Shown: positions 1 to 58,218 of the stretch, one piece after another | Layout: every line of letters begins with the position of its first letter | Position numbering within the stretch: position 1 is the stretch's first letter | From: a virus | Taxonomy: Duplodnaviria > Caudoviricetes | Reading direction: 5' to 3' (one strand) | Length of the DNA stretch: 58,218 bases | IMG/VR virus record: IMGVR_UViG_3300025138_000046 | Span: 1-58,218 of that record | Translations under genes and position numbers: made by a program | Notes under the pieces: model-generated | What the model was told of the DNA's origin: nothing | The model's input: only the letters and a program-made list of their open reading frames with translations | Database searches by the model: none

Positions 1-243
1 AGGAGATGACTCGTAACCATGATGACGTCTATTTGCTTTACCAACAAATCTACTACCTGGAGTAATACCAATAGTTCCTAAGTTATTACTAAGGCCATAA
101 AAATCAGCCATATCATGAGCTGAGGTAGTGCCGACAGTTAAACCAATTTTATCTCCATACTCATTCATAGATATAGGGTTAGATCCCCCAAACTCCGTTT
201 GAAGTTGTAGAAAAGTTATTTGTCCTGATGATGGTAATGCCAT
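1..243 (-). CDS. Tail fibre/adhesin-like protein, partial (runs off the window)
   Basis: Hand-translated, not in the ORF track: MALPSSGQITFLQLQTEFGGSNPISMNEYG...HDMADFYG. ATG at 243 overlaps the upstream TAA (TAATG). This N-terminal motif is typical of phage tail-tip/adhesin proteins. Confidence 0.7.
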   Translation of the reverse strand, partial: MALPSSGQITFLQLQTEFGGSNPISMNEYGDKIGLTVGTTSAHDMADFYGLSNNLGTIGITPGSRFVGKANRRHHGYESSP

Positions 244-1667
244 TATTCTAGCTCCAAGTAACACGAGGTGGTCGACGTACCAAAATACGTTGCGAGTGAA
301 TATGTTCCACTTAATGACCAGACTGCTGTTGCAGTGGTAGCGCCGTTATTGCTGACTGTAAATGTAGCTGCAGATCGATTCATAGTAAAAGTCGGAGTAC
401 CACTGTTATTACTCTGGCCAGTCCAAACTTTTAATGTAGTCCATCCGCTATTAGTCCAAGTTTTAGCAGAACCGTTAGTTTTAACTGAAAAGAATATAGT
501 ATTATTATTATTGTATAGAGTACTAATTACAGCATTGCTATGGCTTTGAAACGATGAAATAGTAGTATCAGTCATACTTGAATTAAATATCCAACTTGGG
601 TAGTATCCAGATGCATAGAAATATCCAGAGCCAGTAGTATAAGCTGATGTCCATGTTGTAGTATGAATAGTAGTAATAATATCTACTTTTGTTTTACTTA
701 AAAAATCTGAGAATTTAATCTCTCCGGAAGTCGGAATACCAGTCGTATTGTGAGCAAAGGCTCCAGCCCCTGGAGTTTTATAGTAATCTGATAATTTAAC
801 GTTTGAGCTATCTGCTCCACCAAACTCTTCAGCTATTCCATTATTAAGTGTAACACTAGCAGCAGACTTTACTTTAAATGTCCTTGATCCAGTTGTTCCT
901 ATACTAGTTAGTTCTGAATCAGAAATTTGGCCAGCAGACCATAACCATTCTCTATAATATCCTGCTCCGGTGCTATCGACTGTATTTGATGAGTTGGTAG
1001 TAGTAGTTTCTGTCACATCGCTTCTTAAATATTCTTGTCCATTAATTTCTATGCTATAAAAAGAATCATCCGTATTTGGCGGATTTGTTGATGTCCCCTT
1101 TAAAGTAAACATAAGCCAATTACCTTCAGCTTGAGTGTCTAGCACAGATCCGTTAGGATATGTATTACTTGCATTATTAAACCAACCTATATGATGGATT
1201 TCGTATGTGTTTCCGTCACCACCAGTAAATGAATCAGTGGTTATACTTCCTAAAGCAGCTGAATCAGATCCAAGGTGTACTCCAGAAACGTTTCTTGACG
1301 GAAACCAGGACTCACCAGAACCACCGAATTCAGGCCCATTGATATCAAACCAATCCTGATCACCCAAAAATCCTGATCCTTGAACACCGCCGCTAAAGGT
1401 TACACTAAAATTAGTATCATCAAATCCTCTACCAATCCTACCAGTACCAGAATTAGAAGTCTGTGATGTTTTGTATCCATATATAGTACCAGATAATGTA
1501 CTATCAAAGCCGTAAAATATATCTCCACCTTCTTGTGTTCTAGTTCCAACCCTTATACTAAGAGATGTACTTCCGGAACTCATATTAGTTTCTAAATAAT
1601 ATGAGGCACCTGACGCATTAGTTCCTGCATCTTGGAGAGCGAGTTGACCAGACGATATTATTGCCAT
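243..1667 (-). CDS. Tail fibre/receptor-binding-like protein (Ser/Thr/Gly-rich)
   Basis: S/T/G/N-rich composition; MAIISSGQLAL and IAEEFGG...LSDYY...GIPTSGEIKFSDF motifs shared with the downstream paralogue. Confidence 0.6.
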   Translation of the reverse strand: MAIISSGQLALQDAGTNASGASYYLETNMSSGSTSLSIRVGTRTQEGGDIFYGFDSTLSGTIYGYKTSQTSNSGTGRIGRGFDDTNFSVTFSGGVQGSGFLGDQDWFDINGPEFGGSGESWFPSRNVSGVHLGSDSAALGSITTDSFTGGDGNTYEIHHIGWFNNASNTYPNGSVLDTQAEGNWLMFTLKGTSTNPPNTDDSFYSIEINGQEYLRSDVTETTTTNSSNTVDSTGAGYYREWLWSAGQISDSELTSIGTTGSRTFKVKSAASVTLNNGIAEEFGGADSSNVKLSDYYKTPGAGAFAHNTTGIPTSGEIKFSDFLSKTKVDIITTIHTTTWTSAYTTGSGYFYASGYYPSWIFNSSMTDTTISSFQSHSNAVISTLYNNNNTIFFSVKTNGSAKTWTNSGWTTLKVWTGQSNNSGTPTFTMNRSAATFTVSNNGATTATAVWSLSGTYSLATYFGTSTTSCYLELE

Positions 1668-1930
1668 TACTTAATTATCTCCGTAATTATATCTTCAAAT
1701 TGTTCTATTTTGGCGACTCTATTTGGCCAAAGTATATATTCCTTTTCAGGATTTTTCTTTAAATTTGTTAAAAGTGGAAGTATAGAATTATAAAGCTTAT
1801 TCAGCTTATCTTCTGCAATAGCAAGTTCTGCGGTTTTATTATCTGCAGTTTTTATAGTTGATTGTACTGCTTCGAGTTCAAGCTCGTCTACAGCCGTAAA
1901 TCCAAAATCGAAATCTAATAGATTTGTCAT
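1667..1930 (-). CDS. Hypothetical protein (FDFGF...YILWPNR)
   Basis: ORF with AGGAG RBS and an upstream late promoter. Confidence 0.7.
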   Translation of the reverse strand: MTNLLDFDFGFTAVDELELEAVQSTIKTADNKTAELAIAEDKLNKLYNSILPLLTNLKKNPEKEYILWPNRVAKIEQFEDIITEIIK

Positions 1931-1948
1931 ATAATTCTCCTTTACTGT

Positions 1949-1956
1949 TATTTATA
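1949..1956 (-). promoter_or_regulatory. T4-type late promoter TATAAATA
   Basis: Exact TATAAATA in the intergenic region before the tail-like genes; gp55 is encoded in the window. Confidence 0.75.
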
Positions 1957-1981
1957 CAAGTAAAAAAGCTAAAATGCGGTT

Positions 1982-2311
1982 TTAGGAAGCTGTGTGGTAC
2001 TCAGGCATTTGATATGAAAGAGTTAATTCTTCACCAGGGTTTAGATCTCGTAATGTTTCAAGTGTAAAGAATCTGTCGCCATGATCGTTAATTCCTTCAT
2101 GATTAACACAACTTGGTGTGTCACTATGATTGGGGAATCCCCCTAATGGAGTTCTTATCCAAGAATCATGATATAAAATTCTTATGATTCCTAAATCTGT
2201 TCCTGCAGGGATATTGGTCTTTGCAAATAGACCTAGTCCGTCGATATCACTTTCTTTGACGGTCACTGTAGGTGGCAGTGGTCTCCAAGTGTTTCCAAAA
2301 TTAATCGTCAT
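1982..2311 (-). CDS. SET-domain protein (putative lysine methyltransferase)
   Basis: GLGLFA, NHSDTP and GEELTLSY SET motifs. Confidence 0.8.
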   Translation of the reverse strand: MTINFGNTWRPLPPTVTVKESDIDGLGLFAKTNIPAGTDLGIIRILYHDSWIRTPLGGFPNHSDTPSCVNHEGINDHGDRFFTLETLRDLNPGEELTLSYQMPEYHTAS

Positions 2312-2414
2312 CGATATTTCCTTTCAAGCGCTTTAGTATTTCTACTAAATCTTCAATTGTTTCTACATCAGTTTGATTTTCTGTATCAATCTCTACATTT
2401 ATCGTTATTTTCAT
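2301..2414 (-). CDS. Small hypothetical protein (37 aa)
   Basis: MKITINVEID start overlaps the upstream stop (ATGA); start refined from the track ORF. Confidence 0.55.
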   Translation of the reverse strand: MKITINVEIDTENQTDVETIEDLVEILKRLKGNIDDD

Positions 2415-2596
2415 AATCCAATTAATGACCAGCCATGGTTGGCTATGGCATTTAAAATAATAAACCAACATGTTGCCATATGGGTTAACCACCAAACAGT
2501 TCTAATTCCGGCAATTGTATCAGCTTGAGTATCGGTTTCACCAATTTTTTCACCCAAGCTTTTAGCCCAAATTCTCCACCATTTATTCATATTCAC
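2411..2596 (-). CDS. Small hypothetical membrane protein
   Basis: Tightly packed ORF, WRIWAKSLGEK motif, hydrophobic C-terminal half. Confidence 0.6.
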   Translation of the reverse strand: MNMNKWWRIWAKSLGEKIGETDTQADTIAGIRTVWWLTHMATCWFIILNAIANHGWSLIGL

Positions 2597-2785
2597 TTAA
2601 ATAACCTGGCCTCTGCGAATAAACTCATTACGAATTTTCTGTTTTAATTTCGGTGTAGTACTACCTGCTTCATACATCTTTCGCATTTCTTCAATCGATG
2701 TGCTCTTAGCATATGTATGAGTTATTGTTTTTTTGTTTGTCTTTCTGTCGACATTAGTAACAGACGGTTTTAGTTTAGTAGGCAT
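2597..2785 (-). CDS. Hypothetical basic protein
   Basis: Packed ORF; TATAAATA at 2804-2811 upstream. Confidence 0.6.
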   Translation of the reverse strand: MPTKLKPSVTNVDRKTNKKTITHTYAKSTSIEEMRKMYEAGSTTPKLKQKIRNEFIRRGQVI

Positions 2786-3378
2786 TAGAATTCTCCAGTT
2801 ATATATTTATATATATCCTTCCACTTCCAATATCTCGGTATATCTCCATCATAATATGCATTGTGATCATGAGCAACTAGTATTGAATCTAACCCTAAAG
2901 CTTTTCCAACCTCTGCATTGTCTGGTTTATCTTCTACCCAGAAACATCCGGTTCCTTCATATTCACTTAGCGCTTTGTCTTTATCAGCACCACATGGTAA
3001 GTATATGAAATCATCCCATACTTCTTTACCAAATAATAATTCGAGGTTTTGCGTTCTTAATCTTTGTGCATATTTGTTTTCGCTTAAAGAAGTTACACAA
3101 TGGAATTTATACCCATGTAACATATTAAGTCTCTTCATATAATAAACCGCATCTCTCAAAGGTGGTAGAAACGCAATCACTGCTGATTCATTAAATTCTG
3201 CAACCATTGAACTACCTAGCTCTTTTGAGATTGCAAATCTTTTTCCAACATTATATTGCATGGCATCTTCTGTAGGATATCCTTTATGGTTCATCCATTG
3301 TGTAAATGAGTATTCCCAATCACACAAAACTCCATCACAATCTACTAAAATTATGTTCTCTTTCATATTATCTCTCAA
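2785..3378 (-). CDS. HAD-family phosphatase / 5'-nucleotidase-like (T4 30.2-like)
   Basis: DCDGVL motif I and VEDK motif IV. Confidence 0.75.
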   Translation of the reverse strand: MRDNMKENIILVDCDGVLCDWEYSFTQWMNHKGYPTEDAMQYNVGKRFAISKELGSSMVAEFNESAVIAFLPPLRDAVYYMKRLNMLHGYKFHCVTSLSENKYAQRLRTQNLELLFGKEVWDDFIYLPCGADKDKALSEYEGTGCFWVEDKPDNAEVGKALGLDSILVAHDHNAYYDGDIPRYWKWKDIYKYITGEF

Positions 3379-3608
3379 TGAAACACTCTTTCCTTTCCGT
3401 CAATCACTAACTGATCAACGTGAATATTACCTCTTAGATCCATAAACCCTTGGCTAATGATCAACTCACAAAGTTGATCCCAAGCATTATCTTCTTTAGA
3501 GACCGCTAAATCTACCATCTCTTTTGTGTACAATGGTACTTCGACTCGTACGTCTTCGTTGACGACAAGCCTTCCTTTTATAACATTTTTACTCATATCT
3601 TTCCTCAT
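3375..3608 (-). CDS. Hypothetical protein
   Basis: First ORF after an early promoter. Confidence 0.6.
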   Translation of the reverse strand: MRKDMSKNVIKGRLVVNEDVRVEVPLYTKEMVDLAVSKEDNAWDQLCELIISQGFMDLRGNIHVDQLVIDGKERVFH

Positions 3609-3618
3609 TTATAAGTAT

Positions 3619-3648
3619 ATTATACCACACTTTATAAGGAATGTACAC
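3619..3648 (-). promoter_or_regulatory. Early sigma70-type promoter
   Basis: GTGTACA-17 nt-TATAAT with extended TG. Confidence 0.8.
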
Positions 3649-3661
3649 ACTTTTTTTCACT

Positions 3662-3871
3662 TTATTTAAAATATTTTCGCAACATTTCAAGCTTATCGTG
3701 GTAATCTGCCATGTGGCCGAGTTCTTTTTCTAATGTTTCCATTTGATCAGAGTGCTCTCCAACAGAAACGTGATTACTTAAAATAATCTCAGCATTCATT
3801 AAATGCTTTTCAGCTTGAGCTTCCATATATTTAATAGAAGTAGTGACCATTTTATCTCTTAAGTTTTTCAT
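3662..3871 (-). CDS. Hypothetical protein
   Basis: GGAG RBS before MKNLRDK; VGEH motif; start refined. Confidence 0.65.
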   Translation of the reverse strand: MKNLRDKMVTTSIKYMEAQAEKHLMNAEIILSNHVSVGEHSDQMETLEKELGHMADYHDKLEMLRKYFK

Positions 3872-3872
3872 A

Positions 3873-4556
3873 TTATCTCCCGAATAATTTTCTTCTTTTG
3901 TATTCAGCAATAGTTTCTAATAACTTATCGCTCCAATTGTCGCGATGTTCAACAAAGACCTGAGGTCCTTGATCTCCCGCTATTAAGGTTACCAATTGAG
4001 TTATTGGCATTCCTGTTCTTTCTTCCCACATAATTGCATAGGCTGTTTCTTGTACGAAGTAGCCTTCGCAATATGATTTTTTCTTTGGTTTAGCAGAGGT
4101 CTTATAATCGATAATAGAATTTTTACCATTCCATACACCAACACAATCTACTCGGCCAGCAACACCAAGATGCTCTGAGTAAAGCGGTGCTTCTTGAGCA
4201 TAAACTTTAGAAAGATTAGCGTCTAGAATTTCTTTTACTTCCATAAAATTAGATTTAACAACTAGATTTGCATCTAAGAAATAATCTTCTTCATTATCAA
4301 CATATCTTTCTAAAACCTCATGAACCGCAGTTCCGCGGGTTGAAGCTCTATGTGATACTCTATTTGCTTCTTCTTCTCCAACACGTGCTCTCCATCTTTG
4401 AATTGCTTCTTCGCTTAAGATCGAAAGTACTGTTGTAATAGAAGGATACTTAACACCATTAGGGGCGGCATATTTTCTGCCAGTACTAGTAGTGTTTGCC
4501 ACCATGTCAGTATAACCGAGGTCAATTGGCTCATGTTTAAAGTTTCCCATTTTCAT
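3873..4556 (-). CDS. PD-(D/E)XK exonuclease (Cas4-like)
   Basis: YPSITTVL, RGTAVH, AGRVDCV, IIDYKTS and Q..AY motifs. Confidence 0.85.
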   Translation of the reverse strand: MKMGNFKHEPIDLGYTDMVANTTSTGRKYAAPNGVKYPSITTVLSILSEEAIQRWRARVGEEEANRVSHRASTRGTAVHEVLERYVDNEEDYFLDANLVVKSNFMEVKEILDANLSKVYAQEAPLYSEHLGVAGRVDCVGVWNGKNSIIDYKTSAKPKKKSYCEGYFVQETAYAIMWEERTGMPITQLVTLIAGDQGPQVFVEHRDNWSDKLLETIAEYKRRKLFGR

Positions 4557-5220
4557 ATAATTCCTTCGTCATAATAAAATCTCTTACAAAACCGCTTCGA
4601 ACAATGTCTTCCCATTTAAATTCAATGTGTTCAAAATATTTCATGTGTTTAATAATTTGTATAAAATCCTTAATACCGTCTTTATCTCCGGCACGTGTAA
4701 AGTCTGATTGATAATAATCACCAGACATGATGAATCTACAATCTTCACCTAGCCTTGTTATAACTGAACAAAGCTCGTGGTAGTTACAGTTTTGTGATTC
4801 GTCGACTATAACAACTGCATTCTTAATAGTTAATCCTCTAATAAAAGAAGTAGTAAGAAATTCTATTTGCTTTGCTGAAATCATCTTGTTCCATCCATCA
4901 GTATCTTCAAATAGATCATTAACAATCGCTTTATATGGAGCGGTATAAGCATCTTCTTTTTCCTCTTGAGTACCAGGAAGAAATCCCATATCTCTAGTAG
5001 GAACTGCCGAACGCACAATAATAACCTTTTGATACTCTTTTTTTAATACAGCTTCTAAAGCCAAATACAAAGATATAAAAGTTTTTCCTGTACCTGCAGA
5101 TCCATCTAAACACATATGACTACCATTTGCAAATGCGGTAAATGCTAGGTTTTGGTTTTGTGTGAGAGGCTCTAATTTTGTTAAGTGCTCTATCCTCAAT
5201 CTAGAAGGTTTCTTATTCAT
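4537..5220 (-). CDS. phoH: PhoH-family ATPase
   Basis: GSAGTGKT, GFLPG, RGLT, DESQN, GDYYQSD and DIVRS motifs. Confidence 0.92.
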   Translation of the reverse strand: MNKKPSRLRIEHLTKLEPLTQNQNLAFTAFANGSHMCLDGSAGTGKTFISLYLALEAVLKKEYQKVIIVRSAVPTRDMGFLPGTQEEKEDAYTAPYKAIVNDLFEDTDGWNKMISAKQIEFLTTSFIRGLTIKNAVVIVDESQNCNYHELCSVITRLGEDCRFIMSGDYYQSDFTRAGDKDGIKDFIQIIKHMKYFEHIEFKWEDIVRSGFVRDFIMTKELYENGKL

Positions 5221-5459
5221 TTTACGTCGATATTTCCTTTTAGTGCTGGCGGTAATCCGCTTTTAATCCTTGATTGTACTTCTTTCCATCCGTCTCCAGC
5301 CTTACGACCGACGGATCCAGATATTTCTCCAATAACCATAGGAGCAGAAATGACTTGCTGAACGTTTTTATCTTTAACGTATTCTTCCATATCAGCTATA
5401 GACATCATCTTAGTATACACTTCTCCAGAAGTTAAATCTTTAAAATCATATAACGGCAT
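5217..5459 (-). CDS. FmdB-like small protein (zinc-ribbon cysteines absent)
   Basis: MPLYDF N-terminus and GWKEV motif. Confidence 0.55.
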   Translation of the reverse strand: MPLYDFKDLTSGEVYTKMMSIADMEEYVKDKNVQQVISAPMVIGEISGSVGRKAGDGWKEVQSRIKSGLPPALKGNIDVK

Positions 5460-6015
5460 TAAACCACTCCGGTTGTTCTCTTTTAGTCCAAACCATTTTG
5501 AACCTGTTTTGTTTTGTCATATAGAAATTTCTATACGATTCTACTGCATTTGTACCACCTAAATCATTAACAACACATTCAGGATTAGAACTCATTGCTA
5601 ATTTATATGGTGTCCGTACTTGGGTATGGGTAATATTGTTAGGAAGAATTTTAAGAATTTTCCTTAACTTTGTATCTGTGGAATGAACTTTACCATACCT
5701 ATACGTGTATTCATCGCATAAGGCAATAAAGTGTTCGTAGTGCCACGTGTAATTACAACATCCTTCGCGTGTCCATACTGTTGATGGATGATTATAATGA
5801 CATGCTTTATATAGTATGTCTTCACGAGCATCGTCTAGTTTGAAATATTGTAACATAGAACCTGATTTAGATGGTCTACGTTCCATCACACCATCTACCA
5901 TTCTATGAACGGTCGATAACATTTGTGCAGATTCTACAATCATTTTTACGACATGTTTGTCGCATTGCAATTGTGCTGCTTCGATCGGATCTTCAGATAA
6001 AATAAATATATTCAT
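5446..6015 (-). CDS. Pyrimidine-dimer DNA glycosylase-like protein
   Basis: MNIF...DKHVVKMIVESAQML, HYNHPSTVW and YR.FY...K motifs. Confidence 0.7.
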   Translation of the reverse strand: MNIFILSEDPIEAAQLQCDKHVVKMIVESAQMLSTVHRMVDGVMERRPSKSGSMLQYFKLDDAREDILYKACHYNHPSTVWTREGCCNYTWHYEHFIALCDEYTYRYGKVHSTDTKLRKILKILPNNITHTQVRTPYKLAMSSNPECVVNDLGGTNAVESYRNFYMTKQNRFKMVWTKREQPEWFNAVI

Positions 6016-6022
6016 AATGTAT

Positions 6023-6052
6023 ATTATAACACAGTTTCAGTCAAAAGTAAAC
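6023..6052 (-). promoter_or_regulatory. Early promoter
   Basis: GTTTACT-17-TATAAT; the -35 overlaps the terminator U-tract. Confidence 0.75.
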
Positions 6053-6079
6053 CCCTCAGTAAAATTTTTACTGAGGGGC
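6044..6079 (-). terminator. Rho-independent terminator
   Basis: CCCCTCAGTAAAA/TTTTACTGAGGGG inverted repeat followed by TTTACTTTT. Confidence 0.8.
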
Positions 6080-6083
6080 AGTT

Positions 6084-6254
6084 TTAATGTACCTTGCTTA
6101 ATGCCTCCATATCATCTAGGAAATGATTTAAATGCGCGATTTTTTTTTCTATCTTATACGCTAACACATCCTTTCCTTTTTTTAATAATTTTCTTTGATA
6201 GTATAATAGCTCATTTCTGTCCTTCTTAAGCTGTTCAATTTGAATATAACTCAT
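6084..6254 (-). CDS. Hypothetical protein
   Basis: GGAG RBS before MSYIQIEQLKK; start refined. Confidence 0.6.
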   Translation of the reverse strand: MSYIQIEQLKKDRNELLYYQRKLLKKGKDVLAYKIEKKIAHLNHFLDDMEALSKVH

Positions 6255-6320
6255 AAGCAATCTCCAGGTTAAAGTTAATTGAAAAACCATCATGATATAG
6301 ATTGTACCGTTGTCAGTCTC

Positions 6321-6746
6321 CTATTTTTGTATTAAATTTGGAAATGCGTCTTTAATTAATGTCTTTGTAATATATTTGTATTTAAGATTTTTATCTTTGG
6401 CATCACAAAAAAGTTGTGCATCGTCCGGGTGAATCGATTCAAGTAGCTCTACAAACTTTGTTTCTCTTTTAAATTGGTTTAAATTTGGAGAAGCTGCTTT
6501 AACGAAATTTCTGAATTTTGGATATTCAAACCTGAGCTCGCGTGGTTTTGATTGTCCTTCAACATTATACTTTTTAAAAGGCGGTGCACCTTCTGGTAAA
6601 GATAGTTGAATTGTTTCATCAAATCCTATACGCAATATGTCTTTAAGAGCTGTACAATCGTGCTCCTGTAAGTAAGCGACCCGTTTTCCTTTGGATCCTA
6701 ATTTGTTAGCGGCTGCTAATATTTCTGATATTAATGGTTTATCCAT
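6321..6746 (-). CDS. Conserved T4-like phage hypothetical protein
   Basis: LPEGAPPF and KRE..F..LLES.HP..A motifs; TATAAATA at 6846-6853 upstream; start refined. Confidence 0.7.
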   Translation of the reverse strand: MDKPLISEILAAANKLGSKGKRVAYLQEHDCTALKDILRIGFDETIQLSLPEGAPPFKKYNVEGQSKPRELRFEYPKFRNFVKAASPNLNQFKRETKFVELLESIHPDDAQLFCDAKDKNLKYKYITKTLIKDAFPNLIQK

Positions 6747-7593
6747 TATAAAATTCCTCCACACTTTCAATCAATAGATTGCATCTTTTTTTAATTAAAT
6801 AGTTTAATACTTTCATTTTCATTGGGACTTTTTGTCCGTTAAAAGTATTTATAACATTTTCTTGAATAGCTTCTGGGATTTTACCTAAATCGATTAGGGT
6901 AGTATTTCTTTGATAATTTCTATATTCTTCATGTGTCATCACACCCTTTAGATTATCAGAGTTCTCAGCCCAATATTGTATTTTTTTCTTAGTCATTGGA
7001 GTCTGGCGTATCTCATCCATGATAGCATTGTCTGGAGATAATATATTTGGTATACCGTCACCTTTATCGCCTCGACATATATGTTCAAAGCAATAAGTTC
7101 TAGGATTACTGTCTGTAACCATTTTCTTTTGAATAGGTGAGTATTGTTTTACATTGTTATATTTGTGAAGTTGAATAAAATCTTTATCTGAAGATATAAT
7201 CATAACTGGTTCGTGCTGACCAAATTCTTGAGTTTGCATTGTGAGTGTACCGATTACATCATCAGCTTCACAGCCTTCTAAGTGAATGACTTTGTACGGT
7301 AGGTTTTGACTGATCTCTTCTCTAATCAAATTTAAAATCCTAAAGATCTCATTCCAATCTTGAGTTGATTCAGCTCTATTCTTTTTACGATGTGCTTTGT
7401 ATAAAGGAAAATATTCTTTTCTCCAAGTATTCATTCCATCGACACAAATTACCATTTGGCCATATTCGTTACGATACTTTTTATTGTACATACGGATACT
7501 ATTAAGTATCATATGTCGTATCATGTTTTCATCATTAAGTTTTTGTACTATAATATTTGATAGTGCAATTTGACTATAGTCAAGTAAAATCAT
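6739..7593 (-). CDS. rnh: RNase H / 5'-3' exonuclease (T4 rnh)
   Basis: WRK..F..YK..R, EADD, SSDKDF.QL and GDKGDGIPN motifs. Confidence 0.92.
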   Translation of the reverse strand: MILLDYSQIALSNIIVQKLNDENMIRHMILNSIRMYNKKYRNEYGQMVICVDGMNTWRKEYFPLYKAHRKKNRAESTQDWNEIFRILNLIREEISQNLPYKVIHLEGCEADDVIGTLTMQTQEFGQHEPVMIISSDKDFIQLHKYNNVKQYSPIQKKMVTDSNPRTYCFEHICRGDKGDGIPNILSPDNAIMDEIRQTPMTKKKIQYWAENSDNLKGVMTHEEYRNYQRNTTLIDLGKIPEAIQENVINTFNGQKVPMKMKVLNYLIKKRCNLLIESVEEFYNG

Positions 7594-7922
7594 TGTTTAG
7601 TTTCCATTATTTGTTCATATATAACATCGAAGTAATCATGTAAAAAATGACTTACTCCTCCGTATCTCATTAGCATTGACGATATTAGGTTTATAATAAC
7701 AAACATATCCTTATATTCTGGATAGTTATTATCTCTAAAATCTATATCATCAAAAGAGCTACTTTCATTAAGCAATAGTTCTTCAATCATCAAATATGCC
7801 AATTGAGCTGTATCACGACATTCGTCTGTGAATTCTTCATACTCAAACAATGCATCTTCTTCCTCTTCAGCTATCTGCCGCTGACGTTCCTTGATTGGAA
7901 ATTGTATAATATTGTCTTTCAT
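7590..7922 (-). CDS. Hypothetical acidic protein
   Basis: NIIQFP N-terminus; first ORF after an early promoter. Confidence 0.65.
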   Translation of the reverse strand: MKDNIIQFPIKERQRQIAEEEEDALFEYEEFTDECRDTAQLAYLMIEELLLNESSSFDDIDFRDNNYPEYKDMFVIINLISSMLMRYGGVSHFLHDYFDVIYEQIMETKQ

Positions 7923-7929
7923 AATGTAT

Positions 7930-7959
7930 ATTATAACACACTTTTAAGCCAATGTACAC
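7930..7959 (-). promoter_or_regulatory. Early promoter
   Basis: GTGTACA-17-TATAAT. Confidence 0.8.
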
Positions 7960-7961
7960 AA

Positions 7962-8387
7962 CTATTTTGAAAAGTTTTTAACTGAGTTGCCGCCAATTCT
8001 GCAATTAATAATACCGTTATAATAATCATCTGTTAATAGTACCTCTCTGTCAAATTGTTCTTTAGTTTCCATATATGCACATTCAGATTTAGTTTTGCAT
8101 AAATGAAGAATCTCCCTGTAAAAACACCCCTCTCCCATATTTTGTACGTCTTCTACTAAATGTTTATTTGAACCCCAATATTCTTTCCAATCGGATTCTA
8201 CTAATAACTTTTTACGTCTTTTTCTCGTCTTTGTTATCGGTAGTGTTTTCTGACTCCAGAAAAACTTCTTCCCTACGTACTTCTTGCCTGTAGCTCTGTT
8301 CGTTATCATGTATACAAAACCGTACACGTCTTTGTGACTGAGCTCTTCTGGCAGTTGCCATTCTTTGCCTTGATAATGCCATGTCAT
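7962..8387 (-). CDS. GIY-YIG-like nuclease-domain protein
   Basis: GFVY.IT...KKYVGKK, Y.GS and E...Q...YYN motifs. Confidence 0.7.
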   Translation of the reverse strand: MTWHYQGKEWQLPEELSHKDVYGFVYMITNRATGKKYVGKKFFWSQKTLPITKTRKRRKKLLVESDWKEYWGSNKHLVEDVQNMGEGCFYREILHLCKTKSECAYMETKEQFDREVLLTDDYYNGIINCRIGGNSVKNFSK

Positions 8388-8388
8388 A

Positions 8389-8529
8389 TTACTCGTTAAA
8401 GTCTAGTTCTTCTAGAGCTTCATCCTGTTCTTCACCACAATGCGGACAAAATAAAACAATCTCATCTTCGTTGTGACCTATTATAGTTCGATTATAACAA
8501 TATTCACAATTTACTATTGATCGTTTCAT
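8389..8529 (-). CDS. Small zinc-ribbon protein (46 aa)
   Basis: Hand-translated MKRSIVNCEYC...FCPHCGEE...; below the track cutoff; ATGA coupling to the glutaredoxin stop. Confidence 0.7.
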   Translation of the reverse strand: MKRSIVNCEYCYNRTIIGHNEDEIVLFCPHCGEEQDEALEELDFNE

Positions 8530-8753
8530 ATGTGTTCCAATATTGATTTTAGTTTATCGTATCCACCAATTTTTTCTCCATCAACCGTAATTTGTGGGAA
8601 AGTTCGTGCTTGTGGAAAAGTTTCTAGCATCTGATCTCTTTCAAAATCTATTCCAAGTTGTCTATATGTATATCTCAATTCTCTGTGTTCAACTAATTGC
8701 TTTGCCATGTCACAATAGGGACAATTTGGCTTACCCCAAATTTCTATTTTCAA
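8526..8753 (-). CDS. nrdC: Glutaredoxin
   Basis: CPYC active site, TFPQI, IGGYD; TTG start with GGAG RBS. Confidence 0.9.
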   Translation of the reverse strand: MKIEIWGKPNCPYCDMAKQLVEHRELRYTYRQLGIDFERDQMLETFPQARTFPQITVDGEKIGGYDKLKSILEHI

Positions 8754-8932
8754 TTTACTACTCCATTTATTGCCCCAAATGCTAAAAGCATAAATCCAAA
8801 TACAGATACTTGAATTATAGATGCCCAAAATATCTGTCGCATTGGGTGTATTTCTGTTAATTTTTCTATCCAATCTTCACTCGGTGCTAGATTGGCGACT
8901 TGTAACATTTTTTCTTCTGTTGTTTTTTTCAA
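8750..8932 (-). CDS. Small membrane protein
   Basis: C-terminal hydrophobic helix; packed in the operon. Confidence 0.55.
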   Translation of the reverse strand: MKKTTEEKMLQVANLAPSEDWIEKLTEIHPMRQIFWASIIQVSVFGFMLLAFGAINGVVN

Positions 8933-9412
8933 TTATAAACTTAATCCTTCAATATAATTAGATAAATCTATAATATTTTTTTTAGACAGAATAGAAGCTT
9001 GAGACCACATAATTTGAGATCGTTTTCCTCTTTTTTCTCTGTTTTGATATTGTATTAATGCTGCTTCTATATAGGATGCTTGTTTTCCGGCCAATGCGGG
9101 AAAAATTCCCATTCCTTCACCCTTTTGTCCATGGCAACCCGCGCATCCATTCCATGATGCTGGTGTAAGATCTACTTCAATTACTGGTGCTTTAATCACG
9201 CCTGTAGCAATTAATCTATTTTCTTCTAGTTTAGCAAGTCGTGTAAGCTCACGTCTTTCTTTTATTTTCTCATAACACTCATTTATACATGCGCTTTGTG
9301 GATTATGTCCTCTATATGGAGCATGACTAAATGCTATTAAAATAATAATTGCTGCACCACAACAAATTAAAAAAGGTATTAATATATGGAGATTTACATC
9401 TTTGTGACTCAT
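8933..9412 (-). CDS. Membrane-anchored monoheme cytochrome c (c553/c4-like)
   Basis: N-terminal TM helix, CAGCHG heme-binding motif, P.LAG, and a distal Met (IMW). Confidence 0.85.
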   Translation of the reverse strand: MSHKDVNLHILIPFLICCGAAIIILIAFSHAPYRGHNPQSACINECYEKIKERRELTRLAKLEENRLIATGVIKAPVIEVDLTPASWNGCAGCHGQKGEGMGIFPALAGKQASYIEAALIQYQNREKRGKRSQIMWSQASILSKKNIIDLSNYIEGLSL

Positions 9413-10485
9413 TATAAACTTAATCCCGATAGTGCATCACCATCTATATCTTGTTTTACTCCTCCGGTAATATACGAAGTAATTTCTGTTTCTTGAGGTG
9501 CTACTTGCACATCACCACCGCCAATCCATTTTTGAGTCCATGGTAATGGATTTGCCTGTGGTACAATATAAGGACAAGGCAATCCAATAGCTCTCATTCT
9601 TTTACAACCGATCCATTCAATATAATCAGATAGAATCTTTTCGTTAAGTCCAATCATCGAACCATTTTTAAATAGATATTTAGCCCAAGTTTTTTCTTGA
9701 TTAATTACTTCTTCATAAAGGGCAATTGATTGGCCTTCCATTTCCTTAGCAATTTTAGCAAAGTCTTTATCTTCTTTCTTTAATAGCTTTAACATAATTG
9801 TTGTTGAAGCTAAATGTAGATTTTCATCACGAGCAATAAGCTTAATGATTTTTGCATTACCTTCCATTTTTTTTAGTTCAGCAAAAGCCCATGAACAAGC
9901 AAATGATACATAGAACCTAACCCCTTCAAGAGCATTGGCACTCATCATAGCCATCCAAATTGCTCTCTTATGATCCATTTTATTTGTTGGTCCGTGATTG
10001 CACGTAATTAAATCGTCGTAATATTTTGCAATCGATTCACCGCAATCCATAATCTCTCTTTGATTTAATAAGTCATCAAATACCATAGATGGATCTGGAT
10101 ACACGTTTCTAATGATATGTGTGTATGATCTACTATGAATTGTTTCAGAAAATGACCAGGTTTCAATCCAGTTTTCTACTTCAGGTAATGATACGATGGG
10201 TAAGAATGCTAGGTTTGGAGCACGGCCTTGTACACTATCAAGTACTATTTGTCTTTTTAAATTACTTGTAAAAATGTGTTGCTCGTTTTTTGTTAGAGCG
10301 TGAAAATCTTTTTTGTCTTTAGATACATCAATTTCTTCAGGTCTCCAAAAGAAACCTAATTGCTTATCTGTAATTTTGTCTACCTGCGGGTATTTTACTT
10401 CATCATATCTTTGAATATCCACTGACTCATCTAAGAACATGCTTTTATTAAGATGAGACTTTTTATTCTTCTTCAATACTGCCAT
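9412..10485 (-). CDS. nrdB: Ribonucleotide reductase class Ia beta subunit
   Basis: FFWRPEE, ETIHSRSY, EGVRFY, RDENLH and VAPQETE motifs. Confidence 0.97.
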   Translation of the reverse strand: MAVLKKNKKSHLNKSMFLDESVDIQRYDEVKYPQVDKITDKQLGFFWRPEEIDVSKDKKDFHALTKNEQHIFTSNLKRQIVLDSVQGRAPNLAFLPIVSLPEVENWIETWSFSETIHSRSYTHIIRNVYPDPSMVFDDLLNQREIMDCGESIAKYYDDLITCNHGPTNKMDHKRAIWMAMMSANALEGVRFYVSFACSWAFAELKKMEGNAKIIKLIARDENLHLASTTIMLKLLKKEDKDFAKIAKEMEGQSIALYEEVINQEKTWAKYLFKNGSMIGLNEKILSDYIEWIGCKRMRAIGLPCPYIVPQANPLPWTQKWIGGGDVQVAPQETEITSYITGGVKQDIDGDALSGLSL

Positions 10486-10639
10486 TATCTATTTTTCCTT
10501 TTTTTCTAAATCGTTTGTTGTAGCCCCGCTTTATACTCTTGGTAACTCCAGGACTAGTTAAATACTTATACCATTTGCGAGCAGGTGTTAGAGCATCATA
10601 CTCTGACCCGCCTTTTAGAGGTATACGTTCCTTTTTCAA
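10463..10639 (-). CDS. Small basic hypothetical protein (58 aa)
   Basis: Hand-translated MKKERIPLKGGSEYDALTPARKWYKYL...; TTG overlaps the nrdA stop and the ORF fills the nrdA-nrdB gap. Confidence 0.6.
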   Translation of the reverse strand: MKKERIPLKGGSEYDALTPARKWYKYLTSPGVTKSIKRGYNKRFRKKGKIDNGSIEEE

Positions 10640-12951
10640 ATCTTACAGCTTTCGCAGTCTTCATCATCGTATGGAGTTTCAGCTTCTCCGTCGTACGCAT
10701 GATAAGTTTCGCCATCAGTCATTTCACCAGCACCATCAAAAGTGTTGAAGTAATAAAGCTGCTTCAATCCGTATTTGTAGGCTGTTACCAAATCAGTTAA
10801 CATAACTGACATTGGAATTTTATTATCCTCATAATGTTCTGGATTATAAGAGGTATTTACGCTAATGCCTTGATCTATATATTTTTGAAGTATAGCACAG
10901 ATCTTAAGATAACCATCAGGAGATTTTTGATCCCACAATAAGTCATACTTATTTTTTAGGTGATGGTAACCAGGAACTACTTGAGCCATGACTCCATCTT
11001 TACTTTGTTTGTAACTAACTAAAGCACGTGGTGGTTCAATACCATTCGTGCTATTAGATATTTGAGCGCTTGTTTCAGCAGGCATTAATGCCATCAGAGT
11101 TGAATTTCGAGGTCCCGTTTCTTTGAGTCTTTCTCTCAGCTCGTCCCACGGTAGTCTTTCAGTATGCTCTATTAAATTATTTAGCTCTCGTTTATATGTA
11201 TCAATTGGGAGAACTCCACCGGCATATTTTGTCTCGTTTTTTAACTTTATTTCACCTTTTTCTTCAGCTAATTTCTGAGATGCCTTAATTAGATAATATG
11301 ACCATGCTTCCGCGTATTCGTCTACGGTTTCAAATGCACCTTCATCGTATTTAAGTCCACGTTTGGCCAAGAAGTAAGCTAGGTTGATAATACCAATACC
11401 TAGCGGTCTACGATTCATAGTTCCTTTTTCTGCTGCTAATACGGGATACGATTGATAATCAAGTAGTTCATCTAGAGCTCTGACTGAAAGATCACAGTAC
11501 TTTTCGAATTCATTAGGATCATTAATAAGACCCCAATTAATAGCTGATAAAGTACATAAAGAAATTTCTCCTTCATCAGGGTTATCTGATAAAGGACTTG
11601 TTGGTAAGTCAATTTCACAGCACAGATTACTCATACGAATAGGAGCTAGTTTCGGATCAAACGATCCATGTTCATTGGCGTGATCTACATTCATTATATA
11701 GATTCTACCGGTATCTTTTCTTTGTTGTATTAATGTCGAAAATACATCAGTTGCTAATAGTGTCTTCTTGCGAACGGAGCGTGTCTTTTCATACTTTTCA
11801 TATAGTTCTTTAAACTTTTCTTGATCATCAAAGAATGATTCATATAGACCTGGAACATCATTGGGATCAAAAAATGTAATGTTACCACCAGTTAATAAAC
11901 GTTCGTACATTAATTTATTGACTTGGAATGCATAATCCATATGTCTTACACGATTTTCCTCTATACCTTTATTGTTTTTAAGTACTACAAGATCTTCGAA
12001 TTCGTAATGCCACATAGGTAGATAAACAGTAGCGGCTCCTCCACGAACACCTCCCTGACTGCAAGATTTAACTGCAGCTTGGAAGTATTTAAGGAATGGA
12101 ATAAGTCCAGTATGAACTACTGAACCATCACCGACTTTAGAACCTTCAGCTCTTATAGAGCCTGCTCCAATACCAATGCCGGCCTTTTTAGATATATATT
12201 TTACTATTGAAGTGGCAGTAGCATTGATAGAGTCGAGACTATCGCCAGATTCGATAAGCACGCAACTTGAAAACTGACGGGTCGGTGTACGAACACCTGC
12301 CATAATTGGCGTAGGTAATGATATATAGAATTGTGAGATAGCATCATAATAATCTTTGACATATTTAGTCCTGTTAAGTTTTGGATATTGTGCAAATAGT
12401 GTCGCTGATATCATCATATATAATATTTGCGGGGTTTCGTAATGTTGTTTAGTTCTTCGATCTTGAACTAAATACTTACCTCTAAATTGTTCCATACCAG
12501 CATAAGTAAATGAATCATCTCTATCATGCTTAATATAGGCATCGAGCTCTAATAATTCTTCGCGGGTGTAGTCTTGCATAATAGCATCATCATATACTCT
12601 ACGATCAATATTATTAATAACAACTTCAACTAAAGAATGTGGGGTATATTGTCCATATACTTCTTTACGAAGTTTATAGGATACTAATCTAGCAGCCACA
12701 AATTGGTAATTTGGAGTATGCTCAGAGATTAACTCTGCAGCGGATTTGATGAGAAGCTCGTGTATATCATAAGCCGGGATTTTATCGTATAGTTGTATAT
12801 TCGCTTTTATTTCTATTTCGGAAATAGAAACACCGGAAATATTTTCCGTAGCCCATTCTAAAACTTTGTGTACTTTTTCTAAGTCAAAGCCTTGTGATGT
12901 ACCGTCGCGTTTGGTTACGTGCATCGTCATAAGTGGTTGTCCGTCATTCAT
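10636..12951 (-). CDS. nrdA: Ribonucleotide reductase class Ia alpha subunit
   Basis: ATP cone (VTKRDG), SSCVL, SNLCCEI, LYY and C-terminal CESC. Confidence 0.97.
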   Translation of the reverse strand: MNDGQPLMTMHVTKRDGTSQGFDLEKVHKVLEWATENISGVSISEIEIKANIQLYDKIPAYDIHELLIKSAAELISEHTPNYQFVAARLVSYKLRKEVYGQYTPHSLVEVVINNIDRRVYDDAIMQDYTREELLELDAYIKHDRDDSFTYAGMEQFRGKYLVQDRRTKQHYETPQILYMMISATLFAQYPKLNRTKYVKDYYDAISQFYISLPTPIMAGVRTPTRQFSSCVLIESGDSLDSINATATSIVKYISKKAGIGIGAGSIRAEGSKVGDGSVVHTGLIPFLKYFQAAVKSCSQGGVRGGAATVYLPMWHYEFEDLVVLKNNKGIEENRVRHMDYAFQVNKLMYERLLTGGNITFFDPNDVPGLYESFFDDQEKFKELYEKYEKTRSVRKKTLLATDVFSTLIQQRKDTGRIYIMNVDHANEHGSFDPKLAPIRMSNLCCEIDLPTSPLSDNPDEGEISLCTLSAINWGLINDPNEFEKYCDLSVRALDELLDYQSYPVLAAEKGTMNRRPLGIGIINLAYFLAKRGLKYDEGAFETVDEYAEAWSYYLIKASQKLAEEKGEIKLKNETKYAGGVLPIDTYKRELNNLIEHTERLPWDELRERLKETGPRNSTLMALMPAETSAQISNSTNGIEPPRALVSYKQSKDGVMAQVVPGYHHLKNKYDLLWDQKSPDGYLKICAILQKYIDQGISVNTSYNPEHYEDNKIPMSVMLTDLVTAYKYGLKQLYYFNTFDGAGEMTDGETYHAYDGEAETPYDDEDCESCKI

Positions 12952-12979
12952 AGTCAGTTAATTAATTAATAATGTATAT

Positions 12980-13009
12980 ATTATAACACAAAACCTAAGC
13001 TTTGTAAAC
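12980..13009 (-). promoter_or_regulatory. Early promoter (nrd operon)
   Basis: GTTTACA-17-TATAAT. Confidence 0.8.
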
Positions 13010-13021
13010 GTTTATTTTAGT

Positions 13022-13393
13022 TTATTTTGTTTTGCTTAAATGTTTTGCAATTTGTCGTGCATGTACTTCGTACAAGGTAAGCATATCTTCTTCAATAGAG
13101 TCTAGTCTATCTATCATAGGTTGATAGTCGTCAAAACCATCTAAACCGCATTTATGATGCGCCATGCTTTCTAATTTATCAAGCCTATCCGCAATAAGAG
13201 GATATTGTTTTCTAAATTTAGCGTCTTTTTTGGCTAATTCAACATCATACTTTACTGCAAGATATTGCATAAAGGTATCTACTTTCTTTTGGAACCAAAT
13301 ACCTATAGTAGTACCTTGAAACCATTGGTAGAATGAACTACCAATGATTGAAGATAATATTGATTTAAGTGAAAGTACTATTAGCCAATTCAT
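13022..13393 (-). CDS. Hypothetical protein with hydrophobic N-terminus
   Basis: Last gene of the spanin-lipase block. Confidence 0.6.
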   Translation of the reverse strand: MNWLIVLSLKSILSSIIGSSFYQWFQGTTIGIWFQKKVDTFMQYLAVKYDVELAKKDAKFRKQYPLIADRLDKLESMAHHKCGLDGFDDYQPMIDRLDSIEEDMLTLYEVHARQIAKHLSKTK

Positions 13394-14155
13394 TTACTTT
13401 TCCTGCTTAACAAGTTTTTTTATTGCTTGTACGTAATTAGGCATTCCGTGATCTACAACTCCATCAAAGAATTTAAATCTTTTCCACGAGTTCCATATAC
13501 CATAAAAAGTATCTGCCCAAGTTGGTCCAACAGCTTTATTACCAAATCTATCAAAATAAATCATTTCGCCATGATGTCTAAATCCTAGCCATGCTGGAGG
13601 AATTCTACATACGATATCGTTATTATTCATAAATCTATAATGATCTGCGGATATATTCTTAATAAAAAGTTTACCGCCAACTCTTGGTGATCCAAATGTA
13701 AATAACTCTTCAGGTTGATATCTTGTAGTAGCAATTGTTGCCATTGCAGCACCTAAACTATGGCCTGTAAAATATACATCTTTTCTTACTTTTAGTTGAT
13801 CATTATGTTCAAGCTCTTTGACTATATCCATCCATACATCGTCTACTTCTTCTTGAAATCCACCGTGAACTTTACCACCAGCCTTTGCGGTGTTTTTAAT
13901 TATTTTTAGGTCAGCCATAACATCGTTTAGTTTGGAAGGTTCGGTTCCTCTAAAAGCAAACCATAGATCATTTCTATCTTTTGCAATGAGCACTTCGGCT
14001 CCATCCCTACTAATAATTTTGCCTGATGCAAAACCTAATTTTTTACAAGCTGTTTCAGCTGGTTTAGGATTCATGTAAGCAATTGCAGATAGTTTTGCTC
14101 CAACTTGCGCCCTCTCCCACACTGTCATTTGTTCTTTCATTCTAGTTGTCGCCAT
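13394..14155 (-). CDS. Lipase class 3
   Basis: AFRGT, VHGGF, TGHSLGAA, TFGSPRVG, DIV..IP and a C-terminal DH; start refined. Confidence 0.9.
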   Translation of the reverse strand: MATTRMKEQMTVWERAQVGAKLSAIAYMNPKPAETACKKLGFASGKIISRDGAEVLIAKDRNDLWFAFRGTEPSKLNDVMADLKIIKNTAKAGGKVHGGFQEEVDDVWMDIVKELEHNDQLKVRKDVYFTGHSLGAAMATIATTRYQPEELFTFGSPRVGGKLFIKNISADHYRFMNNNDIVCRIPPAWLGFRHHGEMIYFDRFGNKAVGPTWADTFYGIWNSWKRFKFFDGVVDHGMPNYVQAIKKLVKQEK

Positions 14156-14645
14156 TTTTTTTCTCCAATTTAATTTCAACTGCTCCAGCATCTTCATCAT
14201 TTATTGTCACATTCCTATAGTAAACTATCACCTCACCGAGTTGATTAATATATCTTTTAATTTCTTGCGTATTATAAGACATTAGCTCATAATCAGCAAC
14301 ACTCATGGCAACAAAAACAATATCACCTCCGTGTTTCTTTTTAATATCATCGATAAACCTATCGAGATATGTATACCCTTCAGGGTACAAATCTTCTCTA
14401 CCTAATTTACAGTTTGATTTTTTAGTTTCAGGATCCTTAAGACAATTCTCAATTATTTTTGTATCTGAAACTACATACCATTTAGGTTCTTTTAAATCTA
14501 TTGCTCTTGGCATCACTGGCTGAACAATATCGATTTTAATTGGTTTTGTTATTATTTCAACTTCTCTAGGAGCCTGTTGAAGTAGTGAACAACCACTAAT
14601 CGTTAAGAGAGCTAATACGCTTGCTATCTGCTTCAATCGCATCAA
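14142..14645 (-). CDS. Outer-membrane lipoprotein, putative o-spanin (Rz1-like)
   Basis: Lipobox LTISG|C, Pro-rich segment, overlaps the upstream i-spanin-like gene. Confidence 0.65.
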   Translation of the reverse strand: MMRLKQIASVLALLTISGCSLLQQAPREVEIITKPIKIDIVQPVMPRAIDLKEPKWYVVSDTKIIENCLKDPETKKSNCKLGREDLYPEGYTYLDRFIDDIKKKHGGDIVFVAMSVADYELMSYNTQEIKRYINQLGEVIVYYRNVTINDEDAGAVEIKLEKKNGDN

Positions 14646-14988
14646 AGACCTCCTTCGTTTGAGCGTTTGCTCGTGTTTCTATCATACCAGGTTTTGCACT
14701 AGCAAGTTTGGCAATATTATGTCTTCTAAATATATCTAGATAATCTGACATTTGTGTTTCGTATTGTTGATTTTGAACTTGAAGGCCTCTAAGAGAATTA
14801 GAAGTCTTTTCTAAATTGTTTTGAATTGATTCAATTGCCGCTTTTTGTTCTTGATCTCTTAAGTCTTGTGCTGCTATAACTTTGATTTGTTCTTCTAGTT
14901 TATTTTTCATGGGTACTACCGAGAACTGATAATACATAGATCCTGATATACCCATAGCAACAATAATCCCAATCAATATTTTTGACAT
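14596..14988 (-). CDS. Putative i-spanin (Rz-like)
   Basis: N-terminal TM helix followed by a coiled coil; KPG..E motif. Confidence 0.65.
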   Translation of the reverse strand: MSKILIGIIVAMGISGSMYYQFSVVPMKNKLEEQIKVIAAQDLRDQEQKAAIESIQNNLEKTSNSLRGLQVQNQQYETQMSDYLDIFRRHNIAKLASAKPGMIETRANAQTKEVFDAIEADSKRISSLND

Positions 14989-14989
14989 A

Positions 14990-15259
14990 TTATAACCTAT
15001 CGACGTCGATTCCTAGTACTTTTTTAATAGCAGCTTTAAGTTTCTTCTCGTCTGTTCCCCAATGCTTGCTCATATTATTAAACTTTACTGTGGTTCCTGA
15101 CACATTAACATCACGGCCTGATACATCGTATCCAGCTTTTTTAAATGCAGCTTCTACGTCACGGCCGTATGCTCGGTTTTTAAGCTCGAGTTCAGTTCCT
15201 CTCCAGTATCTAAAATCATATTTAGACAGTTCTTCTTTTAATTGTTTAAAAGTTTTCAT
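14990..15259 (-). CDS. Putative internal head protein (capsid-targeting leader)
   Basis: N-terminus MKTFKQLKEE. Confidence 0.6.
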   Translation of the reverse strand: MKTFKQLKEELSKYDFRYWRGTELELKNRAYGRDVEAAFKKAGYDVSGRDVNVSGTTVKFNNMSKHWGTDEKKLKAAIKKVLGIDVDRL

Positions 15260-15274
15260 ATTTAATCCTTTATC

Positions 15275-15484
15275 TTAATTTTCTTTAACTTCTTTTTTAG
15301 ACTCAGCTGCTTTTCTTCTAGCAAGAATTCTTTCGACAAATCTACGGCCGGCTTTTGTTCTGCCATCGTAAATATCTTTCTTTTTCTTTTTCTTGTCGTG
15401 AACTGCGTCTGATGGCATGTTTACACCACCGCCCCCAACAGAGTTGGCTGCTGCGTCTTCCCATACGTCTCTAAATGTTTTCAT
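15275..15484 (-). CDS. Putative internal head protein
   Basis: MKTFRDVWED leader, AANSVGGG and DGRTK motifs. Confidence 0.6.
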   Translation of the reverse strand: MKTFRDVWEDAAANSVGGGGVNMPSDAVHDKKKKKKDIYDGRTKAGRRFVERILARRKAAESKKEVKEN

Positions 15485-16029
15485 TTTAGTGTTACCTTTC
15501 CTAATTTTTTACCCGCGGCTTTATTAACTTTTATTTTCTTTAATTTTTTACCTTGCGTTTTTACTTTTTGTACTATAGTTAAAAACTTTTTCCATATATT
15601 TTTTATTTTTTTACCATATTTTATATATAGTAGTACAAACATTAAAGTTCCTAATTTTAATTGCCCTGCGAGTGTTAATTTAGATAATATAGTTTTGGCA
15701 ATACCTATAGTAATTGGTATTGCGTGTTCAACACTAAATTCTATTACAAACGCAACCATAGATTCTGTAGTTGCCATTACGGCATCCATATCATAATAAG
15801 CAGCAGTACCATATATGCCAGCGGTGCTTACTACCGGTTTTGTTGCAATTATTTTTGCTGTACCCACGCCGGCCGTACCTACTGCCGTACCTACTGTACC
15901 TACTGCAGCACCTGGAGAGTTTATCGCTTTGACACCCCAGTTACCAACCGATCTTATAACTCCCCACACAACCGGAGCAAAAGCGACCTCATCCAACTGA
16001 GAATGTTCCTTGAATGTCATTACTGTCAT
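15481..16029 (-). CDS. Putative virion protein with hydrophobic segments
   Basis: MTFKEHSQLDE leader, GT(V/A) repeats, hydrophobic helices, Lys-rich tail. Confidence 0.55.
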   Translation of the reverse strand: MTVMTFKEHSQLDEVAFAPVVWGVIRSVGNWGVKAINSPGAAVGTVGTAVGTAGVGTAKIIATKPVVSTAGIYGTAAYYDMDAVMATTESMVAFVIEFSVEHAIPITIGIAKTILSKLTLAGQLKLGTLMFVLLYIKYGKKIKNIWKKFLTIVQKVKTQGKKLKKIKVNKAAGKKLGKVTLK

Positions 16030-16622
16030 CTTTTTATATCCGCACTCGTAATGAGTATTTGTTGCTTAGTTAAAACGTGTTCAACTTGATAGACGTTTAA
16101 GCCAAATATAGAACCAGTAGGTTCTGTAAATTCTGAAACGTTTACCTTTGTATTTATATTTGCTATTATTTCAGCAGTATTTGGTGAGGCAATTTCTTGT
16201 ACTAATATATATTCACCAGGAGCAAGTTGGTTATTTTTATCAAACCAAGATGCACTTTCTGATATATCAATGGATCCATTAAAGTCTCCAAATATATCGT
16301 TTAAAACTTTTTGTAACTGATCATCATCTAAACCAGTTTCTTCTTTTACTAGGAACAACGCAGAAGCATATGTTGCTAACTTAGTACCTAATGAACCAGG
16401 AACTTTATTTAATAATCTTTTAATATTAAATACTAACCTATGAAAAATAGTAAACGCGGACTTTTCTTGAGGCGTTTTTCTGTCAGCCTTTTTCTTAAGT
16501 ATTTTACCGTTATTATCGATAATACCTAATCTATAAGCGTCCATACTTTCCCAAGGTGTTACTAATAGCTTTAGAAACCTAAAGGCATAAAATAGATCAC
16601 CAGTTCTTGAGATTATCCCCAT
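16026..16622 (-). CDS. Conserved T4-like virion/hypothetical protein
   Basis: FRFLKLLVTPW...AY.LGIID..G and FHRLVFNIKRL motifs. Confidence 0.7.
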   Translation of the reverse strand: MGIISRTGDLFYAFRFLKLLVTPWESMDAYRLGIIDNNGKILKKKADRKTPQEKSAFTIFHRLVFNIKRLLNKVPGSLGTKLATYASALFLVKEETGLDDDQLQKVLNDIFGDFNGSIDISESASWFDKNNQLAPGEYILVQEIASPNTAEIIANINTKVNVSEFTEPTGSIFGLNVYQVEHVLTKQQILITSADIKR

Positions 16623-16993
16623 TAAAATTTCCTTAATCTTTCGATTACGTTTTTGTCTAAAGGTATTTCTACCTTATAGTCTTCTTCTATATAATTCAAG
16701 AATACTAAAAATGTTTTTAGTACTGAGTAATGTTCGGGTTCAACTTTAAACCACATCATTCTATCAGCAGCTTTAATACCAAACACATTATATAATACAA
16801 TAATATGATTTAGTATAAGCCTTTCTTGTAAGTCTCCAGATTGTTCATAACGTCTAAGCAGTCTTTTCAGATACTTAAACCTTGTTAAATCATCTTTGAA
16901 CTCTTCTACCTCAATGCATTCCGGATTATTGTAGTGCTGTGCGGCGAAGAGTTCAAAGTTTTTACCAGTCAGTTTGTCAAATATTTTCATCAT
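16622..16993 (-). CDS. Conserved T4-like hypothetical protein
   Basis: Y.NP.C...EF..DL.RFKY and ERLILNH motifs; TATAGATA late-like box at 16998-17005. Confidence 0.7.
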   Translation of the reverse strand: MMKIFDKLTGKNFELFAAQHYNNPECIEVEEFKDDLTRFKYLKRLLRRYEQSGDLQERLILNHIIVLYNVFGIKAADRMMWFKVEPEHYSVLKTFLVFLNYIEEDYKVEIPLDKNVIERLRKF

Positions 16994-17015
16994 ATATTAT
17001 CTATACTAGATAATT

Positions 17016-18263
17016 TTAACTGTATTCTTTTTGCAACTCTTTAAAGGTTTTACCTTCAAATCCCATAAAGTCTTGGAAATACTTAACTAGTTTTTTTTCA
17101 TCACCAGTAAATATACCAGCATCTGAACCCATCATTCCGTCACCTTTACCTTTTTTAAATGAGATTTTAATACCCATTTTCTTAGCTGCTTTGTCACCAC
17201 CAACATTTTTCATTTCATCTGATTCAAAAGATGTTTTGATTTGAGCTTCAGCAATAGTTTCTTCTTTAACTTCTTTCTCGTCATCATCAGTCTTTTTGCC
17301 ATTCTTTTTATCGATTGCTTTCTGAAGAGCAGGAGGTAAAGTTCCTTCATCTTTATCAGTTTCGTTATCAGCTTCATAGTTCTTATCAACGTAGTTAAAG
17401 AATTCTTTCTTCTTCTCGCCTTCTAATTCACCGGGTGAAGTAACACCAAACTTCTTAAGAGCGGACTTAAAGAATTTCTGATATCTTTCTTTATCTTCTT
17501 GCATCTTAGTCTTAACTTTGTTCATAGCATGAGCTTCATCAAGAACTTCTTCAGTAACAGATTCGTTTGCTAGTTGCAAAGCAGCAGCTACTTCGGTATC
17601 CTTAGATAAACCTTTAGCCATTTGCTCAATCTTTTTAATAGCACCAGTCATATTACCACCCATTTTTAAAGCAAGCGCAACAGCTTTTTTAACTTGTGGC
17701 TTTTGAAATTTAGACTTAGCTTCTAAAAGCTCTGGAAATAACTCTTCAATATCATCAGTATCCATAGAGTACAAATTAGATTGTAAAAATGCTAAGATGT
17801 TCTTTTTCTCTCCAGATACATCATAACCATCTCTTGAGTGCTTCTTAAACTTAAGCTTAAATTTCTTTTCAGCGGCAGGAATACCTTCACCAGTATGATC
17901 AATATCAACTTTTACTTTGCCCTTACCAGCTTTTAGTTTAGCTTCGTCAATAGTAATAGTTACTTCTTCTTTAACAACTGTACCGTCTTCTTTTTCACCA
18001 GATTTTTTAACTTTGTGAGCACCTTTAAAGTCTTTTTCGCCTTTAGCTTTTGGCTCACCAGCTTCATCAACTTCTGGTTTGTCATGGGTATAACCCTTAT
18101 CAGCAAGAGCTTTATGCTCTGCTTCGTCTTTGGCTACTTTCTTTTCGCCAGTTTCCGGATGAAACATATCATGTGGATATTTTCCTTCCTCTTTTACTTT
18201 ACCTTCAAGTACATCGCTAACAGCAGCAGCAATGCTCAAAGTAATATCATCTTTAAGTTTCAT
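17016..18263 (-). CDS. Highly charged putative prohead core/internal protein
   Basis: E/K-rich, with many (L/I/V)xE sites resembling gp21 protease cleavage sites; YQ.FF..ALKKFG...FFNYVD motif. Confidence 0.55.
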   Translation of the reverse strand: MKLKDDITLSIAAAVSDVLEGKVKEEGKYPHDMFHPETGEKKVAKDEAEHKALADKGYTHDKPEVDEAGEPKAKGEKDFKGAHKVKKSGEKEDGTVVKEEVTITIDEAKLKAGKGKVKVDIDHTGEGIPAAEKKFKLKFKKHSRDGYDVSGEKKNILAFLQSNLYSMDTDDIEELFPELLEAKSKFQKPQVKKAVALALKMGGNMTGAIKKIEQMAKGLSKDTEVAAALQLANESVTEEVLDEAHAMNKVKTKMQEDKERYQKFFKSALKKFGVTSPGELEGEKKKEFFNYVDKNYEADNETDKDEGTLPPALQKAIDKKNGKKTDDDEKEVKEETIAEAQIKTSFESDEMKNVGGDKAAKKMGIKISFKKGKGDGMMGSDAGIFTGDEKKLVKYFQDFMGFEGKTFKELQKEYS

Positions 18264-18273
18264 ATTAATTCTC

Positions 18274-18573
18274 CTATTTTATGAAAAGCATTCCTGTAAT
18301 AGTCGTGGCCGCAGCTACTAATACTATCCAGAAGATTTTATTTATTACATTGACAGTAGTAGCATTATCGCGTACTGCCATTTCCAACCTATCAACTCTA
18401 TTTATAAGGGCTAATATTTGTTCTCCTTGTTGTTTGCCAAACTCTGCCATCGTGGCGATTTTTTCTTCAGCACGCGCCAAAGAAATGATCGCGTCTGACA
18501 TACGATCAATTTTTTCTTCAATTCTATCCAACCTGGCCGATTGCGCAGCTCTTTGCTCATTAGCTGTTGTCAT
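18274..18573 (-). CDS. Coiled-coil protein with C-terminal TM helix
   Basis: RLDRIEEKID heptads and a hydrophobic C-terminus. Confidence 0.6.
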   Translation of the reverse strand: MTTANEQRAAQSARLDRIEEKIDRMSDAIISLARAEEKIATMAEFGKQQGEQILALINRVDRLEMAVRDNATTVNVINKIFWIVLVAAATTITGMLFIK

Positions 18574-18961
18574 GTTTAAATATCCTAATCTTTAAAGGCG
18601 TTACGCCTTTTATTATTCTATGGTATTCTTCTTTCTTAACGTCAAATACCATACCTTTCTTTAAAAGCCATGGCAAACATTTTTGTAACTGAAATTGCCA
18701 TCCTTCACCATCAAGGATTTCTATTTCCCTATCCTGAATATCACGATGCCATACAAATTCTGCATCATCGCGAGAAGGGTCAAATTCCCTTATATCCGCA
18801 TCTTCCCAATACGGTTTACCAAAAGTAAGATCCACCACCTTTAAGCCCCAAGTCTTTGGCGTATTTAGGCAATCTACATGCCCAATAGCCTGGTTTTGTT
18901 TTATCAGTCTTAGTATCACAGTTATGACGAGCTGCAAAGTTTCTTGCTGCATCTCTATCAT
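18560..18961 (-). CDS. Cupin-like protein (true start probably near 18835)
   Basis: WHRD..DR.I....G.GW and YHRIIKG motifs. Confidence 0.6.
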   Translation of the reverse strand: MIEMQQETLQLVITVILRLIKQNQAIGHVDCLNTPKTWGLKVVDLTFGKPYWEDADIREFDPSRDDAEFVWHRDIQDREIEILDGEGWQFQLQKCLPWLLKKGMVFDVKKEEYHRIIKGVTPLKIRIFKHDNS

Positions 18962-19199
18962 TTATCTTAGATGTTAGACCACCTTTTTCGTCACCAAACT
19001 CAATCTTTTTTACATTTCCCGTCTTAGGGTTTTTTACGTAAACCACATACTTCTTTTTACCACTAGATCTTTTTGGTTTATTGAGTTCTTGCTCTTCACC
19101 AATTTCGATCATAGGTTGTTCTAAAGGTACGTGTTGACCTTCATACAATCCAAATCTTTCGTCAATATGTTCTAGAAAACTATGCATAGTTTTATACAA
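18816..19199 (-). CDS. Putative internal head protein
   Basis: MHSFLEHIDE leader; KKY.VYVK, FGD, F.ARHNC and GYWAC motifs. Confidence 0.65.
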   Translation of the reverse strand: MYKTMHSFLEHIDERFGLYEGQHVPLEQPMIEIGEEQELNKPKRSSGKKKYVVYVKNPKTGNVKKIEFGDEKGGLTSKINDRDAARNFAARHNCDTKTDKTKPGYWACRLPKYAKDLGLKGGGSYFW

Positions 19200-19647
19200 A
19201 CTCCTTCCAAGTTCTTACTATTTTACTCATAACCATTTTAATAGCAGTAAAGTATGCCCATCCAAATCCATAAAATATATGGAATGTATGGTTCTTTTCA
19301 ATTTCAGACTTAGGTCCAAACTTTCTAGTCCAATTGTCAACATACTCACCTTTATATCTTAATACTGCATGAGTTACTTTCCACTTACTTGAACCAACAC
19401 AACAAATGCCAGCCTGGTGAGTTAATAACATCCACCACATTTTAAGATGGCTCTCTCCGCACAATCTGTAAAGTATTGATAAAGAATAATCTTCGCAATC
19501 ACCTACAAACTTACCTTCGGCATCCGGTGAATAAATAATTTTCCAAGAATCGGCGGAGCCGTATTGTGTTTTATCTTTGGCATACTTCCACTTACTAGTG
19601 AATGACCTAACTATTTTATCCCTTGCTTTTAATTCTTCTCTATTCAT
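19192..19647 (-). CDS. Transglutaminase-like cysteine peptidase (BTLCP/C93-like)
   Basis: GDCEDY catalytic Cys motif, HAVL His and DN Asp. Confidence 0.7.
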   Translation of the reverse strand: MNREELKARDKIVRSFTSKWKYAKDKTQYGSADSWKIIYSPDAEGKFVGDCEDYSLSILYRLCGESHLKMWWMLLTHQAGICCVGSSKWKVTHAVLRYKGEYVDNWTRKFGPKSEIEKNHTFHIFYGFGWAYFTAIKMVMSKIVRTWKEFV

Positions 19648-20156
19648 AATTTTACTCCTTTTAATTTTTTCAAGCCCTTTAAAACTTCTGTATAAGCTTT
19701 ATCTAATTCCTTTTTAGCTTTTGCTATTTGAGCTTTTTTCATTGCTTTTTCATCTGCAGCTATGTTTGATAAACGATCCTTTTCGAATTCTATCGTTTCT
19801 TTTGCTGCGTATAAATCTTCTTTGGCTCGTCTAAGATCAGTCAATTTATCAGCTTTACTTTGAGCTTTATCTCGTTTTCTATTTGCAACGTTCTGCTTAG
19901 AATATCGGCTCTTAAGTTTTTTAGCTGCTTTTGCACCTTGCTTTCCACCAAACTTTGCGGCCATTGTACCGTATTTAAGTAAACCCGAAACAGCTTTTAC
20001 GCCTTGGTCAATTACTACAATCAAAGCAGCTTCAGCAGCTCCTTCATTCATATCTAATTGCATAGTAGCTTCATGTAAAGGCATATCTAGAATTTCATCT
20101 AAAGTTTTTGGTTCTATGTGTTCAGCAAATGTTCTCATCTTTGTCCCTTTATCCAT
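19644..20156 (-). CDS. Putative internal head protein (coiled coil)
   Basis: MRTFAEHIE leader at the second Met. Confidence 0.55.
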   Translation of the reverse strand: MDKGTKMRTFAEHIEPKTLDEILDMPLHEATMQLDMNEGAAEAALIVVIDQGVKAVSGLLKYGTMAAKFGGKQGAKAAKKLKSRYSKQNVANRKRDKAQSKADKLTDLRRAKEDLYAAKETIEFEKDRLSNIAADEKAMKKAQIAKAKKELDKAYTEVLKGLKKLKGVKL

Positions 20157-20809
20157 TTTATTGCAATGGCGTTTTCTGGAGCTTTAGCAGCCCAGGTTTT
20201 TATTTTCTTAAAAGCGTTTAGTGCAGCACTATCAATATCAGATCCTTTCGAATTATCCACAACAATCATTCTTTGTCTAAATAAACCTTGAAACTTACCA
20301 ATATTCTTCTGTACATCTTTCCACATTTTACTTACCATATCATCTGGTAACGAGCGTGGTCGCATTTTATTTCTTTCTAATGCTGTATCTAAATCTGTAT
20401 TAACAAAAATCATATGTACAGAATATCCAATAGTTCTTAACATATCAACTTGCTTTTTAATTTTAGAATAGTCTTTACCAGTACCGTCAATAACAATACC
20501 CATTCTACCTTCTAAAGCTCTCATCATAATTCTACCAGTGATAGCTTTAGCTTTTGCTCTTACAGATTGGCCTTGAGCTGAGGCTATATCTTCTGGATCA
20601 GTAGTTAATTTAGCATTTTTTAATCCTTTTTCAAAAGCATCATCTGAATTTATCAATCTAAATCCAAGAGCTTTCAGTGCAGTCTTACCTACAACAAATG
20701 ATTTACCAGAACCTGGTCCACCTGCTAGGAATACTGCTTTAAAAATAGAAGGATCATTCACACCTTCCATTAAATCAAAGTGTTGTTTAAAGTTATCCAC
20801 CGAATTCAT
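20135..20809 (-). CDS. P-loop kinase (zeta-toxin/Pnk/AAA_33-like)
   Basis: AGGPGSGKS, NSDD.FE, IDGTG and R...R.R motifs; NFKQHFDLME leader. Confidence 0.8.
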   Translation of the reverse strand: MNSVDNFKQHFDLMEGVNDPSIFKAVFLAGGPGSGKSFVVGKTALKALGFRLINSDDAFEKGLKNAKLTTDPEDIASAQGQSVRAKAKAITGRIMMRALEGRMGIVIDGTGKDYSKIKKQVDMLRTIGYSVHMIFVNTDLDTALERNKMRPRSLPDDMVSKMWKDVQKNIGKFQGLFRQRMIVVDNSKGSDIDSAALNAFKKIKTWAAKAPENAIAIKWIKGQR

Positions 20810-21032
20810 GTCCTGCGACTCTTTTCATTTGCTTTTTAAATTCAGCAAAATCTGGTTTACTTTTGTAAAGCTTAATAGAGATCTCATTTCTATCTTTACC
20901 CTTAATTCTCCACTTATAACCTTTATCTAAATGTTCTGGCTTTGTAGTCTTTACTACTCTACGTTTAAATCCATCTTCCCAAGGTTCACTCTTACCTGTA
21001 CCTTCAGTATAATATTCCGCAAAGGTTTTCAT
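20793..21032 (-). CDS. Putative internal head protein
   Basis: MKTFAEYYTE leader. Confidence 0.6.
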   Translation of the reverse strand: MKTFAEYYTEGTGKSEPWEDGFKRRVVKTTKPEHLDKGYKWRIKGKDRNEISIKLYKSKPDFAEFKKQMKRVAGHEFGG

Positions 21033-21316
21033 TTCTTTAAGTCGTACCTGTATGTTTTACCTTTTGCTTGGCCGTCCTTTGTAATTTTAAACTTAGCAAT
21101 ACGAGCTAGGTTGTTAACTACTTCTAATTTACCTTTAGACATATCCTTTTGTAACTCTGGTTTTACTTTCTTCCAGATAGTATCTAATATATCTGAATCA
21201 GACATTACTAATGGACCTTCGCTCATAGCAGATTCTGAAAGCTTTTTATCCTTGGCATTCTGAAGAGACTCGGTAGCAGCCTTTTGTCTTCTTAAAATTT
21301 CATGGAAAGTATTCAT
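21029..21316 (-). CDS. Putative internal head protein
   Basis: MNTFHEI leader. Confidence 0.55.
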   Translation of the reverse strand: MNTFHEILRRQKAATESLQNAKDKKLSESAMSEGPLVMSDSDILDTIWKKVKPELQKDMSKGKLEVVNNLARIAKFKITKDGQAKGKTYRYDLKK

Positions 21317-21317
21317 C

Positions 21318-21776
21318 TTACTTTTTTTCCTTGGCCATCATAGCAGCAATTTTCATTAACGTCTTTTTGTCTTTATCAGATATTTTATCTAATTGCTTTT
21401 TCTTAGCAATATCTTCTAGTGACTTTGCCCATGAAGCTGAGGATTCTTCAACGTTTTCAAATTTAAGCCTTAATGCTTTTAATAACTCTTTCTTGTATCG
21501 TGCAAATAAATCACTACCGGAATCTTTAAAGAAATCTGTCTTTACGCCTTTATGAAAAGGGCCTGGTTTGTGATATTTTTTAATAATAGTATATCCAGTA
21601 TCTGACATCCAATCATTAAAATCATCTTCCGTTTTAAGTTTACTTACAGATTTTTTTGCAGTTCTGATTAAATCAGATGCAGCCTTTTTACTATAAGGCT
21701 CGTCATCCATCCAATTTTCGTTAACCGATTCAGAATGAGTGTTATAGTTAGTTCTCAATTCTTTAAAATTTTTCAT
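21318..21776 (-). CDS. Putative internal head protein
   Basis: MKNFKELR leader. Confidence 0.55.
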   Translation of the reverse strand: MKNFKELRTNYNTHSESVNENWMDDEPYSKKAASDLIRTAKKSVSKLKTEDDFNDWMSDTGYTIIKKYHKPGPFHKGVKTDFFKDSGSDLFARYKKELLKALRLKFENVEESSASWAKSLEDIAKKKQLDKISDKDKKTLMKIAAMMAKEKK

Positions 21777-22024
21777 TTTACCATTCCTCTTACTTCTTTT
21801 TTAGATAACCCATATACGTCAACCAACCATTTTTCTAAACCTCTTTTATCTCTACTCATGACAACAAGTTCGTTTTCTCTCTTGTCCCAAGTATCGATAT
21901 AAACTCCATCAGATTCCCAATCATCAGCGTATTCTCTTGGATCACCCATGTCAAAATCCAACGCAACTTTAAAATTTCTTTCTAAAATTGTTTGGCTTTC
22001 TCTTATTTCTTTAAACGTTTTCAT
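21773..22024 (-). CDS. Putative internal head protein
   Basis: MKTFKEIRE leader. Confidence 0.6.
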   Translation of the reverse strand: MKTFKEIRESQTILERNFKVALDFDMGDPREYADDWESDGVYIDTWDKRENELVVMSRDKRGLEKWLVDVYGLSKKEVRGMVK

Positions 22025-23211
22025 TAACTTCCCCTTACTTTAGCGGCTAGGTCTTTATCAGCCCCGCCCCATGTTCCTTTTGATTTTGTCGCGAACGAAT
22101 TAACTCTTGCTAATCCCCACTGTGTTGGATTTGTTCCAGGTCTATGACTTGAACTCCAAGCTGCATATCCTCTATCGAATACTTTCTTCAATATACCATA
22201 TGGCATACCTGTTTTATCAGCTTTATTTTGAAGTGCTTTCTTTGCATCAGCTTCTTCTAAAGACTGAGAGAAGCTTTTCATTTCTCCAAACTTCTTTTTA
22301 AAATCTTTTGTGTGATCGCTTTCAGGAGCATTTGGTCTTGGCTTATCGTGTTTAGCCTTTTGTTTAGCATCCATATCAGAATACTTCTTTTCTCCTAAAT
22401 GCTCTACATCATCTAACCAAACTCGTTTCTTCCATTCACCGAATTCAACTACTAAAAAGTTAGTACCGCACCTTTGAATAACACCAACCTGATTTGTTTC
22501 TTTTAAAACGACTTCGTCACCTTCCTTAAACAGATTACCTTTTACAAACTTTTCTCTTTTCTCTGATACAGGTTCTAGTTGTGTATGCTTTCTAGCAGAT
22601 TCTTTTTTAAGGCCCATGCCTTTTCTTATAGCATAGTATAGAGTTTGTATTCCGTCACCTGGAATTTCTAACGATGCATCTGCAAAGCCTTGAAGATCAC
22701 CTGCAGCAACTAAAGCTCTAAGTTTAGAAGCAGACATTCCTTTAACACCTTCAGCTTCTGGATCTCTTTCTCCTGCAGAAACTACTTTTATTTCATTTTC
22801 AAAATTATAAAAGCCGTGTCTTGAATCTACACCATTATACTTATTTAAAAGCACTTCAAATTCTTTTAGTCTGTCTGAACCAGCAACCATTGTAACCGAT
22901 GTAAAACCTTGCTTATATAACTTAACACAAATGTCTAATGCTGTTCTTACATCGCTATCCGCCATAATGCTTCTTGCGTGTTTTGGAAACATTTTGCGCA
23001 AAAATTTAATTTTATCTTTAAATGTTAACGGATTCTTTTTAGCGTCTTGTGATTTTGAAGCATATACTCTATACGGATTACTTCCTGCGGTTTTCTTTAA
23101 TTTGTCAAATAACTTTGCATGACCTGGTGTTGGCGGATTAAACCTACCAAAGACGAAATAGACTTCGCCCTTTGCCTCGCTTAAATATTGACTAAAACTC
23201 TTAAATTCCAT
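22024..23211 (-). CDS. HxGH-superfamily nucleotidyltransferase (cytidyltransferase-like) with extra C-terminal domains
   Basis: FGRFNPPTPGH, KNPL, GSDR and SASKLR motifs; FKSFSQYLSE leader. Confidence 0.85.
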   Translation of the reverse strand: MEFKSFSQYLSEAKGEVYFVFGRFNPPTPGHAKLFDKLKKTAGSNPYRVYASKSQDAKKNPLTFKDKIKFLRKMFPKHARSIMADSDVRTALDICVKLYKQGFTSVTMVAGSDRLKEFEVLLNKYNGVDSRHGFYNFENEIKVVSAGERDPEAEGVKGMSASKLRALVAAGDLQGFADASLEIPGDGIQTLYYAIRKGMGLKKESARKHTQLEPVSEKREKFVKGNLFKEGDEVVLKETNQVGVIQRCGTNFLVVEFGEWKKRVWLDDVEHLGEKKYSDMDAKQKAKHDKPRPNAPESDHTKDFKKKFGEMKSFSQSLEEADAKKALQNKADKTGMPYGILKKVFDRGYAAWSSSHRPGTNPTQWGLARVNSFATKSKGTWGGADKDLAAKVRGS

Positions 23212-23616
23212 TTACTTCTCACCTTTATCTTTTAATTTTGCTCTGTCTTTTTTCTTAATTCCTGGTAACATTTTCTTAGCGATTTTAGAAATCATTCCTT
23301 TCTTATTGGCTAACTTTTTTTCGATACCAGCACGTGCTGCAAAAGAAAGATCAGCTTTACTTTTGCCTTTTAACATTTTTTTGATTAGGAATTCCCTGGC
23401 TGCCTTATTGGCACGGGATTTAAGTTTTTCTGGGGAGGCAAGTTTTTTCGCAGCTTTCTTTTTACCAAGTGCGATCTTTGCTTTGTTCTTGCGAAATGAA
23501 GCTTTCATTTTCATTCTGTGTGCTAATGACATAGCCTCCGAAAAGTCTACGGTTTCATTAGTTAGATCTGCGTCGTGTTCTTTAAACGATTTCATTGTTA
23601 TCCTCGGTATCCCCAT
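23212..23616 (-). CDS. Lys-rich putative internal head protein
   Basis: MKSFKEH leader at the second Met; very basic body. Confidence 0.6.
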   Translation of the reverse strand: MGIPRITMKSFKEHDADLTNETVDFSEAMSLAHRMKMKASFRKNKAKIALGKKKAAKKLASPEKLKSRANKAAREFLIKKMLKGKSKADLSFAARAGIEKKLANKKGMISKIAKKMLPGIKKKDRAKLKDKGEK

Positions 23617-23617
23617 A

Positions 23618-24883
23618 TCAGTTAGGATTATCCCAACCTTTTATAATATCTTTGCTGAAGTTATTAGTAGAAAATTCTAATCTATCAACAAGCTTTACTG
23701 CTCCACCTTCCATACGATCTATAGCAACAAAACCCTCAGGGTTGGTCACTTTAAATCCGGACTTAGTCTTCACAAACGTACCAATTTTACTTAGTCTGTT
23801 TAGTTTATTTATAATAATTAATTTGCTATCCACAACTAAATTTTGTAAATCGAACACATTTTGTAAACTTTTTATGTTAGATTTGCTAAAAAATTGTAAT
23901 AATTGATCACGTTTTACTATTTGAATATCTTTACCTTTTTGACTGCTTCTCTTATCAATTTCTTTTTGGTATCTAGTATTTACCCACATTACTAATCCTG
24001 TTGCATGCTTCTTAGTATCGGTAATTCTCTGCCCTGATCTCACTTTAGTGTTATTATAAACGTTAATAAGTAAGTTTAATTCCCTGTTAGATTCTAATTC
24101 TTTCAGCGTAGAACCTGATATCTTTTTAAACATTTTACCAGCATCAGACAACTTTTTATTAAGCTCATCTGTTTCTTGTTTTGTTAATGTTGCTGTTCCG
24201 GAAAGATCATCTAGTGTTGCATCCTGCATCCAAACATCTTTCGACGGTTTAAGTTTAGTGACTATTGATCTGCCAAACTCAGCTCTCATTGTTTCAAATG
24301 TACCACCGTTATAAACCGTGTGCCATACGATACCGATCTTAGCTCTTGAAATTTCTTTTGCTAATGCAGTTGATGTTGGAACTGCATAAGCGATTGTATT
24401 AGGATGAAATACTATGTGCTTTACTCCACCAATATTTTCAGTTTTGAGGTCAGACTTATCAAACATGAAGTCACCTTGTATAACGCCTTTAATTCCTAAA
24501 GGCTGTAAATAATCAAAGGCCATTTTTAATTTTTTAGAAAGATCTCCAGAAGTATCAGCATCAATATCTGCATGAGATTTATATACCTTAGGATTAGAAT
24601 TAAAGATTCCTTTTTTAGCAACAAAGAATTGTCCATCTCTTGGATCTTCTCCAGCAAATACGGCGGGGGCACCGTCCCATTTTACGGTAACGTCTACTGC
24701 AGATTTTGCATTACCCGATAACATATCTCGCAACGACCTAAGCGCGAGGATAGCTTGGCGCGCCCCCTTAACTCCACCGTCAAGAATAAGATCCTCAATA
24801 TGAATCATATGAGTGTTCTTACCTGCGGCCTCCGATAATTGATTTTTAAATGATTTTATAACTTTCGTCAAATTTGATTTCAT
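23618..24883 (-). CDS. ATP-dependent ligase-like covalent nucleotidyltransferase
   Basis: TVKWDG (motif I KxDG), IQGDF (motif III-like), EGFV (motif IV) and VKLV (motif V); KSFKNQLSE leader. Confidence 0.6.
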   Translation of the reverse strand: MKSNLTKVIKSFKNQLSEAAGKNTHMIHIEDLILDGGVKGARQAILALRSLRDMLSGNAKSAVDVTVKWDGAPAVFAGEDPRDGQFFVAKKGIFNSNPKVYKSHADIDADTSGDLSKKLKMAFDYLQPLGIKGVIQGDFMFDKSDLKTENIGGVKHIVFHPNTIAYAVPTSTALAKEISRAKIGIVWHTVYNGGTFETMRAEFGRSIVTKLKPSKDVWMQDATLDDLSGTATLTKQETDELNKKLSDAGKMFKKISGSTLKELESNRELNLLINVYNNTKVRSGQRITDTKKHATGLVMWVNTRYQKEIDKRSSQKGKDIQIVKRDQLLQFFSKSNIKSLQNVFDLQNLVVDSKLIIINKLNRLSKIGTFVKTKSGFKVTNPEGFVAIDRMEGGAVKLVDRLEFSTNNFSKDIIKGWDNPN

Positions 24884-26256
24884 TATTGATATACCTTCAC
24901 GTACGCGCTAGAATCTTCTGATTTAGATCCCGCATAGTTTATAATTTTAGTTATCCAACGATTTGCTTTAGTGCCGCTGTTTTTATCAACGTAATATAAG
25001 ACATATAAACACGCTAGCTTTGAACCTATCCAATAAACGTCTTTTAATAACAATTCTTTTTCAAAGTTTTCATATGAATCATTTTTATAAAAATTGTTAT
25101 ACATTTCATAAAATATTTTAATAGATCTTTTATCTTTTTTAAGAATACTCTTAGCTATTTTATTAATGACTTTATTGTCGGGTATTTTCTTTCCAAAAAC
25201 CGACTTTATACCTTCTGCCATAATTCCGTATCCGGCACCGCCGCCTCTCGATGTTTTCATTCTGATTTCTGCTTTAATAGCTCCTCCAGCAGATCCAGCC
25301 CTTAGGTCAAGCTTACCAGCGTCAAATATAACAGTAGCACCTTTATTAGACCAAAAGGTTCCTCTAAGTTCTCCTTGGAACATTATAGTTTTTATCTTAT
25401 GGTCGTCAGTATCAGGCGGTAATTTAATATTGTACTCTTTAGCTTTAGCAGTTTTCTTAACAAGCTTTAATGATATTCCGACCAAGTCTCTATCAACAAA
25501 TGCTTGTAACAATGCTTTATTATAAGCTGCTATACTTTCGGTGCTAAGAGTTGACAATTTATAACTTTTATTAACGGCCCAGATATCTCCAGGGTTCCAC
25601 TTATCATCTTTAACAGGTTTTTGATCAGAATTTTTATATGCGACATTCTTCATTGCATATACTGTATTCATTAATTTACTTGCTCTATGAAATGTCTGCG
25701 ACTTATTTATGTAACCGTTTTTAATAAGAATTACTGCGGATTCATATGATGAATGGAACCATCCATCTTCGACTGATAATACTTCATCTAAAGTAGCATC
25801 GACATAAACTCTATTATATGCAGCTTTAAGAATATTGTGATTCATAAAGAATTCTTCGTCTTGCATTCCGTTGTCTAACATAGCTTGACACATAACACAT
25901 TGATGAGATTCTGTGATTTTAGTATTGAGAGTTCCGCCGCCAGCTCCACCTCCACCTCCAAATACTTTACTCTTTCCTAGATCGGAAGAGCTTATCATTT
26001 TATCGCCACCTATGAGAGTAAAGGGTTTTTTTAGTTTTTTGAATATTTCAATTGAAGTTATAGCATTTTCTATATCAGTTACTTTAAATACTCCGCCTTT
26101 AGCCAATTCAAGGGGCTTTCCGTCTTTTATAAGACGTGCTAAAATATCTATTCTGTCTATACCAGTATTAGCATTTGGTTTTAACAATTCGGATGGAGTT
26201 AGCTTTACGGCTTCTTGAAGTTCTTCGATTTGTTCGAAATATCTTAAGCTTTTCAT
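24883..26256 (-). CDS. Putative PD-(D/E)XK nuclease
   Basis: T.ITES, DKWNPGDIW and LVGISLK motifs; first gene of the cluster. Confidence 0.55.
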   Translation of the reverse strand: MKSLRYFEQIEELQEAVKLTPSELLKPNANTGIDRIDILARLIKDGKPLELAKGGVFKVTDIENAITSIEIFKKLKKPFTLIGGDKMISSSDLGKSKVFGGGGGAGGGTLNTKITESHQCVMCQAMLDNGMQDEEFFMNHNILKAAYNRVYVDATLDEVLSVEDGWFHSSYESAVILIKNGYINKSQTFHRASKLMNTVYAMKNVAYKNSDQKPVKDDKWNPGDIWAVNKSYKLSTLSTESIAAYNKALLQAFVDRDLVGISLKLVKKTAKAKEYNIKLPPDTDDHKIKTIMFQGELRGTFWSNKGATVIFDAGKLDLRAGSAGGAIKAEIRMKTSRGGGAGYGIMAEGIKSVFGKKIPDNKVINKIAKSILKKDKRSIKIFYEMYNNFYKNDSYENFEKELLLKDVYWIGSKLACLYVLYYVDKNSGTKANRWITKIINYAGSKSEDSSAYVKVYQ

Positions 26257-26292
26257 ATTAGTATTATACCCTATTAATTATTTGATAAAAAT

Positions 26293-26322
26293 ATTATAAC
26301 ACCCTTATCAATAAATGTACAA
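26293..26322 (-). promoter_or_regulatory. Early promoter
   Basis: TTGTACA-17-TATAAT. Confidence 0.75.
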
Positions 26323-26325
26323 TAC

Positions 26326-26333
26326 TATTTATA
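26326..26333 (-). promoter_or_regulatory. Late promoter TATAAATA (internal-protein cluster)
   Basis: Exact motif, intergenic, in tandem with the early promoter. Confidence 0.75.
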
Positions 26334-26345
26334 CTATTTTTTAAC

Positions 26346-26522
26346 TCAATTTTTAGGATTATACAGCTTATTTGGAGTTACATTATCGTTATCATCGACA
26401 TTGATAATGCCAACCATCTCGAGCATGTCGATCATTTTAGCACCACCGTCTTTGACACCGATGAGATACGATGACCATGCTGCGCCAATCATTACTATGA
26501 AATACGCAGTGTATTCTATCAC
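26346..26522 (-). CDS. Small membrane protein (58 aa)
   Basis: Hand-translated (GTG) MIEYTAYFIVMIGAAWSSYLIG...; overlaps the upstream stop. Confidence 0.55.
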   Translation of the reverse strand: MIEYTAYFIVMIGAAWSSYLIGVKDGGAKMIDMLEMVGIINVDDNDNVTPNKLYNPKN

Positions 26523-26674
26523 AACATAACCTTAAAGCATACTGTTTCGTAATCCTTGTTTATCATATCATTATAAAATGCCAAAGCTTCTTCTTTAATA
26601 GCAAATAAATATTCTGCTATTAAATTATTGTGTTTATCTACTGCAATAACTTTCCAACTATCCAAACGTTCCAT
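26519..26674 (-). CDS. Small hypothetical protein (51 aa)
   Basis: Hand-translated MERLDSWKVIAVD...; TAATG coupling. Confidence 0.55.
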   Translation of the reverse strand: MERLDSWKVIAVDKHNNLIAEYLFAIKEEALAFYNDMINKDYETVCFKVML

Positions 26675-26907
26675 TATCCGTTACTCATATATTTTTCGAC
26701 TGGTTTAAGTTCAATAAACTTCCTGCGCGATTTTGAAAACTGCTTCATAGGCTTACTAAACTCTTTGTATTTTTTAGTTTTTGTGGATCTAAATCCAACA
26801 CAATGACCTTGATTGTTTAAGATATAGGTGTGATTTAAAACAGGATGTTTACATTCATCCCAACTAGTGATTTCTTTAAAAGCTTTTAGCTCAGATTGTA
26901 TAGACAT
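26674..26907 (-). CDS. Early hypothetical protein
   Basis: KEIT.W...NHTY...FSKSRRKF motif; start refined. Confidence 0.6.
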   Translation of the reverse strand: MSIQSELKAFKEITSWDECKHPVLNHTYILNNQGHCVGFRSTKTKKYKEFSKPMKQFSKSRRKFIELKPVEKYMSNG

Positions 26908-27217
26908 AAACATCCATCCTTTCTGCATGTCTTAACGGAAGAGACTGATCGTATTTTCTAGGATGTTTTCCGTCAGCTATTGCAGCTGAAGTCCTAGGTC
27001 CTCTACCTTGACATTTAACTCTGTATCTAGTAGATTTTACCGGTTCAACGTCTGTCCAACCGCTTTGAAACCTGTAATCGTTCATTTTGTCTTTCTGAGC
27101 AGCCATTTTGTTTATGGCTTTTACAGTTGACCTAACGGTTTCTAGTTCTAGCATATCTCCTGCGCTTTTAGTATACGCAGTCATTACGTAGCTATCACTT
27201 ATATTTCTATTTTTCAT
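26891..27217 (-). CDS. Early hypothetical protein
   Basis: AAGGA RBS and an upstream early promoter. Confidence 0.65.
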   Translation of the reverse strand: MKNRNISDSYVMTAYTKSAGDMLELETVRSTVKAINKMAAQKDKMNDYRFQSGWTDVEPVKSTRYRVKCQGRGPRTSAAIADGKHPRKYDQSLPLRHAERMDVYVYTI

Positions 27218-27251
27218 AATTTAATTCCTTATCAATTTTGTTTATGGTACT

Positions 27252-27281
27252 ATTATACCATACTTTTAAGGTTTTGTACAC
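27252..27281 (-). promoter_or_regulatory. Early promoter
   Basis: GTGTACA-17-TATAAT. Confidence 0.8.
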
Positions 27282-27319
27282 CTTTTTTGCGAAAATAGTA
27301 TATAGATTCTATACGTATT

Positions 27320-27487
27320 TTATACACCGCTTGTCATGTGTACATAAGAATCTTTACATTCTTCTAGTTTGTCTCCACATGCACAAATCTCTGATTCTTC
27401 GATTGTTGGCGCTCCAACGATATCTCTTACTTGAGATTCGTTAAGTGTCACACCCACTAATTTTGCTATTACTTCTTCTAAATTCAT
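27320..27487 (-). CDS. Small hypothetical protein (55 aa)
   Basis: Hand-translated MNLEEVIAKL...ICACG...C...HMTSGV with AGGAG RBS. Confidence 0.6.
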   Translation of the reverse strand: MNLEEVIAKLVGVTLNESQVRDIVGAPTIEESEICACGDKLEECKDSYVHMTSGV

Positions 27488-27496
27488 AATTTACTC

Positions 27497-27886
27497 CTAT
27501 TGAATTCCTGTCCATCTGACATTCGCTTGACTATATCCAGTCAATACGTTACCTCTTGCGAAGTTTGTAGATGGCGCGTTATATCCAGCGGCCATCAACA
27601 TATCCCCAACATTAAAAGGTTTGTTTGTTTTATTATCGATTGCTTTTGGACTTTTCTTTACAATGAATCCAACAACTCCAGATCTAAGAGATCCATCATA
27701 TTGATTCTCTTCAGACTTGAGCAACTTAATGTAATTCCTTCCTTCTTCGAAGTGATACGTGATACCTTCCATTCTATCTTTTATGTACTGCTCATCGGTA
27801 CAGAACTCACTGCGTGAGTACCATTGTTCTAAGTCATTAGACATAGTGGTTAGAAGTTCGTTGGTTTGGTCAATTAGTTGATTCAT
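27497..27886 (-). CDS. Early hypothetical protein
   Basis: GRNYIK, GD.L.AA...AP..N.ARGN and WTG motifs; start refined. Confidence 0.7.
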   Translation of the reverse strand: MNQLIDQTNELLTTMSNDLEQWYSRSEFCTDEQYIKDRMEGITYHFEEGRNYIKLLKSEENQYDGSLRSGVVGFIVKKSPKAIDNKTNKPFNVGDMLMAAGYNAPSTNFARGNVLTGYSQANVRWTGIQ

Positions 27887-27895
27887 AATATAGTT

Positions 27896-28000
27896 CCTTA
27901 TCTTTAATATGGTACCATTATACCACACTTATAAGGCTTTGTACACCTTTTTTTGAAAAAAAGTGTATATTTTTTATATCTATTTGTTATATGTAATTAT
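27896..28000. repeat. Promoter/leader cassette, copy 1 (imperfect ~105 bp repeat)
   Basis: CCTTATCTTTAATATGGTACCATTATACCAC...TGTACACCTTTTTTT...TTTTATATCTATTT is shared with 51763-51867. Confidence 0.85.
27917..27946 (-). promoter_or_regulatory. Early promoter
   Basis: GTGTACA-17-TATAAT. Confidence 0.8.
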
Positions 28001-28002
28001 GT

Positions 28003-28662
28003 TTATATAACGTCGTCAAGCGGGAATATTTGGTATATTGCCTCAGCACATGCCTTAGCTATCTCTTGATGTTCTTTCTGAGTACCATTAGCAGATCGTA
28101 ATTGTATATAATGAATCCAAGATCTTAGTGTTCCATTCACGTACATACGAGACATTGTCAAACCTTCAGGTAAAATTGCTCGTGCCTGTTCCTTTGCAAT
28201 ACCTGCGTTTATTGCCCAATCATATGCGTGTTTACAACGCTCAATAATGACTTCTTGATATGATTCCCATATATGATGTATAGAATCTTCCATAGGAATA
28301 TCAACGGAGTTTTGTCGATTTTTGTTATCTTGCATCCGAGCATCTCTCGTCACAAAGGTTAAATCTTTAGTAGGATCAGCATACCGCTGACTAAATTCCT
28401 GAAAAGAAAAAGATCGATGTCTAAGAATTTGTCTTGCGATATCCCGGGTTGTATCAATTTCCATACAGACACTGGCCATCTCAAGAGGTGACCAGTGCTG
28501 ATGTTTAATCAAATATTTAACTAATTTCTCTGCGGTTTCTTCATTATTTTGGTTACTAGGATTCGACACCCTAGCGCAATATGCTACCATTTGTAACAAA
28601 TCATCTTTCAAATCAACGCCAATTGCTGGCTTACTATACGAAACTACACGAACCTTAAACAT
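28003..28662 (-). CDS. thyX: Flavin-dependent thymidylate synthase
   Basis: HWSPLE, RHRSFSFQEFSQRY, EQAR..LP and TQ.EH motifs. Confidence 0.95.
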   Translation of the reverse strand: MFKVRVVSYSKPAIGVDLKDDLLQMVAYCARVSNPSNQNNEETAEKLVKYLIKHQHWSPLEMASVCMEIDTTRDIARQILRHRSFSFQEFSQRYADPTKDLTFVTRDARMQDNKNRQNSVDIPMEDSIHHIWESYQEVIIERCKHAYDWAINAGIAKEQARAILPEGLTMSRMYVNGTLRSWIHYIQLRSANGTQKEHQEIAKACAEAIYQIFPLDDVI

Positions 28663-28679
28663 GGTTTATCCTTGTTATA

Positions 28680-29309
28680 TTAGAAATTAAGAGTTAAGTT
28701 TATTGCGGCTGAATCCATAAATGTGCCTGATCTTACTCCATCCATTACCATTAATCCAATCGTTAGATTTTCTGTTACGGGCTTTGCGATCATCAACATC
28801 ACATGAGACATTTCAGTTTCAGCAACTTTATGTTCAGCATATCCAATTGACACATTAGCTGCTTTAATAAATGGCAATGCTTGTGATACTTCTAAATAAC
28901 TTAGATGTGCATCAACAGTATTGCGGTAATATTTCATACTTGTGTTTTTCCAAGAAGCTCCAAAATAAACTTCTTCGAAAGGATCATAATCACTACCATC
29001 AAAGTTATATTGAATAACACCCAAGTCTACACTAATATCGTCAGTTAAATCCGTGCTGTAACCAGCATAAAAATCATATTCAACATTAGCCGTGTCGCCA
29101 TAATCTACTTCACTGGCCCATGCTCCAGCATAAAAACCTGATTCATGGTTATAATCTATACCTGCTTGTAAAGCAACATTTCCTGCATTTTGTGACATGC
29201 CTCTCCAAAAATAATCTGAAGTGACCGAAACATTATATGAAGTATCTGCTTGAGCGGTAAACGATGTTACCATTAAAAGAGAGCATAAGAATGTTTTTAA
29301 ACTATTCAC
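28680..29309 (-). CDS. TorF-family putative outer-membrane porin (TIGR02001-like)
   Basis: Signal peptide ending AQA, SDYFWRG.SQ...ALQAG.DY, GFYAGAW and a C-terminal Phe; GTG start with AGGAG RBS. Confidence 0.8.
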   Translation of the reverse strand: MNSLKTFLCSLLMVTSFTAQADTSYNVSVTSDYFWRGMSQNAGNVALQAGIDYNHESGFYAGAWASEVDYGDTANVEYDFYAGYSTDLTDDISVDLGVIQYNFDGSDYDPFEEVYFGASWKNTSMKYYRNTVDAHLSYLEVSQALPFIKAANVSIGYAEHKVAETEMSHVMLMIAKPVTENLTIGLMVMDGVRSGTFMDSAAINLTLNF

Positions 29310-29470
29310 TACGCTTCTCCTTTTACTAGAGTATATATACCCCACGCCAAACCTGCCCATGCTACTAGTTTAGCAATACCGCCAAACAACACGACTGAGC
29401 CGCATACCACGATGAGTGACACCCCATCCAAGGAAGTTCTTTCTTTGATTCTATCTTTTATCCAATTCAT
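29309..29470 (-). CDS. Small two-TM membrane protein (53 aa)
   Basis: Hand-translated MNWIKDRIKERTSLDGVSLIVVCG...; AGGAG RBS. Confidence 0.65.
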   Translation of the reverse strand: MNWIKDRIKERTSLDGVSLIVVCGSVVLFGGIAKLVAWAGLAWGIYTLVKGEA

Positions 29471-29479
29471 ATTTTTCTC

Positions 29480-30868
29480 CTATACTTTGAATTCCGCAAA
29501 CGTATCTTTATTTTCTCTATCTCCCCACGTTGCGATTGGTTTATCGGGGATACTCATATCTGACATTATATCAGATTGAGCTGATTCTTCTACATCGTAC
29601 AATTTCATTCTTGCACGATCAATACCGACCACAAATCTTTTATATTTCGTCGGATCGTTATATCTGTTTTTAAGTTGTTTAACCATAACTTGGTTTAGTT
29701 CATCTAATTCTTCTGTTGCAATAAGAGCAAACATTAAATCAGCCGTGGCAGGTAATCCAAAAGATTCTGAAGTATCTTCTAGTCCTACATCAGTATTACT
29801 AAAGCCGGATCTTGTCGTTTGAGTTGCTGTCATAATTGGAACATTAAACTCAATTGCCAAACCACGTAATTCTTCAGCAATAGCTTTTATGTAAGTGTAA
29901 CTATTTATACTTCCACCCATTGCTTTCATACGAGAAGATGAACATATGTTCAGGTAATCTATGTATATGATATTAGGTTCAAACTTCTTCTTCATCTTTA
30001 ATTCATTTAATAATGCCCTGAAATGGCCGGAATGTGCAGCACCAGTAGGATACTCTTTAATAAGTAACTTGCCGATAGTGCCTTTTGCTATTTTTTGTAT
30101 TTTTTCAGCAAACACATTTTTAGGTAACGATTCAAGTTGTTGAATAGGTAGATCCATTAGATTCGCATCAATACGTTCAGCGATTCTTTCTTCTGCCATT
30201 TCCATTGTAATATATAGAACATTCTTACCTTGTTGTAATACTGAAGCTGCATTGTGACACATGAATAATGATTTACCAACACCAGTACCAGCCAAACACA
30301 CATTAAGAGTTTTATTTGGAATGCCGCCTTTAGTAATCTTATTAAAGTATTCAAGATCCCAGGGAATTCTTTCTTCTGTTTTATTGTAAAAATCAAAACG
30401 AGCATCGGAATCATCAATGTAATCATGACCAATTGCTTGATCAAATGAAACTCCTAATGCAGTAGATAATATCTCGGGGATTGCACCTTCGCTTTTTTCT
30501 TCATCTTTACCATCAATAATGCCAATTGACTCCATAATAGCAATATAGACCGCTCTATCTTTGCACCACTTCTCAGTTTCGTTTATAAGGTAATCAGTGT
30601 CTAAATCAGTTTGTGTATTAATCTCGTTAATTAACATCGAAGACTGATTTAATATGTCGTCTGGTGCTGAAACTTTTTGTAGCTCAATATCTAATACTCT
30701 ACCTGTTGGTAGTTTATTATGTGTTGCTACGAATCCTACAATCAAATCGAATACTACTTTATGACAACCTTCGAAATAATCTTTCTGAAGGTATGGTATT
30801 ACGCGACGGCAGTATTCTTCGTTATTTAGTAGATGACTTAGTACGTGTGTTGGTATCTCGTTCTGCAA
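29480..30868 (-). CDS. 41: Replicative DNA helicase gp41
   Basis: AGTGVGKS, EMAEE, IDYLN, SESFGLP and QLKNRY motifs. Confidence 0.95.
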   Translation of the reverse strand: MQNEIPTHVLSHLLNNEEYCRRVIPYLQKDYFEGCHKVVFDLIVGFVATHNKLPTGRVLDIELQKVSAPDDILNQSSMLINEINTQTDLDTDYLINETEKWCKDRAVYIAIMESIGIIDGKDEEKSEGAIPEILSTALGVSFDQAIGHDYIDDSDARFDFYNKTEERIPWDLEYFNKITKGGIPNKTLNVCLAGTGVGKSLFMCHNAASVLQQGKNVLYITMEMAEERIAERIDANLMDLPIQQLESLPKNVFAEKIQKIAKGTIGKLLIKEYPTGAAHSGHFRALLNELKMKKKFEPNIIYIDYLNICSSSRMKAMGGSINSYTYIKAIAEELRGLAIEFNVPIMTATQTTRSGFSNTDVGLEDTSESFGLPATADLMFALIATEELDELNQVMVKQLKNRYNDPTKYKRFVVGIDRARMKLYDVEESAQSDIMSDMSIPDKPIATWGDRENKDTFAEFKV

Positions 30869-31151
30869 GTTTTGTTGTCCCTTCGTTAATAATATGTGTT
30901 AATAAATCGCCGAGATAATTATTAAATTTCTCGTCTTCTTTCAATGTGTCGTGGTCAAAATCACCTGGATCGTTAATGTTATAAGTAAATGACAAAGTTG
31001 CCATATCTAGCTCCGGAGATTCTTTAATAGAAACTGTTCCATAAATAAACCTTACTCCATCATAAGGAGAATTCTCATTTAAATGTATAGCATAAAAGTC
31101 CGATTCTGGGTGTTCTACAGTTATATAATGATTATCCATATTTTTTATCAT
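30822..31151 (-). CDS. Hypothetical protein in the gp40 position
   Basis: Synteny between uvsX and 41; YG.V and GD.L motifs. Confidence 0.6.
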   Translation of the reverse strand: MIKNMDNHYITVEHPESDFYAIHLNENSPYDGVRFIYGTVSIKESPELDMATLSFTYNINDPGDFDHDTLKEDEKFNNYLGDLLTHIINEGTTKLAERDTNTRTKSSTK

Positions 31152-32200
31152 TGTTCTTGCTCTATATCTAATTCTACGTCTAATAATGGTTTATGTCCTA
31201 TTTGGTAGTGGCCAATTAAGAACTCTTTAAAGTTGGTAGTTTCAAATATTGGTTTCCAGAAATCCTCGTTTAGCGTATCTTTCTCTCTTACCTTCGGCTG
31301 AACAAGTTCACCAGTTTCCATGTCTACTCTACAATACCAACCTACATTTGGTTTTTGAACATATCCACCAGCTAATGCTACATCTAGTAGTCCAGAGTAT
31401 GGCGCGATGCCTCCTTCCCATGTTACTGTAATTGGAATCTTAGATTTTTCTTTTACAAATCTAGACTTTTCTACATTGATTACAAAATTGTAACCTTTAA
31501 TTTCTGTACCAGTCTTTTGTTGCTGTCTTCCGATAATCCAAATGTTATCTGCTGAATAATAAATACCAGTACCACCTGAAACAATCGCTTTAGGAAATAA
31601 TCCGATTTCTTGATACGTATGATTAACAGCAAGCAAAGGAATATTCTTCATAGCCAGATAAGGAGTGACCATTCTGAATAGACCTTTAAGTGCTTTAGCT
31701 CTTGACATGTCAGCAACTGACTTTTCGTTCAGCGCATCTTCTAATTCTTTCTTAGAAGCTAAGTTACCAATAGAATCTATAACAACAATAACTTTGTCGT
31801 TACGATCTAAATTTTCTAATTGGCCAACAATATCAAATTTTAATTGTTCGACATCTGTTATTGGAGTGTGTAATACTCGTTGCGTATCTATACCAAAAGA
31901 TTCAAAGTATGATTGAGGTGAACCGAATTCAGAATCATAAAATAACAATACTGCATCGCTATGTTCTTTTAGATATGCACCTGCCATTAATAACGCAAAT
32001 GAAGTTTTAAAATGCTTCGATGGGCCTGCTAGTACAGTTAAACCTGGACTTAAGCCTCCATCGGGATCTCCAGATAACGCAACGTTTATCATTGGTACTT
32101 CTGTTGCAGTCATTTCTTTTTCGCTAAAGAACACTGAATCTGCTAATATGTCCGATGTTTTAATTTTCGAATTCTTTTTTAGTTTATCCATCACTGACAT
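31148..32200 (-). CDS. uvsX: RecA-like recombinase UvsX
   Basis: AGPSKHFKT, DSEFG, IDSIGN and KSRFVKE motifs. Confidence 0.95.
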   Translation of the reverse strand: MSVMDKLKKNSKIKTSDILADSVFFSEKEMTATEVPMINVALSGDPDGGLSPGLTVLAGPSKHFKTSFALLMAGAYLKEHSDAVLLFYDSEFGSPQSYFESFGIDTQRVLHTPITDVEQLKFDIVGQLENLDRNDKVIVVIDSIGNLASKKELEDALNEKSVADMSRAKALKGLFRMVTPYLAMKNIPLLAVNHTYQEIGLFPKAIVSGGTGIYYSADNIWIIGRQQQKTGTEIKGYNFVINVEKSRFVKEKSKIPITVTWEGGIAPYSGLLDVALAGGYVQKPNVGWYCRVDMETGELVQPKVREKDTLNEDFWKPIFETTNFKEFLIGHYQIGHKPLLDVELDIEQEQ

Positions 32201-32478
32201 TATCTTTTTCTCCTTCCGAATTGTGTTTGTTCCATAGACCTTAATTGTCTTTTATGGCGCGATATAGCTTCGGCTTTTTTACGCTTACGCTTTGCTGTTG
32301 GCTTTTCGTAGAATTCTTTTTTACGGACATCTTGTAAGATACCTGCAGCTTCTACAGCCTTTTTAAACTTTCGTAAAGCAACATCAAACGGCATATCTTG
32401 TGGCGGACGATCGTCACGTTTTCCTTTCCGATTTTTGTTAAACTTTCTTGGTTGTGCTTTTAAATTAATACTTGGCAT
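32200..32478 (-). CDS. rpsU: Ribosomal protein bS21
   Basis: [15 protein letters not shown]...[15 protein letters not shown]. Confidence 0.9.
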
Positions 32479-32509
32479 AGTTCCTCTTCTTTTATTTTGT
32501 ATATGGTAT

Positions 32510-32539
32510 ATTATAACATGAAATCTGTCAATTGTACAC
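32510..32539 (-). promoter_or_regulatory. Early promoter (rpsU-uvsX-41)
   Basis: GTGTACA-17-TATAAT, embedded in the 3' end of the upstream ORF. Confidence 0.75.
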
Positions 32540-33464
32540 AGTTAATTGCCCAATTTTTTCTTCGATAACATTCTGGTGATAGATGCACCGAAGAGACACT
32601 TTCCATTTTGTCTTTGGCGTATTGCTCACTATTCATAGTAAGCCATTCTTCAGGGTATTTGACTCGCGTCATACCCAGTTCATCCATGCAAGATATCCAT
32701 TCAGATAAGGCTTGCATTCTTTCTTCTCGGGATCCCCAAAAAGGCTGGCCTTTATAATAGCCAGTTTTTGGCAATTTACGCTCTTCAAACTCAATGGGCC
32801 ATGGAGTAGAATACTCTACCTTTATACCCTTTTGCTCTAGTTCATCACCAAATTTTTTCCATGATTGTAACATAGGCTTTATATCAGCCTTTAGTCTGCA
32901 AACATGATGTCTAATATCTATATTTCCGAATGACATAGTAATACCCCTTGGAAAACATTCTTCTATATGCTGTATAACATATTCAAAATCTGTTTTTATT
33001 TGACCATTAAGAGTTAAGCCATCCGTTTTAATTACAAGTGAATTTTCTTTTGCGTATGCTGCAGTATGTGAGTCGCCTATTGTTAACCATTTGATATCTA
33101 CAATATCTGTAGATTTTAATCTTTTTGCAGTTTTACATTTCTCAGTTACTTTATCGCACCAATCTTTATCGGTAACATCTTTACGTTTCTTTAGCATTTC
33201 GCCATAGTCAGGCATATCGATGTCTAATGAATATATTACTTTAGCTTCTAAAAAGTTATTTATTCTATCTTTTAATTCATCATTGAATCCTGAAAATAAA
33301 TTTAGAGATCCACCGAAGTTTACTCCATGATCTAAATATAATACTTCGACATAATCTCCGTTATGATTAATGTCAACTCCAAGGTTTTCTGACCAGGTTC
33401 TAGCCCACCCAAAACCGTGGCTATTTTTTTTCTTTGGTATTTTATTAAATGTTCCTGTTATCAT
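32511..33464 (-). CDS. Protein with SGNH-hydrolase-like C-terminal domain
   Basis: IGDSH (block I), FGNIDIR (block III) and SVHLSP (block V-like). Confidence 0.55.
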
Positions 33465-34336
33465 AAATTTTTATCCCAGTCTCTATAACTATCAATTGTT
33501 TCATATATCATTTCATTATCTAATGTAGGCTCTGGCCCAACATTCCAAAATAAAATATCTCTTCCTGTATTTTTTGGTATGTACTTCCACACCTTTCCGT
33601 CATATGTGTCGATACACGGGAATGGTGGAAGGTTCTCTGTTTTTTCTGAAGCCATGAATTGTTTAGGTTCACTTATAACAGCAGCCCTTCCTAATTCTCC
33701 AGCTTTCATGTTTCTAGACACTGCAACAGATGTAAATTTTGCATTTGGCCATGCAATCTGAAGCGCTCTGGTTAGCACACCTGTAGAAGTGGCTACATAA
33801 ACTTCGTTTGGTGCGCGTAGGGCACTCGCAACCTTCACCATTCCAGCAGTAACCATCTCATGTTTTAAACCTAATGGTACGAAATAATATCCGTTTTTTC
33901 TTGCATCTTCTAAGGCTATTTTGTTTAAATTTGGCATTGCTGCTATTCTATGGAAACTAACATCGGCTCCTTGCTCAATACAACAAGCTTGATGATGAGA
34001 TATTCTCTTGCTAGATGGCATGTATAGCCTTACTTTTTTGTTATGTCTTTTAGCGGCATCTAATATACTCACACCAGCTAAACCGGTTCGTGGTTGAACA
34101 TATGCGATTGTTTCTTCCTTAATAGTACTTATTAAACAATCTCCACCTCTAGTTTTAGACCCTACAATTAAGTCATCTCTAATAACTCTAATACCGTCAT
34201 GTATAACCTCGACTGGAGCTGGATTTGGATCTTCCCAATTCTTGGCTAATTCTAAATAATATTCCTTAGCTTCCTCCGGTTGCATTAGTCCGATGTCTTT
34301 ATTGAATCCGTCTTCTACGTGATTATTATGAGGCAT
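33461..34336 (-). CDS. PLP-dependent enzyme (fold type II)
   Basis: IRDDL..GSKTRG with the Schiff-base Lys, ATSTG phosphate loop, YDGK.W and LFWNVG. Confidence 0.75.
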   Translation of the reverse strand: MPHNNHVEDGFNKDIGLMQPEEAKEYYLELAKNWEDPNPAPVEVIHDGIRVIRDDLIVGSKTRGGDCLISTIKEETIAYVQPRTGLAGVSILDAAKRHNKKVRLYMPSSKRISHHQACCIEQGADVSFHRIAAMPNLNKIALEDARKNGYYFVPLGLKHEMVTAGMVKVASALRAPNEVYVATSTGVLTRALQIAWPNAKFTSVAVSRNMKAGELGRAAVISEPKQFMASEKTENLPPFPCIDTYDGKVWKYIPKNTGRDILFWNVGPEPTLDNEMIYETIDSYRDWDKNL

Positions 34337-35501
34337 TGCGTATATCCTTATCCATCATCAAATGTTGTACCATAGCCTTATAATCATTTGCTGTTAAATT
34401 ATTATCGTCTAACACTTTTAAATCTGAAGGATGTGATTTCATTCCATTGAACGTTTCTATTAAACCAAGTTCTAACATTGGTTTTTGTCTACCTCTCGGG
34501 TGATCTTTAATGTCGCTACTAGACCATAGGTTATCATAATCAAGATGAGCATAATCATTACCAGGTCTGACATAATTTTCTACCCATCTAATGTAGTCAC
34601 AACAAACATCTTCTGCATTATAAGGAACACTTCCAGTGTCACTATAAATTTGCATCATAACTTCATCTAAAAAATCTTCTTTCTTTAATTTATTATTGTT
34701 GATTCCTAAATATGAGATGCATTCAACCGCATTAGTTCCGTAATAAAACATACTCTCAGTATTAACCAAATGTGGAAACCAATCTGCTATATCAGCTACG
34801 ACTGCAGCATATTGAAATGCGTATCGTCTTAAACCGTTTTCAACATTCCATTTTAACATGAATTCACCAACTTCTCTAAGATCTTTTTTGCCTGGAATAG
34901 CCAAGAAGTGAGATAATTTTTTTGCCAGTATCGGAGCATATTCACATAAGAAATAGTCTCCGCCCTTTTTATAATCAGATGTTGGTTTTGGAAATGCTGG
35001 GAATTGATATCCAATTGAAGTATAAAATGGCTTTCCTAATTTACCTTCAGCTTTAATAATCTTTTTCATATCGTTAATGTCTTCAGCTAGGTGTAGCTTA
35101 AACAATAGCGTATTGTGATATCCAGAAGGCTTGGTTCCGTAATTAATCGCAGAGCCCGTAACTCTATGTAGAATAAACAAATATAACCAAGTTTCTAATG
35201 AATGTGTTTTTCCAGTCCAGTTTTTTGCAACAAGCTCTCTTTGTGCTGTTGCCTGGCCAGCTTGCATTCTGTCCCAATACGGATGTTTATCAGTCCAACC
35301 ATAAAATATATCGTTAATAATCTGAGAAAATCCGGCATATTTACGCTCGACTACATCATATAGCTCAACGTTTTCCATTAGATCATCATTCATACAGCTT
35401 TCCATATGAGGCATGAAATTAGGAACATTACACTTTATCTGTTGATCTTTAGCCAACTCAAAGTACTTTAAAAAATCGTAATAGTATTCAGTTTTTTTCA
35501 T
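34326..35501 (-). CDS. Putative amino acid:DNA transferase (aGPT-pyrophosphorylase-like)
   Basis: N-terminal YDVVER, mid ADI....P and C-terminal AEDVCCDYIRW resembling the ExxxC(D/E) motif; context next to a PLP enzyme and a hydroxymethylase. Confidence 0.5.
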   Translation of the reverse strand: MKKTEYYYDFLKYFELAKDQQIKCNVPNFMPHMESCMNDDLMENVELYDVVERKYAGFSQIINDIFYGWTDKHPYWDRMQAGQATAQRELVAKNWTGKTHSLETWLYLFILHRVTGSAINYGTKPSGYHNTLLFKLHLAEDINDMKKIIKAEGKLGKPFYTSIGYQFPAFPKPTSDYKKGGDYFLCEYAPILAKKLSHFLAIPGKKDLREVGEFMLKWNVENGLRRYAFQYAAVVADIADWFPHLVNTESMFYYGTNAVECISYLGINNNKLKKEDFLDEVMMQIYSDTGSVPYNAEDVCCDYIRWVENYVRPGNDYAHLDYDNLWSSSDIKDHPRGRQKPMLELGLIETFNGMKSHPSDLKVLDDNNLTANDYKAMVQHLMMDKDIRNAS

Positions 35502-35785
35502 AATATAGTAAACAGATTCCTTAGCAAAAATAATAAACCTACGCCATTAAGTAAAATAAGCGCGCGATCTTGCCAGATAATAGATACCCACAGCCAAAGG
35601 GAAATACCTGTAGCCGATAATACAACATCGTAATATTGATATCCGTCAATGCCTCTAATTGACATTGCACTTAATACAAAAACCGATGCGATCCATTTAA
35701 TGTACCAATCTAATGTATATTTCGGTGTAGCACTTTTAAATATTCGCTTACTGTTTTTGATTTCGTTCGGATCAAAATCTGCCAT
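35498..35785 (-). CDS. Small multi-TM membrane protein
   Basis: DWYIKW.AS...W.DRALI.LN hydrophobic pattern; start refined. Confidence 0.65.
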   Translation of the reverse strand: MADFDPNEIKNSKRIFKSATPKYTLDWYIKWIASVFVLSAMSIRGIDGYQYYDVVLSATGISLWLWVSIIWQDRALILLNGVGLLFLLRNLFTIL

Positions 35786-35786
35786 A

Positions 35787-35987
35787 CTATTCATCGCTAT
35801 GTAATGTTTTATGTTTTTCGTTACGTTCATATTTGCTTTTGTCTTTGTGAACTTTAGTAGAACCGTGATCTGGTGTAGTCTTTCTCACTTTAGGTTTACC
35901 AAATATAGCATCCCAATTATCTCTACCTTGCTTAGATAGGGATTTTGATCGTATACTATCTCCAGTTATATCGTTTTTAGTTACCAT
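35787..35987 (-). CDS. Hypothetical protein
   Basis: KNDITGD.I.SK and NWD.IF motifs. Confidence 0.65.
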   Translation of the reverse strand: MVTKNDITGDSIRSKSLSKQGRDNWDAIFGKPKVRKTTPDHGSTKVHKDKSKYERNEKHKTLHSDE

Positions 35988-35999
35988 AATATTACTTAA

Positions 36000-36278
36000 T
36001 TAAATTCCAACTTGATACATTGGTAGGTCAATTGGTAATTCTAGTTGCAATTCCTTTTCAGCACAACTAGAACATTTAACTTCAGCTCCGTCAATAAGAA
36101 TATCAACCTTTTTAAAAAATAGACATCCTTCTGAATTGGTTGTTAACAAAAATGTATCACCAATATTAAATGGAGTTTGGTTGATTTTTAATAGACAGTT
36201 TGGTTCTAGTTTACTGTCTACATCTGTAAAAGTTAATCCTGCTTGGTTCATTTCAAATTTGTAATCTACATATAACAT
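36000..36278 (-). CDS. Hypothetical protein
   Basis: GAGGA RBS just after the tRNA. Confidence 0.6.
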   Translation of the reverse strand: MLYVDYKFEMNQAGLTFTDVDSKLEPNCLLKINQTPFNIGDTFLLTTNSEGCLFFKKVDILIDGAEVKCSSCAEKELQLELPIDLPMYQVGI

Positions 36279-36296
36279 TTTTCTTTCCTCTTTTTT

Positions 36297-36373
36297 TGGC
36301 GCGTCCTGGAGGATTCGAACCTCCGACCTACGGCTTAGAAGGCCGTTGCTCTATCCAGCTGAGCTAAGAACGC
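36297..36373 (-). tRNA. tRNA-Arg (anticodon TCT)
   Basis: GCGTTCTTAGCTCAGCTGGATAGAGCAACGGCCTTCTAAGCCGTAGGTCGGAGGTTCGAATCCTCCAGGACGCGCCA: full cloverleaf with encoded CCA. Confidence 0.95.
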
Positions 36374-36380
36374 TTCATTC

Positions 36381-36842
36381 TTAGTCTATGAAGTCATAAG
36401 TTATACCGGCTTCGGTAAACAGCTTTTTAGTTAACTCTGTTGATTCAACCCACCTTTCTGGCATTGAATCGTCAATTTCTTTTGTTACTACTCTGGTTAC
36501 TCCAACTTGTATAATGCCTTTAGCGCATTCTGAACAAACCGGTAATCCGTGTATATACAATGTTGCACCGTCTAGTGATGTTCCATTATATGTCGCATTG
36601 TAAATACAATTCATTTCCGCATGTACTACATGTTGATATTTAGTAACTTTATTTTGATACATAGTATCGCTATCAGATATTCCACGTGGAAATCCATTGT
36701 AACCCTGGGCTAAAACTTGCCCCTTAGATCCTACTGCAATTGCTCCTACTTTTCTTGATGGGTCTTTTGACCACAACGCAATGTGTTGGGCCAAAGCTAT
36801 ATATCTTTTATCCCATTTGTAAATTTTAGTTGATTCCCACAT
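36381..36842 (-). CDS. cd: dCMP deaminase
   Basis: SKDP, GYNG, HAEMN and C..C motifs. Confidence 0.92.
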   Translation of the reverse strand: MWESTKIYKWDKRYIALAQHIALWSKDPSRKVGAIAVGSKGQVLAQGYNGFPRGISDSDTMYQNKVTKYQHVVHAEMNCIYNATYNGTSLDGATLYIHGLPVCSECAKGIIQVGVTRVVTKEIDDSMPERWVESTELTKKLFTEAGITYDFID

Positions 36843-36843
36843 A

Positions 36844-37500
36844 TTATACTACTAAATCAAAATGACGTTCGTAAACGTGTAGGTTTTGTACTTGCCAATG
36901 GATTTGACCAACGTCAACTCCGAGCTCATCGGCTAATTCCCCAAGAACATATTCTTGCCAAGCATAATCATTGCGGTAACCAAATATTACATCATTAGAT
37001 CTCATTTGAACTACACATTCTAATACATCGTCTCGTATATAATACGTAACTGCATTAGTGCATATAAAATCGTTCTTTTCATTTTCATACCACTCGTGCC
37101 AAATAGAAGGTCTTTGATATACCATACTAGCTCTACGCGAATCTCTATTTCTAGTAAGTTCTAGTACAACTTGTTCAAATTGATTATGATACTTTTCACT
37201 GAAAATTAAGTGTCCGTAATTTGAATTAATTTCGCCATGATCATTAGCAGTCATTTTCCATGCTTCCGGTGGTTCACGCTCACCACGATAAATATCGTTA
37301 ATATTTGTAGATTGATGTATATACCAATCTATTTCAGCGTCGATGTAATGTTTGTTGGGTTTGCCAAAAATAGCAGGTTCGTCAGCAACAAAGGATGCAC
37401 CGATTAACTCAATAGTTTTACCGCCATTTCTGTCTTCGGTAAACATTTTGTTTAAAAGTCTGGCTTTAAATAAACCTCGAATTTCGCTTATACTATTCAT
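36844..37500 (-). CDS. 42: dCMP hydroxymethylase-like thymidylate-synthase-family protein (gp42)
   Basis: TIELIGASFVADEP, EINSNYG, DSRR, DFICTN, MRSNDVIFGYRNDYAWQ and LHVY match recalled T4 gp42 motifs, including the dCMP-specifying Asp. Confidence 0.85.
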   Translation of the reverse strand: MNSISEIRGLFKARLLNKMFTEDRNGGKTIELIGASFVADEPAIFGKPNKHYIDAEIDWYIHQSTNINDIYRGEREPPEAWKMTANDHGEINSNYGHLIFSEKYHNQFEQVVLELTRNRDSRRASMVYQRPSIWHEWYENEKNDFICTNAVTYYIRDDVLECVVQMRSNDVIFGYRNDYAWQEYVLGELADELGVDVGQIHWQVQNLHVYERHFDLVV

Positions 37501-37802
37501 TTTTTATACCTATCGTCGAGTTCTGGATGTTCTGCGCAATGCATCATTAAGATCATTAATTGAGTTGCGGCATGAGATAAATGTGTTTTACCAGATTCTG
37601 GATCTAGGTCTTCACCTGCATGCCAAGCGTTAAGATGTCGTTGGATTGAAGAATAAGTTCGCAACTTGCTCGTTGAATCGCCGTCATCACGCCAGTTGTT
37701 TACACCATACTTTTCGGCGCCGAAGCCAAAGACTTCTGCGATTTCTAATAATGCTTCTGGTGGTATTAAAGCTAATGGAGCTTTGCCTTCATCGAATTTC
37801 AT
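37497..37802 (-). CDS. dATP/dGTP diphosphohydrolase-domain protein (DUF5664-like)
   Basis: KFD.GK, GA.KY...NW, RHL, D.ESG..HL.HA and DDR motifs. Confidence 0.8.
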   Translation of the reverse strand: MKFDEGKAPLALIPPEALLEIAEVFGFGAEKYGVNNWRDDGDSTSKLRTYSSIQRHLNAWHAGEDLDPESGKTHLSHAATQLMILMMHCAEHPELDDRYKK

Positions 37803-37831
37803 AATAATGCCTTTTTGATTTTGATATGGTT

Positions 37832-37861
37832 ATTATAACACAAGTAACTTAGAATGTACAC
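37832..37861 (-). promoter_or_regulatory. Early promoter (modification operon)
   Basis: GTGTACA-17-TATAAT. Confidence 0.8.
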
Positions 37862-37872
37862 ACTTTTTTTAA

Positions 37873-38337
37873 TTATTTTAATGGAAATTTAAACCTTTGT
37901 TTACCATCTACATATTCTAGATTGTCTACAGCTTCTTTCGCGTCGACAACCCCTAAAATTTCGTATGATACTGGTGTATTTTCATTTAAATCTGGAGCAA
38001 AATTATTAGGCCACCATTTCCAGATGACTAGTTTTTGTGTGTGGCCTGACAAAATTGATCTTTTTATAAATGGAGAAATATGTACACCAGACTTAGCATA
38101 TTGTTTATAATCTAAAGTAACATTATCAACAAGATGCATTGTGTCATACCGCATCTCTCCGTCCTTAGATAAAACTTGGTTTGGATCCATACTAGCCTGA
38201 TCATGTTCAGGAAATTCACAGTTTGCTCCACGAATTCCTGCATCTAAGTGTTCTACCATTTTATCCCTACGAGCTATAAACTCCGGAGTAACTATAGCGC
38301 TATAACATCCTTTGAGATCTTCAAGCTTCATATACAA
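37873..38337 (-). CDS. Hypothetical protein, possible restriction-fold nuclease
   Basis: E...YD-x9-DYK pattern; weak. Confidence 0.5.
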   Translation of the reverse strand: MYMKLEDLKGCYSAIVTPEFIARRDKMVEHLDAGIRGANCEFPEHDQASMDPNQVLSKDGEMRYDTMHLVDNVTLDYKQYAKSGVHISPFIKRSILSGHTQKLVIWKWWPNNFAPDLNENTPVSYEILGVVDAKEAVDNLEYVDGKQRFKFPLK

Positions 38338-38740
38338 TACCTTGCTCGTTCAATGCTTTTCTATTAGCCATGTGATGTTCTTCAGTCAATTCTTTAGAAT
38401 CTCCATAGTATGGAACTGCATGGAAATTATTAATCATAATTTGATTTACCGAAGTATTAAAATCTCCGTCAATAAATAATTCACCGAGAATTCTACCAAA
38501 CTTGCCTTTATCATGTGATATCAATGAGACATTTTGACCATCTAATAAATCTTCTAAGTAATACTTGCTTTGCTTACCATAGAATTTTTCTTCTAGATCT
38601 CGAGTTCGTGACTCAGGAGTATCAATGCCCATCATTCTAACTCTTTGCTTTTTGTAAACCATTCCAAAGCCTAAATCGACATTAACATCGATCGTGTCTC
38701 CGTCAACTACTCTTGTCACTTCTACATTATACGTATACAT
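38321..38740 (-). CDS. Thermonuclease (SNase-like)
   Basis: VVDGDTID, GIDTPE and GKFGRILG motifs. Confidence 0.88.
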   Translation of the reverse strand: MYTYNVEVTRVVDGDTIDVNVDLGFGMVYKKQRVRMMGIDTPESRTRDLEEKFYGKQSKYYLEDLLDGQNVSLISHDKGKFGRILGELFIDGDFNTSVNQIMINNFHAVPYYGDSKELTEEHHMANRKALNEQGIVYEA

Positions 38741-38741
38741 A

Positions 38742-39011
38742 TTATTCTCCTATTATTGCTTTAATGTGTTCAACATCAATAATTGCTGCAGCTTCACCGT
38801 CAATATCAACCGGCATAGATTTGCTCCAATCAAGGAATACTCTATCTCCTGTTGATACACATAATATTGCACCGGTGCTAACAGCCAAAACTAAAGCCGG
38901 CTTTTGGCCTTTAGTAATTTCTTTTGTAAGTATGATACCACCACTAGTGGTTTCTTCTCGTTCAACAGAGGTTACTAGAACCTGGTTATGTAACATTTTT
39001 TTAACATTCAT
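38742..39011 (-). CDS. GroES-like co-chaperonin
   Basis: ETTSGGIIL mobile loop and V..GD.V. Confidence 0.8.
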   Translation of the reverse strand: MNVKKMLHNQVLVTSVEREETTSGGIILTKEITKGQKPALVLAVSTGAILCVSTGDRVFLDWSKSMPVDIDGEAAAIIDVEHIKAIIGE

Positions 39012-39020
39012 TTTTTTCTC

Positions 39021-39527
39021 CTATTTGTAAAATGTGTGGTTATTAATTATAACCGTTTCTTCTAGTGAATCTGCCCAATAAGGATAAACACTATCTGCAT
39101 GATAATGCGTAGATCCTTCAGTAATATCTCCATATTCACCTAAAAATATTGCCCAAGCCAAATAATACGAAGTTTCCCAAGTATAACTGTCTTCGGGTGT
39201 ATCGGATTTGCCATCACAAAACCAACTAAACTGGCACATATGTCTTTGCGGAACAACTTTGCCATTATCATTAACTTCATATTTAGCTTGGTATATAACA
39301 TCGCATATAGTACTTGGATAATTTGGATTAATTACTCGGTTTTGAACTACGTGAGATACTGCGATTTTACCTGCCATTGGTTGATTACCAGCCTCAAAAT
39401 ACATATTTAATGCTAAACAATATACTTCGCCATTTTCATCTGAAGCTTTAACTTCCTGAGCAATTACTGCATATGCGAAAAATGCAAGTGCGGATAATCC
39501 GAATGCTAATTTTATTTTTTTAATCAT
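39021..39527 (-). CDS. Cell wall hydrolase (SleB/Hydrolase_2)
   Basis: CLA.N.YFEA, NRV, CQFSW, THYH and H.FY motifs. Confidence 0.88.
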   Translation of the reverse strand: MIKKIKLAFGLSALAFFAYAVIAQEVKASDENGEVYCLALNMYFEAGNQPMAGKIAVSHVVQNRVINPNYPSTICDVIYQAKYEVNDNGKVVPQRHMCQFSWFCDGKSDTPEDSYTWETSYYLAWAIFLGEYGDITEGSTHYHADSVYPYWADSLEETVIINNHTFYK

Positions 39528-40441
39528 ATATTATTTCGGAACACAAAGTCAATTGCTCTTTCCGCCTCTTTAGTCATATCACGTTTTCCATACCATCCGC
39601 CAGTGTCATTATCTAAATCTGAACATATCCATGCTACTTCGCGAGCGGAGATTGGATAACCTCGCTGCATCGCGTTGCCCGCGGTTGATACCATAATTTT
39701 ATACATTTGTAAATACCATCCTGAACCGGTAATGCCCTTATATTCTTCAACTTGTTTTTTGTTTACAAAAGGGCAGTCTCTATATCCAGTCCATGAAAAG
39801 TCAGTGTTGTTAAGTTTTGCTTTTCTATGTTCGATGATTCCTGTTCTGATAGATTCTGGAAGCTTATCGAAAAACGATTCATTTGTGACAACGTATCGGT
39901 GTCTTTCCATGAGCTCATTCGGATCCATGATTGATCCGTCGTGTGTGAATATAAAGTTGTACCCACCTTGATATTGTGAGGGGACGTAATACATTCTACT
40001 GAGGTCTTTTGTTTGAGCATCTGCGATGTCTCCTATTTCTTTGTTTAAAGCAAACCAAAAGTGTTTAATTTTATCAGCCGGAACTGATTCAGTTAATGGA
40101 AATACCAATCTAAACTTTGGATGTGCCTTGGTTGAGCTTGCCGTAGAATAGCAAACATATTTATATTTTGAATATTTTTCATGAATATCTTCAATTGAAC
40201 CTTCATAGTCATCTACATCGACAATGCCGAAACCACCCCAACTAATGACATTCGTATTAGCTCGAGTGGTTCCGGTCTTATATGTGGCAGGTGATATTAA
40301 GGGAGCATCAGCTTTCTTTTGATACTTATCACTTTTTGCCAATTTGTATAACACTTTTTCAAAATCATCAAATGAATTGTAATCAACTCGCTTGATTGTT
40401 TTGTTGTCGTATATACTATCGAATATCGTTAAAGATACCAT
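39524..40441 (-). CDS. AEP/Prim-Pol-type primase-like protein
   Basis: DVDD (DxD), YSTAS, KFRLVFPL and D..R.YY motifs. Confidence 0.65.
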   Translation of the reverse strand: MVSLTIFDSIYDNKTIKRVDYNSFDDFEKVLYKLAKSDKYQKKADAPLISPATYKTGTTRANTNVISWGGFGIVDVDDYEGSIEDIHEKYSKYKYVCYSTASSTKAHPKFRLVFPLTESVPADKIKHFWFALNKEIGDIADAQTKDLSRMYYVPSQYQGGYNFIFTHDGSIMDPNELMERHRYVVTNESFFDKLPESIRTGIIEHRKAKLNNTDFSWTGYRDCPFVNKKQVEEYKGITGSGWYLQMYKIMVSTAGNAMQRGYPISAREVAWICSDLDNDTGGWYGKRDMTKEAERAIDFVFRNNI

Positions 40442-40829
40442 GGTTTCCTGCGTGTGATGGAGCTTTCCAACCTTCGGGTTTCATGAGATCTGGAAGTCCT
40501 AGTGGATTTGGTCGGCCTTCTTTTACACCAACCTGCTTTGACATATTAGCTTTAAGAACCTCGTCCCATGCTTTATGAGCATCTATTCCGAACGCGTCTA
40601 AGGTTCCGATGGCTACTACGCATAGATCAATTAATCCATCTACTAGTTCTTCACCATCTAAAGTATCAAATGCCTTTTTGGTTTCGTCAAGTTCTTCCTG
40701 TAAGAAGTTAATGCGAAACTCTAAAAAAGTTTTTAGTTTTGCTTTATCTGTTTTATTATCAAAAATCCAGTCCAAAGTGCCGAATTTGTCTTGCATCGTT
40801 TCGATGTCTTTTACCCAGTTATTACTCAT
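40416..40829 (-). CDS. All-alpha NTP pyrophosphohydrolase (MazG/dCTPase-like)
   Basis: EELDE, E.VDGLID, ANMSK and KPEGW motifs. Confidence 0.8.
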   Translation of the reverse strand: MSNNWVKDIETMQDKFGTLDWIFDNKTDKAKLKTFLEFRINFLQEELDETKKAFDTLDGEELVDGLIDLCVVAIGTLDAFGIDAHKAWDEVLKANMSKQVGVKEGRPNPLGLPDLMKPEGWKAPSHAGNHGIFNDIR

Positions 40830-41101
40830 TATACTATAATTCCTTGTTTAGCTGTTACTATACCGCTTCTCATAGATCTGATTTGATCTACTAATTCGTC
40901 TACAGGTTCTAAAATCATCATTACAAATTGACGTTGAATTACGATCCTTTCATCTTTGGCGTATGCCATAAATGGAATAAATCCGATTTTACCTGGTTCT
41001 GTCGATACCATAGAATACGCTTCGCTAATTGCGATTGTATTTTCTGATTCTTCGACTTGACCGATGATTTCCTCTCCCGAGGTTAGTCTTACTAATTGCA
41101 T
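40829..41101 (-). CDS. Sm-like fold hypothetical protein
   Basis: LVRLTSGEEII and P(F/W)M.Y motifs. Confidence 0.65.
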   Translation of the reverse strand: MQLVRLTSGEEIIGQVEESENTIAISEAYSMVSTEPGKIGFIPFMAYAKDERIVIQRQFVMMILEPVDELVDQIRSMRSGIVTAKQGIIV

Positions 41102-41124
41102 TTTTTTTCTCCGTTATGTGGTCT

Positions 41125-41154
41125 ATTATAACACACTTTGCATATAATGTACAC
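41125..41154 (-). promoter_or_regulatory. Early promoter
   Basis: GTGTACA-17-TATAAT. Confidence 0.8.
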
Positions 41155-41161
41155 AGTTATT

Positions 41162-43678
41162 TTAAAAGAATTCTTCGAGTGTCGCAATCTCTTTCGAGTT
41201 CCAGCCTACGGCTGATAGAATCGGATCGATAACATCTAAGAAGGTTTTGTTGAATTGTTTATCAAAATCAATATAGCGATGTAAACCAAACTCTTCAGGA
41301 AGATAATCAAGGAACGATATTACATTTTCCTTGATGTGATTTGGTGTACGCAAATAGATAAACTTGATCTTTTCGCCATTTTGAATTTTGTTGTATTGCT
41401 GTCCTAAAGACATATCCTTTAAAAGCTTATTGTATAGAATTCCACCGCGTGCATGAATCGGCGTACCTTTTCGATATATCGTTTGTTTATCTTGAAACTG
41501 AGTCAAGTTAGTAATTCCTCGAGGGAATGCGATTTCGTTTGGTGGTAGAGTTTTAAAATGTGTTCTAAAGATTTCTATGTTACTTTGAACTTCTTTCTCA
41601 GAACCGGCTATTATAGTCTTGAAGATCTGCTTTAGTGCTTCACGGCACGGTGCTGGTGTTGATGATTTAATAGCCTCAATCCCCATGATTTTAAGTTTAG
41701 GCTCCGCGTATCGTACACCTTCGTTATCAAGTACATTTAAGATGTAACGCTTTTTTGCTGTCCAGATGCCACGATCAGCAATTGCTTCTCGTTTCATTAC
41801 CATTCGGTTTTCAATACCACCCATAATATTAAACAGTGTTCCATAACTTTCTTCTAATACAGCTTCTAGTTTTTCTTTACAAACAGTATCTACGAATTCT
41901 AATGGATTTTTAGGCTTAACTGCAGATACAAGATCGTCAAGGACTACATAGACAGAATCTGTATCGATTGCTAATACATAATCTTTTTTAGTTTTAAGAA
42001 CTGATTGCAGGTATTTATTAATTGCTTCTTCAGCCCAACGAATAGTCAACTGACCCGATAAAGTAATTCCTTCTGCAATACGCTGATCAAAGAATCTAAA
42101 ATACTTATTGCCTAAAGCACCATAAAGTGAGTTAAGTAGAATCTTAATAGACATCTGCTGATTTTCTGCAATTGCAATATCGCGTTGAACTCTGTATAAT
42201 TCTTGCTTGTCATTCTTATCGACTCTTTCTAATTCTTTTTGAGATGTAATCATTTGTCTTTTAATGACAACACGTTCACTATACATTTCATTAATTATTT
42301 TAGGTAAAATGCCAAGTTCATCGGTTTTAAAGTATTGGCCAGAAGCTGAACAACATTCGCCGTCTTCTATTTTAGGTTTTAGTTGTCCTGTAAGTAAATT
42401 GTCAACATTCACATTTGCAACTTTGCCACTAATAATAGTTTCTGGAGACATATTGTATTGCATAATAAGCGATGGATATAGTGAGTTTAAATCAAATGAA
42501 ACTACCCATTCATGCATACCAACTTGAGGATCTTTTACATAACCACCAGGATATGGTGATTTAAACTTTTCCTCAGCAAAAGGAATAATTACATTATTTG
42601 CATAAAGATTTCTAAAGATGATAGCATCCCATATCGCAGTAGTTCCCATAACATCGCTGTAATTTACTCCGCCGCGATAAGCCATAGTTAATGCTAAAGT
42701 AATAAGTCCCATCTTATCTTCAAAGCGATCTACTAAATCTACGTCTTTAATATTATAGTCAATAAACTTTTGATGATCATATTTGTAAAGAGTGTGTAAG
42801 TTGCCATGCTCTTCGTACGAAAGCTTACGTTCATCAAGAACAACATTTGCAATGTGATCTAGCTTGTATGATTCCTGAGGACCATATGAATATCCAAATT
42901 TGCGAAACAAATCAAGGTAATCCATTTGAGCAATACCTTGAATATCGTATGCCATTTGTTTACGTTGCATTGTATTAACATCGCGACGGTCTATTAATCC
43001 CCAAGGCGATAATCTACGAACAAACTCTTCACCATGTATCTTAATGATTCTGTTTATTAAGTATGGCATATCAAAAAACCTTGAATTCCAACCGGTAATA
43101 ACATCTGGACATTGCGAAGGTAAAGCCCAATGCGCAATATACTCGAGTAGTAGTTGAGATTCTGATGCGCATTGTTTGTAGACAACACGGTTTTCTTGCA
43201 TTAAGCTATTTTCTACATCATAAGGTTTTAGACCCCAGACATAGAATGTATTATCAATATTATTTTTCATACAGATTGCCGTTACTTCATGCGCTGCATG
43301 TTCAGGATCCGGAAATCCAGCGTCAGATTGTACTTCAATATCAATTGTTGTTACGTTAATTAAGTTACGATCAAACTTAATTTCTCCAGGGAATTCGTCA
43401 TTAATAAATGCTGGGATATGTTTATTGTTCCCAAAGATATGCCTTCCAGCGGTTTGTTGATTTGTTTGTAACCAATCCTTAGCATCGCGCATAGAATCAA
43501 ATTGTATTGGTGATACTTTCGTGCCGTCAAGTGCCTTAAAGGGAGTTGGTTTAGGAGTGTTAACAAAATACGTAGGTTGATATTTTATTTTAGTTTGAAT
43601 TTTTTTGCCGTTTTTGTACCCACGATATAGGAGTGAGTTCCCGTAACGAGAAACGTTCGTGTAGAATTTCATGTTCAT
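41162..43678 (-). CDS. 43: DNA polymerase family B gp43
   Basis: DIEV exonuclease motif, DLNSLYP, KILLNSLYG, DTDS and KKRY. Confidence 0.97.
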   Translation of the reverse strand: MNMKFYTNVSRYGNSLLYRGYKNGKKIQTKIKYQPTYFVNTPKPTPFKALDGTKVSPIQFDSMRDAKDWLQTNQQTAGRHIFGNNKHIPAFINDEFPGEIKFDRNLINVTTIDIEVQSDAGFPDPEHAAHEVTAICMKNNIDNTFYVWGLKPYDVENSLMQENRVVYKQCASESQLLLEYIAHWALPSQCPDVITGWNSRFFDMPYLINRIIKIHGEEFVRRLSPWGLIDRRDVNTMQRKQMAYDIQGIAQMDYLDLFRKFGYSYGPQESYKLDHIANVVLDERKLSYEEHGNLHTLYKYDHQKFIDYNIKDVDLVDRFEDKMGLITLALTMAYRGGVNYSDVMGTTAIWDAIIFRNLYANNVIIPFAEEKFKSPYPGGYVKDPQVGMHEWVVSFDLNSLYPSLIMQYNMSPETIISGKVANVNVDNLLTGQLKPKIEDGECCSASGQYFKTDELGILPKIINEMYSERVVIKRQMITSQKELERVDKNDKQELYRVQRDIAIAENQQMSIKILLNSLYGALGNKYFRFFDQRIAEGITLSGQLTIRWAEEAINKYLQSVLKTKKDYVLAIDTDSVYVVLDDLVSAVKPKNPLEFVDTVCKEKLEAVLEESYGTLFNIMGGIENRMVMKREAIADRGIWTAKKRYILNVLDNEGVRYAEPKLKIMGIEAIKSSTPAPCREALKQIFKTIIAGSEKEVQSNIEIFRTHFKTLPPNEIAFPRGITNLTQFQDKQTIYRKGTPIHARGGILYNKLLKDMSLGQQYNKIQNGEKIKFIYLRTPNHIKENVISFLDYLPEEFGLHRYIDFDKQFNKTFLDVIDPILSAVGWNSKEIATLEEFF

Positions 43679-43708
43679 AGTATAACCATATTAAATTAAC
43701 GTGTACAT

Positions 43709-43738
43709 ATTATATCACAGTTTAAACATAATGTACAC
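43709..43738 (-). promoter_or_regulatory. Early promoter (gene 43)
   Basis: GTGTACA-17-TATAAT. Confidence 0.8.
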
Positions 43739-43766
43739 ATAAAAATGGGGGACGAATCCCCCATTC
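43739..43766 (-). terminator. Rho-independent terminator with UUCG loop
   Basis: AATGGGGGA-TTCG-TCCCCCATT followed by T-rich sequence. Confidence 0.85.
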
Positions 43767-43778
43767 AGTCTTCACACA

Positions 43779-43907
43779 TTAAAACGAATTCATCTGCAGG
43801 TAGATAATGACCGGGGATATTAATAAAATTCCTATCCCTATCATTGCAAATTCTACAAGTTCGAATCCAGCCCTAATGTCATCTTTGTGCTTACGTATGT
43901 AACCCAT
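43779..43907 (-). CDS. Small membrane peptide (42 aa)
   Basis: Hand-translated MGYIRKHKDDIRAGFELVEFAMIGIGILLISPVIIYLQMNSF; GGAG RBS at 7 nt; terminator follows. Confidence 0.65.
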   Translation of the reverse strand: MGYIRKHKDDIRAGFELVEFAMIGIGILLISPVIIYLQMNSF

Positions 43908-43965
43908 TTTATGACTCCAGTAAATTGTTAAAACAATCCACTGAGTTTTCGCTGCTCACCGGAAT

Positions 43966-44421
43966 CTATTCTTGAATAAATTCCTTCTTCTTTGATGCCC
44001 CAGCAGACCCGATTTCGATCTTCCTAGGACGCCTTTCTTCTGGAATTTCTACTCTGGCTTTAACCACAAGTATTCCATTCACAAGATCGGCCCCGTCTAT
44101 TACGACAAATTCTGAGAGTCGGAAGGACTTCTCAAATTTGCGGGATGAAATCCCTTTGTGCGCATAATCGCGATCATCATCATGAGACTTTTCACCTTTT
44201 ACTAAAAGAATGCCATCCTTGACTTCTACAGATATATCATCATCTGCGAAACCGGCAACGGCGAGCTCAATGTTGAAATTTTCAGCATCGACCTTTACAA
44301 CGTTATGTGGTGGATAATTATCTTGAGCTCTTCCAGCTGTGTGGATTCTTTCAAGTTCGTTTAGTATTGGATCAAACCCAATAAATAGTGAACGCGGTAC
44401 GTTCATAGTATTTCTTACCAT
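43966..44421 (-). CDS. hsp20: Small heat-shock protein (IbpA-like Hsp20)
   Basis: NYPPHN, ELAVAGF, HKGIS.R.F, NGIL and IPEE.RPRKIEI motifs; start refined. Confidence 0.93.
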   Translation of the reverse strand: MVRNTMNVPRSLFIGFDPILNELERIHTAGRAQDNYPPHNVVKVDAENFNIELAVAGFADDDISVEVKDGILLVKGEKSHDDDRDYAHKGISSRKFEKSFRLSEFVVIDGADLVNGILVVKARVEIPEERRPRKIEIGSAGASKKKEFIQE

Positions 44422-44428
44422 TTTAGTT

Positions 44429-44447
44429 CCTCCTATATATAGCAAGG
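44429..44447 (-). promoter_or_regulatory. ROSE-like RNA thermometer hairpin
   Basis: CCUUGCU-AUAUAU-AGGAGG: U(U/C)GCU motif paired with the SD upstream of a sHsp. Confidence 0.75.
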
Positions 44448-44456
44448 TTAATATAT

Positions 44457-44478
44457 GGACCCGACCTATTCGGCATCC
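44457..44478 (-). promoter_or_regulatory. Leader hairpin motif, copy 1
   Basis: GGAUGCCGA-AUAGG-UCGGGUCC. Confidence 0.7.
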
Positions 44479-44483
44479 ACAAT

Positions 44484-44491
44484 TATTTATA
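44484..44491 (-). promoter_or_regulatory. Late promoter TATAAATA (hsp20)
   Basis: Exact motif, intergenic. Confidence 0.75.
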
Positions 44492-44526
44492 CAAGTTTTT
44501 TAACTGGTTTAAATAAATTTTTTAAA

Positions 44527-44595
44527 TTATTGAAACATTCTCCATACGTTTTGTATTCTGTTACACTTCAATAGTTCGTGTATTTTCTTCATCAT
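44527..44595 (-). CDS. Possible 22-aa peptide coupled to regA
   Basis: MMKKIHELLKCNRIQNVWRMFQ; ATGA overlap with the regA stop. Confidence 0.3.
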   Translation of the reverse strand: MMKKIHELLKCNRIQNVWRMFQ

Positions 44596-45020
44596 TCTTT
44601 GTTACTGTTCCCGATATTATATTTTGGACATAGTTGCCATTGGCTTTTTTCCTTATAAGGAATAACTTTAATCTGCCTTAGCGGTGCGATGTCTTTAGCT
44701 TGATCAGCAGTCACAAAAGTGACTAGGCCCCAATCTGCAAGTAAAGTAGCAATCGTGTTTCTACGTTGAATATCGTTCAGCAATAAATTAGATGGCTTTC
44801 CATCTAATAAGAATAACTCTTTAAAGTGCACAATAAAGTATCTTCCTTGTTTGTGCAGTATGTGACATGATTGATATAGCTTCTGATCTTTTCGTGAAGC
44901 TACTCCAATTCTGGTTAACGTTTCTCGTATTTTAAGAAAGTCGTCTGGTTCGTTAAGCGTGATTTCCAGCATAGAAGCCGGGGTCCACTGAACCATCTCT
45001 ATATTATTTTCGTTTTCCAC
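44592..45020 (-). CDS. regA: Translational repressor RegA
   Basis: DDFLKIRETLTRIG, LYQSCHILHK.G.Y.IVHFKELF and KY.IG motifs. Confidence 0.95.
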   Translation of the reverse strand: MENENNIEMVQWTPASMLEITLNEPDDFLKIRETLTRIGVASRKDQKLYQSCHILHKQGRYFIVHFKELFLLDGKPSNLLLNDIQRRNTIATLLADWGLVTFVTADQAKDIAPLRQIKVIPYKEKSQWQLCPKYNIGNSNKE

Positions 45021-45384
45021 CTTTATACATCCTCAATTTCAATTCGTTTATTTGCTCATTATTTAATAATGACAATACAGATTTAGCCTTTTCGTTACTA
45101 TATCCATAATATTCTTTTATCAATTCTAAGTTCTCTATATTAATAGGTTTTGCCCATTTAGAGAATCTTTTCTTCTTCTTAATTATATTTATAAAAAAAT
45201 CGAATTGAAGACGATGATCTATGTGGTGATTAATATTCATTTCATTAGCGAATAATATAGTATCCGGAAAATAAGACAGTCCGCGGTTAACCATAAATGG
45301 TGTATACGCTTTTTCAGAAAAGTCATCAACCATTATATCTTTCTTGCTCGTATTAATAGCGTTTAAATAATCAAATGGATTCAT
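45004..45384 (-). CDS. 62: Clamp loader small subunit gp62
   Basis: Y.PFMVNRGLS, ANEMN, KRFSKW and YYGYS..KA motifs. Confidence 0.9.
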   Translation of the reverse strand: MNPFDYLNAINTSKKDIMVDDFSEKAYTPFMVNRGLSYFPDTILFANEMNINHHIDHRLQFDFFINIIKKKKRFSKWAKPINIENLELIKEYYGYSNEKAKSVLSLLNNEQINELKLRMYKGGKRK

Positions 45385-45753
45385 CTAAGCTTCCTTGTCG
45401 AGATCCCAAAGGATTCTTTTTTTTACATCTGGTAATTTTCGCATCCATTGATTTTGTCTAAATTCAACGTACCATTTAGCATTAGTGTTTTCCGCTTGAT
45501 AGAAAGCAATATTTGTAAATATGATCGGAACTAAAATTGATAAGTGAATAGCTATTGATGTTACTATGCTGTATTCAATCCAACCGATATAATATATAGC
45601 CACAAGACCAAAAAAGGCCGACCACATAACAAATAGAACTAGTGTAATATATGTTTGAAACGGCTTATCCGTAATAAATCTTAGTGGGTTATATCTATTA
45701 TCCATGACTGCTCGCCACGAATCAACTACCCAAAACGCAAATTTCTTTATCAT
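45385..45753 (-). CDS. Two-TM membrane protein inserted between genes 44 and 62
   Basis: W..VMD.RYNPL, two hydrophobic helices, WDLDKEA. Confidence 0.65.
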   Translation of the reverse strand: MIKKFAFWVVDSWRAVMDNRYNPLRFITDKPFQTYITLVLFVMWSAFFGLVAIYYIGWIEYSIVTSIAIHLSILVPIIFTNIAFYQAENTNAKWYVEFRQNQWMRKLPDVKKRILWDLDKEA

Positions 45754-46685
45754 TTAAATCGCACTCCTGCCATAACTTCGGTTAAACACGCAACCGTATT
45801 TAGTTCGTGATCTGCGACAAAGGAATTCTTGTATTGATAATCAGCAAGTATAAGCACTAACTGTGGTATACTTGAGGGATCAACATAGTCATTCATGTTG
45901 TCATAGACTTTACGATATATTGCCGCTGGCTCAGAATCAATGTTGTTACTTACCCATTGTCTCATGCCCTTAAAGTTTTTTTCCTTAAGATGTATCATAA
46001 GATCATTAAGGGAAACTTCAGATAAAGAAACAAGAATACCGGTATCGATAACGCCGCTACTTCCGTAGCGCTGTAGTTCATTAAGAACTTTACGCCAATC
46101 AGGCATATGTTTCATTATAAGTTCAGCAACAACTTTACGATCGTAATCAATATTTTCTTTATTTAGGATTACCTCGCATCGATGCAAAAAGTCACCACAT
46201 AGCGGTGCTGCATCTTTCTTTGAAACATTAAATTCAATTGTAGTACAACGAGAATGTAATGGATCAATGATCCTGTTTTTAAAATTGCATGTAAGAATAA
46301 ATCTGCAATTACCACTAAACTCTTCGATAAAACCACGTAATGCTGGTTGCGTCGATTGAGCATTTAAATAATCTGCCTCATCCAAGATGACTACTTTGTA
46401 GCCACCTTGAAGAGAAACAGAAGACGCAAATTGTTTAATCTTATTGCGTAGTGTATCAATACCAGATTCTTCGGATCCATTAATCAAAAGAAAATCTAGG
46501 TTAAGTTCATTACACAAAGCTTTCGCAACTGTAGTTTTACCTAAGCCGGCTGTTCCGGTAAGAAGCATATTGTGTAGGTCACCTCCTTTAACAATATCTT
46601 CAAAAGTCGTTTTAATATTTTTAGGTAATACACAATCTCGAATTTTTTGTGGACGATATTTTTCAACCCAAAGAAATTCTGACAT
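45750..46685 (-). CDS. 44: Clamp loader large subunit gp44
   Basis: WVEKYRP, G..G.GKTT, DEAD and SRC motifs. Confidence 0.95.
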   Translation of the reverse strand: MSEFLWVEKYRPQKIRDCVLPKNIKTTFEDIVKGGDLHNMLLTGTAGLGKTTVAKALCNELNLDFLLINGSEESGIDTLRNKIKQFASSVSLQGGYKVVILDEADYLNAQSTQPALRGFIEEFSGNCRFILTCNFKNRIIDPLHSRCTTIEFNVSKKDAAPLCGDFLHRCEVILNKENIDYDRKVVAELIMKHMPDWRKVLNELQRYGSSGVIDTGILVSLSEVSLNDLMIHLKEKNFKGMRQWVSNNIDSEPAAIYRKVYDNMNDYVDPSSIPQLVLILADYQYKNSFVADHELNTVACLTEVMAGVRFK

Positions 46686-46942
46686 TATAGTACCTCCCAA
46701 CCAAGAACTGTTTCAACGCGAAAAGATCTCCACGCACTCTTATCAATAGACCATACGGCCAAGTGATCAGAATCCGGATTGACGCTTTCGATTACGGCTT
46801 TTACACCGTTAGCTTTTAAAACAACTGAGTTAAGAGTTGATGGCATGACTCGTATTTCATCCGAGTCAATTTTTTGAAAGGTAACTGTAACAGTTCCTTT
46901 TTTTAATGCTTCGATTAAACGAGCACATTCATTGCGATCCAT
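46685..46942 (-). CDS. WYL/SH3-like small protein
   Basis: V.F.K....R.M..TL and WRSFR motifs. Confidence 0.7.
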   Translation of the reverse strand: MDRNECARLIEALKKGTVTVTFQKIDSDEIRVMPSTLNSVVLKANGVKAVIESVNPDSDHLAVWSIDKSAWRSFRVETVLGWEVL

Positions 46943-46959
46943 AATATATCCTTCATAAT

Positions 46960-46990
46960 AAAATTAAATGTGTGGAGGAGCTACCTCCAC
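46960..46990 (-). terminator. Probable terminator hairpin
   Basis: GTGGAGG-TAGCT-CCTCCAC followed by an AT-rich tail with a weak U-tract. Confidence 0.6.
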
Positions 46991-47008
46991 GTTAAGCTAA
47001 TGGGTTGT

Positions 47009-47287
47009 TTAAGCTTCTTCGGCTTCAACAGTTTCCGGAAGATCAGCACCTGCTGGCACCATTCCTTCTGGAGTTTCTTTGCCTTGAGCTTCAGATGCAG
47101 CATTTAAAAATGCGACTGTTCTGTTTCTCAATCCCCCGATTGACTCCATTTCTGGACCTTCAAAACCACCTCTTTTAGAACAGATATCGATAATCTGTAC
47201 GAATGTTGAGATGTCTTGAAGTGAAAGCTGTGGAGCTTCCGCCTGTGTGCCTTCCTGTGGAAGGACTTTATCTTGTAGTTCAGTCAT
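47009..47287 (-). CDS. Acidic hypothetical protein
   Basis: LSL.DI....QIID.CS.RG.F.G.E motif; AAGGAG RBS. Confidence 0.75.
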   Translation of the reverse strand: MTELQDKVLPQEGTQAEAPQLSLQDISTFVQIIDICSKRGGFEGPEMESIGGLRNRTVAFLNAASEAQGKETPEGMVPAGADLPETVEAEEA

Positions 47288-47321
47288 TTGTTTCTCCTTT
47301 GCAAAGTAGACTAATTATAAG

Positions 47322-47343
47322 AGACCCGGCCAATCCGGCATCT
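47322..47343 (-). promoter_or_regulatory. Leader hairpin motif, copy 2
   Basis: AGAUGCCGG-AUUGG-CCGGGUCU; covaries with 44457-44478. Confidence 0.7.
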
Positions 47344-47390
47344 TCTTTTATTATCCTCATATTATAATGAGAATTTTTTCTGTGCATAGT

Positions 47391-47398
47391 TATTTATA
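47391..47398 (-). promoter_or_regulatory. Late promoter TATAAATA
   Basis: Exact motif overlapping the gene 45 stop. Confidence 0.7.
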
Positions 47399-48059
47399 CA
47401 CCGAAACTTGATGATTTCTCTAAAGCGATAAAATAATCTAAAGGATTATCCGCATTTCTCCAGTTGGAGATAAGCCTAGATGAAATCGAAAGTTTGTAAT
47501 CGCCTTGAAGCATTTTTAAATTCGAAATGCTAAAGACATAATTGAATGTTTCAGTAGAGGTAGTACCTAGATCAATATCGAAGGTATTTGCTGTAGCGTC
47601 TTTGTCGTTAAACACAGATGCAACAACCGGTCCGCCCTGGCTACTAAAAGCTAATTCCGAATGGCCTAGCACGGCAGCTGCTTTTCGGATCTTATCTAAA
47701 TTATCAGCTGATAGATCTAAAACAACCTCGCATTCAGGCATATTGATATCTTTACTTGGTTGTGTAAGGATTTCAATTTCAGAATAGTAGTATTTAATCC
47801 TCTGAGATCCGTCAGCCATAGTGAGATGTTTATCACTAAAGTCTAATTCCGGACTGTCCATTAGATTGTATAAAGACAAAAATTCATTAAGATCGTATAC
47901 ACCGAAGTCGACTGGAAAGTCTTCCAGGATAGATGCACTTGCCATAATGGTTTTTGCTTCAGAAATAGTCTTTAGTTCCTTTCCAGGTTTAAAGACTAAA
48001 TTTGCGTTGATTCCTGAAAAGTTTTTCAGGATGTTAATAGTTTCACTTGAGATTTTCAT
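47394..48059 (-). CDS. 45: Sliding clamp gp45
   Basis: LKNFSGIN, FG.YDLNEFL, NLKML.GDY and Y.IALE motifs. Confidence 0.93.
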   Translation of the reverse strand: MKISSETINILKNFSGINANLVFKPGKELKTISEAKTIMASASILEDFPVDFGVYDLNEFLSLYNLMDSPELDFSDKHLTMADGSQRIKYYYSEIEILTQPSKDINMPECEVVLDLSADNLDKIRKAAAVLGHSELAFSSQGGPVVASVFNDKDATANTFDIDLGTTSTETFNYVFSISNLKMLQGDYKLSISSRLISNWRNADNPLDYFIALEKSSSFGV

Positions 48060-48086
48060 AATTTACCTTTTTAGATTGTTACCAGT

Positions 48087-48116
48087 ATTATAACATACTT
48101 TTAGATGTTTGTACAT
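48087..48116 (-). promoter_or_regulatory. Early promoter (gene 45)
   Basis: TGTACA-17-TATAAT. Confidence 0.75.
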
Positions 48117-48118
48117 AG

Positions 48119-48403
48119 TTATTTTGAATTTGATCGATCGTGCTCGTATAGCGCAAGCAATCCATAATGTAAGACTTTCATAAGATCTTTTCTATGATCA
48201 TCTGAACTTCCTTTCTTACCATACCTAGCATTGTACTTGTCAACATTACCTAGGAAAAATCCTAGGCCATGTCCACGATCAATAATAACTTCAGAAGATT
48301 GCAATCCTCCTTGGCCATAATGCTGATTATATGTAGAATCAATATACGTTTGGAACTCTTTAATAAGAGCTCCTTCGTTAAATTTATAATTAGGCTGTTT
48401 CAT
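48119..48403 (-). CDS. DUF3310-like protein
   Basis: TY.QHY, GF..GN..KY..RYGKK and DL.K..HY motifs; start refined. Confidence 0.7.
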   Translation of the reverse strand: MKQPNYKFNEGALIKEFQTYIDSTYNQHYGQGGLQSSEVIIDRGHGLGFFLGNVDKYNARYGKKGSSDDHRKDLMKVLHYGLLALYEHDRSNSK

Positions 48404-49529
48404 ATTCCTCCTCGTTAGCAGCTTCGCCGTCAGCAAGGATTACACCCGCGTCAACTTTGCTGTAGAGATCTAAGAAAGCAGACTTTGTATCTTCGTCAAA
48501 TCTTGCGATACATAAATCAATTGCTTTAGCTCTATTCTTAAAGATTGAGAACGTTTGTGCTATATGACACAACCTTCTTGTTGAAATAACTTCGTCAACA
48601 CCTTCATCATAAAACGTCTTTCTGATAATATCTGCCCATGTAACTAGCTTTTCGACGAAGTCAGTATCTTCTGTACCGAACTTAGTCATATGGTTATTAA
48701 GTATTTTCGTTTCTACAGAAGGAGACGGGAACTTCTGATCAATAGCAACTGTGAACCTTTCTAAGAAAGCCTCATCGATGATTGAAGCAGCAGTAAACCT
48801 GCCATCTTCAGAACCCTTACCTTTCGTATTAGCCGTAGCTATAACATTGAAGCCAGGCGCAGGAGATATTGTTTCACCAGTTTTCTTAACGAGAACAGGT
48901 TTACCTTCAAGTATACCTTGAAGACACATAATTTTATTTGTAGCTCTATCAATTTCGTCGAGCAATAAGATTGCACCGTTTTCCATTGCTTTAAGAACAG
49001 GACCTTTAGAGAATACTGTTTCTCCATTAATAAGCCTGAAACCTCCAAGCAAATCATCTTCGTCTGTTTCTGGATTAATTTGAACACGTATGAACTCCCT
49101 ATTAAGTTTTGAACATGCTTGCTCTACCATAAACGTTTTACCGTTACCAGATAAACCTGATACGTAAACAGGATAGAACATTTCTGATTTGATCATTTTG
49201 ACAACATCAGCAAATGCTCCCCACGGAACAAATGTAGGATCCGCCTTTGCGAACGTTTTTTCTTGATTAACAATTGATTGCATTCTAACCGCTGCGCCAA
49301 TATCGACTACTGTATTATCAATTTCGATATTCTTTAAAAACAGACCTAAGTCATAGGTACCGATTTTAATTCTGTTATCTGTAGTAAGCAAAGGATAAAA
49401 GTCCTTGCCAGTGTAGCCCATAGCTCGAGCCGTTGTTTCTATAACATTCTTCCTGAATGCAGTCTGATCTGGGTAATTTTTGGCCAGTTCTTTTAATAGA
49501 TTTGTTGTTGAGATTTTCATGTCTTTCAT
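48390..49529 (-). CDS. MoxR/CobS-like AAA+ ATPase
   Basis: GLSGNGKT, LLDEID, ATANT, AFLERF and STRRL motifs. Confidence 0.9.
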   Translation of the reverse strand: MKDMKISTTNLLKELAKNYPDQTAFRKNVIETTARAMGYTGKDFYPLLTTDNRIKIGTYDLGLFLKNIEIDNTVVDIGAAVRMQSIVNQEKTFAKADPTFVPWGAFADVVKMIKSEMFYPVYVSGLSGNGKTFMVEQACSKLNREFIRVQINPETDEDDLLGGFRLINGETVFSKGPVLKAMENGAILLLDEIDRATNKIMCLQGILEGKPVLVKKTGETISPAPGFNVIATANTKGKGSEDGRFTAASIIDEAFLERFTVAIDQKFPSPSVETKILNNHMTKFGTEDTDFVEKLVTWADIIRKTFYDEGVDEVISTRRLCHIAQTFSIFKNRAKAIDLCIARFDEDTKSAFLDLYSKVDAGVILADGEAANEEEYETA

Positions 49530-49563
49530 AATATAATTTTCCTTATCAATTGTTTATGTGTAT

Positions 49564-49593
49564 ATTATACCACAGTTGAGGGTGTTTGTACAC
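49564..49593 (-). promoter_or_regulatory. Early promoter
   Basis: GTGTACA-17-TATAAT. Confidence 0.8.
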
Positions 49594-49649
49594 AGTTTTT
49601 TTCATTTATTTTCACTTTTTTTGACCATGTCTTTAAATACGGTCATATC

Positions 49650-51755
49650 TTACGCTACTATCCTCCCAAACGTAGTCATAAGAACTTTGTTTTGTTTCTT
49701 ACTTTTTGAGTATTTTTTAAACGCAGTAGCCATTTGATTTTTTGTTTGATCAGAGCTAACTCCAAATTCGTCTTCTTCAGCTGAAAGATTATTTCCGCCT
49801 TTAACTAAGTAAAATTCAGTATAACCTAATACATCTTTTTTAACAACGCATTTATTTTTTCTATATTCTTTCGAAGCTTCGTGTCTAGCTTCTGATCTGT
49901 AGTCGCCATTTATTTCATCTATTTTAAAATTAAATGCTCTGTTGTCATCAGCCATAAAGAATCCAATGCAGTTAGTATTGTATCTAGATCTAATATTTTC
50001 TAAGAGGCTTTTTGTCACATTTCTGTTACTTGGAGCCGCTAGTAGTTTACCGTCAACCATGAGATTAACTCCTCTATAAGAACCTCGGTTGTCGAATTTG
50101 TTATCACGTATGCTACTATCTGAATACGCGTGAAGAGGATTAGAGTCTCCGTCAGAGAAGACCACGAGATTCATCTTTTCAATTTGATGCTTAATCTTAA
50201 ATGATTTAACTAAATGTGTTGCTACAATGAGAGCTTGATGCAAAGGCGTTGATCCAAACTCTTCAGATGAACCAATTACTGCTCTAGAAGACCAGGTGGA
50301 CATAACAGCTCTAGCATGAAGAGCTTTTAATGATTCATCAAAATCTGATTTCTTTAGCTTCGAAGATGTTAATAAAGGCATAGACAAATCATCTAAATCG
50401 ATATCGCCATCAAATAATAATCCTTGGTTTCTTAAGTCGTAAGAATTTAGATTTTTGTTTCCAGTAGTAAATGCGTATACATCAAAAGGAATATTAACTT
50501 GCTTACAAAACAACACTAAATGTATTAGCTGCTCTAAGACTTTAGGCAACGAATCATACATTGATCCTGAGTAGTCTATAAGCATAATCATTCCATGGCT
50601 TTGTGCGTCATGTAACCTAGTAGTTTGTTTGAATATATCTTCGTTAGTTTTATAAGAAAAAAGCTTATTGACGTCAATCACACCGGTTTTTGCTGTCGTA
50701 GCTTTTGCCCACTGCGTTGCAGCCTTTCTCATTTCGAACTCTTTAACCGCAACTCCAACACTTCTCTTAACACCTTTGATATAAGCAGAATAAGCTAGAT
50801 TAGCATTATTAAGTTCTTCGATTTGTTCTTCATGTAAGTATTGAATTCTAGAATCTCTCTCGAGCTTAAGATCTTTATAATCAACTATTACCCTTTTTCT
50901 AATTTCTTTATTAATATCTGAGACAGTGAGAGTCTGTGTTCCATAATCGTCAACATCTAAGAGTGATTCTTCATTCTTTCTAAACGCATCATCGGTTAAG
51001 GAAGTATTTCCATCGTGTCCGTTAGAAGCGGAAGTTGTTTCTCCGTCTTCTTCTAATTCTTCTTCTTCGTCTTGTTGAGATGGTGAAGGAGCATTATCGT
51101 CTTGTGCGCTTGATTCGTCAGAATCATCGTTTGAGCTCGATGTATCTCCTTCTTGTTGTTCTTGGTTTTCATCAGTATCTGGAATATCTTCTTCTTCTTT
51201 ATCTTCTTCGAACTGCTTATCATAAGCTACAATGTCTTTAACTAATTGTAAAACTTCAGGAAAGTCTTCAGTAGTCATTGCTCTATCCATAAAGACTTGT
51301 TCTTCGTCATTAAAGTCAAGTTCTACGTGAGCTCCGACTTTAGCTTGCAAATTAATTTTATCTATTATTCTAAGTTCTGTAAAATCTAGATCGTCAGTTC
51401 CAAAAAAGTTATCGTCAAAAAGCTTTCCATAAGCTCTTGAGAAAGGACCGACGAGTCCTGGATATGTGTTTTTGACTACCCTTTCAATCCTTGCATCTTC
51501 AATAACATTGATGTAAGATCTTGGGCAACCTTGTAATTTTTCTGGACTATCGTGCCAGCCTTCATATGGAGTTGCAAGTGCATGACCAACTTCGTGGCCG
51601 ACAAATAGGTCGTAAATGTCTTTACCCATATCTTTCCATAAAGGTAAACCAAGGACACGATTCTTAATATCGAACCATGGGGTCTTGTAATTACCATGTC
51701 TTATGGAAATGTTTTCTTTTGCCAGTAACTTGGGCAGACTTGAATTGTTGTACAT
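49650..51755 (-). CDS. CobT-like protein: HExxH domain, acidic linker and vWA domain
   Basis: HEVGH, N..ED.RIE, acidic linker, MIDAS DYSGS...TP...SDG. Confidence 0.8.
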   Translation of the reverse strand: MYNNSSLPKLLAKENISIRHGNYKTPWFDIKNRVLGLPLWKDMGKDIYDLFVGHEVGHALATPYEGWHDSPEKLQGCPRSYINVIEDARIERVVKNTYPGLVGPFSRAYGKLFDDNFFGTDDLDFTELRIIDKINLQAKVGAHVELDFNDEEQVFMDRAMTTEDFPEVLQLVKDIVAYDKQFEEDKEEEDIPDTDENQEQQEGDTSSSNDDSDESSAQDDNAPSPSQQDEEEELEEDGETTSASNGHDGNTSLTDDAFRKNEESLLDVDDYGTQTLTVSDINKEIRKRVIVDYKDLKLERDSRIQYLHEEQIEELNNANLAYSAYIKGVKRSVGVAVKEFEMRKAATQWAKATTAKTGVIDVNKLFSYKTNEDIFKQTTRLHDAQSHGMIMLIDYSGSMYDSLPKVLEQLIHLVLFCKQVNIPFDVYAFTTGNKNLNSYDLRNQGLLFDGDIDLDDLSMPLLTSSKLKKSDFDESLKALHARAVMSTWSSRAVIGSSEEFGSTPLHQALIVATHLVKSFKIKHQIEKMNLVVFSDGDSNPLHAYSDSSIRDNKFDNRGSYRGVNLMVDGKLLAAPSNRNVTKSLLENIRSRYNTNCIGFFMADDNRAFNFKIDEINGDYRSEARHEASKEYRKNKCVVKKDVLGYTEFYLVKGGNNLSAEEDEFGVSSDQTKNQMATAFKKYSKSKKQNKVLMTTFGRIVA

Positions 51756-51762
51756 ATTAACT

Positions 51763-51867
51763 CCTTATCTTTAATATGGTACCATTATACCACGATTTAG
51801 AGGCCTTGTACACCTTTTTTTAAAAAAAAGTATACTATTTTTATATCTATTTTTTATATGTATTTAG
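51763..51867. repeat. Promoter/leader cassette, copy 2
   Basis: Imperfect direct repeat of 27896-28000. Confidence 0.85.
51784..51813 (-). promoter_or_regulatory. Early promoter
   Basis: GTGTACA-17-TATAAT. Confidence 0.8.
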
Positions 51868-51877
51868 CTTTTTATAA

Positions 51878-53593
51878 CTATTTGATCTTTGAAAAGTTGC
51901 GTTCTTTGATGAATTCTATCTTAGATCTAAACTTGTTTTCTAGGATATCTCCCTTGTGTGATATAATAAACACATTAGTTCCGTCTTCAAGGGTGTTTAA
52001 AATCTTTGTTAGATTATCGATACCATCATGATCTAATGAAGAATCAAAGGTTTCATCTAGCACTAGCAAGTTAGTCGATGCAGAGTTTTTCATTTTTGCG
52101 ATTTGTCTCCAGGTGAATAGTAAAGATAAATCAATTCTTTGTTTTTCGCCTTCACTAAATGACGCATAATTAAATGCATCGCGATGTCTAGATCTAATAG
52201 TCTCATTAAAGCTTTCATCTAAGTGAAATGCAACAAAGAAATCTAAAACCTGTAAGTATTGATTAATAAGTCTATTCATGACTGGAAGATATTGCTTAAT
52301 GACCTTAGTCTTTATTCCAGTATCTTTTAGCATTTCTCCGATAACTTCGTTGTATGTTCTTTCTTCAACGTATTGTAGTTTCTTTTCAGTGACGATATCT
52401 TTGTTATCTCTTAGATCGTTTAATTCGATTTTAGCAGCCTTTATATCTCCAGAAGATTGCAATAATGAACTAATTTCTTTTTGTATCTTTTCGATTTCTT
52501 TTTGTATTAGATTAATTTTATCGTTATTTGAATTAATGTTTCGTTGCCTATCCAACAAATCTTTCATATTGCCTTGGCATTCTTTAAGAAGTATTGCATT
52601 AGTATCGCACTCGATTGCAATATCAGACATACCTTTTTGTATGTCAGCAGCTGCCTTTTTAATTTTAGTCAATTTAGTTTCTTTAATACTAACATCTATA
52701 TCTTGATCGCATGTAGGACAACGCTCATTATCTTCAAAAAACTTAGCTTCATTAACTAAATCTTTTATTTTAGATTTAAAAACCATATCTCGTGATTTTA
52801 TATCGGAAGTTTTCTCAGAAAGTTCATCGTGCTTTAAAGTTTCAATGTCAGTTAGCGCGGTGAGGTTTTTACCTAATATATGAGATTCTGATACTAATGT
52901 CTTAACGTCTTTTTCATAATCCGTAATAGACTCTTCTTTAGATGTTATCATGTCTTTATTGATAGCTTGTAAGTCTTTGACATACTTCGATTGAGTGTCC
53001 ATCTTCGCTTTATATAGATCTAGCGAATGATTAATTTCGCTTAGTTCTTCTTTAATCTTAGAATTGCGCTCTTTCAACAATGTATTCATTTTACTAAAAA
53101 TATTAATATCTAGTAAGTCTTCTATAACAGATCTGCGGGACCATGCTGGCAATTGCATAAATGGAATAAACGAACTACTACCTAGAACTACTACTTGGTG
53201 AAACGATTTATGATTTAATTTAAGTATATTCTGTTCTAAGAACTTCTGATAATCTCTAGCATTAGATGCTTGATTAATCATATTACCGTTCTGCCATATC
53301 TCGAATTTATTAGGTTTAATGCCTCGCAAAATTTTAAATTCCGAATTTCCTATGTTGAACTCAACTTCAACTATAGTGCCTTTCTTATTAATGCTATTGA
53401 TCAATTGATCCTTTTTAATATCTCTATGAGGCTTGCCGAATAGGCCGAATGAAAGAGCATCTAGCATTGTAGATTTTCCTGCACCGTTAGAGCCGACAAT
53501 AAGCGTCGACGGAGTTTTATCTAATTGTATTTTTATTGTGTCATTTCCGGTCGAAAGAAAATTCTTCCATGAGACCGATTTAAAATATATCAT
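51878..53593 (-). CDS. 46: Recombination endonuclease ATPase subunit gp46 (Rad50-like)
   Basis: G.NGAGKST, CPTC zinc hook, FSEGEK, LDE and ISH motifs. Confidence 0.95.
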   Translation of the reverse strand: MIYFKSVSWKNFLSTGNDTIKIQLDKTPSTLIVGSNGAGKSTMLDALSFGLFGKPHRDIKKDQLINSINKKGTIVEVEFNIGNSEFKILRGIKPNKFEIWQNGNMINQASNARDYQKFLEQNILKLNHKSFHQVVVLGSSSFIPFMQLPAWSRRSVIEDLLDINIFSKMNTLLKERNSKIKEELSEINHSLDLYKAKMDTQSKYVKDLQAINKDMITSKEESITDYEKDVKTLVSESHILGKNLTALTDIETLKHDELSEKTSDIKSRDMVFKSKIKDLVNEAKFFEDNERCPTCDQDIDVSIKETKLTKIKKAAADIQKGMSDIAIECDTNAILLKECQGNMKDLLDRQRNINSNNDKINLIQKEIEKIQKEISSLLQSSGDIKAAKIELNDLRDNKDIVTEKKLQYVEERTYNEVIGEMLKDTGIKTKVIKQYLPVMNRLINQYLQVLDFFVAFHLDESFNETIRSRHRDAFNYASFSEGEKQRIDLSLLFTWRQIAKMKNSASTNLLVLDETFDSSLDHDGIDNLTKILNTLEDGTNVFIISHKGDILENKFRSKIEFIKERNFSKIK

Positions 53594-54651
53594 ACTACCT
53601 CTAAGTTCTGCGCTTCAGTATAAAGCTTTCTTAATTCAATTTTTAAATGATCTTTGTCTAAGTCAGTGTCGACTGCTTCAACATAAGAGTCTAACAATTC
53701 GGTTGTATCCTCAAGAGATACTTTATTGTCTTCGACGCTTTCTCCTAAATACTCTTCAAAGCTTTCTGCTATCTTAAGTTCGTAGGTTTCTATGCTTTGC
53801 AGTTTGTCAACAAATTTATCAAACATATACAAGTCAGTTTTATTTAATACAATTAGTTTTATAAATTTGTGTTCGCATTCGCTAAAGTCAAAGTTATTAT
53901 AATCATTTTTTGTATCATCATATATAATCTTTTTAAATATAGTAATAGGATTACGCACTGGAGTAACTTCCCTAGTATCGGTATCTAGTATGTGGAAGTA
54001 TTTAGGATCATCAACATCAGCCCATGTAAATTCGAATTGACCTCCAAGATAGTCGACGTTCTCTCGACTTGATTTAGTATGAAAATGACCGGACAATACT
54101 CTTTCGAATCTCGAGAAAATATCTGCGTTCATACCATGCGGATTTGTAATGCCGGCCATCATCTCAAAACCTGCTAGTTCTAAGTGAGCACCTAATATAG
54201 GAGCCTTGCAATTTAAAGCAAAATCTACATATTCCTGATAGTTGCTATTATTGATCCATGGTATAACTGCAACACTTAGACCGTCGTAGTCTAAGACTGT
54301 TGGCTTCATTATAATATTAACGTTGGATGTGAAATAACCGAGAAGCTCTTTAAGTGAACATAATTCGTTCGTATTCTTGAAATATACGTCGTGGTTCCCA
54401 GGAATAATGTCCATTGTGATGCCCATATCACGCATAGGCTCAAGAAAATGCTTGCGGTTCGCGTGGAGAGCTTTAAAGTTAACGAACTTTCTATGCTCAT
54501 AGTAATCTCCTAGATGCAAAATAGTATTTATATCGTTTTCTTTGAGATATGGAAAAAATATTTCTTCGTAAAATCTAGCTTGATAATTTAAAAATATATC
54601 AGAAGAATTCCTTACGCCACAATGTGTATCATTCAATATTGCTACTTTCAT
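53590..54651 (-). CDS. 47: Recombination endonuclease nuclease subunit gp47 (Mre11-like)
   Basis: DTH.G, LGD, GNHD and SGHFH motifs. Confidence 0.95.
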   Translation of the reverse strand: MKVAILNDTHCGVRNSSDIFLNYQARFYEEIFFPYLKENDINTILHLGDYYEHRKFVNFKALHANRKHFLEPMRDMGITMDIIPGNHDVYFKNTNELCSLKELLGYFTSNVNIIMKPTVLDYDGLSVAVIPWINNSNYQEYVDFALNCKAPILGAHLELAGFEMMAGITNPHGMNADIFSRFERVLSGHFHTKSSRENVDYLGGQFEFTWADVDDPKYFHILDTDTREVTPVRNPITIFKKIIYDDTKNDYNNFDFSECEHKFIKLIVLNKTDLYMFDKFVDKLQSIETYELKIAESFEEYLGESVEDNKVSLEDTTELLDSYVEAVDTDLDKDHLKIELRKLYTEAQNLEVV

Positions 54652-54653
54652 AA

Positions 54654-55229
54654 TTATACCATAAATAATTCTAGTTTTTCTTTTTCTTTTTCGATCTTAG
54701 CAAACTCTTTGATTTTATCATCCTTAGTTCTAATTTGATCGATGCGTTGTCTGAGTGTATCTACATACTGCATAGTTTGTTGTGCGCCAGCATCATCCAT
54801 ACCCATAGCAGCAAAATCTTCAATACCCATTTTCTCAATGAATTTAAATTTAATGTCTTGTTGCTTTTTCTCTTTTGTTATTCTTCTAATAAAGGCGAAG
54901 TAACATATTTGAGTAAAGTAAGAGAATGCATTAGGATTGCCTGTTCTTGTGGCAGTCTCAATCTTATAGTTGTTGATTGCTCTTAAACAATTTTCAACAC
55001 CATCCATCACCATCTCTTCACGATAAGTGTACCGAACAAAGTTCGGTCTGTGAGACAGGCCTTCAGATATTTTCATGAAACATGTAGCAATATAATCGGT
55101 TACTTTAGGAACGACTCTATCAGCTTCTTTTGCTTCGTGAACACTTTTAACATACTCTACCACTGAATTAGAAAAATCTCTATTGTTCACGTAATGTGGT
55201 TTAGCTTTAGGTTTAATTTTGTTTGTCAT
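54654..55229 (-). CDS. 55: Late sigma factor gp55
   Basis: HYVNN, PNF..YTY.EEM..DG.EN and NAFSYFTQI.YFAF.RRI..EKKQ motifs; start refined. Confidence 0.93.
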   Translation of the reverse strand: MTNKIKPKAKPHYVNNRDFSNSVVEYVKSVHEAKEADRVVPKVTDYIATCFMKISEGLSHRPNFVRYTYREEMVMDGVENCLRAINNYKIETATRTGNPNAFSYFTQICYFAFIRRITKEKKQQDIKFKFIEKMGIEDFAAMGMDDAGAQQTMQYVDTLRQRIDQIRTKDDKIKEFAKIEKEKEKLELFMV

Positions 55230-55251
55230 GTATTTCTCCCGATGATAGTAT

Positions 55252-55281
55252 ATTATAACACAGTTTACTAGAAAAGTAAAC
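55252..55281 (-). promoter_or_regulatory. Early promoter (gene 55)
   Basis: GTTTACT-17-TATAAT. Confidence 0.8.
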
Positions 55282-55323
55282 AATTATTTTAATTAATTTA
55301 TTTTAGTTTTTTTGCATAAAAAG

Positions 55324-55353
55324 GTGTACAAATGATCAAAAGCGTGATATAAT
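55324..55353 (+). promoter_or_regulatory. Plus-strand early-type promoter with no downstream ORF
   Basis: GTGTACA-17-TATAAT with extended TG; same consensus as the 15 minus-strand copies. Confidence 0.7.
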
Positions 55354-55397
55354 ATAAGAGTCAACCGGTGAGGTGGAGGTATACTAAAGTAAGTAAT

Positions 55398-55784
55398 CTA
55401 GTGAATGGTTCTACTTTTCGCATTAAGGTCATATGAATCAATATCCAAATTGTCTAGTTCATCACCGATTAAATCATTATAGTCGGCGTCTTTTATCGTA
55501 TCTCTGATAATTTCCTCTTGTAAGGAATATTTAATGTAAGACTCCTTTGTCTCATTTACTACTTCTGTGTGGTTAATAACAAATCGCTTCATTATTTTAA
55601 ACACTTTCTTATCTGAAAACGGAAACCAATCAGTAAAAGCCCATGCTCCTGCAGGTGAAACATGCACGGCCGCAGGCCGTTCAACAATGTAAGCATGTTC
55701 TGTCGAGTTTTGAACATAACAAATGACGTCATCGCCATTAGTAAGTTTAAAGTGTCTTATGTCAACGTTTGTAATTGATTCCAT
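55398..55784 (-). CDS. Sm-like fold hypothetical protein
   Basis: HFKLTNGDDVIC and W.PFS motifs; TATAAATA at 55790-55797. Confidence 0.7.
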   Translation of the reverse strand: MESITNVDIRHFKLTNGDDVICYVQNSTEHAYIVERPAAVHVSPAGAWAFTDWFPFSDKKVFKIMKRFVINHTEVVNETKESYIKYSLQEEIIRDTIKDADYNDLIGDELDNLDIDSYDLNAKSRTIH

Positions 55785-55818
55785 TTATATATTTATAGCC
55801 TTAGCTGGTTTAAAGTTT

Positions 55819-56223
55819 CTATTGTTTTGATTCATAATCTTGAATTGCTTGTTTAATAGAATCTTCTGCTAGAACAGAGCAATGTATTTTTATTGGTGGC
55901 AATTCTAGAGCATCTACTATTTGCTTGTTTTTTATTTCTTTAGCTTCTTCTAGGGTTTTACCCATAAGCATTTCAACTAGCTCGCTTGATGATGCAATGG
56001 CTGAACCACAACCATAAGTTTTAAACTTAACATCTTTAATAATATGCGTATTACCTTTTTGCTCACATTTTATTTGAAGCTTCATTACGTCCCCACACGC
56101 TGGAGCTCCAACCATTCCAGTACCTATATTTAATCCTTTTGGATCAAATCTTCCAACTTTAAATGCCTGAGGATTATTTAAAGTGTTCTCAAACTTATCT
56201 ACCACTTTTTTACTATATGCCAT
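55819..56223 (-). CDS. iscU: Fe-S cluster scaffold IscU
   Basis: GAPACGDVM, FKTYGCGSAIASSS and LPPIKIHCSVLAED; TATAAATA at 56229-56236. Confidence 0.95.
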   Translation of the reverse strand: MAYSKKVVDKFENTLNNPQAFKVGRFDPKGLNIGTGMVGAPACGDVMKLQIKCEQKGNTHIIKDVKFKTYGCGSAIASSSELVEMLMGKTLEEAKEIKNKQIVDALELPPIKIHCSVLAEDSIKQAIQDYESKQ

Positions 56224-57732
56224 TTATATATTTATATCATGAACTTTGTAGTCAAATTTTTCTTTACTATAAATTCTAATCCGCTCTGCGGCGTGTTCTA
56301 ATGTGTAATTCTTTTTTGTTTTCCAATGCAAGTCGTCAGCAATATCATATACCTTAGTATCTATACCGTCTGCAGACTTTCTTAATCCTCGGCCGATACT
56401 TTGCAAAACCCGAATTTGCGACTTACTTGGTGAAGCAAAGACAATGTTATGTAAACGCTTAATATTAATACCTGTAGAAAAAGTGCCCATGCTAGCGACA
56501 ATAATCGCATCATCCTGCTTTTCTGTAATAGCTCGAATCTCTTCCCTCGTATCCACGTCGGTTTCACCTGAGACATAAAACAACCTCCTAGTATTTCTCG
56601 GCAATTTATTAAATTTTTCTTGTAACATATTATGTAATGGTTTGCCATGTTTCTCTACAAACTGAAATAATATTAAAGTATTCCCAGACTGGTCCATAGC
56701 CAGGTTAGATATAAAGTTATTCCTAGGGCCATACCTAACAATAAAATCAATTTCTTCTTGATATTTCATTTTTGATACTGCCCTGCAATGCTCTTCACTG
56801 TATTTTAATAATAAAACAAATATATCTAATTGCGATAATGATTTTTCTTCAATTAGCTTTTTAGTAGTAGTTACTTTATGAACCGGACCAAATAAACCCT
56901 CTAGTACTAGTTGGTGTGTTGCTGTACCATCTAAAGTTCCTGTGGTTCCTAAGCGGTATTGAGCATTCACACACTTTTCGAGAATAGCGGTTAATGATTT
57001 AGCTTTAAAGTTGTGAGCCTCATCTCCGATTACCATGCCGTAATCTTTAAACCAGCTACTTTGCAACTTGTAAATAGATTGCCATGTAGTGATTATAATT
57101 CTCTGTTTAATGTTGTACTTCTCTTTACCAGAGTATATTTTATGGCAGTTATCCGCTGCATTCCACGTATCTTTACTAGAATAGTCGTCAAAGTCCGAAT
57201 ACATTTGCTCAACGAGCGAAGTTGTAGGCACAATTAGTAGTGCATTGCCATCATACATGTCTAAATAGTATCTTACGGCTAAATAAATAATCAAACTCTT
57301 GCCAGATGCTGTAGGACTTAACAATAAAGAGCGCTTAAACGATAGCGCGTGCCAGAGCGCATCTAATTGGTAATCTCTAGGTGTTATATCATCTCTGTTA
57401 ACAGAAAGCGCGATTTCCTTTAAGAAGCTTTCTAAATCATGAAGCTCCTCAGTATCGGGCCTTCCAAACATAGAGTTATCTTCAACTATGAGCTCATATG
57501 ACCTGGCATCAGCAAATTCCTTTAAATACTTAAATAATCCACCGTATATTACTTTTTTCCTAAGATCGTATAGTCTTATTTTACCATCCCACATACGATT
57601 TTTATATGAAGGCATAAACTTATAGCCAGGAACATAAAAACAAAAGTGCTCTGATAACTCCATCTCTATTCCAGGTTCGGTTACCACACTCAAAAATACT
57701 TCGTTCTTTTTCTTAACGACTAATTTTTCCAT
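56224..57732 (-). CDS. uvsW: SF2 helicase UvsW
   Basis: PTASGKS, DEAH, TGT and QSIGR.LR motifs. Confidence 0.93.
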   Translation of the reverse strand: MEKLVVKKKNEVFLSVVTEPGIEMELSEHFCFYVPGYKFMPSYKNRMWDGKIRLYDLRKKVIYGGLFKYLKEFADARSYELIVEDNSMFGRPDTEELHDLESFLKEIALSVNRDDITPRDYQLDALWHALSFKRSLLLSPTASGKSLIIYLAVRYYLDMYDGNALLIVPTTSLVEQMYSDFDDYSSKDTWNAADNCHKIYSGKEKYNIKQRIIITTWQSIYKLQSSWFKDYGMVIGDEAHNFKAKSLTAILEKCVNAQYRLGTTGTLDGTATHQLVLEGLFGPVHKVTTTKKLIEEKSLSQLDIFVLLLKYSEEHCRAVSKMKYQEEIDFIVRYGPRNNFISNLAMDQSGNTLILFQFVEKHGKPLHNMLQEKFNKLPRNTRRLFYVSGETDVDTREEIRAITEKQDDAIIVASMGTFSTGINIKRLHNIVFASPSKSQIRVLQSIGRGLRKSADGIDTKVYDIADDLHWKTKKNYTLEHAAERIRIYSKEKFDYKVHDINI

Positions 57733-58178
57733 TACATTCCGCTAGTAAATTTATTCCATTCTATAATATTTTTAATTGTTTGATGTCTCCACTTAACGTT
57801 ATCTAGTATTTCTTTTAACGTATCAATCAATTCTTGTGTGTAATGCATTTTAGCTTGATGCTCTTGTATCAACGGATCTGCGTCATACCACTTATCCATA
57901 TCACCTTTTAAGACGGTTAGTCCATTGAGAGGGTCATAACCCCAACCTCTTTTATCCATTTCTTCTTGGCTCAACTTTCCGTTGTAATGCATAAATTTAT
58001 CTCGGAGCAAAACCTTAAACTCAAGGTCTAGCTTTTTAAATCTAAGTTTATTAACAGAGTATAGTTCTAAGTACTTCGAATGAAGCTTTGCTGAGTCTCT
58101 AGCAGATTGATCTAATTGAAGTTCATCAATAATAGAATCCTTTTTCCACATCTCAAGTATTGTTTCTAGGTTATTCAT
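57732..58178 (-). CDS. uvsY: Recombination mediator UvsY
   Basis: W..DS.ID, LHSKYL and R...IKN.IEW.KF motifs; synteny with uvsW. Confidence 0.88.
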   Translation of the reverse strand: MNNLETILEMWKKDSIIDELQLDQSARDSAKLHSKYLELYSVNKLRFKKLDLEFKVLLRDKFMHYNGKLSQEEMDKRGWGYDPLNGLTVLKGDMDKWYDADPLIQEHQAKMHYTQELIDTLKEILDNVKWRHQTIKNIIEWNKFTSGM

Positions 58179-58218
58179 AATGTATCCAGTAATGTATATT
58201 CTAATGTATATTCTAATG
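58178..58218. repeat. 12-bp tandem repeat (TAATGTATATTC)
   Basis: Units start at 58178 (degenerate), 58190, 58202 and 58214 (truncated by the window end). Confidence 0.75.

Follow-up and report, generated by a model that had tools for sequence, protein, structure and literature searches.

What role could a set of nucleic-acid enzymes play in a phage whose proteins begin with sequences resembling the capsid-targeting leader of T4? The question is raised by a window of 58,218 nucleotides (the whole stretch of DNA analyzed here), whose gene content identifies its source as a marine T4-like myovirus, with T4-like replication and recombination genes (UvsX/Y, gp41, gp43, gp44, gp45, gp46/47 and gp55). 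The original prediction singled out a ligase-like protein, a P-loop kinase, an HxGH nucleotidyltransferase and a PD-(D/E)XK protein, all bearing leaders, and interpreted them as packaged repair enzymes. Its open reading frames and coordinates are correct, and the enzymes do lie inside a leader-bearing block, but the span it proposed is too narrow: the block covers 14990-26256 and comprises about 20 genes, all on the minus strand, many of which start with a T4-like head-loading tag. Intergenic gaps range from -17 to +22 nt, with the exception of one overlap artefact, giving an operon-like packing. In descending order, its elements are:

26326..26333, minus strand: T4-type late-promoter-like box TATAAATA, about 70 nt upstream of the block's first gene; putative function
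26293..26321, minus strand: sigma-70-like promoter TGTACA-17-(TG)TATAAT into the block, a 10/12 consensus match only
24883..26256, minus strand: 457-aa protein, phrog_1462; weak leader MKSLRYFEQIEELQE/A; Gly-rich linker near residues 100-108
23618..24883, minus strand: DUF6267 ligase-like covalent nucleotidyltransferase, predicted from Pfam, motifs and AlphaFold
23212..23616, minus strand: small lysine-rich protein; leader MKSFKEHDADL from the Met at 23595
22285..23211, minus strand: HxGH (TPGH) nucleotidyltransferase part of a 395-aa ORF (Pfam); leader MEFKSFSQYLSE/A
22249..22281, minus strand: second, internal leader MKSFSQSLEEA at residue 311 of the 395-aa ORF, just before DUF5824
22024..22284, minus strand: DUF5824 module (PF19141, E 2.9e-13, residues 310-386), fused in frame with the transferase
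21773-22024, minus strand: small gene, leader MKTFKEIRE
21318-21776, minus strand: small gene, leader MKNFKELRT
21029-21316, minus strand: small gene, leader MNTFHEIL
20793-21032, minus strand: small gene, leader MKTFAEYYTE
20135..20809, minus strand: P-loop kinase of the AAA_33 / Zeta / PNK-like clade (Pfam)
19644-20156, minus strand: gene with leader MRTFAEHIE from the Met at 20138
19192-19647, minus strand: gene with a weak Peptidase_C93 match
18816-19199, minus strand: gene with leader MHSFLEHIDE from the Met at 19187
18274-18573, minus strand: further gene of the tightly packed part (14990..18573)
17016-18263, minus strand: acidic 415-aa protein (VLE/G)
16026-16622 and 16622-16993, minus strand: conserved pair without leader (phrog_18642, phrog_407)
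14990-15259, 15275-15484 and 15481-16029, minus strand: leader genes of the tightly packed part

All 15 matches of the TATAAATA-type box in the window fall on the minus (coding) strand. The sigma-70-like architecture is seen again at 27945 and 27280, and with it upstream of the block, expression may not be confined to the late phase. No prohead protease gene was found within the 58 kb.

Leaders were scored with a matrix trained solely on DUF6267 homologues of other phages (47/108 start M..F), with its strongest columns at positions 4 (F), 6 (Q), 7 (F/Y), 10 (E) and 8 (L). A score of at least 2.5 is reached by 8 of the 19 block genes versus 2 of the 75 outside (Fisher 2.4e-5), and a score of at least 7 by 5/19 versus 0/75. 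Of 649 ATG sites, the eight with the highest scores comprise the starts of seven block genes plus an internal site, and the internal leader MKSFSQSLEEA ranks first. Applied at any position instead of at gene starts, the matrix is unspecific (48 matches versus 34.9 expected from shuffles, maximum 47). Scores are strong for the transferase (22.9) and DUF6267 (13.5; IKSFKNQLSE/A at residues 9-18), and weak for the kinase (1.1; NFKQHFDLME/G) and the 457-aa protein (1.4); the T4-like leaders proposed for these four proteins stand as a non-random N-terminal module of unequal strength. Each of the four has [LIVM]xE with A/G directly after it at residues 12-18, and [LIVM]xE[AGS] falls within the first 24 residues in 6/19 block genes versus 6/75 outside (p 0.013).

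Leader codons vary synonymously, indicating that selection acts on the peptide. The module is present in 70 of 108 DUF6267 homologues, while another 19 leave no room for it, and it is unstructured in the DUF6267 AlphaFold model (pLDDT <50, residues 1-4 and 13-19). On T4 (NC_000866), this window-independent matrix gives 7.8 for IPII and IPIII (MKTYQEFIAEA) and 10.2 for IPI (MKTFKEFTSTT). According to the available text of PMC9026906, T4 targeting depends mainly on residues 4 and 7 and processing on residues 8 and 10, and the leader matches all three internal proteins at these critical positions. Judging by sequence, we consider the leader a real, recurring start-of-gene module and the likely counterpart of the T4 capsid-targeting sequence.

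Virion data from relatives bear on packaging. In S-CREM2, 7 of 12 leader ORFs occur in the published virion proteome, versus 43 of 202 other ORFs (p 0.008); the leader-bearing virion proteins include a SAM hydrolase, an APH/ChoK kinase, the cytidylyltransferase, ORF13 and ORF136, and one high leader score belongs to a gp46-type nuclease absent from virions. S-SM1 proteomics is positive for the transferase (MKKFSAFLNEAE) and for a leader protein at 150844-151332, and the available text of PMC9602691 reports the transferase in S-SCSM1 virions, so that, to the extent of these sources, members of its family are known from the virions of three cyanophages (S-SM1, S-SCSM1 and S-CREM2). DUF6267 (T4-GC71) is without a proteomics flag for S-SM1 in the Sullivan 2010 table and is missing from the virion proteins listed for S-CREM2, an absence that weighs little either way because the protein is leaderless in both phages. 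In relatives, the proposal of packaged enzymes is supported in part, by leader-bearing proteins of purified virions that include the orthologous transferase.

The ORF at 23618-24883 belongs to Pfam DUF6267 (E 1.2e-102). The ligase motifs I, III, IV and V read from its sequence are present (KWDG 68-71, QGD 136-138, EGFV 383-386, VK 396-397) and conserved across 109 aligned family members, with G71, D138, G384 and K397 invariant and K68, D70, Q136, G137, E383 and V386 kept in at least 90%; K68 is the putative nucleotidyl-lysine. The AlphaFold model (pLDDT 93.2, pTM 0.90) bears out the predicted ligase fold. In a VIA-wide fold search the top 14 rows are ligases and ranks 1-9 RNA ligases, with Z-scores of 8.6 for NgrRnl (rmsd 3.5, 183 aligned), 8.3 for REL1, 8.2 for Trl1, 7.8 for T4 Rnl2 and 7.7 for T4 Rnl1; in a second search ligases account for 50/50 of the matches listed (best Z 8.9), and overall RNA ligases (Z 8.9-7.7) rank above DNA ligases (at most 6.8). 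Against BFVD, RNA ligases of phages and giant viruses are the first matches beyond its own family. Foldseek against PDB gives E 0.14 or worse, DUF6267 sequence profiles reach no solved ligase, and hhalign aligns 10 columns with T4 Rnl2 (probability 0.14). About 130 residues (235-362) form a helical insert that splits the nucleotidyltransferase domain, and an H-x-x-H-x-E-D element is conserved near the N-terminus; the model has no OB domain and stops about 20 residues past motif V. On this model, DUF6267 would be a new ligase-like enzyme of the ligase superfamily.

The kinase call likewise holds, with Pfam AAA_33 at 48.6 bits (cut-off 27), Zeta_toxin at 45.3 bits and a Walker A motif (GPGSGKS); matches are to PSTK, PNK and zeta-type kinases, not to ribosylnicotinamide kinase. 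So does that of the HxGH nucleotidyltransferase at 22024-23211, with CTP_transf_like at 24.8 bits (cut-off 21) and T28, G30 and H31 invariant in 23 homologues; tblastn aligns it with annotated cytidyltransferases at 36-41% identity, an Atlas search returns viral CTP_transf_like clusters only, and a profile of the 23 homologues finds no solved HxGH enzyme. The PD-(D/E)XK assignment of 24883-26256 is the one enzyme call of the four that finds no support: the 457-aa protein, whose gene runs 1 nt into the start of DUF6267, has no Pfam match, and its confident model (pLDDT 89.4) has no fold match (Foldseek best E 0.24; VIA best Z 3.9), leaving as sole lead Atlas restriction-enzyme clusters (0.82), below Atlas's own trust level. 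The observation of enzymes with leaders is in this way partly confirmed.

Fusions and synteny connect the three recognized enzymes. Of all 24 DUF6267 representatives longer than 500 aa among the 150 listed, the transferase is fused to DUF6267, in either order, in eight, the kinase in one (P0123, 51% identical to the window's kinase) and a homologue of 18816-19199 in one (P0122); P0124 has a homologue of 20793-21032 fused at its C-end. Internal leaders persist at some fusion junctions, and C48C1 encodes the DUF5824 module on its own, as a gene that starts with a leader. The gene order in HTVC008M is DUF6267, gp128, kinase, transferase; the cassette is kept in C48C1, Melnitz and DLP6, with the homologue of 23212-23616 between DUF6267 and the transferase. 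Because they are fused in other phages and adjacent in HTVC008M, DUF6267, kinase and transferase probably form one pathway.

The explanation we favor, at about even confidence, is that the block is an internal-protein (capsid cargo) region encoding head-packaged, injected enzymes for nucleic-acid end healing and sealing. Most of its genes begin with a 10-18 residue propeptide (consensus M-K-[ST]-F-x-[QE]-[FY]-L-x-E) that would bind the scaffolding core of the prohead and be cut after [LI]-x-E by a gp21-type prohead protease; upon infection, the mature cargo would exit the head together with the DNA. Going by the genes, the ligase-like enzyme, kinase and nucleotidyltransferase probably travel with it into the host; for the window's phage we infer packaging, cleavage, injection, substrates and any anti-defense role. 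The cargo would include a one-pathway module of DUF6267, the PNK-like kinase and the phage-specific HxGH enzyme, whose most likely task, at a very early stage of infection, would be to phosphorylate and seal broken ends of RNA or nicked duplex and to undo damage by host nucleases, with the HxGH enzyme supplying or transferring a nucleotidyl group, a role in end repair for which we know of no precedent. RNA repair is suggested by analogy; the block yielded no 3'-end-healing phosphoesterase (2',3'-cyclic phosphodiesterase or 3'-phosphatase), so an RNA-repair set like that of T4 or Trl1 would be incomplete.

The main rival, which we consider unlikely, holds that DUF6267 fills the place of the replicative, nick-sealing (Okazaki) ligase long missing from marine T4-like phages, assisted by kinase and transferase, with a leader that in this lineage is secondary or irrelevant to its main cytoplasmic job. 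A review (PMC2984593, available text) notes that no g30 DNA ligase homologues have been found in cyanomyoviruses and that distant ones may go unrecognized; T4-GC71 is present in 16/16 cyanomyovirus genomes of the Sullivan table. PF01068 and PF01653 ligases are absent from five of the six DUF6267 phages examined (C48C1, S-SM1, HTVC008M, S-CREM2, Melnitz-3), and T4 has PF01068 and no DUF6267; DLP6, however, carries both. The location among replication genes, the sigma-70-like promoter, the leaderless cyanophage proteins unreported in virions and a nearest fold titled nick-sealing ligase all fit this role, but the RNA-first fold ranking, the leader on most homologues and the fusion to a transferase whose relatives are virion proteins do not, and neither does the missing OB domain, which to our knowledge is present in all known DNA ligases.

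It is still less probable that, when infection starts, kinase and HxGH enzyme rebuild NAD+ or a related cofactor, either against NAD+-depleting defenses or to feed the ligase, by a two-step route (nucleoside to mononucleotide to dinucleotide) like that of NadR, which itself joins an HxGH domain with a P-loop kinase. Two cyanophage papers, in their available text, describe the virion protein as NMNAT-like, with speculation about NAD+ (PMC9602691; PMC10665884), and the HxGH region weakly matches NCBIfam NadD (E 0.016) and NadR NMN adenylyltransferase (E 0.032). These scores, on which the NMNAT idea of the original prediction would have to rest, are far below cut-offs (15.2 vs 112; 13.5 vs 341); the profile, Atlas and kinase results above also speak against it, and the repeated fusion to a ligase-fold protein is left unexplained. 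We find it very improbable that the shared N-termini are no targeting signals but a translation-initiation or recombination motif common to a gene family region, with proteins acting only inside the infected cell. Their location where genes begin, within a hyperplastic region of small genes, the chance matches of the matrix at unrelated sites and a virion link known from relatives, not from this phage, would agree with that, but the peptide is kept under synonymous codon variation, recurs at fusion junctions where it can play no part in initiation, shares the residues of T4 targeting and processing genetics, and predicts S-CREM2 virion proteins.

Capsid cargo for end repair, our preferred reading, can be set beside known systems. 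The cyanomyovirus virion proteins described as cytidylyltransferase or NMNAT-like are of the same family as 22024-23211; their accounts, in the available text, mention no targeting leader and no link to DUF6267 or a kinase, and PMC10665884, in its available part, contains none of the words targeting, propeptide, N-terminal and leader. The structure that best matches the nucleotidyltransferase domain is NgrRnl, the Naegleria gruberi RNA ligase (family Rnl5), with model residues 22-410 aligned to chain residues 143-338 (184 residues, Z 8.9, rmsd 3.7, identity 13%). NgrRnl has a separate N-terminal domain, whereas DUF6267 has the helical insert and the H-x-x-H-x-E-D element. T4 Pnkp with Rnl1/Rnl2, fungal/plant Trl1 (ligase-kinase-CPD) and bacterial Pnkp/Hen1 likewise pair or fuse a ligase fold with a P-loop polynucleotide-kinase-like domain, as in P0123, and Trl1, Rnl1 and Rnl2 are structural neighbors of DUF6267, albeit without sequence-level similarity; unlike these systems, the block offers no phosphatase or CPDase partner, its third partner is an HxGH nucleotidyltransferase, and its enzymes carry capsid-targeting leaders. 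The gp21-processed internal proteins IPI, IPII and IPIII of T4 share the 10-19 residue N-terminal propeptide (MKTYQEFIAE/A and MKTFKEF...ITE/A, compared with MKTFKEIRE/S, ...FKSFSQYLSE/A and others in the window), with aromatic residues at 4 and 7 and [LI]xE at 8-10, and they too place variable cargo behind a constant tag (PMC3012670; PMC9026906; available text). Packaging and cleavage here would follow from the genes; where the T4 proteins are small and basic, the window gathers about 14 tagged genes in one block, with in-frame fusions bearing internal tags and with large enzymes, a ligase fold, a kinase and an HxGH transferase, among its probable cargo.

The best-supported reading of the block of tightly packed minus-strand genes at 14990-26256 is that it would encode enzymes packaged in the head and injected with the DNA, marked by a T4-type tag. 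Four of its products bear most directly on this reading:

20135-20809, minus strand, P-loop kinase
22024-23211, minus strand, HxGH nucleotidyltransferase (the transferase)
23618-24883, minus strand, DUF6267 protein
24883-26256, minus strand, 457-aa protein

The capsid-targeting leaders that had been proposed for these four proteins are real, and broader than first noted, with M-K-[TSN]-F-x-E-like starts recurring at minus-strand N-termini in a series of genes between 14990 and 24883. Leaders were scored with a position matrix built on residues 1-11 of DUF6267 homologues from other phages, 47 of 108 of which start with M..F. When 649 in-frame minus-strand ATG sites were scored, the best eight comprised seven gene starts in 14990-23595 and one site inside the transferase ORF. 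Among 94 non-overlapping genes, a set from which the overlap filter left out the leader gene at 18816-19199 (score 7.5), a score of at least 2.5 within the first 12 residues was reached by 8/19 block genes (14990-26256) versus 2/75 outside the block (Fisher 2.4e-5), and a score of at least 7 by 5/19 versus 0/75. Applied at every position, the matrix yields 48 matches versus 34.9 in shuffles (maximum 47), so it is informative only at gene starts and was discarded, for want of specificity, as a position-independent search. Low scores went to the kinase (1.1) and the 457-aa protein (1.4), but the pattern is visible in the families of both: the fusion representative P0123 starts MLSFAEHIKDIDEG, and the consensus start of the 457-aa family is MxxFxxF.

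All four proteins carry, at residues 12-18, [LIVM]xE followed by A or G (LSE/A, LSE/A, LME/G and LQE/A, the slash marking the cut), and such sites occur in 6/19 block genes versus 6/75 others (p 0.013). A cut site of prohead-protease type is thereby predicted to close each leader. The predicted cut falls immediately ahead of the folded domain: in the transferase it lies four residues ahead of the first strand, the one with the GRFNPP motif, and in the DUF6267 model pLDDT is below 50 at residues 1-4 and 13-19. Leader codons vary synonymously from gene to gene, and it is therefore the peptide, not the DNA, that is conserved. The leader is also modular, being present in 70/108 DUF6267 homologues, while 19/108 have no room for one. 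Close homologues of the DUF6267 protein start MKTFKNQLSEA or MKSFK...; at 24835-24883 (minus strand) of the window the codon for the homologues' leader Met is ATA (Ile), and translation must instead begin at ATG AAA TCA AAT..., eight codons further 5', a stretch that resembles a partial duplication of the leader's own beginning.

The transferase ORF ends in a DUF5824 module, just ahead of which lies a second leader, MKSFSQSLEEA, from residue 311 (22249-22281, minus strand). It is the top-scoring ATG site in the window. In phage C48C1 the DUF5824 module is a separate gene starting MITFKKYLEE, and the ORF at 22024-23211 has the look of a polyprotein made by joining two tagged genes.

Published virion proteomes of relatives connect the tag with packaging. 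In the available text and supplement of Sullivan et al. 2010 (PMC3037559), purified S-SM1 virions contain a 'putative citidylyltransferase (T4-GC190)', which in the S-SM1 record starts MKKFSAFLNEAE; the products of S-SM1 149421-150842 and 150844-151332 are flagged by proteomics too, the latter starting MLSFKELQEKK. The transferase family was also found in S-SCSM1 virions (PMC9602691, available part), so that, with S-CREM2, it figures in three virion proteomes. For S-CREM2, 214 ORFs were called on the public record and 50/52 of the virion proteins in Table 3 of the available text of PMC10665884 were matched (ORFs 145 and 174 remaining unmatched). On this basis, 7/12 ORFs with a leader score of at least 2.5 are in virions versus 43/202 others (p 0.008), as are 5/7 with a score of at least 5 versus 45/207 (p 0.008). 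The leader-positive virion proteins are exactly the 'non-structural' ones that puzzled the authors in the sections available:

SAM hydrolase, S-CREM2 virion, leader start MKDFDSFLEEFD
APH/ChoK-like kinase, S-CREM2 virion, leader start VKRFDAFLTEEE
Cytidylyltransferase, S-CREM2 virion, leader start MKNFSSFLTEADE
ORF13, ORF136 and others, S-CREM2 virion, leader-positive
Cas9-like nuclease, S-CREM2 virion, LRFASFMAEA, displaced 17 residues in

One false positive was a gp46-type nuclease. The words targeting, propeptide, N-terminal and leader are absent from PMC10665884. DUF6267 (T4-GC71) is present in 16/16 cyanophages and has no proteomics flag in the available PMC3037559 supplement; it lacks the leader in S-SM1 and S-CREM2, and in both phages the virion lists, as available (PMC3037559, PMC10665884), are without DUF6267. 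The tag predicts virion proteins in relatives. S-CREM2 ORFs 6 and 12-15 form a leader-bearing virion block of their own (SAM hydrolase, Cas9-like nuclease, ORF13, APH/ChoK kinase and ORF15), which makes a second block of cargo and includes enzymes that are anti-defence candidates.

The protein at 23618-24883 belongs to Pfam DUF6267 (E 1.2e-102), a family of 2,653 clusters when grouped at 50% identity, with members in 460 phage records. The ligase-order motifs recognized in the original prediction turn out to be the most conserved columns of a 109-member alignment, in which G71, D138, G384 and K397 are invariant and K68, D70, Q136, G137, E383, V386, H25, H28, H188, T189 and R401 are conserved in at least 90% of sequences. 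Motif I, KxDG, is present as K68-W-D70-G71, with K68 the putative nucleotidyl-lysine, and QGD (136-138), EGFV (383-386) and K397, which may correspond to motifs III, IV and V, are conserved in that order. Against T4 Rnl2, hhalign placed EGFV on EGYV over 10 columns only, with probability 0.14. Pfam scanning yielded no PF01068 or PF01653 ligase match in the protein, sequence searches of solved structures gave no useful match for it, the 457-aa protein or the transferase, and profile searches against solved structures gave none for DUF6267 (reaching no solved ligase) or the transferase.

An AlphaFold2 model built from the 109-member alignment has pLDDT 93.2 and pTM 0.90, and fold comparison, one of the checks on which the ligase assignment had been made to depend, places ligases at the top of both fold lists. 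Foldseek against the PDB returned weak matches, mostly DNA ligases (best E 0.14), and no match at E <= 0.001 for either this model or that of the 457-aa protein. In a Foldseek-independent search of 48,161 chains (VIA-wide) the first 14 rows are all ligases, with Z from 8.6 to 6.2, a value near 8 counting as middling according to the tool itself. RNA ligases take ranks 1-9, headed by Naegleria RNA ligase (Z 8.6, rmsd 3.5, 183 aligned) and including trypanosome REL1 (8.3), tRNA ligase Trl1 (8.2), T4 Rnl2 (7.8) and T4 Rnl1 (7.7); DNA ligases rank below them (Z 6.3 to 5.4). Re-examination of Foldseek's best 1,000 chains gave ligases in 50/50 of those listed, with Naegleria RNA ligase again best (Z 8.9, rmsd 3.7, 184 aligned; model 22-410 on chain 143-338). 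Among viral models, the first matches beyond the family come from phage Atu_ph07 (E 6.9e-3) and giant viruses and are RNA ligases; capping enzymes follow. Because the leading fold matches are uniform in family and the KxDG lysine is conserved, the modelled DUF6267 protein is assigned a nucleotidyltransferase/ligase fold. In the model this domain is split by a helical insert (helices 235-362). Beyond K397 the model has some 20 residues with one short helix (401-409) and no OB-like strands; the chain ends so soon past K397 that it has no OB domain. An OB domain behind the nucleotidyltransferase domain is a feature of DNA ligases, whether ATP- or NAD+-dependent, and we take the OB-less architecture of DUF6267 to be like that of RNA ligases and unlike that of DNA ligases.

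The P-loop kinase call for 20135-20809 is borne out by Pfam (AAA_33 48.6 bits, Zeta_toxin 45.3 bits). Its product matches phrog_505, 'polynucleotide kinase' (E 1.8e-10), and more weakly the solved chains of L-seryl-tRNA(Sec) kinase (PSTK, E 0.001) and T4 PNK (E 0.09 to 0.35); its TIGR04075 score is 18.5 against a cut-off of 750. The HxGH assignment of 22024-23211 likewise stands, with PF01467 at 24.8 bits versus a cut-off of 21. The Rossmann-like N-terminus carries FGRFNPPTPGH, whose T28, G30 and H31 do not vary among 23 homologues, and the protein matches phrog_3041/395, 'cytidyltransferase', at up to E 4e-78. A profile of the transferase family found no solved relative and an Atlas search returned viral clusters only; the sequence relationships indicate a phage-specific branch of HxGH enzymes. 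The PD-(D/E)XK nuclease proposed for 24883-26256 gained no support, no nuclease ranking in fold searches with the whole 457-residue model (pLDDT 89.4, pTM 0.68). Foldseek's best E for that model was 0.24 and the best VIA-wide Z 3.9; the CARD, FF and PX domains at that Z were rejected as not credible relatives. By sequence the protein matched only phrog_1462 (function not annotated) and no Pfam family. D224 and S262-L-K264 are conserved in its family and can be read as a PD...xK pattern, and its nearest named clusters in the Atlas are restriction enzymes (0.82, under the tool's own trust line).

Fusions and gene order probably link DUF6267, the kinase and the transferase into one pathway. Among all 24 DUF6267 representatives longer than 500 aa of 150 listed, eight are fused to the transferase on either side (P0124, P0193, P0215, P0216, P0230, P0253, P0255 and P0270), one to a kinase 51% identical to that of the window (P0123) and one to a homologue of 18816-19199 (P0122); the C-end of P0124 is a homologue of 20793-21032. 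PHROG 455 is itself a DUF6267-transferase fusion profile, and S-PM2 encodes a 591-aa fusion. In HTVC008M the gene order is gp127 (DUF6267), gp128, gp129 (kinase) and gp130 (transferase), and a cassette of an upstream protein, DUF6267, a small basic protein and the transferase is kept in C48C1, Melnitz-3 and DLP6, with leaders on all four cassette genes in Melnitz-3. The tag is retained inside several fusion junctions, such as MGKTFTDFITEQ in P0123 and NRFKELLTEA in P0255, and proteins with internal tags would behave as polyproteins for the prohead protease. A complex prediction for DUF6267 (20-421) with the transferase domain (14-215) gave no answer (score 0.00 in two runs, without controls) and is uninformative either way. 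The pair phrog_18642/phrog_407 (16026-16993) has no leader and travels with the cargo block in several relatives: C48C1, S-SM1 (GC198), HTVC008M (gp140/141) and S-CREM2 (ORF159).

The conserved core of the cargo would be DUF6267 with its ligase fold, the PNK-like kinase and the HxGH transferase, three enzymes that would act jointly, in the simplest case on broken nucleic-acid ends. The block yielded no enzyme for healing 3' ends. The main rival holds that DUF6267 is the unrecognised replicative ligase of marine T4-like phages. It draws on the absence of g30 homologues from cyanomyoviruses, as stated in the available part of a review (PMC2984593), and on our finding that PF01068 and PF01653 are absent from 5/6 DUF6267 phages tested, T4 being the reverse. 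DLP6, however, encodes DUF6267 and a canonical DNA ligase together, which also rules out a strict either/or between the two, and the RNA-ligase-like architecture of DUF6267 likewise counts against a replicative role. The cargo and replicative readings are compatible, as a tagged precursor could be active in the cell and then be packaged. The kinase and transferase have also been read as rebuilding NAD+, a proposal to which sub-threshold matches alone would lead: NadD and NadR model matches of the transferase lie far under the cut-offs, these NMN/NaMN adenylyltransferase equivalogs, TIGR00482 and TIGR01526, scoring 15.2 (cut-off 112.45) and 13.5 (cut-off 341.15).

Expression signals ahead of the block were located as follows:

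26326-26333, minus strand, TATAAATA box ahead of the first block gene
26321-26293, minus strand, sigma-70-like promoter TGTACA-17-TG-TATAAT ahead of the first block gene

Since both stand 5' of the block, late and early expression are both possible; the main text of the P-HM2 infection paper makes no mention of the expression timing of the orthologues. Genes within the block are spaced by -17 to +22 nt, bar one value of -146 nt that is a start-choice artefact. The window's 15 TATAAATA octamers are confined to the coding (minus) strand, the plus strand having none; their total is not above shuffles (mean 11.2). Several are found just 5' of gene starts, for instance at 1949-1956, 26326-26333 and 44484-44491. 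The same unusual TGTACA-17-TG-TATAAT architecture occurs at 26293-26321, 27252-27280 and 27917-27945 (minus strand), ahead of small ORFs and the block, and these three sites are possibly early promoters of the phage.

All long ORFs of the window lie on the minus strand. PHROG scans of the 58 kb brought up genes for T4-type replication and recombination, namely UvsX and UvsY, gp46/47, the gp41 helicase, the gp43 polymerase, the gp44 clamp loader with the gp45 clamp, the late sigma factor gp55, NrdA/B and ThyX, and no head genes. The nearest annotated phages are Kyanoviridae and allies (C48C1, Methylophilales phage Melnitz, Pelagibacter phage HTVC008M and many cyanomyoviruses). A gp21-type prohead protease is found in relatives, as ORF143 in S-CREM2 and as T4-GC129 in 26/26 genomes of the table. 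Two genes of thymidylate-synthase type are present, at 28003-28662 and 36844-37500, one ThyX-like (phrog_85) and one ThyA-like (phrog_160); the second could be a pyrimidine hydroxymethylase, hinting at modified DNA. Between thyX and the helicase gene, a 226-aa ORF (28680-29360) has no PHROG match and, from its composition, looks like a secreted or outer-membrane protein.

A bolder, two-part proposal is compatible with these observations. DUF6267 would found a new ligase family, marked in the model by its insert-split nucleotidyltransferase domain, the lack of an OB domain and an N-terminal HxxHxED element; with the PNK-like kinase and the phage-specific HxGH transferase it would make up a machine that virions of the most abundant myoviruses of the ocean deliver to heal and seal ends. 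Separately, the tag M-K-x-F-x-x-[FY]-L-x-E would serve as an address label, from which the injected proteins encoded by any Kyanoviridae genome or any metagenomic contig could be predicted by sequence alone. We advance the two jointly as a tentative proposal, one that has somewhat less than an even prospect of proving right in both parts. If true, a SAM hydrolase, kinases and a Cas9-like nuclease would belong to the tag-predicted injected proteome of S-CREM2.

The T4 tag and its internal proteins are textbook matter, and earlier papers already place the cyanophage 'cytidylyltransferase' in virions. What appears to be new is that marine T4-like phages are recognized to carry the tag and that it has predictive value, together with the ligase fold of DUF6267 and the fusion-supported three-enzyme module. 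Full-text literature searches, with most subscription journals outside their scope, returned no paper for DUF6267 or PF19782 and only a T4 review for 'capsid targeting sequence' with 'cyanophage'. Few viruses of the sea are more numerous than T4-like cyanophages and pelagiphages, and their injected non-DNA load is known from a few proteomes only, whose authors, in the available texts, could not tell cargo from contamination for enzymes such as cytidylyltransferase (PMC10665884, PMC9602691). A tag shared with T4 would settle that question, and candidate injected effectors could then be listed from hundreds of genomes. The ligase fold likewise provides a function lead for DUF6267, a core gene without assigned function, and bears on why marine T4-like phages are without a recognisable ligase, as described in the accessible part of PMC2984593.

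Comparison with T4 itself points to one and the same signal. In the T4 record (NC_000866), IPII and IPIII start MKTYQEFIAEA and IPI starts MKTFKEFTSTT; the marine matrix scores them at 7.8, 7.8 and 10.2, and the window gene at 21773-22024 starts MKTFKEI where T4 IPI starts MKTFKEF. According to the available part of a review of T4 head assembly (PMC9026906), T4 internal-protein propeptides span 10-19 residues, the first 10 residues of IPIII are enough for packaging, and residues 4 and 7 chiefly govern targeting, residues 8 and 10 processing. All four of these positions, picked out by T4 genetics in that account, are among the columns that weigh most in the marine matrix, namely 4 (F), 6 (Q), 7 (F/Y), 10 (E) and 8 (L). 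As far as sequence can establish it, the marine leader is the T4 tag.

Follow-up and report, generated by a model that had tools for sequence, protein, structure and literature searches.

Organization of the Operon

The window, i.e., the whole 58,218 nt stretch of IMG/VR record IMGVR_UViG_3300025138_000046, carries on its minus strand an operon without gaps that runs from position 37802 to 32511 and has a copy of a recurrent phage promoter motif at either end (Table 1). It comprises genes for a MazG-like pyrophosphatase, a TS homologue, a dCMP deaminase, tRNA-Arg, three small ORFs, a 391-aa helical protein, a PLP enzyme and an SGNH-fold protein. Neighbouring genes overlap by 4–11 nt or are spaced by at most ~22 nt, and the small ORFs 35787–35987 and 35498–35830 overlap each other by 44 nt. 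Across the window this motif is matched 16 times, for 0.92 expected from shuffles; 13 of the copies are exact and 14 lie on the minus strand. None of the 16 lies inside the operon, whose two bordering sites have the best promoter-like scores within 31000–39200. ORF coordinates and motif scan thus confirm the gap-free promoter-to-promoter run, and the ORF positions, observed in a preliminary description of this DNA. Elsewhere in the window a ThyX gene is found at 28003–28662 (PF02511, E 3.5e-44), as that description had also stated.

Table 1. Features of the operon and of its bordering promoter-like sites.
Feature	Position	Strand	Evidence
Promoter-like site heading the operon	37832..37860	−	TGTACA-N17-TATAAT, extended −10 (TG); among the 13 exact motif copies
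MazG-like NTP pyrophosphatase domain protein, 101 aa	37497..37802	−	PF18909 E 1.7e-30; phrog_801 E 1e-37
T4 gp42-type dCMP hydroxymethylase, 218 aa	36844..37500	−	PDB 1b49 (T4 enzyme) E 1.7e-60, residues 4–217
dCMP deaminase, 153 aa	36381..36842	−	PF00383 E 1.9e-19; phrog_174 E 2.3e-43
tRNA-Arg, anticodon TCT	36297..36373	−	ARAGORN
Small ORF, 92 aa	36000..36278	−	ORF call; kept in closest relatives L004–L013 (tblastn)
Small basic ORF, 66 aa	35787..35987	−	ORF call; kept in close relatives (tblastn)
Small DUF6552 protein, 110 aa	35498..35830	−	PF20189 E 1.2e-15
391-aa helical protein	34326..35501	−	AF2 model, Foldseek, ESM Atlas, invariant Glu297-x3-Cys301
Fold-type II PLP enzyme, 291 aa, M6 gp52 decarboxylase homologue	33461..34336	−	BLASTP; phrog_7093 E 5e-37
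317-aa protein, ~115-aa N-terminal domain followed by an SGNH/GDSL-fold domain	32511..33464	−	AF2, Foldseek, phrog_13881 E 1e-55
Next promoter-like site, overlapping the SGNH gene 3′ end, heading S21 and uvsX	32510..32538	−	Same motif

Predicted Nucleotide-Pool Genes and Small ORFs

The pyrophosphatase heading the run (called DUF5664-like at first), the dCMP deaminase and the tRNA were recognized again by profile searches and ARAGORN. For the MazG-like protein we infer a candidate role in lowering dCTP or supplying dCMP. The 92-aa ORF has no family match in Pfam, PHROG or NCBIfam. The 66-aa ORF weakly matches DUF7230 (E 8.5e-5, below cut-off), and the DUF6552 protein, hydrophobic as judged by eye alone, has a faint SemiSWEET-like match (NF037968 SemiSWEET_2, E 0.0022) far below cut-off.

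The TS homologue, which includes the peptide RSNDVIFGYRNDYAWQ quoted in the preliminary description, is 48–51% identical to cultured-phage homologues. It carries Asp/Cys/Asp/Asp at the equivalents of ThyA L143/C146/D169/N177, a signature identical to that of T4 gp42, while the 5hoC synthase RB69 gp48 has Glu/Cys/Asn/Asp (ECND) at the same four positions. Asn at the D169 equivalent is the residue criterion that separates 5-hydroxycytosine synthases (PMC13326640); the TS homologue has Asp there, which rules out this identity. On sequence grounds, Asp at the N177 equivalent is the residue specifying dCMP. All four diagnostic residues thus uphold the gp42-type assignment, and one of them excludes a 5-hydroxycytosine synthase.

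The 391-Residue Helical Protein

The AF2 model of the 391-aa protein is an all-helical fold (pLDDT 96.1). Foldseek searches of BFVD matched it to an ADDT-domain protein (E 1.4e-4) and to the PhiW-14 HMUDK_hel protein and the SP10 5-hmdU DNA kinase (E 0.03–0.04, probability 0.99–1.0), as well as to Pplase1 and endonuclease III; the top PDB match is an HhH 8-oxoG glycosylase. PF18723 is found in the ESM Atlas on a minority (11–36%) of the members in 25 of the 30 named matches listed. TM-scores against superfamily members are 0.3–0.5. Sequence searches gave no match in Pfam, PHROG or NCBIfam, PF18724 being touched by one of the 56 members of the 391-aa family (E 1e-3). Alignment of the family by hhalign with the M6 gp51/PaMx11 gp46 and gp55/gp50 profiles, which hold only two sequences each, was insignificant. 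PaMx11 gp46 was found neither by a profile search of the PDB nor among the PDB Foldseek matches listed for the protein (ranks up to 50). Membership of Pfam ADDT was rejected because the protein fails the Pfam and profile tests. The modeled fold presents it as a remote relative of the aGPT-Pplase/amino-acid:DNA transferase/HMUDK_hel superfamily, its only recognizable kin, and it seems no more distant from the 5-hmdU-kinase helical domain than from ADDT. The AADT-like call made previously holds for the aGPT-Pplase/HMUDK_hel/HhH-glycosylase fold neighbourhood, to which the protein is thus not unrelated, and falls for Pfam ADDT itself.

Residues E297 and C301 are invariant in all 56 sequences of the family. 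M6 gp51 and ViI gp247 both require their conserved Cys and the neighbouring Glu (PMC8989533), the spacing in M6 gp51 being taken from its translation. An equally spaced pair, E243 and C247, was probed by mutation in PaMx11 gp46 (PMC11472151). The invariant Glu-x3-Cys suggests catalysis rather than binding alone.

PLP Enzyme and SGNH-Fold Protein

The PLP enzyme assigned in the preliminary description proved to be, more specifically, a homologue of M6 gp52: BLASTP aligns the two end-to-end (E 6e-8 over 274 columns) with K61 facing K36. All 15 sequences compared keep Lys61, the predicted Schiff-base lysine. The profile of the enzyme matches cysteine synthases in the PDB (E 0.005) and PHROGs label its family ‘threonine dehydratase’. 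M6 gp52 decarboxylates DNA-tethered amino acids in thymidine hypermodification (PMC8989533). Relatives of the PLP domain are fused to or found beside DNA N6/N4-methylase domains in other phages, which points to DNA as the substrate.

The SGNH protein (AF2 pLDDT 87.7) has the invariant residues GDSH (130–133), GNID (180–183) and His294; the block-V Asp is absent and Pfam GDSL is not matched. SGNH esterases account for all of its best twelve PDB matches and for most of those listed (best 3mil, E 1.1e-4), and its family neighbourhood in the ESM Atlas is viral for all 30 matches. An SGNH-like domain lies N-terminal to a 391-type domain in seven of the eight longer homologues fetched, an arrangement that copies the kinase-plus-helical-domain layout of 5-hmdU DNA kinases. 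These fusions point to the SGNH protein as the activating partner that is otherwise missing, and away from a role in late tailoring; the SGNH fold of the earlier proposal is retained.

Conservation of the Cassette

The synteny survey covered 80 IMG/VR loci, 53 of them with at least 4.5 kb downstream and 46 with at least 3 kb upstream. The synteny with gp42 extends across loci whose 391-aa protein is only 61–93% identical to that of the window. Among the 53, the PLP gene is present in 48, the SGNH gene in 50 and both in 47. Upstream, gp42 is found in 38 of the 46 loci and all 47 cassette-adjoining TS homologues of related contigs are DCDD. In most related viral contigs the trio stands in synteny with gp42-type genes. 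No gp42 is within reach in the other eight; five gp42-less contigs, 8–46% complete, have no TS, TET or C5-methylase gene. The dCMP deaminase is missing near the cassette in 16/46. Three loci have the SGNH and helical domains alone, lacking the PLP gene and ‘X’, a paralogue that occurs in many relatives and is absent from the window. These three loci, and the window without X, indicate that the pathway varies between lineages.

Fused forms co-occur with Asp-type TS homologues in three of four records. Asp occupies the N177 equivalent in 3/3 TS genes of fused-form records and in the two Aeromonas phages checked. Cultured Aeromonas phages have gene 42 and the SGNH-fusion protein, with no glucosyltransferase (gene 42 without this enzyme is reported in PMC2993671) and no PLP homologue. 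The cassette lies between the DNA polymerase gene and uvsX, the slot of beta-gt in T4 and of the arabinosylation genes in RB69.

A scan of the window, covering against family libraries the ORFs outside 48390–57732 with few of the small ones, found no GT1, GT2, T4 beta-gt homologue or PF18748 5-hmdU DNA kinase, absences limited by the record being only ~32% of a genome (CheckV). The window likewise yielded no radical-SAM enzyme and no dNMP kinase that could act on hm-dCMP. PF18748 was also missing from five near-complete relatives (0/5) and was detected in 2/2 positive controls. Within the ORFs scanned, this agrees with the lack of a recognizable glucosyltransferase and of a 5-hm-DNA kinase noted in the preliminary description.

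Comparison with Known Systems

Thymidine hypermodification in M6, ViI, PaMx11, SP10 and PhiW-14 (Lee et al. 2018 and 2021) employs 5-HMUDK, aGPT-Pplase2/AADT and a PLP decarboxylase. The operon shares with it a hydroxymethyl-pyrimidine start provided by a TS homologue, a helical aGPT-Pplase-superfamily protein with Glu-x3-Cys, a homologous fold-II PLP enzyme, and catalytic plus helical domain pairs that are fused (as in SP10 gp186) or split (as in M6 gp54/gp55). It differs in its predicted dCMP-specific hydroxymethylase, in an SGNH-fold domain that takes the place of the P-loop 5-hmdU DNA kinase, in a helical protein below the Pfam ADDT and HMUDK_hel thresholds, and in the absence of radical-SAM, flavin and GNAT partners. 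Hydroxymethylase type, dCMP deaminase and genomic slot are as in the T4 gp42/beta-glucosyltransferase system, but the tailoring genes differ in kind and include no glycosyltransferase. The 5hmC carbamoyltransferase clusters (5-carbamoyloxymethylcytosine; Yang et al. 2021, MetaGPA) likewise combine a TS homologue, a MazG-type pyrophosphohydrolase, a dCMP deaminase and an enzyme tailoring the hm-hydroxyl; theirs is a TobZ-like carbamoyltransferase (PMC8670742), and AADT-like, PLP and SGNH genes take no part. RB69/DLP3 5-hydroxycytosine arabinosylation (Lee et al. 2026) shares the slot and Asp at the N177 equivalent. At the D169 equivalent, Asn is found in the synthases of that system, which make 5hoC, and Asp in the window enzyme; sugar-nucleotide genes are absent here.

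Proposed Pathway and Alternatives

We judge it reasonably probable that this operon serves a marine T4-like (pelagimyophage-like) phage as a cassette for modifying cytosine in two stages. The interpretation of the preliminary description is thus supported in silico, the chemistry and even the target base being predictions. Stage 1, deduced from homology, would act on nucleotides before replication: the MazG-like pyrophosphatase and dCMP deaminase would shape the pools, the gp42-type enzyme would make 5-hydroxymethyl-dCMP and hence 5hmC in DNA, and ordinary dTMP would come from ThyX. Stage 2, drawn from folds, motifs, fusions and synteny, would follow on DNA after replication, the SGNH-fold and 391-aa proteins acting as one unit. 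The latter, as kin of base-flipping aGPT-Pplase/HMUDK_hel domains, would present the 5-CH2OH of hmC, and the SGNH domain, in the place held by the P-loop kinase in 5-hmdU DNA kinases, would derivatize it by acyl transfer. An amino acid may then be attached by Glu-x3-Cys chemistry of the 391-aa protein, substituting at the activated methylene (paralogue X could do likewise), or directly as a side-chain ester. The M6 gp52-like enzyme would decarboxylate this amino acid once tethered, and the base would end up with a primary amine. Since there is no radical-SAM isomerase, the amino acid would have to keep a free alpha-amine, like O-linked serine in phage ViI. As the most economical product we predict 5-(2-aminoethoxy)methylcytosine, followed by an aminoacyl-type ester of hmC.

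The module might instead only esterify or de-esterify 5hmC, a simple O-acyl-hmC being the final mark and the PLP enzyme supplying or trimming a small-molecule donor without acting on DNA. The minimal module of the three loci without PLP gene or X and the Aeromonas phages that have the fusion protein without a PLP homologue agree with this, as do the acetyl and acyl esters that are typical substrates of SGNH enzymes in the Foldseek match list. We find it unlikely given that the PLP gene accompanies the module in most loci, that its characterized homologue works on DNA-tethered amino acids (PMC8989533), that its relatives associate with DNA methylase domains and that the Glu-x3-Cys suggests catalysis. 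Modification of 5-hydroxymethyluracil, with hm-dUMP arising by deamination of hm-dCMP or a module blind to the base, has a distinctly small chance of being correct: the characterized relatives (AADT, HMUDK, M6 gp52) all act on 5hmU derivatives (PMC8989533) and the deaminase adjoins the hydroxymethylase, but the dCMP-specifying Asp is kept in every homologue of the three sets above (47/47, 3/3, 2/2), ThyX supplies normal dTMP and the deaminase is often missing near the cassette. T4 itself has a dCMP deaminase.

Action on free nucleotides before replication, as may occur with the hmC carbamoyltransferase, whose substrate is hm-dCTP according to PMC8670742, is very improbable; the early-type operon does include nucleotide-pool enzymes, yet the recognizable fold relatives of the 391-aa protein (HhH glycosylases, AADT, HMUDK_hel) act on DNA, as does M6 gp52 (PMC8989533). 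Least probable of all is that the three downstream genes serve auxiliary metabolism and have nothing to do with DNA (for instance as an esterase/lipase and a PLP enzyme of amino-acid metabolism), being co-transcribed with nucleotide genes by positional chance in a hypervariable region. Many host-like metabolic genes are reported for pelagimyophage genomes in PMC7029224, and the PLP enzyme has cysteine synthases as its best PDB relatives and ‘threonine dehydratase’ as its family label. Against this stand its homology to M6 gp52, the viral neighbourhood of the SGNH protein, the fusion of its domain to a helical domain of DNA-base-modification type, the tight synteny with gp42 and the position shared with T4 beta-gt.

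To return to the two-stage cytosine-modification cassette, it places a T4-type hydroxymethyl-cytosine enzyme beside three relatives of thymine-decoration type, so that the phage probably makes a DNA base so far undescribed.

Organization of the Cassette and Its Genome Setting

The cassette is a minus-strand operon of ten genes and one tRNA (37802 to 32511) whose neighbours overlap by 4–11 nt or are separated by gaps of at most ~22 nt, in agreement with the gap-free run proposed in the preliminary description. The promoter-like sites said to bound it were also recovered: two copies of the motif TGTACA-N17-TATAAT, which has an extended −10 (GTGTG or GTATG usually precedes the −10), flank the operon and are the best-scoring pair of the region. 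The motif, probably the early or middle promoter consensus of this phage, matches the window at 16 sites where 0.92 would be expected; 14 of these sites are on the coding strand and none lies within the operon.

The window represents about 32% of a genome (CheckV estimate). Its 58 kb are transcribed from the minus strand nearly throughout and carry, besides the DNA polymerase and UvsX genes, T4-like genes for the clamp, clamp loader, primase-helicase and class I RNR. The cassette occupies the slot between the genes for DNA polymerase and UvsX that holds gene 42 and beta-gt in T4 and the arabinosylation genes in RB69. The phage also encodes ThyX, which can provide dTMP. The genes for ribosomal protein S21, a Gcw_chp-family protein, a class-3 lipase and a staphylococcal-nuclease homologue look like typical pelagimyophage-like auxiliary genes. 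Another segment of the window holds three large genes coding for a cytidylyltransferase-like protein with DUF5824, a DUF6267 protein (E 1e-102) and a 457-aa phrog_1462 protein. Locations of the individual features are compiled below.

Locations of the features discussed (window coordinates unless a related locus, L-number, is given)
Feature	Location	Remark
TS homologue	36844-37500	cassette, gp42-type
DUF6552 protein	35498-35830	cassette, precedes the 391-aa gene
391-aa helical protein	34326-35501	cassette
PLP enzyme	33461-34336	cassette
SGNH-fold protein	32511-33464	cassette
DNA polymerase	41162-43678	T4-like replication gene
UvsX	31148-32200	T4-like replication gene
Ribosomal protein S21	32200-32478	directly beyond the cassette
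Gcw_chp-family protein	28680-29360	auxiliary-type gene
Class-3 lipase	13394-14200	auxiliary-type gene
Staphylococcal-nuclease homologue	38321-38740	auxiliary-type gene
ThyX	28003-28662	PF02511
Three large genes	22024-26256	
P-loop kinase	20135-20809	AAA_33/Zeta_toxin type
TGTACA-N17-TATAAT motif	3619-3647, 7930-7958, 27917-27945, 41125-41153, 51784-51812	example sites
Gene X	L016:1533-2525, L070:11125-12129, L080:11218-12270	examples
GT2 glycosyltransferase and UDP-galactopyranose mutase	L080:13137-15417	after the cassette
C5-cytosine DNA methylase	L026:14354-15562	after the cassette
PLP and N6/N4 DNA-methylase domains	L003:5111-6702	Mae-JY30
Sodium:solute symporter	L001:4399-5922	44RR2.8t, precedes the SGNH-fusion gene

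The Hydroxymethylase

The 218-aa TS homologue matches PF00303 (E 5.7e-18) and, over residues 4–217, the sequence of the T4 dCMP hydroxymethylase structure (PDB 1b49; E 1.7e-60). An acidic residue at the equivalent of ThyA L143 admits water and leads to a hydroxymethyl instead of a methyl product; the window enzyme has Asp at this position, the same residue as T4. It also keeps the catalytic Cys (T4 C148) and an Asp at the equivalent of ThyA N177, the latter marking use of dCMP over dUMP (PMC13326640). The gp42-like proteins RB69 gp48 and DLP3 gp80 make 5-hydroxy-dCMP, and Asn at the ThyA D169 equivalent was proposed as a marker of such synthases (PMC13326640, 2026). Because these enzymes occur among gp42-like proteins, the window enzyme was aligned with T4 gp42, RB69 gp48 and 47 homologues from related contigs, and the equivalents of L143, C146, D169 and N177 were scored. 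The series Asp-Cys-Asp-Asp was found in the window, in T4 and in 47 of 47 homologues near the cassette, the RB69 gp48 control reading Glu-Cys-Asn-Asp. The window enzyme thus agrees with every printed sequence criterion for the 5hm-dCMP type, as its earlier gp42-type assignment implied, and on these diagnostic residues it is an enzyme of that type with 5hm-dCMP as predicted product.

The PLP Enzyme

The product annotated beforehand as a PLP enzyme proved homologous end to end with gp52, the PLP decarboxylase of phage M6 (BLASTP E 6e-8, 24% identity over 274 columns), and covers positions 7–279 of the 279 in phrog_7093 (E 5e-37). Its Lys61 aligns with gp52 Lys36, the predicted internal-aldimine (Schiff-base) lysine (PMC8989533), and is invariant in 15 of 15 sequences, including the domains of Erythrobacter phage R6L and Microcystis phage Mae-JY30. 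The Pfam PALP score of the window enzyme (23.7 bits) is under the cut-off of 35, with M6 gp52 itself at 39.5 bits; many close homologues of the window protein carry PF00291, and its profile retrieves cysteine synthases from the PDB (E 0.005). M6 gp52 and ViI gp226 were purified as PLP-containing decarboxylases of amino acids tethered to DNA thymine, gp52 being inactive until a free alpha-amine is exposed (PMC8989533).

Members of the same small fold-II PLP clade are found fused to an N6/N4 DNA-methylase domain in vB_EliS_R6L gp1 (L002) and adjoining such a domain in Mae-JY30. As read from these sequences, the fusion and the adjacency provide a further link of the PLP domain to DNA. The R6L/Mae-JY30 arrangement may represent a separate undescribed PLP-dependent DNA modification.

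The 391-aa Helical Protein

The 391-aa protein matched nothing in Pfam, PHROGs, NCBIfam or the sequences of the PDB; PDB hits obtained by phmmer or with the family profile stayed at chance level, and tblastn against 50,697 phage records gave no match at E<=1e-5. Homologues number 946 in a 5.8-billion-protein metagenome set (146 representative clusters). An AlphaFold2 model built from a 56-sequence alignment is all-helical (pLDDT 96). The top three Foldseek matches among predicted viral structures (BFVD) belong to its own family, and the best of them (60% identical) bears the UniProt name “Amino acid:DNA transferase domain-containing”. They are followed by an ADDT-domain protein (E 1.4e-4), the HMUDK_hel protein of PhiW-14 (E 0.034) and the SP10 5-hmdU DNA kinase (E 0.037), after which come an endonuclease III, several Pplase1 proteins and more of the HMUDK_hel type; ADDT-domain proteins were matched at E 1.4e-4 and 0.18 (TM 0.33–0.49). 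For the HMUDK_hel proteins of PhiW-14, SP10, Nodularia and phiRSL1 the Foldseek probability is 0.87–1.0 at a TM of about 0.4; TM-scores of the model against superfamily members are just 0.3–0.5. The fold check on which the preliminary description had made its reading depend returned aGPT-Pplase-superfamily and endonuclease III matches among the BFVD relatives. Among named neighbours in the ESM Atlas, 25 of 30 are clusters in which 11–36% of the members carry PF18723 (score 0.97).

Two of the nine invariant columns of the family form the pair E297-x3-C301, present in 56 of 56 sequences. Its spacing is that of E243/C247 in gp46, the amino acid:DNA transferase (AADT) of phage PaMx11, a comparison made by spacing without significant alignment of the positions. 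Both gp46 residues are reported to have been tested by mutation (PMC11472151), and the conserved Cys and adjacent Glu are essential in M6 gp51, another AADT, and in ViI gp247 (PMC8989533); the Glu-Cys spacing in gp51 was read from its translation.

Profile comparisons set the limits of this resemblance. The window protein has no match at E<=0.1 to PF18724 (ADDT), to which the M6 gp51 control matched at E 1.4e-46, and none to PF18723 (HMUDK_hel), matched by the M6 gp55 control at E 8e-56. PF18724 is touched by one of the 56 family members (E 0.00099). Alignment of the family by hhalign with two-sequence profiles was insignificant both for AADT (M6 gp51/PaMx11 gp46; probability 0.6%) and for HMUDK_hel (M6 gp55/PaMx11 gp50), and a PDB profile search with the family did not recover PaMx11 gp46. 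On account of the single PF18724 hit, the insignificant hhalign scores and the missing gp46, the protein was filed outside both Pfam families. The earlier AADT-like designation may hold for the fold neighbourhood (Foldseek and ESM Atlas), not for membership of the Pfam ADDT family. Sequence and model together point to a remote member of the superfamily that belongs to neither the PF18724 nor the PF18723 family.

The SGNH Protein and Its Fusions

The last gene of the operon had been described as SGNH-like, and the predicted structure of its product (pLDDT 87.7) indeed matches SGNH esterases. An extra domain of 115 residues stands ahead of the SGNH fold. Esterases and thioesterases of the SGNH type, together with scaffolds derived from them, make up most of the Foldseek PDB matches listed and every one of the twelve best (probability 0.97–1.0, target TM 0.45–0.61), with about 200 columns aligned in the C-terminal part. 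With blocks assigned by eye, all 24 of 24 sequences share GDSH 130–133, G149, GNID 180–183 and H294; the family lacks the block-V Asp and varies at position 291. Pfam GDSL profiles gave no match at E<=0.1. The nearest named ESM Atlas cluster is Lipase_GDSL (score 0.91), and the protein's own Atlas cluster has 1311 members.

Seven of the eight longer 391-type homologues fetched (639–790 aa) have the whole SGNH-like protein as their N-terminal half and the 391-type domain at the C-terminus, so that the partner of the helical domain in these fusions is an SGNH domain, not a kinase. The arrangement mirrors that of the 5-hmdU DNA kinase SP10 gp186, a P-loop kinase fused to HMUDK_hel; in M6 the two parts of this kinase are encoded by neighbouring genes, gp54 (PF18748) and gp55 (PF18723).

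In cultured phages the SGNH-like domain was found in 43 records (38 Aeromonas, three Tenacibaculum, two Stenotrophomonas). In Aeromonas phage 44RR2.8t it is the N-terminal part of a 795-aa protein whose C-terminal part matches HMUDK_hel below the cut-off (E 0.0036). The fusion protein is present in Aeromonas phages 44RR2.8t, 31, 25 and phiAS4, none of which has a homologue of the PLP enzyme. Neither hhalign nor BLASTP found any similarity between the 391-aa family and this fusion protein; its C-terminal half is therefore tied in solely by the sub-threshold HMUDK_hel match and a Glu-x-x-Cys-Cys motif seen by eye. According to a 2010 account (PMC2993671), Aeromonas phages 44RR, 31 and 25 have genes 42 and 56 without a glucosyltransferase. 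The gp42 proteins of avDM2 and phiAS4 carry the T4 signature. Of four records with fused proteins, three, among them a complete 225-kb genome, also encode a TS homologue in which the equivalents of N177 and D169 are both Asp. A related-locus search with one fused protein (P0192) recovered no loci. Upstream of the fusion gene, 44RR2.8t has a sodium:solute symporter gene, and in the window the gene preceding that of the 391-aa protein codes for a small DUF6552 protein, hydrophobic by eye, with a faint SemiSWEET-like match. Such transporter-like neighbours might be involved in import of the appended group.

Comparison across Related Loci

Relatives of the 391-aa protein are encoded by at least 587 IMG/VR stretches, the best 80 of which were compared by tblastn (61–93% identity to the window protein). 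Where at least 4.5 kb of downstream sequence is available (53 loci), the PLP gene is present in 48, the SGNH gene in 50 and both in 47. Where at least 3 kb is available upstream (46 loci), a gp42-type gene is found in 38, the deaminase gene in 30 and the pyrophosphatase gene in 10. This bears out, for most of these loci, the association of the three genes with gp42-type enzymes that had been put forward for verification, all 47 signatures being Asp-Cys-Asp-Asp. No gp42 gene lies within reach upstream in eight of the 46 loci; five of those contigs (8–46% complete) have no TS family, Tet_JBP or C5-methylase gene, the Tet_JBP search having been run without a positive control. Three loci carry the 391-aa and SGNH genes alone.

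A gene of ~330 aa, named X, directly follows the 391-aa gene in 54 of the 80 loci; neither the window nor its closest relatives have it. X has no Pfam match, and hhalign (probability 88.7%, E 2.5e-6) identifies it as distantly paralogous to the family of the 391-aa protein, aligning the Glu-Asp-x-x-Cys stretch. X could be the true transferase of a fuller pathway. In single loci the cassette is followed by genes for a GT2 glycosyltransferase and a UDP-galactopyranose mutase or for a C5-cytosine DNA methylase, which suggests further tailoring or alternative marks.

A Possible Pathway to a Modified Cytosine

The search for a DNA kinase beyond the operon, advised in the preliminary description, was negative: PF18748 was absent from the window and from five related contigs that are 63–91% complete, with both positive controls (M6 and PaMx11) detected, and BLAST with M6 gp54 matched neither the window nor any of the 80 loci. 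The P-loop kinase encoded elsewhere in the window was considered as the missing enzyme and rejected, as it has no similarity to M6 gp54 and no PF18748 match; it may instead phosphorylate dNMPs or polynucleotides. Its closest cultured-phage homologues are in Methylophilales phage Melnitz-3 and Pelagibacter phage HTVC008M, which hints at kinship of the window phage with these two. The 391-aa protein matched none of the 50,697 phage records, and no record from a Pelagibacter or Methylophilales phage was matched by the PLP or the SGNH protein.

Our tentative reading, which we hold to be possible rather than probable, is that an SGNH-fold enzyme replaced the P-loop kinase beside an HMUDK_hel/AADT-like base-flipping domain, that 5hmC in DNA is activated or esterified by acyl transfer, and that a gp52-like PLP enzyme then contributes to a cationic, amine-bearing cytosine. 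What can be read from sequence is the order of the genes, each protein's family or fold, the diagnostic residues, the SGNH fusion and the synteny; the mechanism proposed for the cassette goes beyond this. In it, 5hmC would enter phage DNA, where the SGNH and helical proteins would jointly act on its hydroxyl, the SGNH domain taking the role of the kinase on the hydroxymethyl group via acyl transfer. An amino acid with a free alpha-amine would be attached and then decarboxylated by the PLP enzyme. Neither the window nor any of the 80 loci has a radical-SAM gene like that of M6 gp53, and this speaks for a route of the ViI kind, in which the amino acid is O-linked; the simplest product predicted for such a route would be 5-(2-aminoethoxy)methylcytosine. 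SGNH chemistry would be equally compatible with an ester formed through the side chain of Asp or Glu and decarboxylated subsequently. The proposal is computational throughout.

Implications

To our knowledge, amino-acid-derived hypermodifications are known for thymidine only, and the cytosine derivatives known to us are methyl, hydroxymethyl, glycosyl, carbamoyl and 5-hydroxy/arabinosyl. In the full-text literature searched, a scope that leaves aside subscription journals and supplements, no paper joins aGPT-Pplase/HMUDK, SGNH or PLP enzymes with a dCMP hydroxymethylase or 5hmC. A metavirome survey of thymidine hypermodification was queried with 5-HMUDK proteins (PMC8989533), and kinase-less clusters like the window cassette would therefore be missed by it. 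With 946 homologues of the 391-aa protein, at least 587 IMG/VR stretches and a 1311-member Atlas cluster for the SGNH protein, the module is widespread and could for this reason bias marine-virome sequencing, restriction digestion and amplification; it may also be a source of new DNA-modifying enzymes for biotechnology.

If true, the proposal that an SGNH enzyme stands in for the kinase would apply to abundant marine myophages and to those T4-like phages cultured on Aeromonas in which gene 42 occurs without a glucosyltransferase. The module might put a name to the DNA modification sought since 2010 in Aeromonas phages 44RR, 31 and 25 (PMC2993671). Amino-acid-derived hypermodification would then be described for cytosine for the first time, as would acyl-based chemistry on any DNA base. 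A counterpart on cytosine that relies on another activating enzyme would widen natural DNA chemistry.
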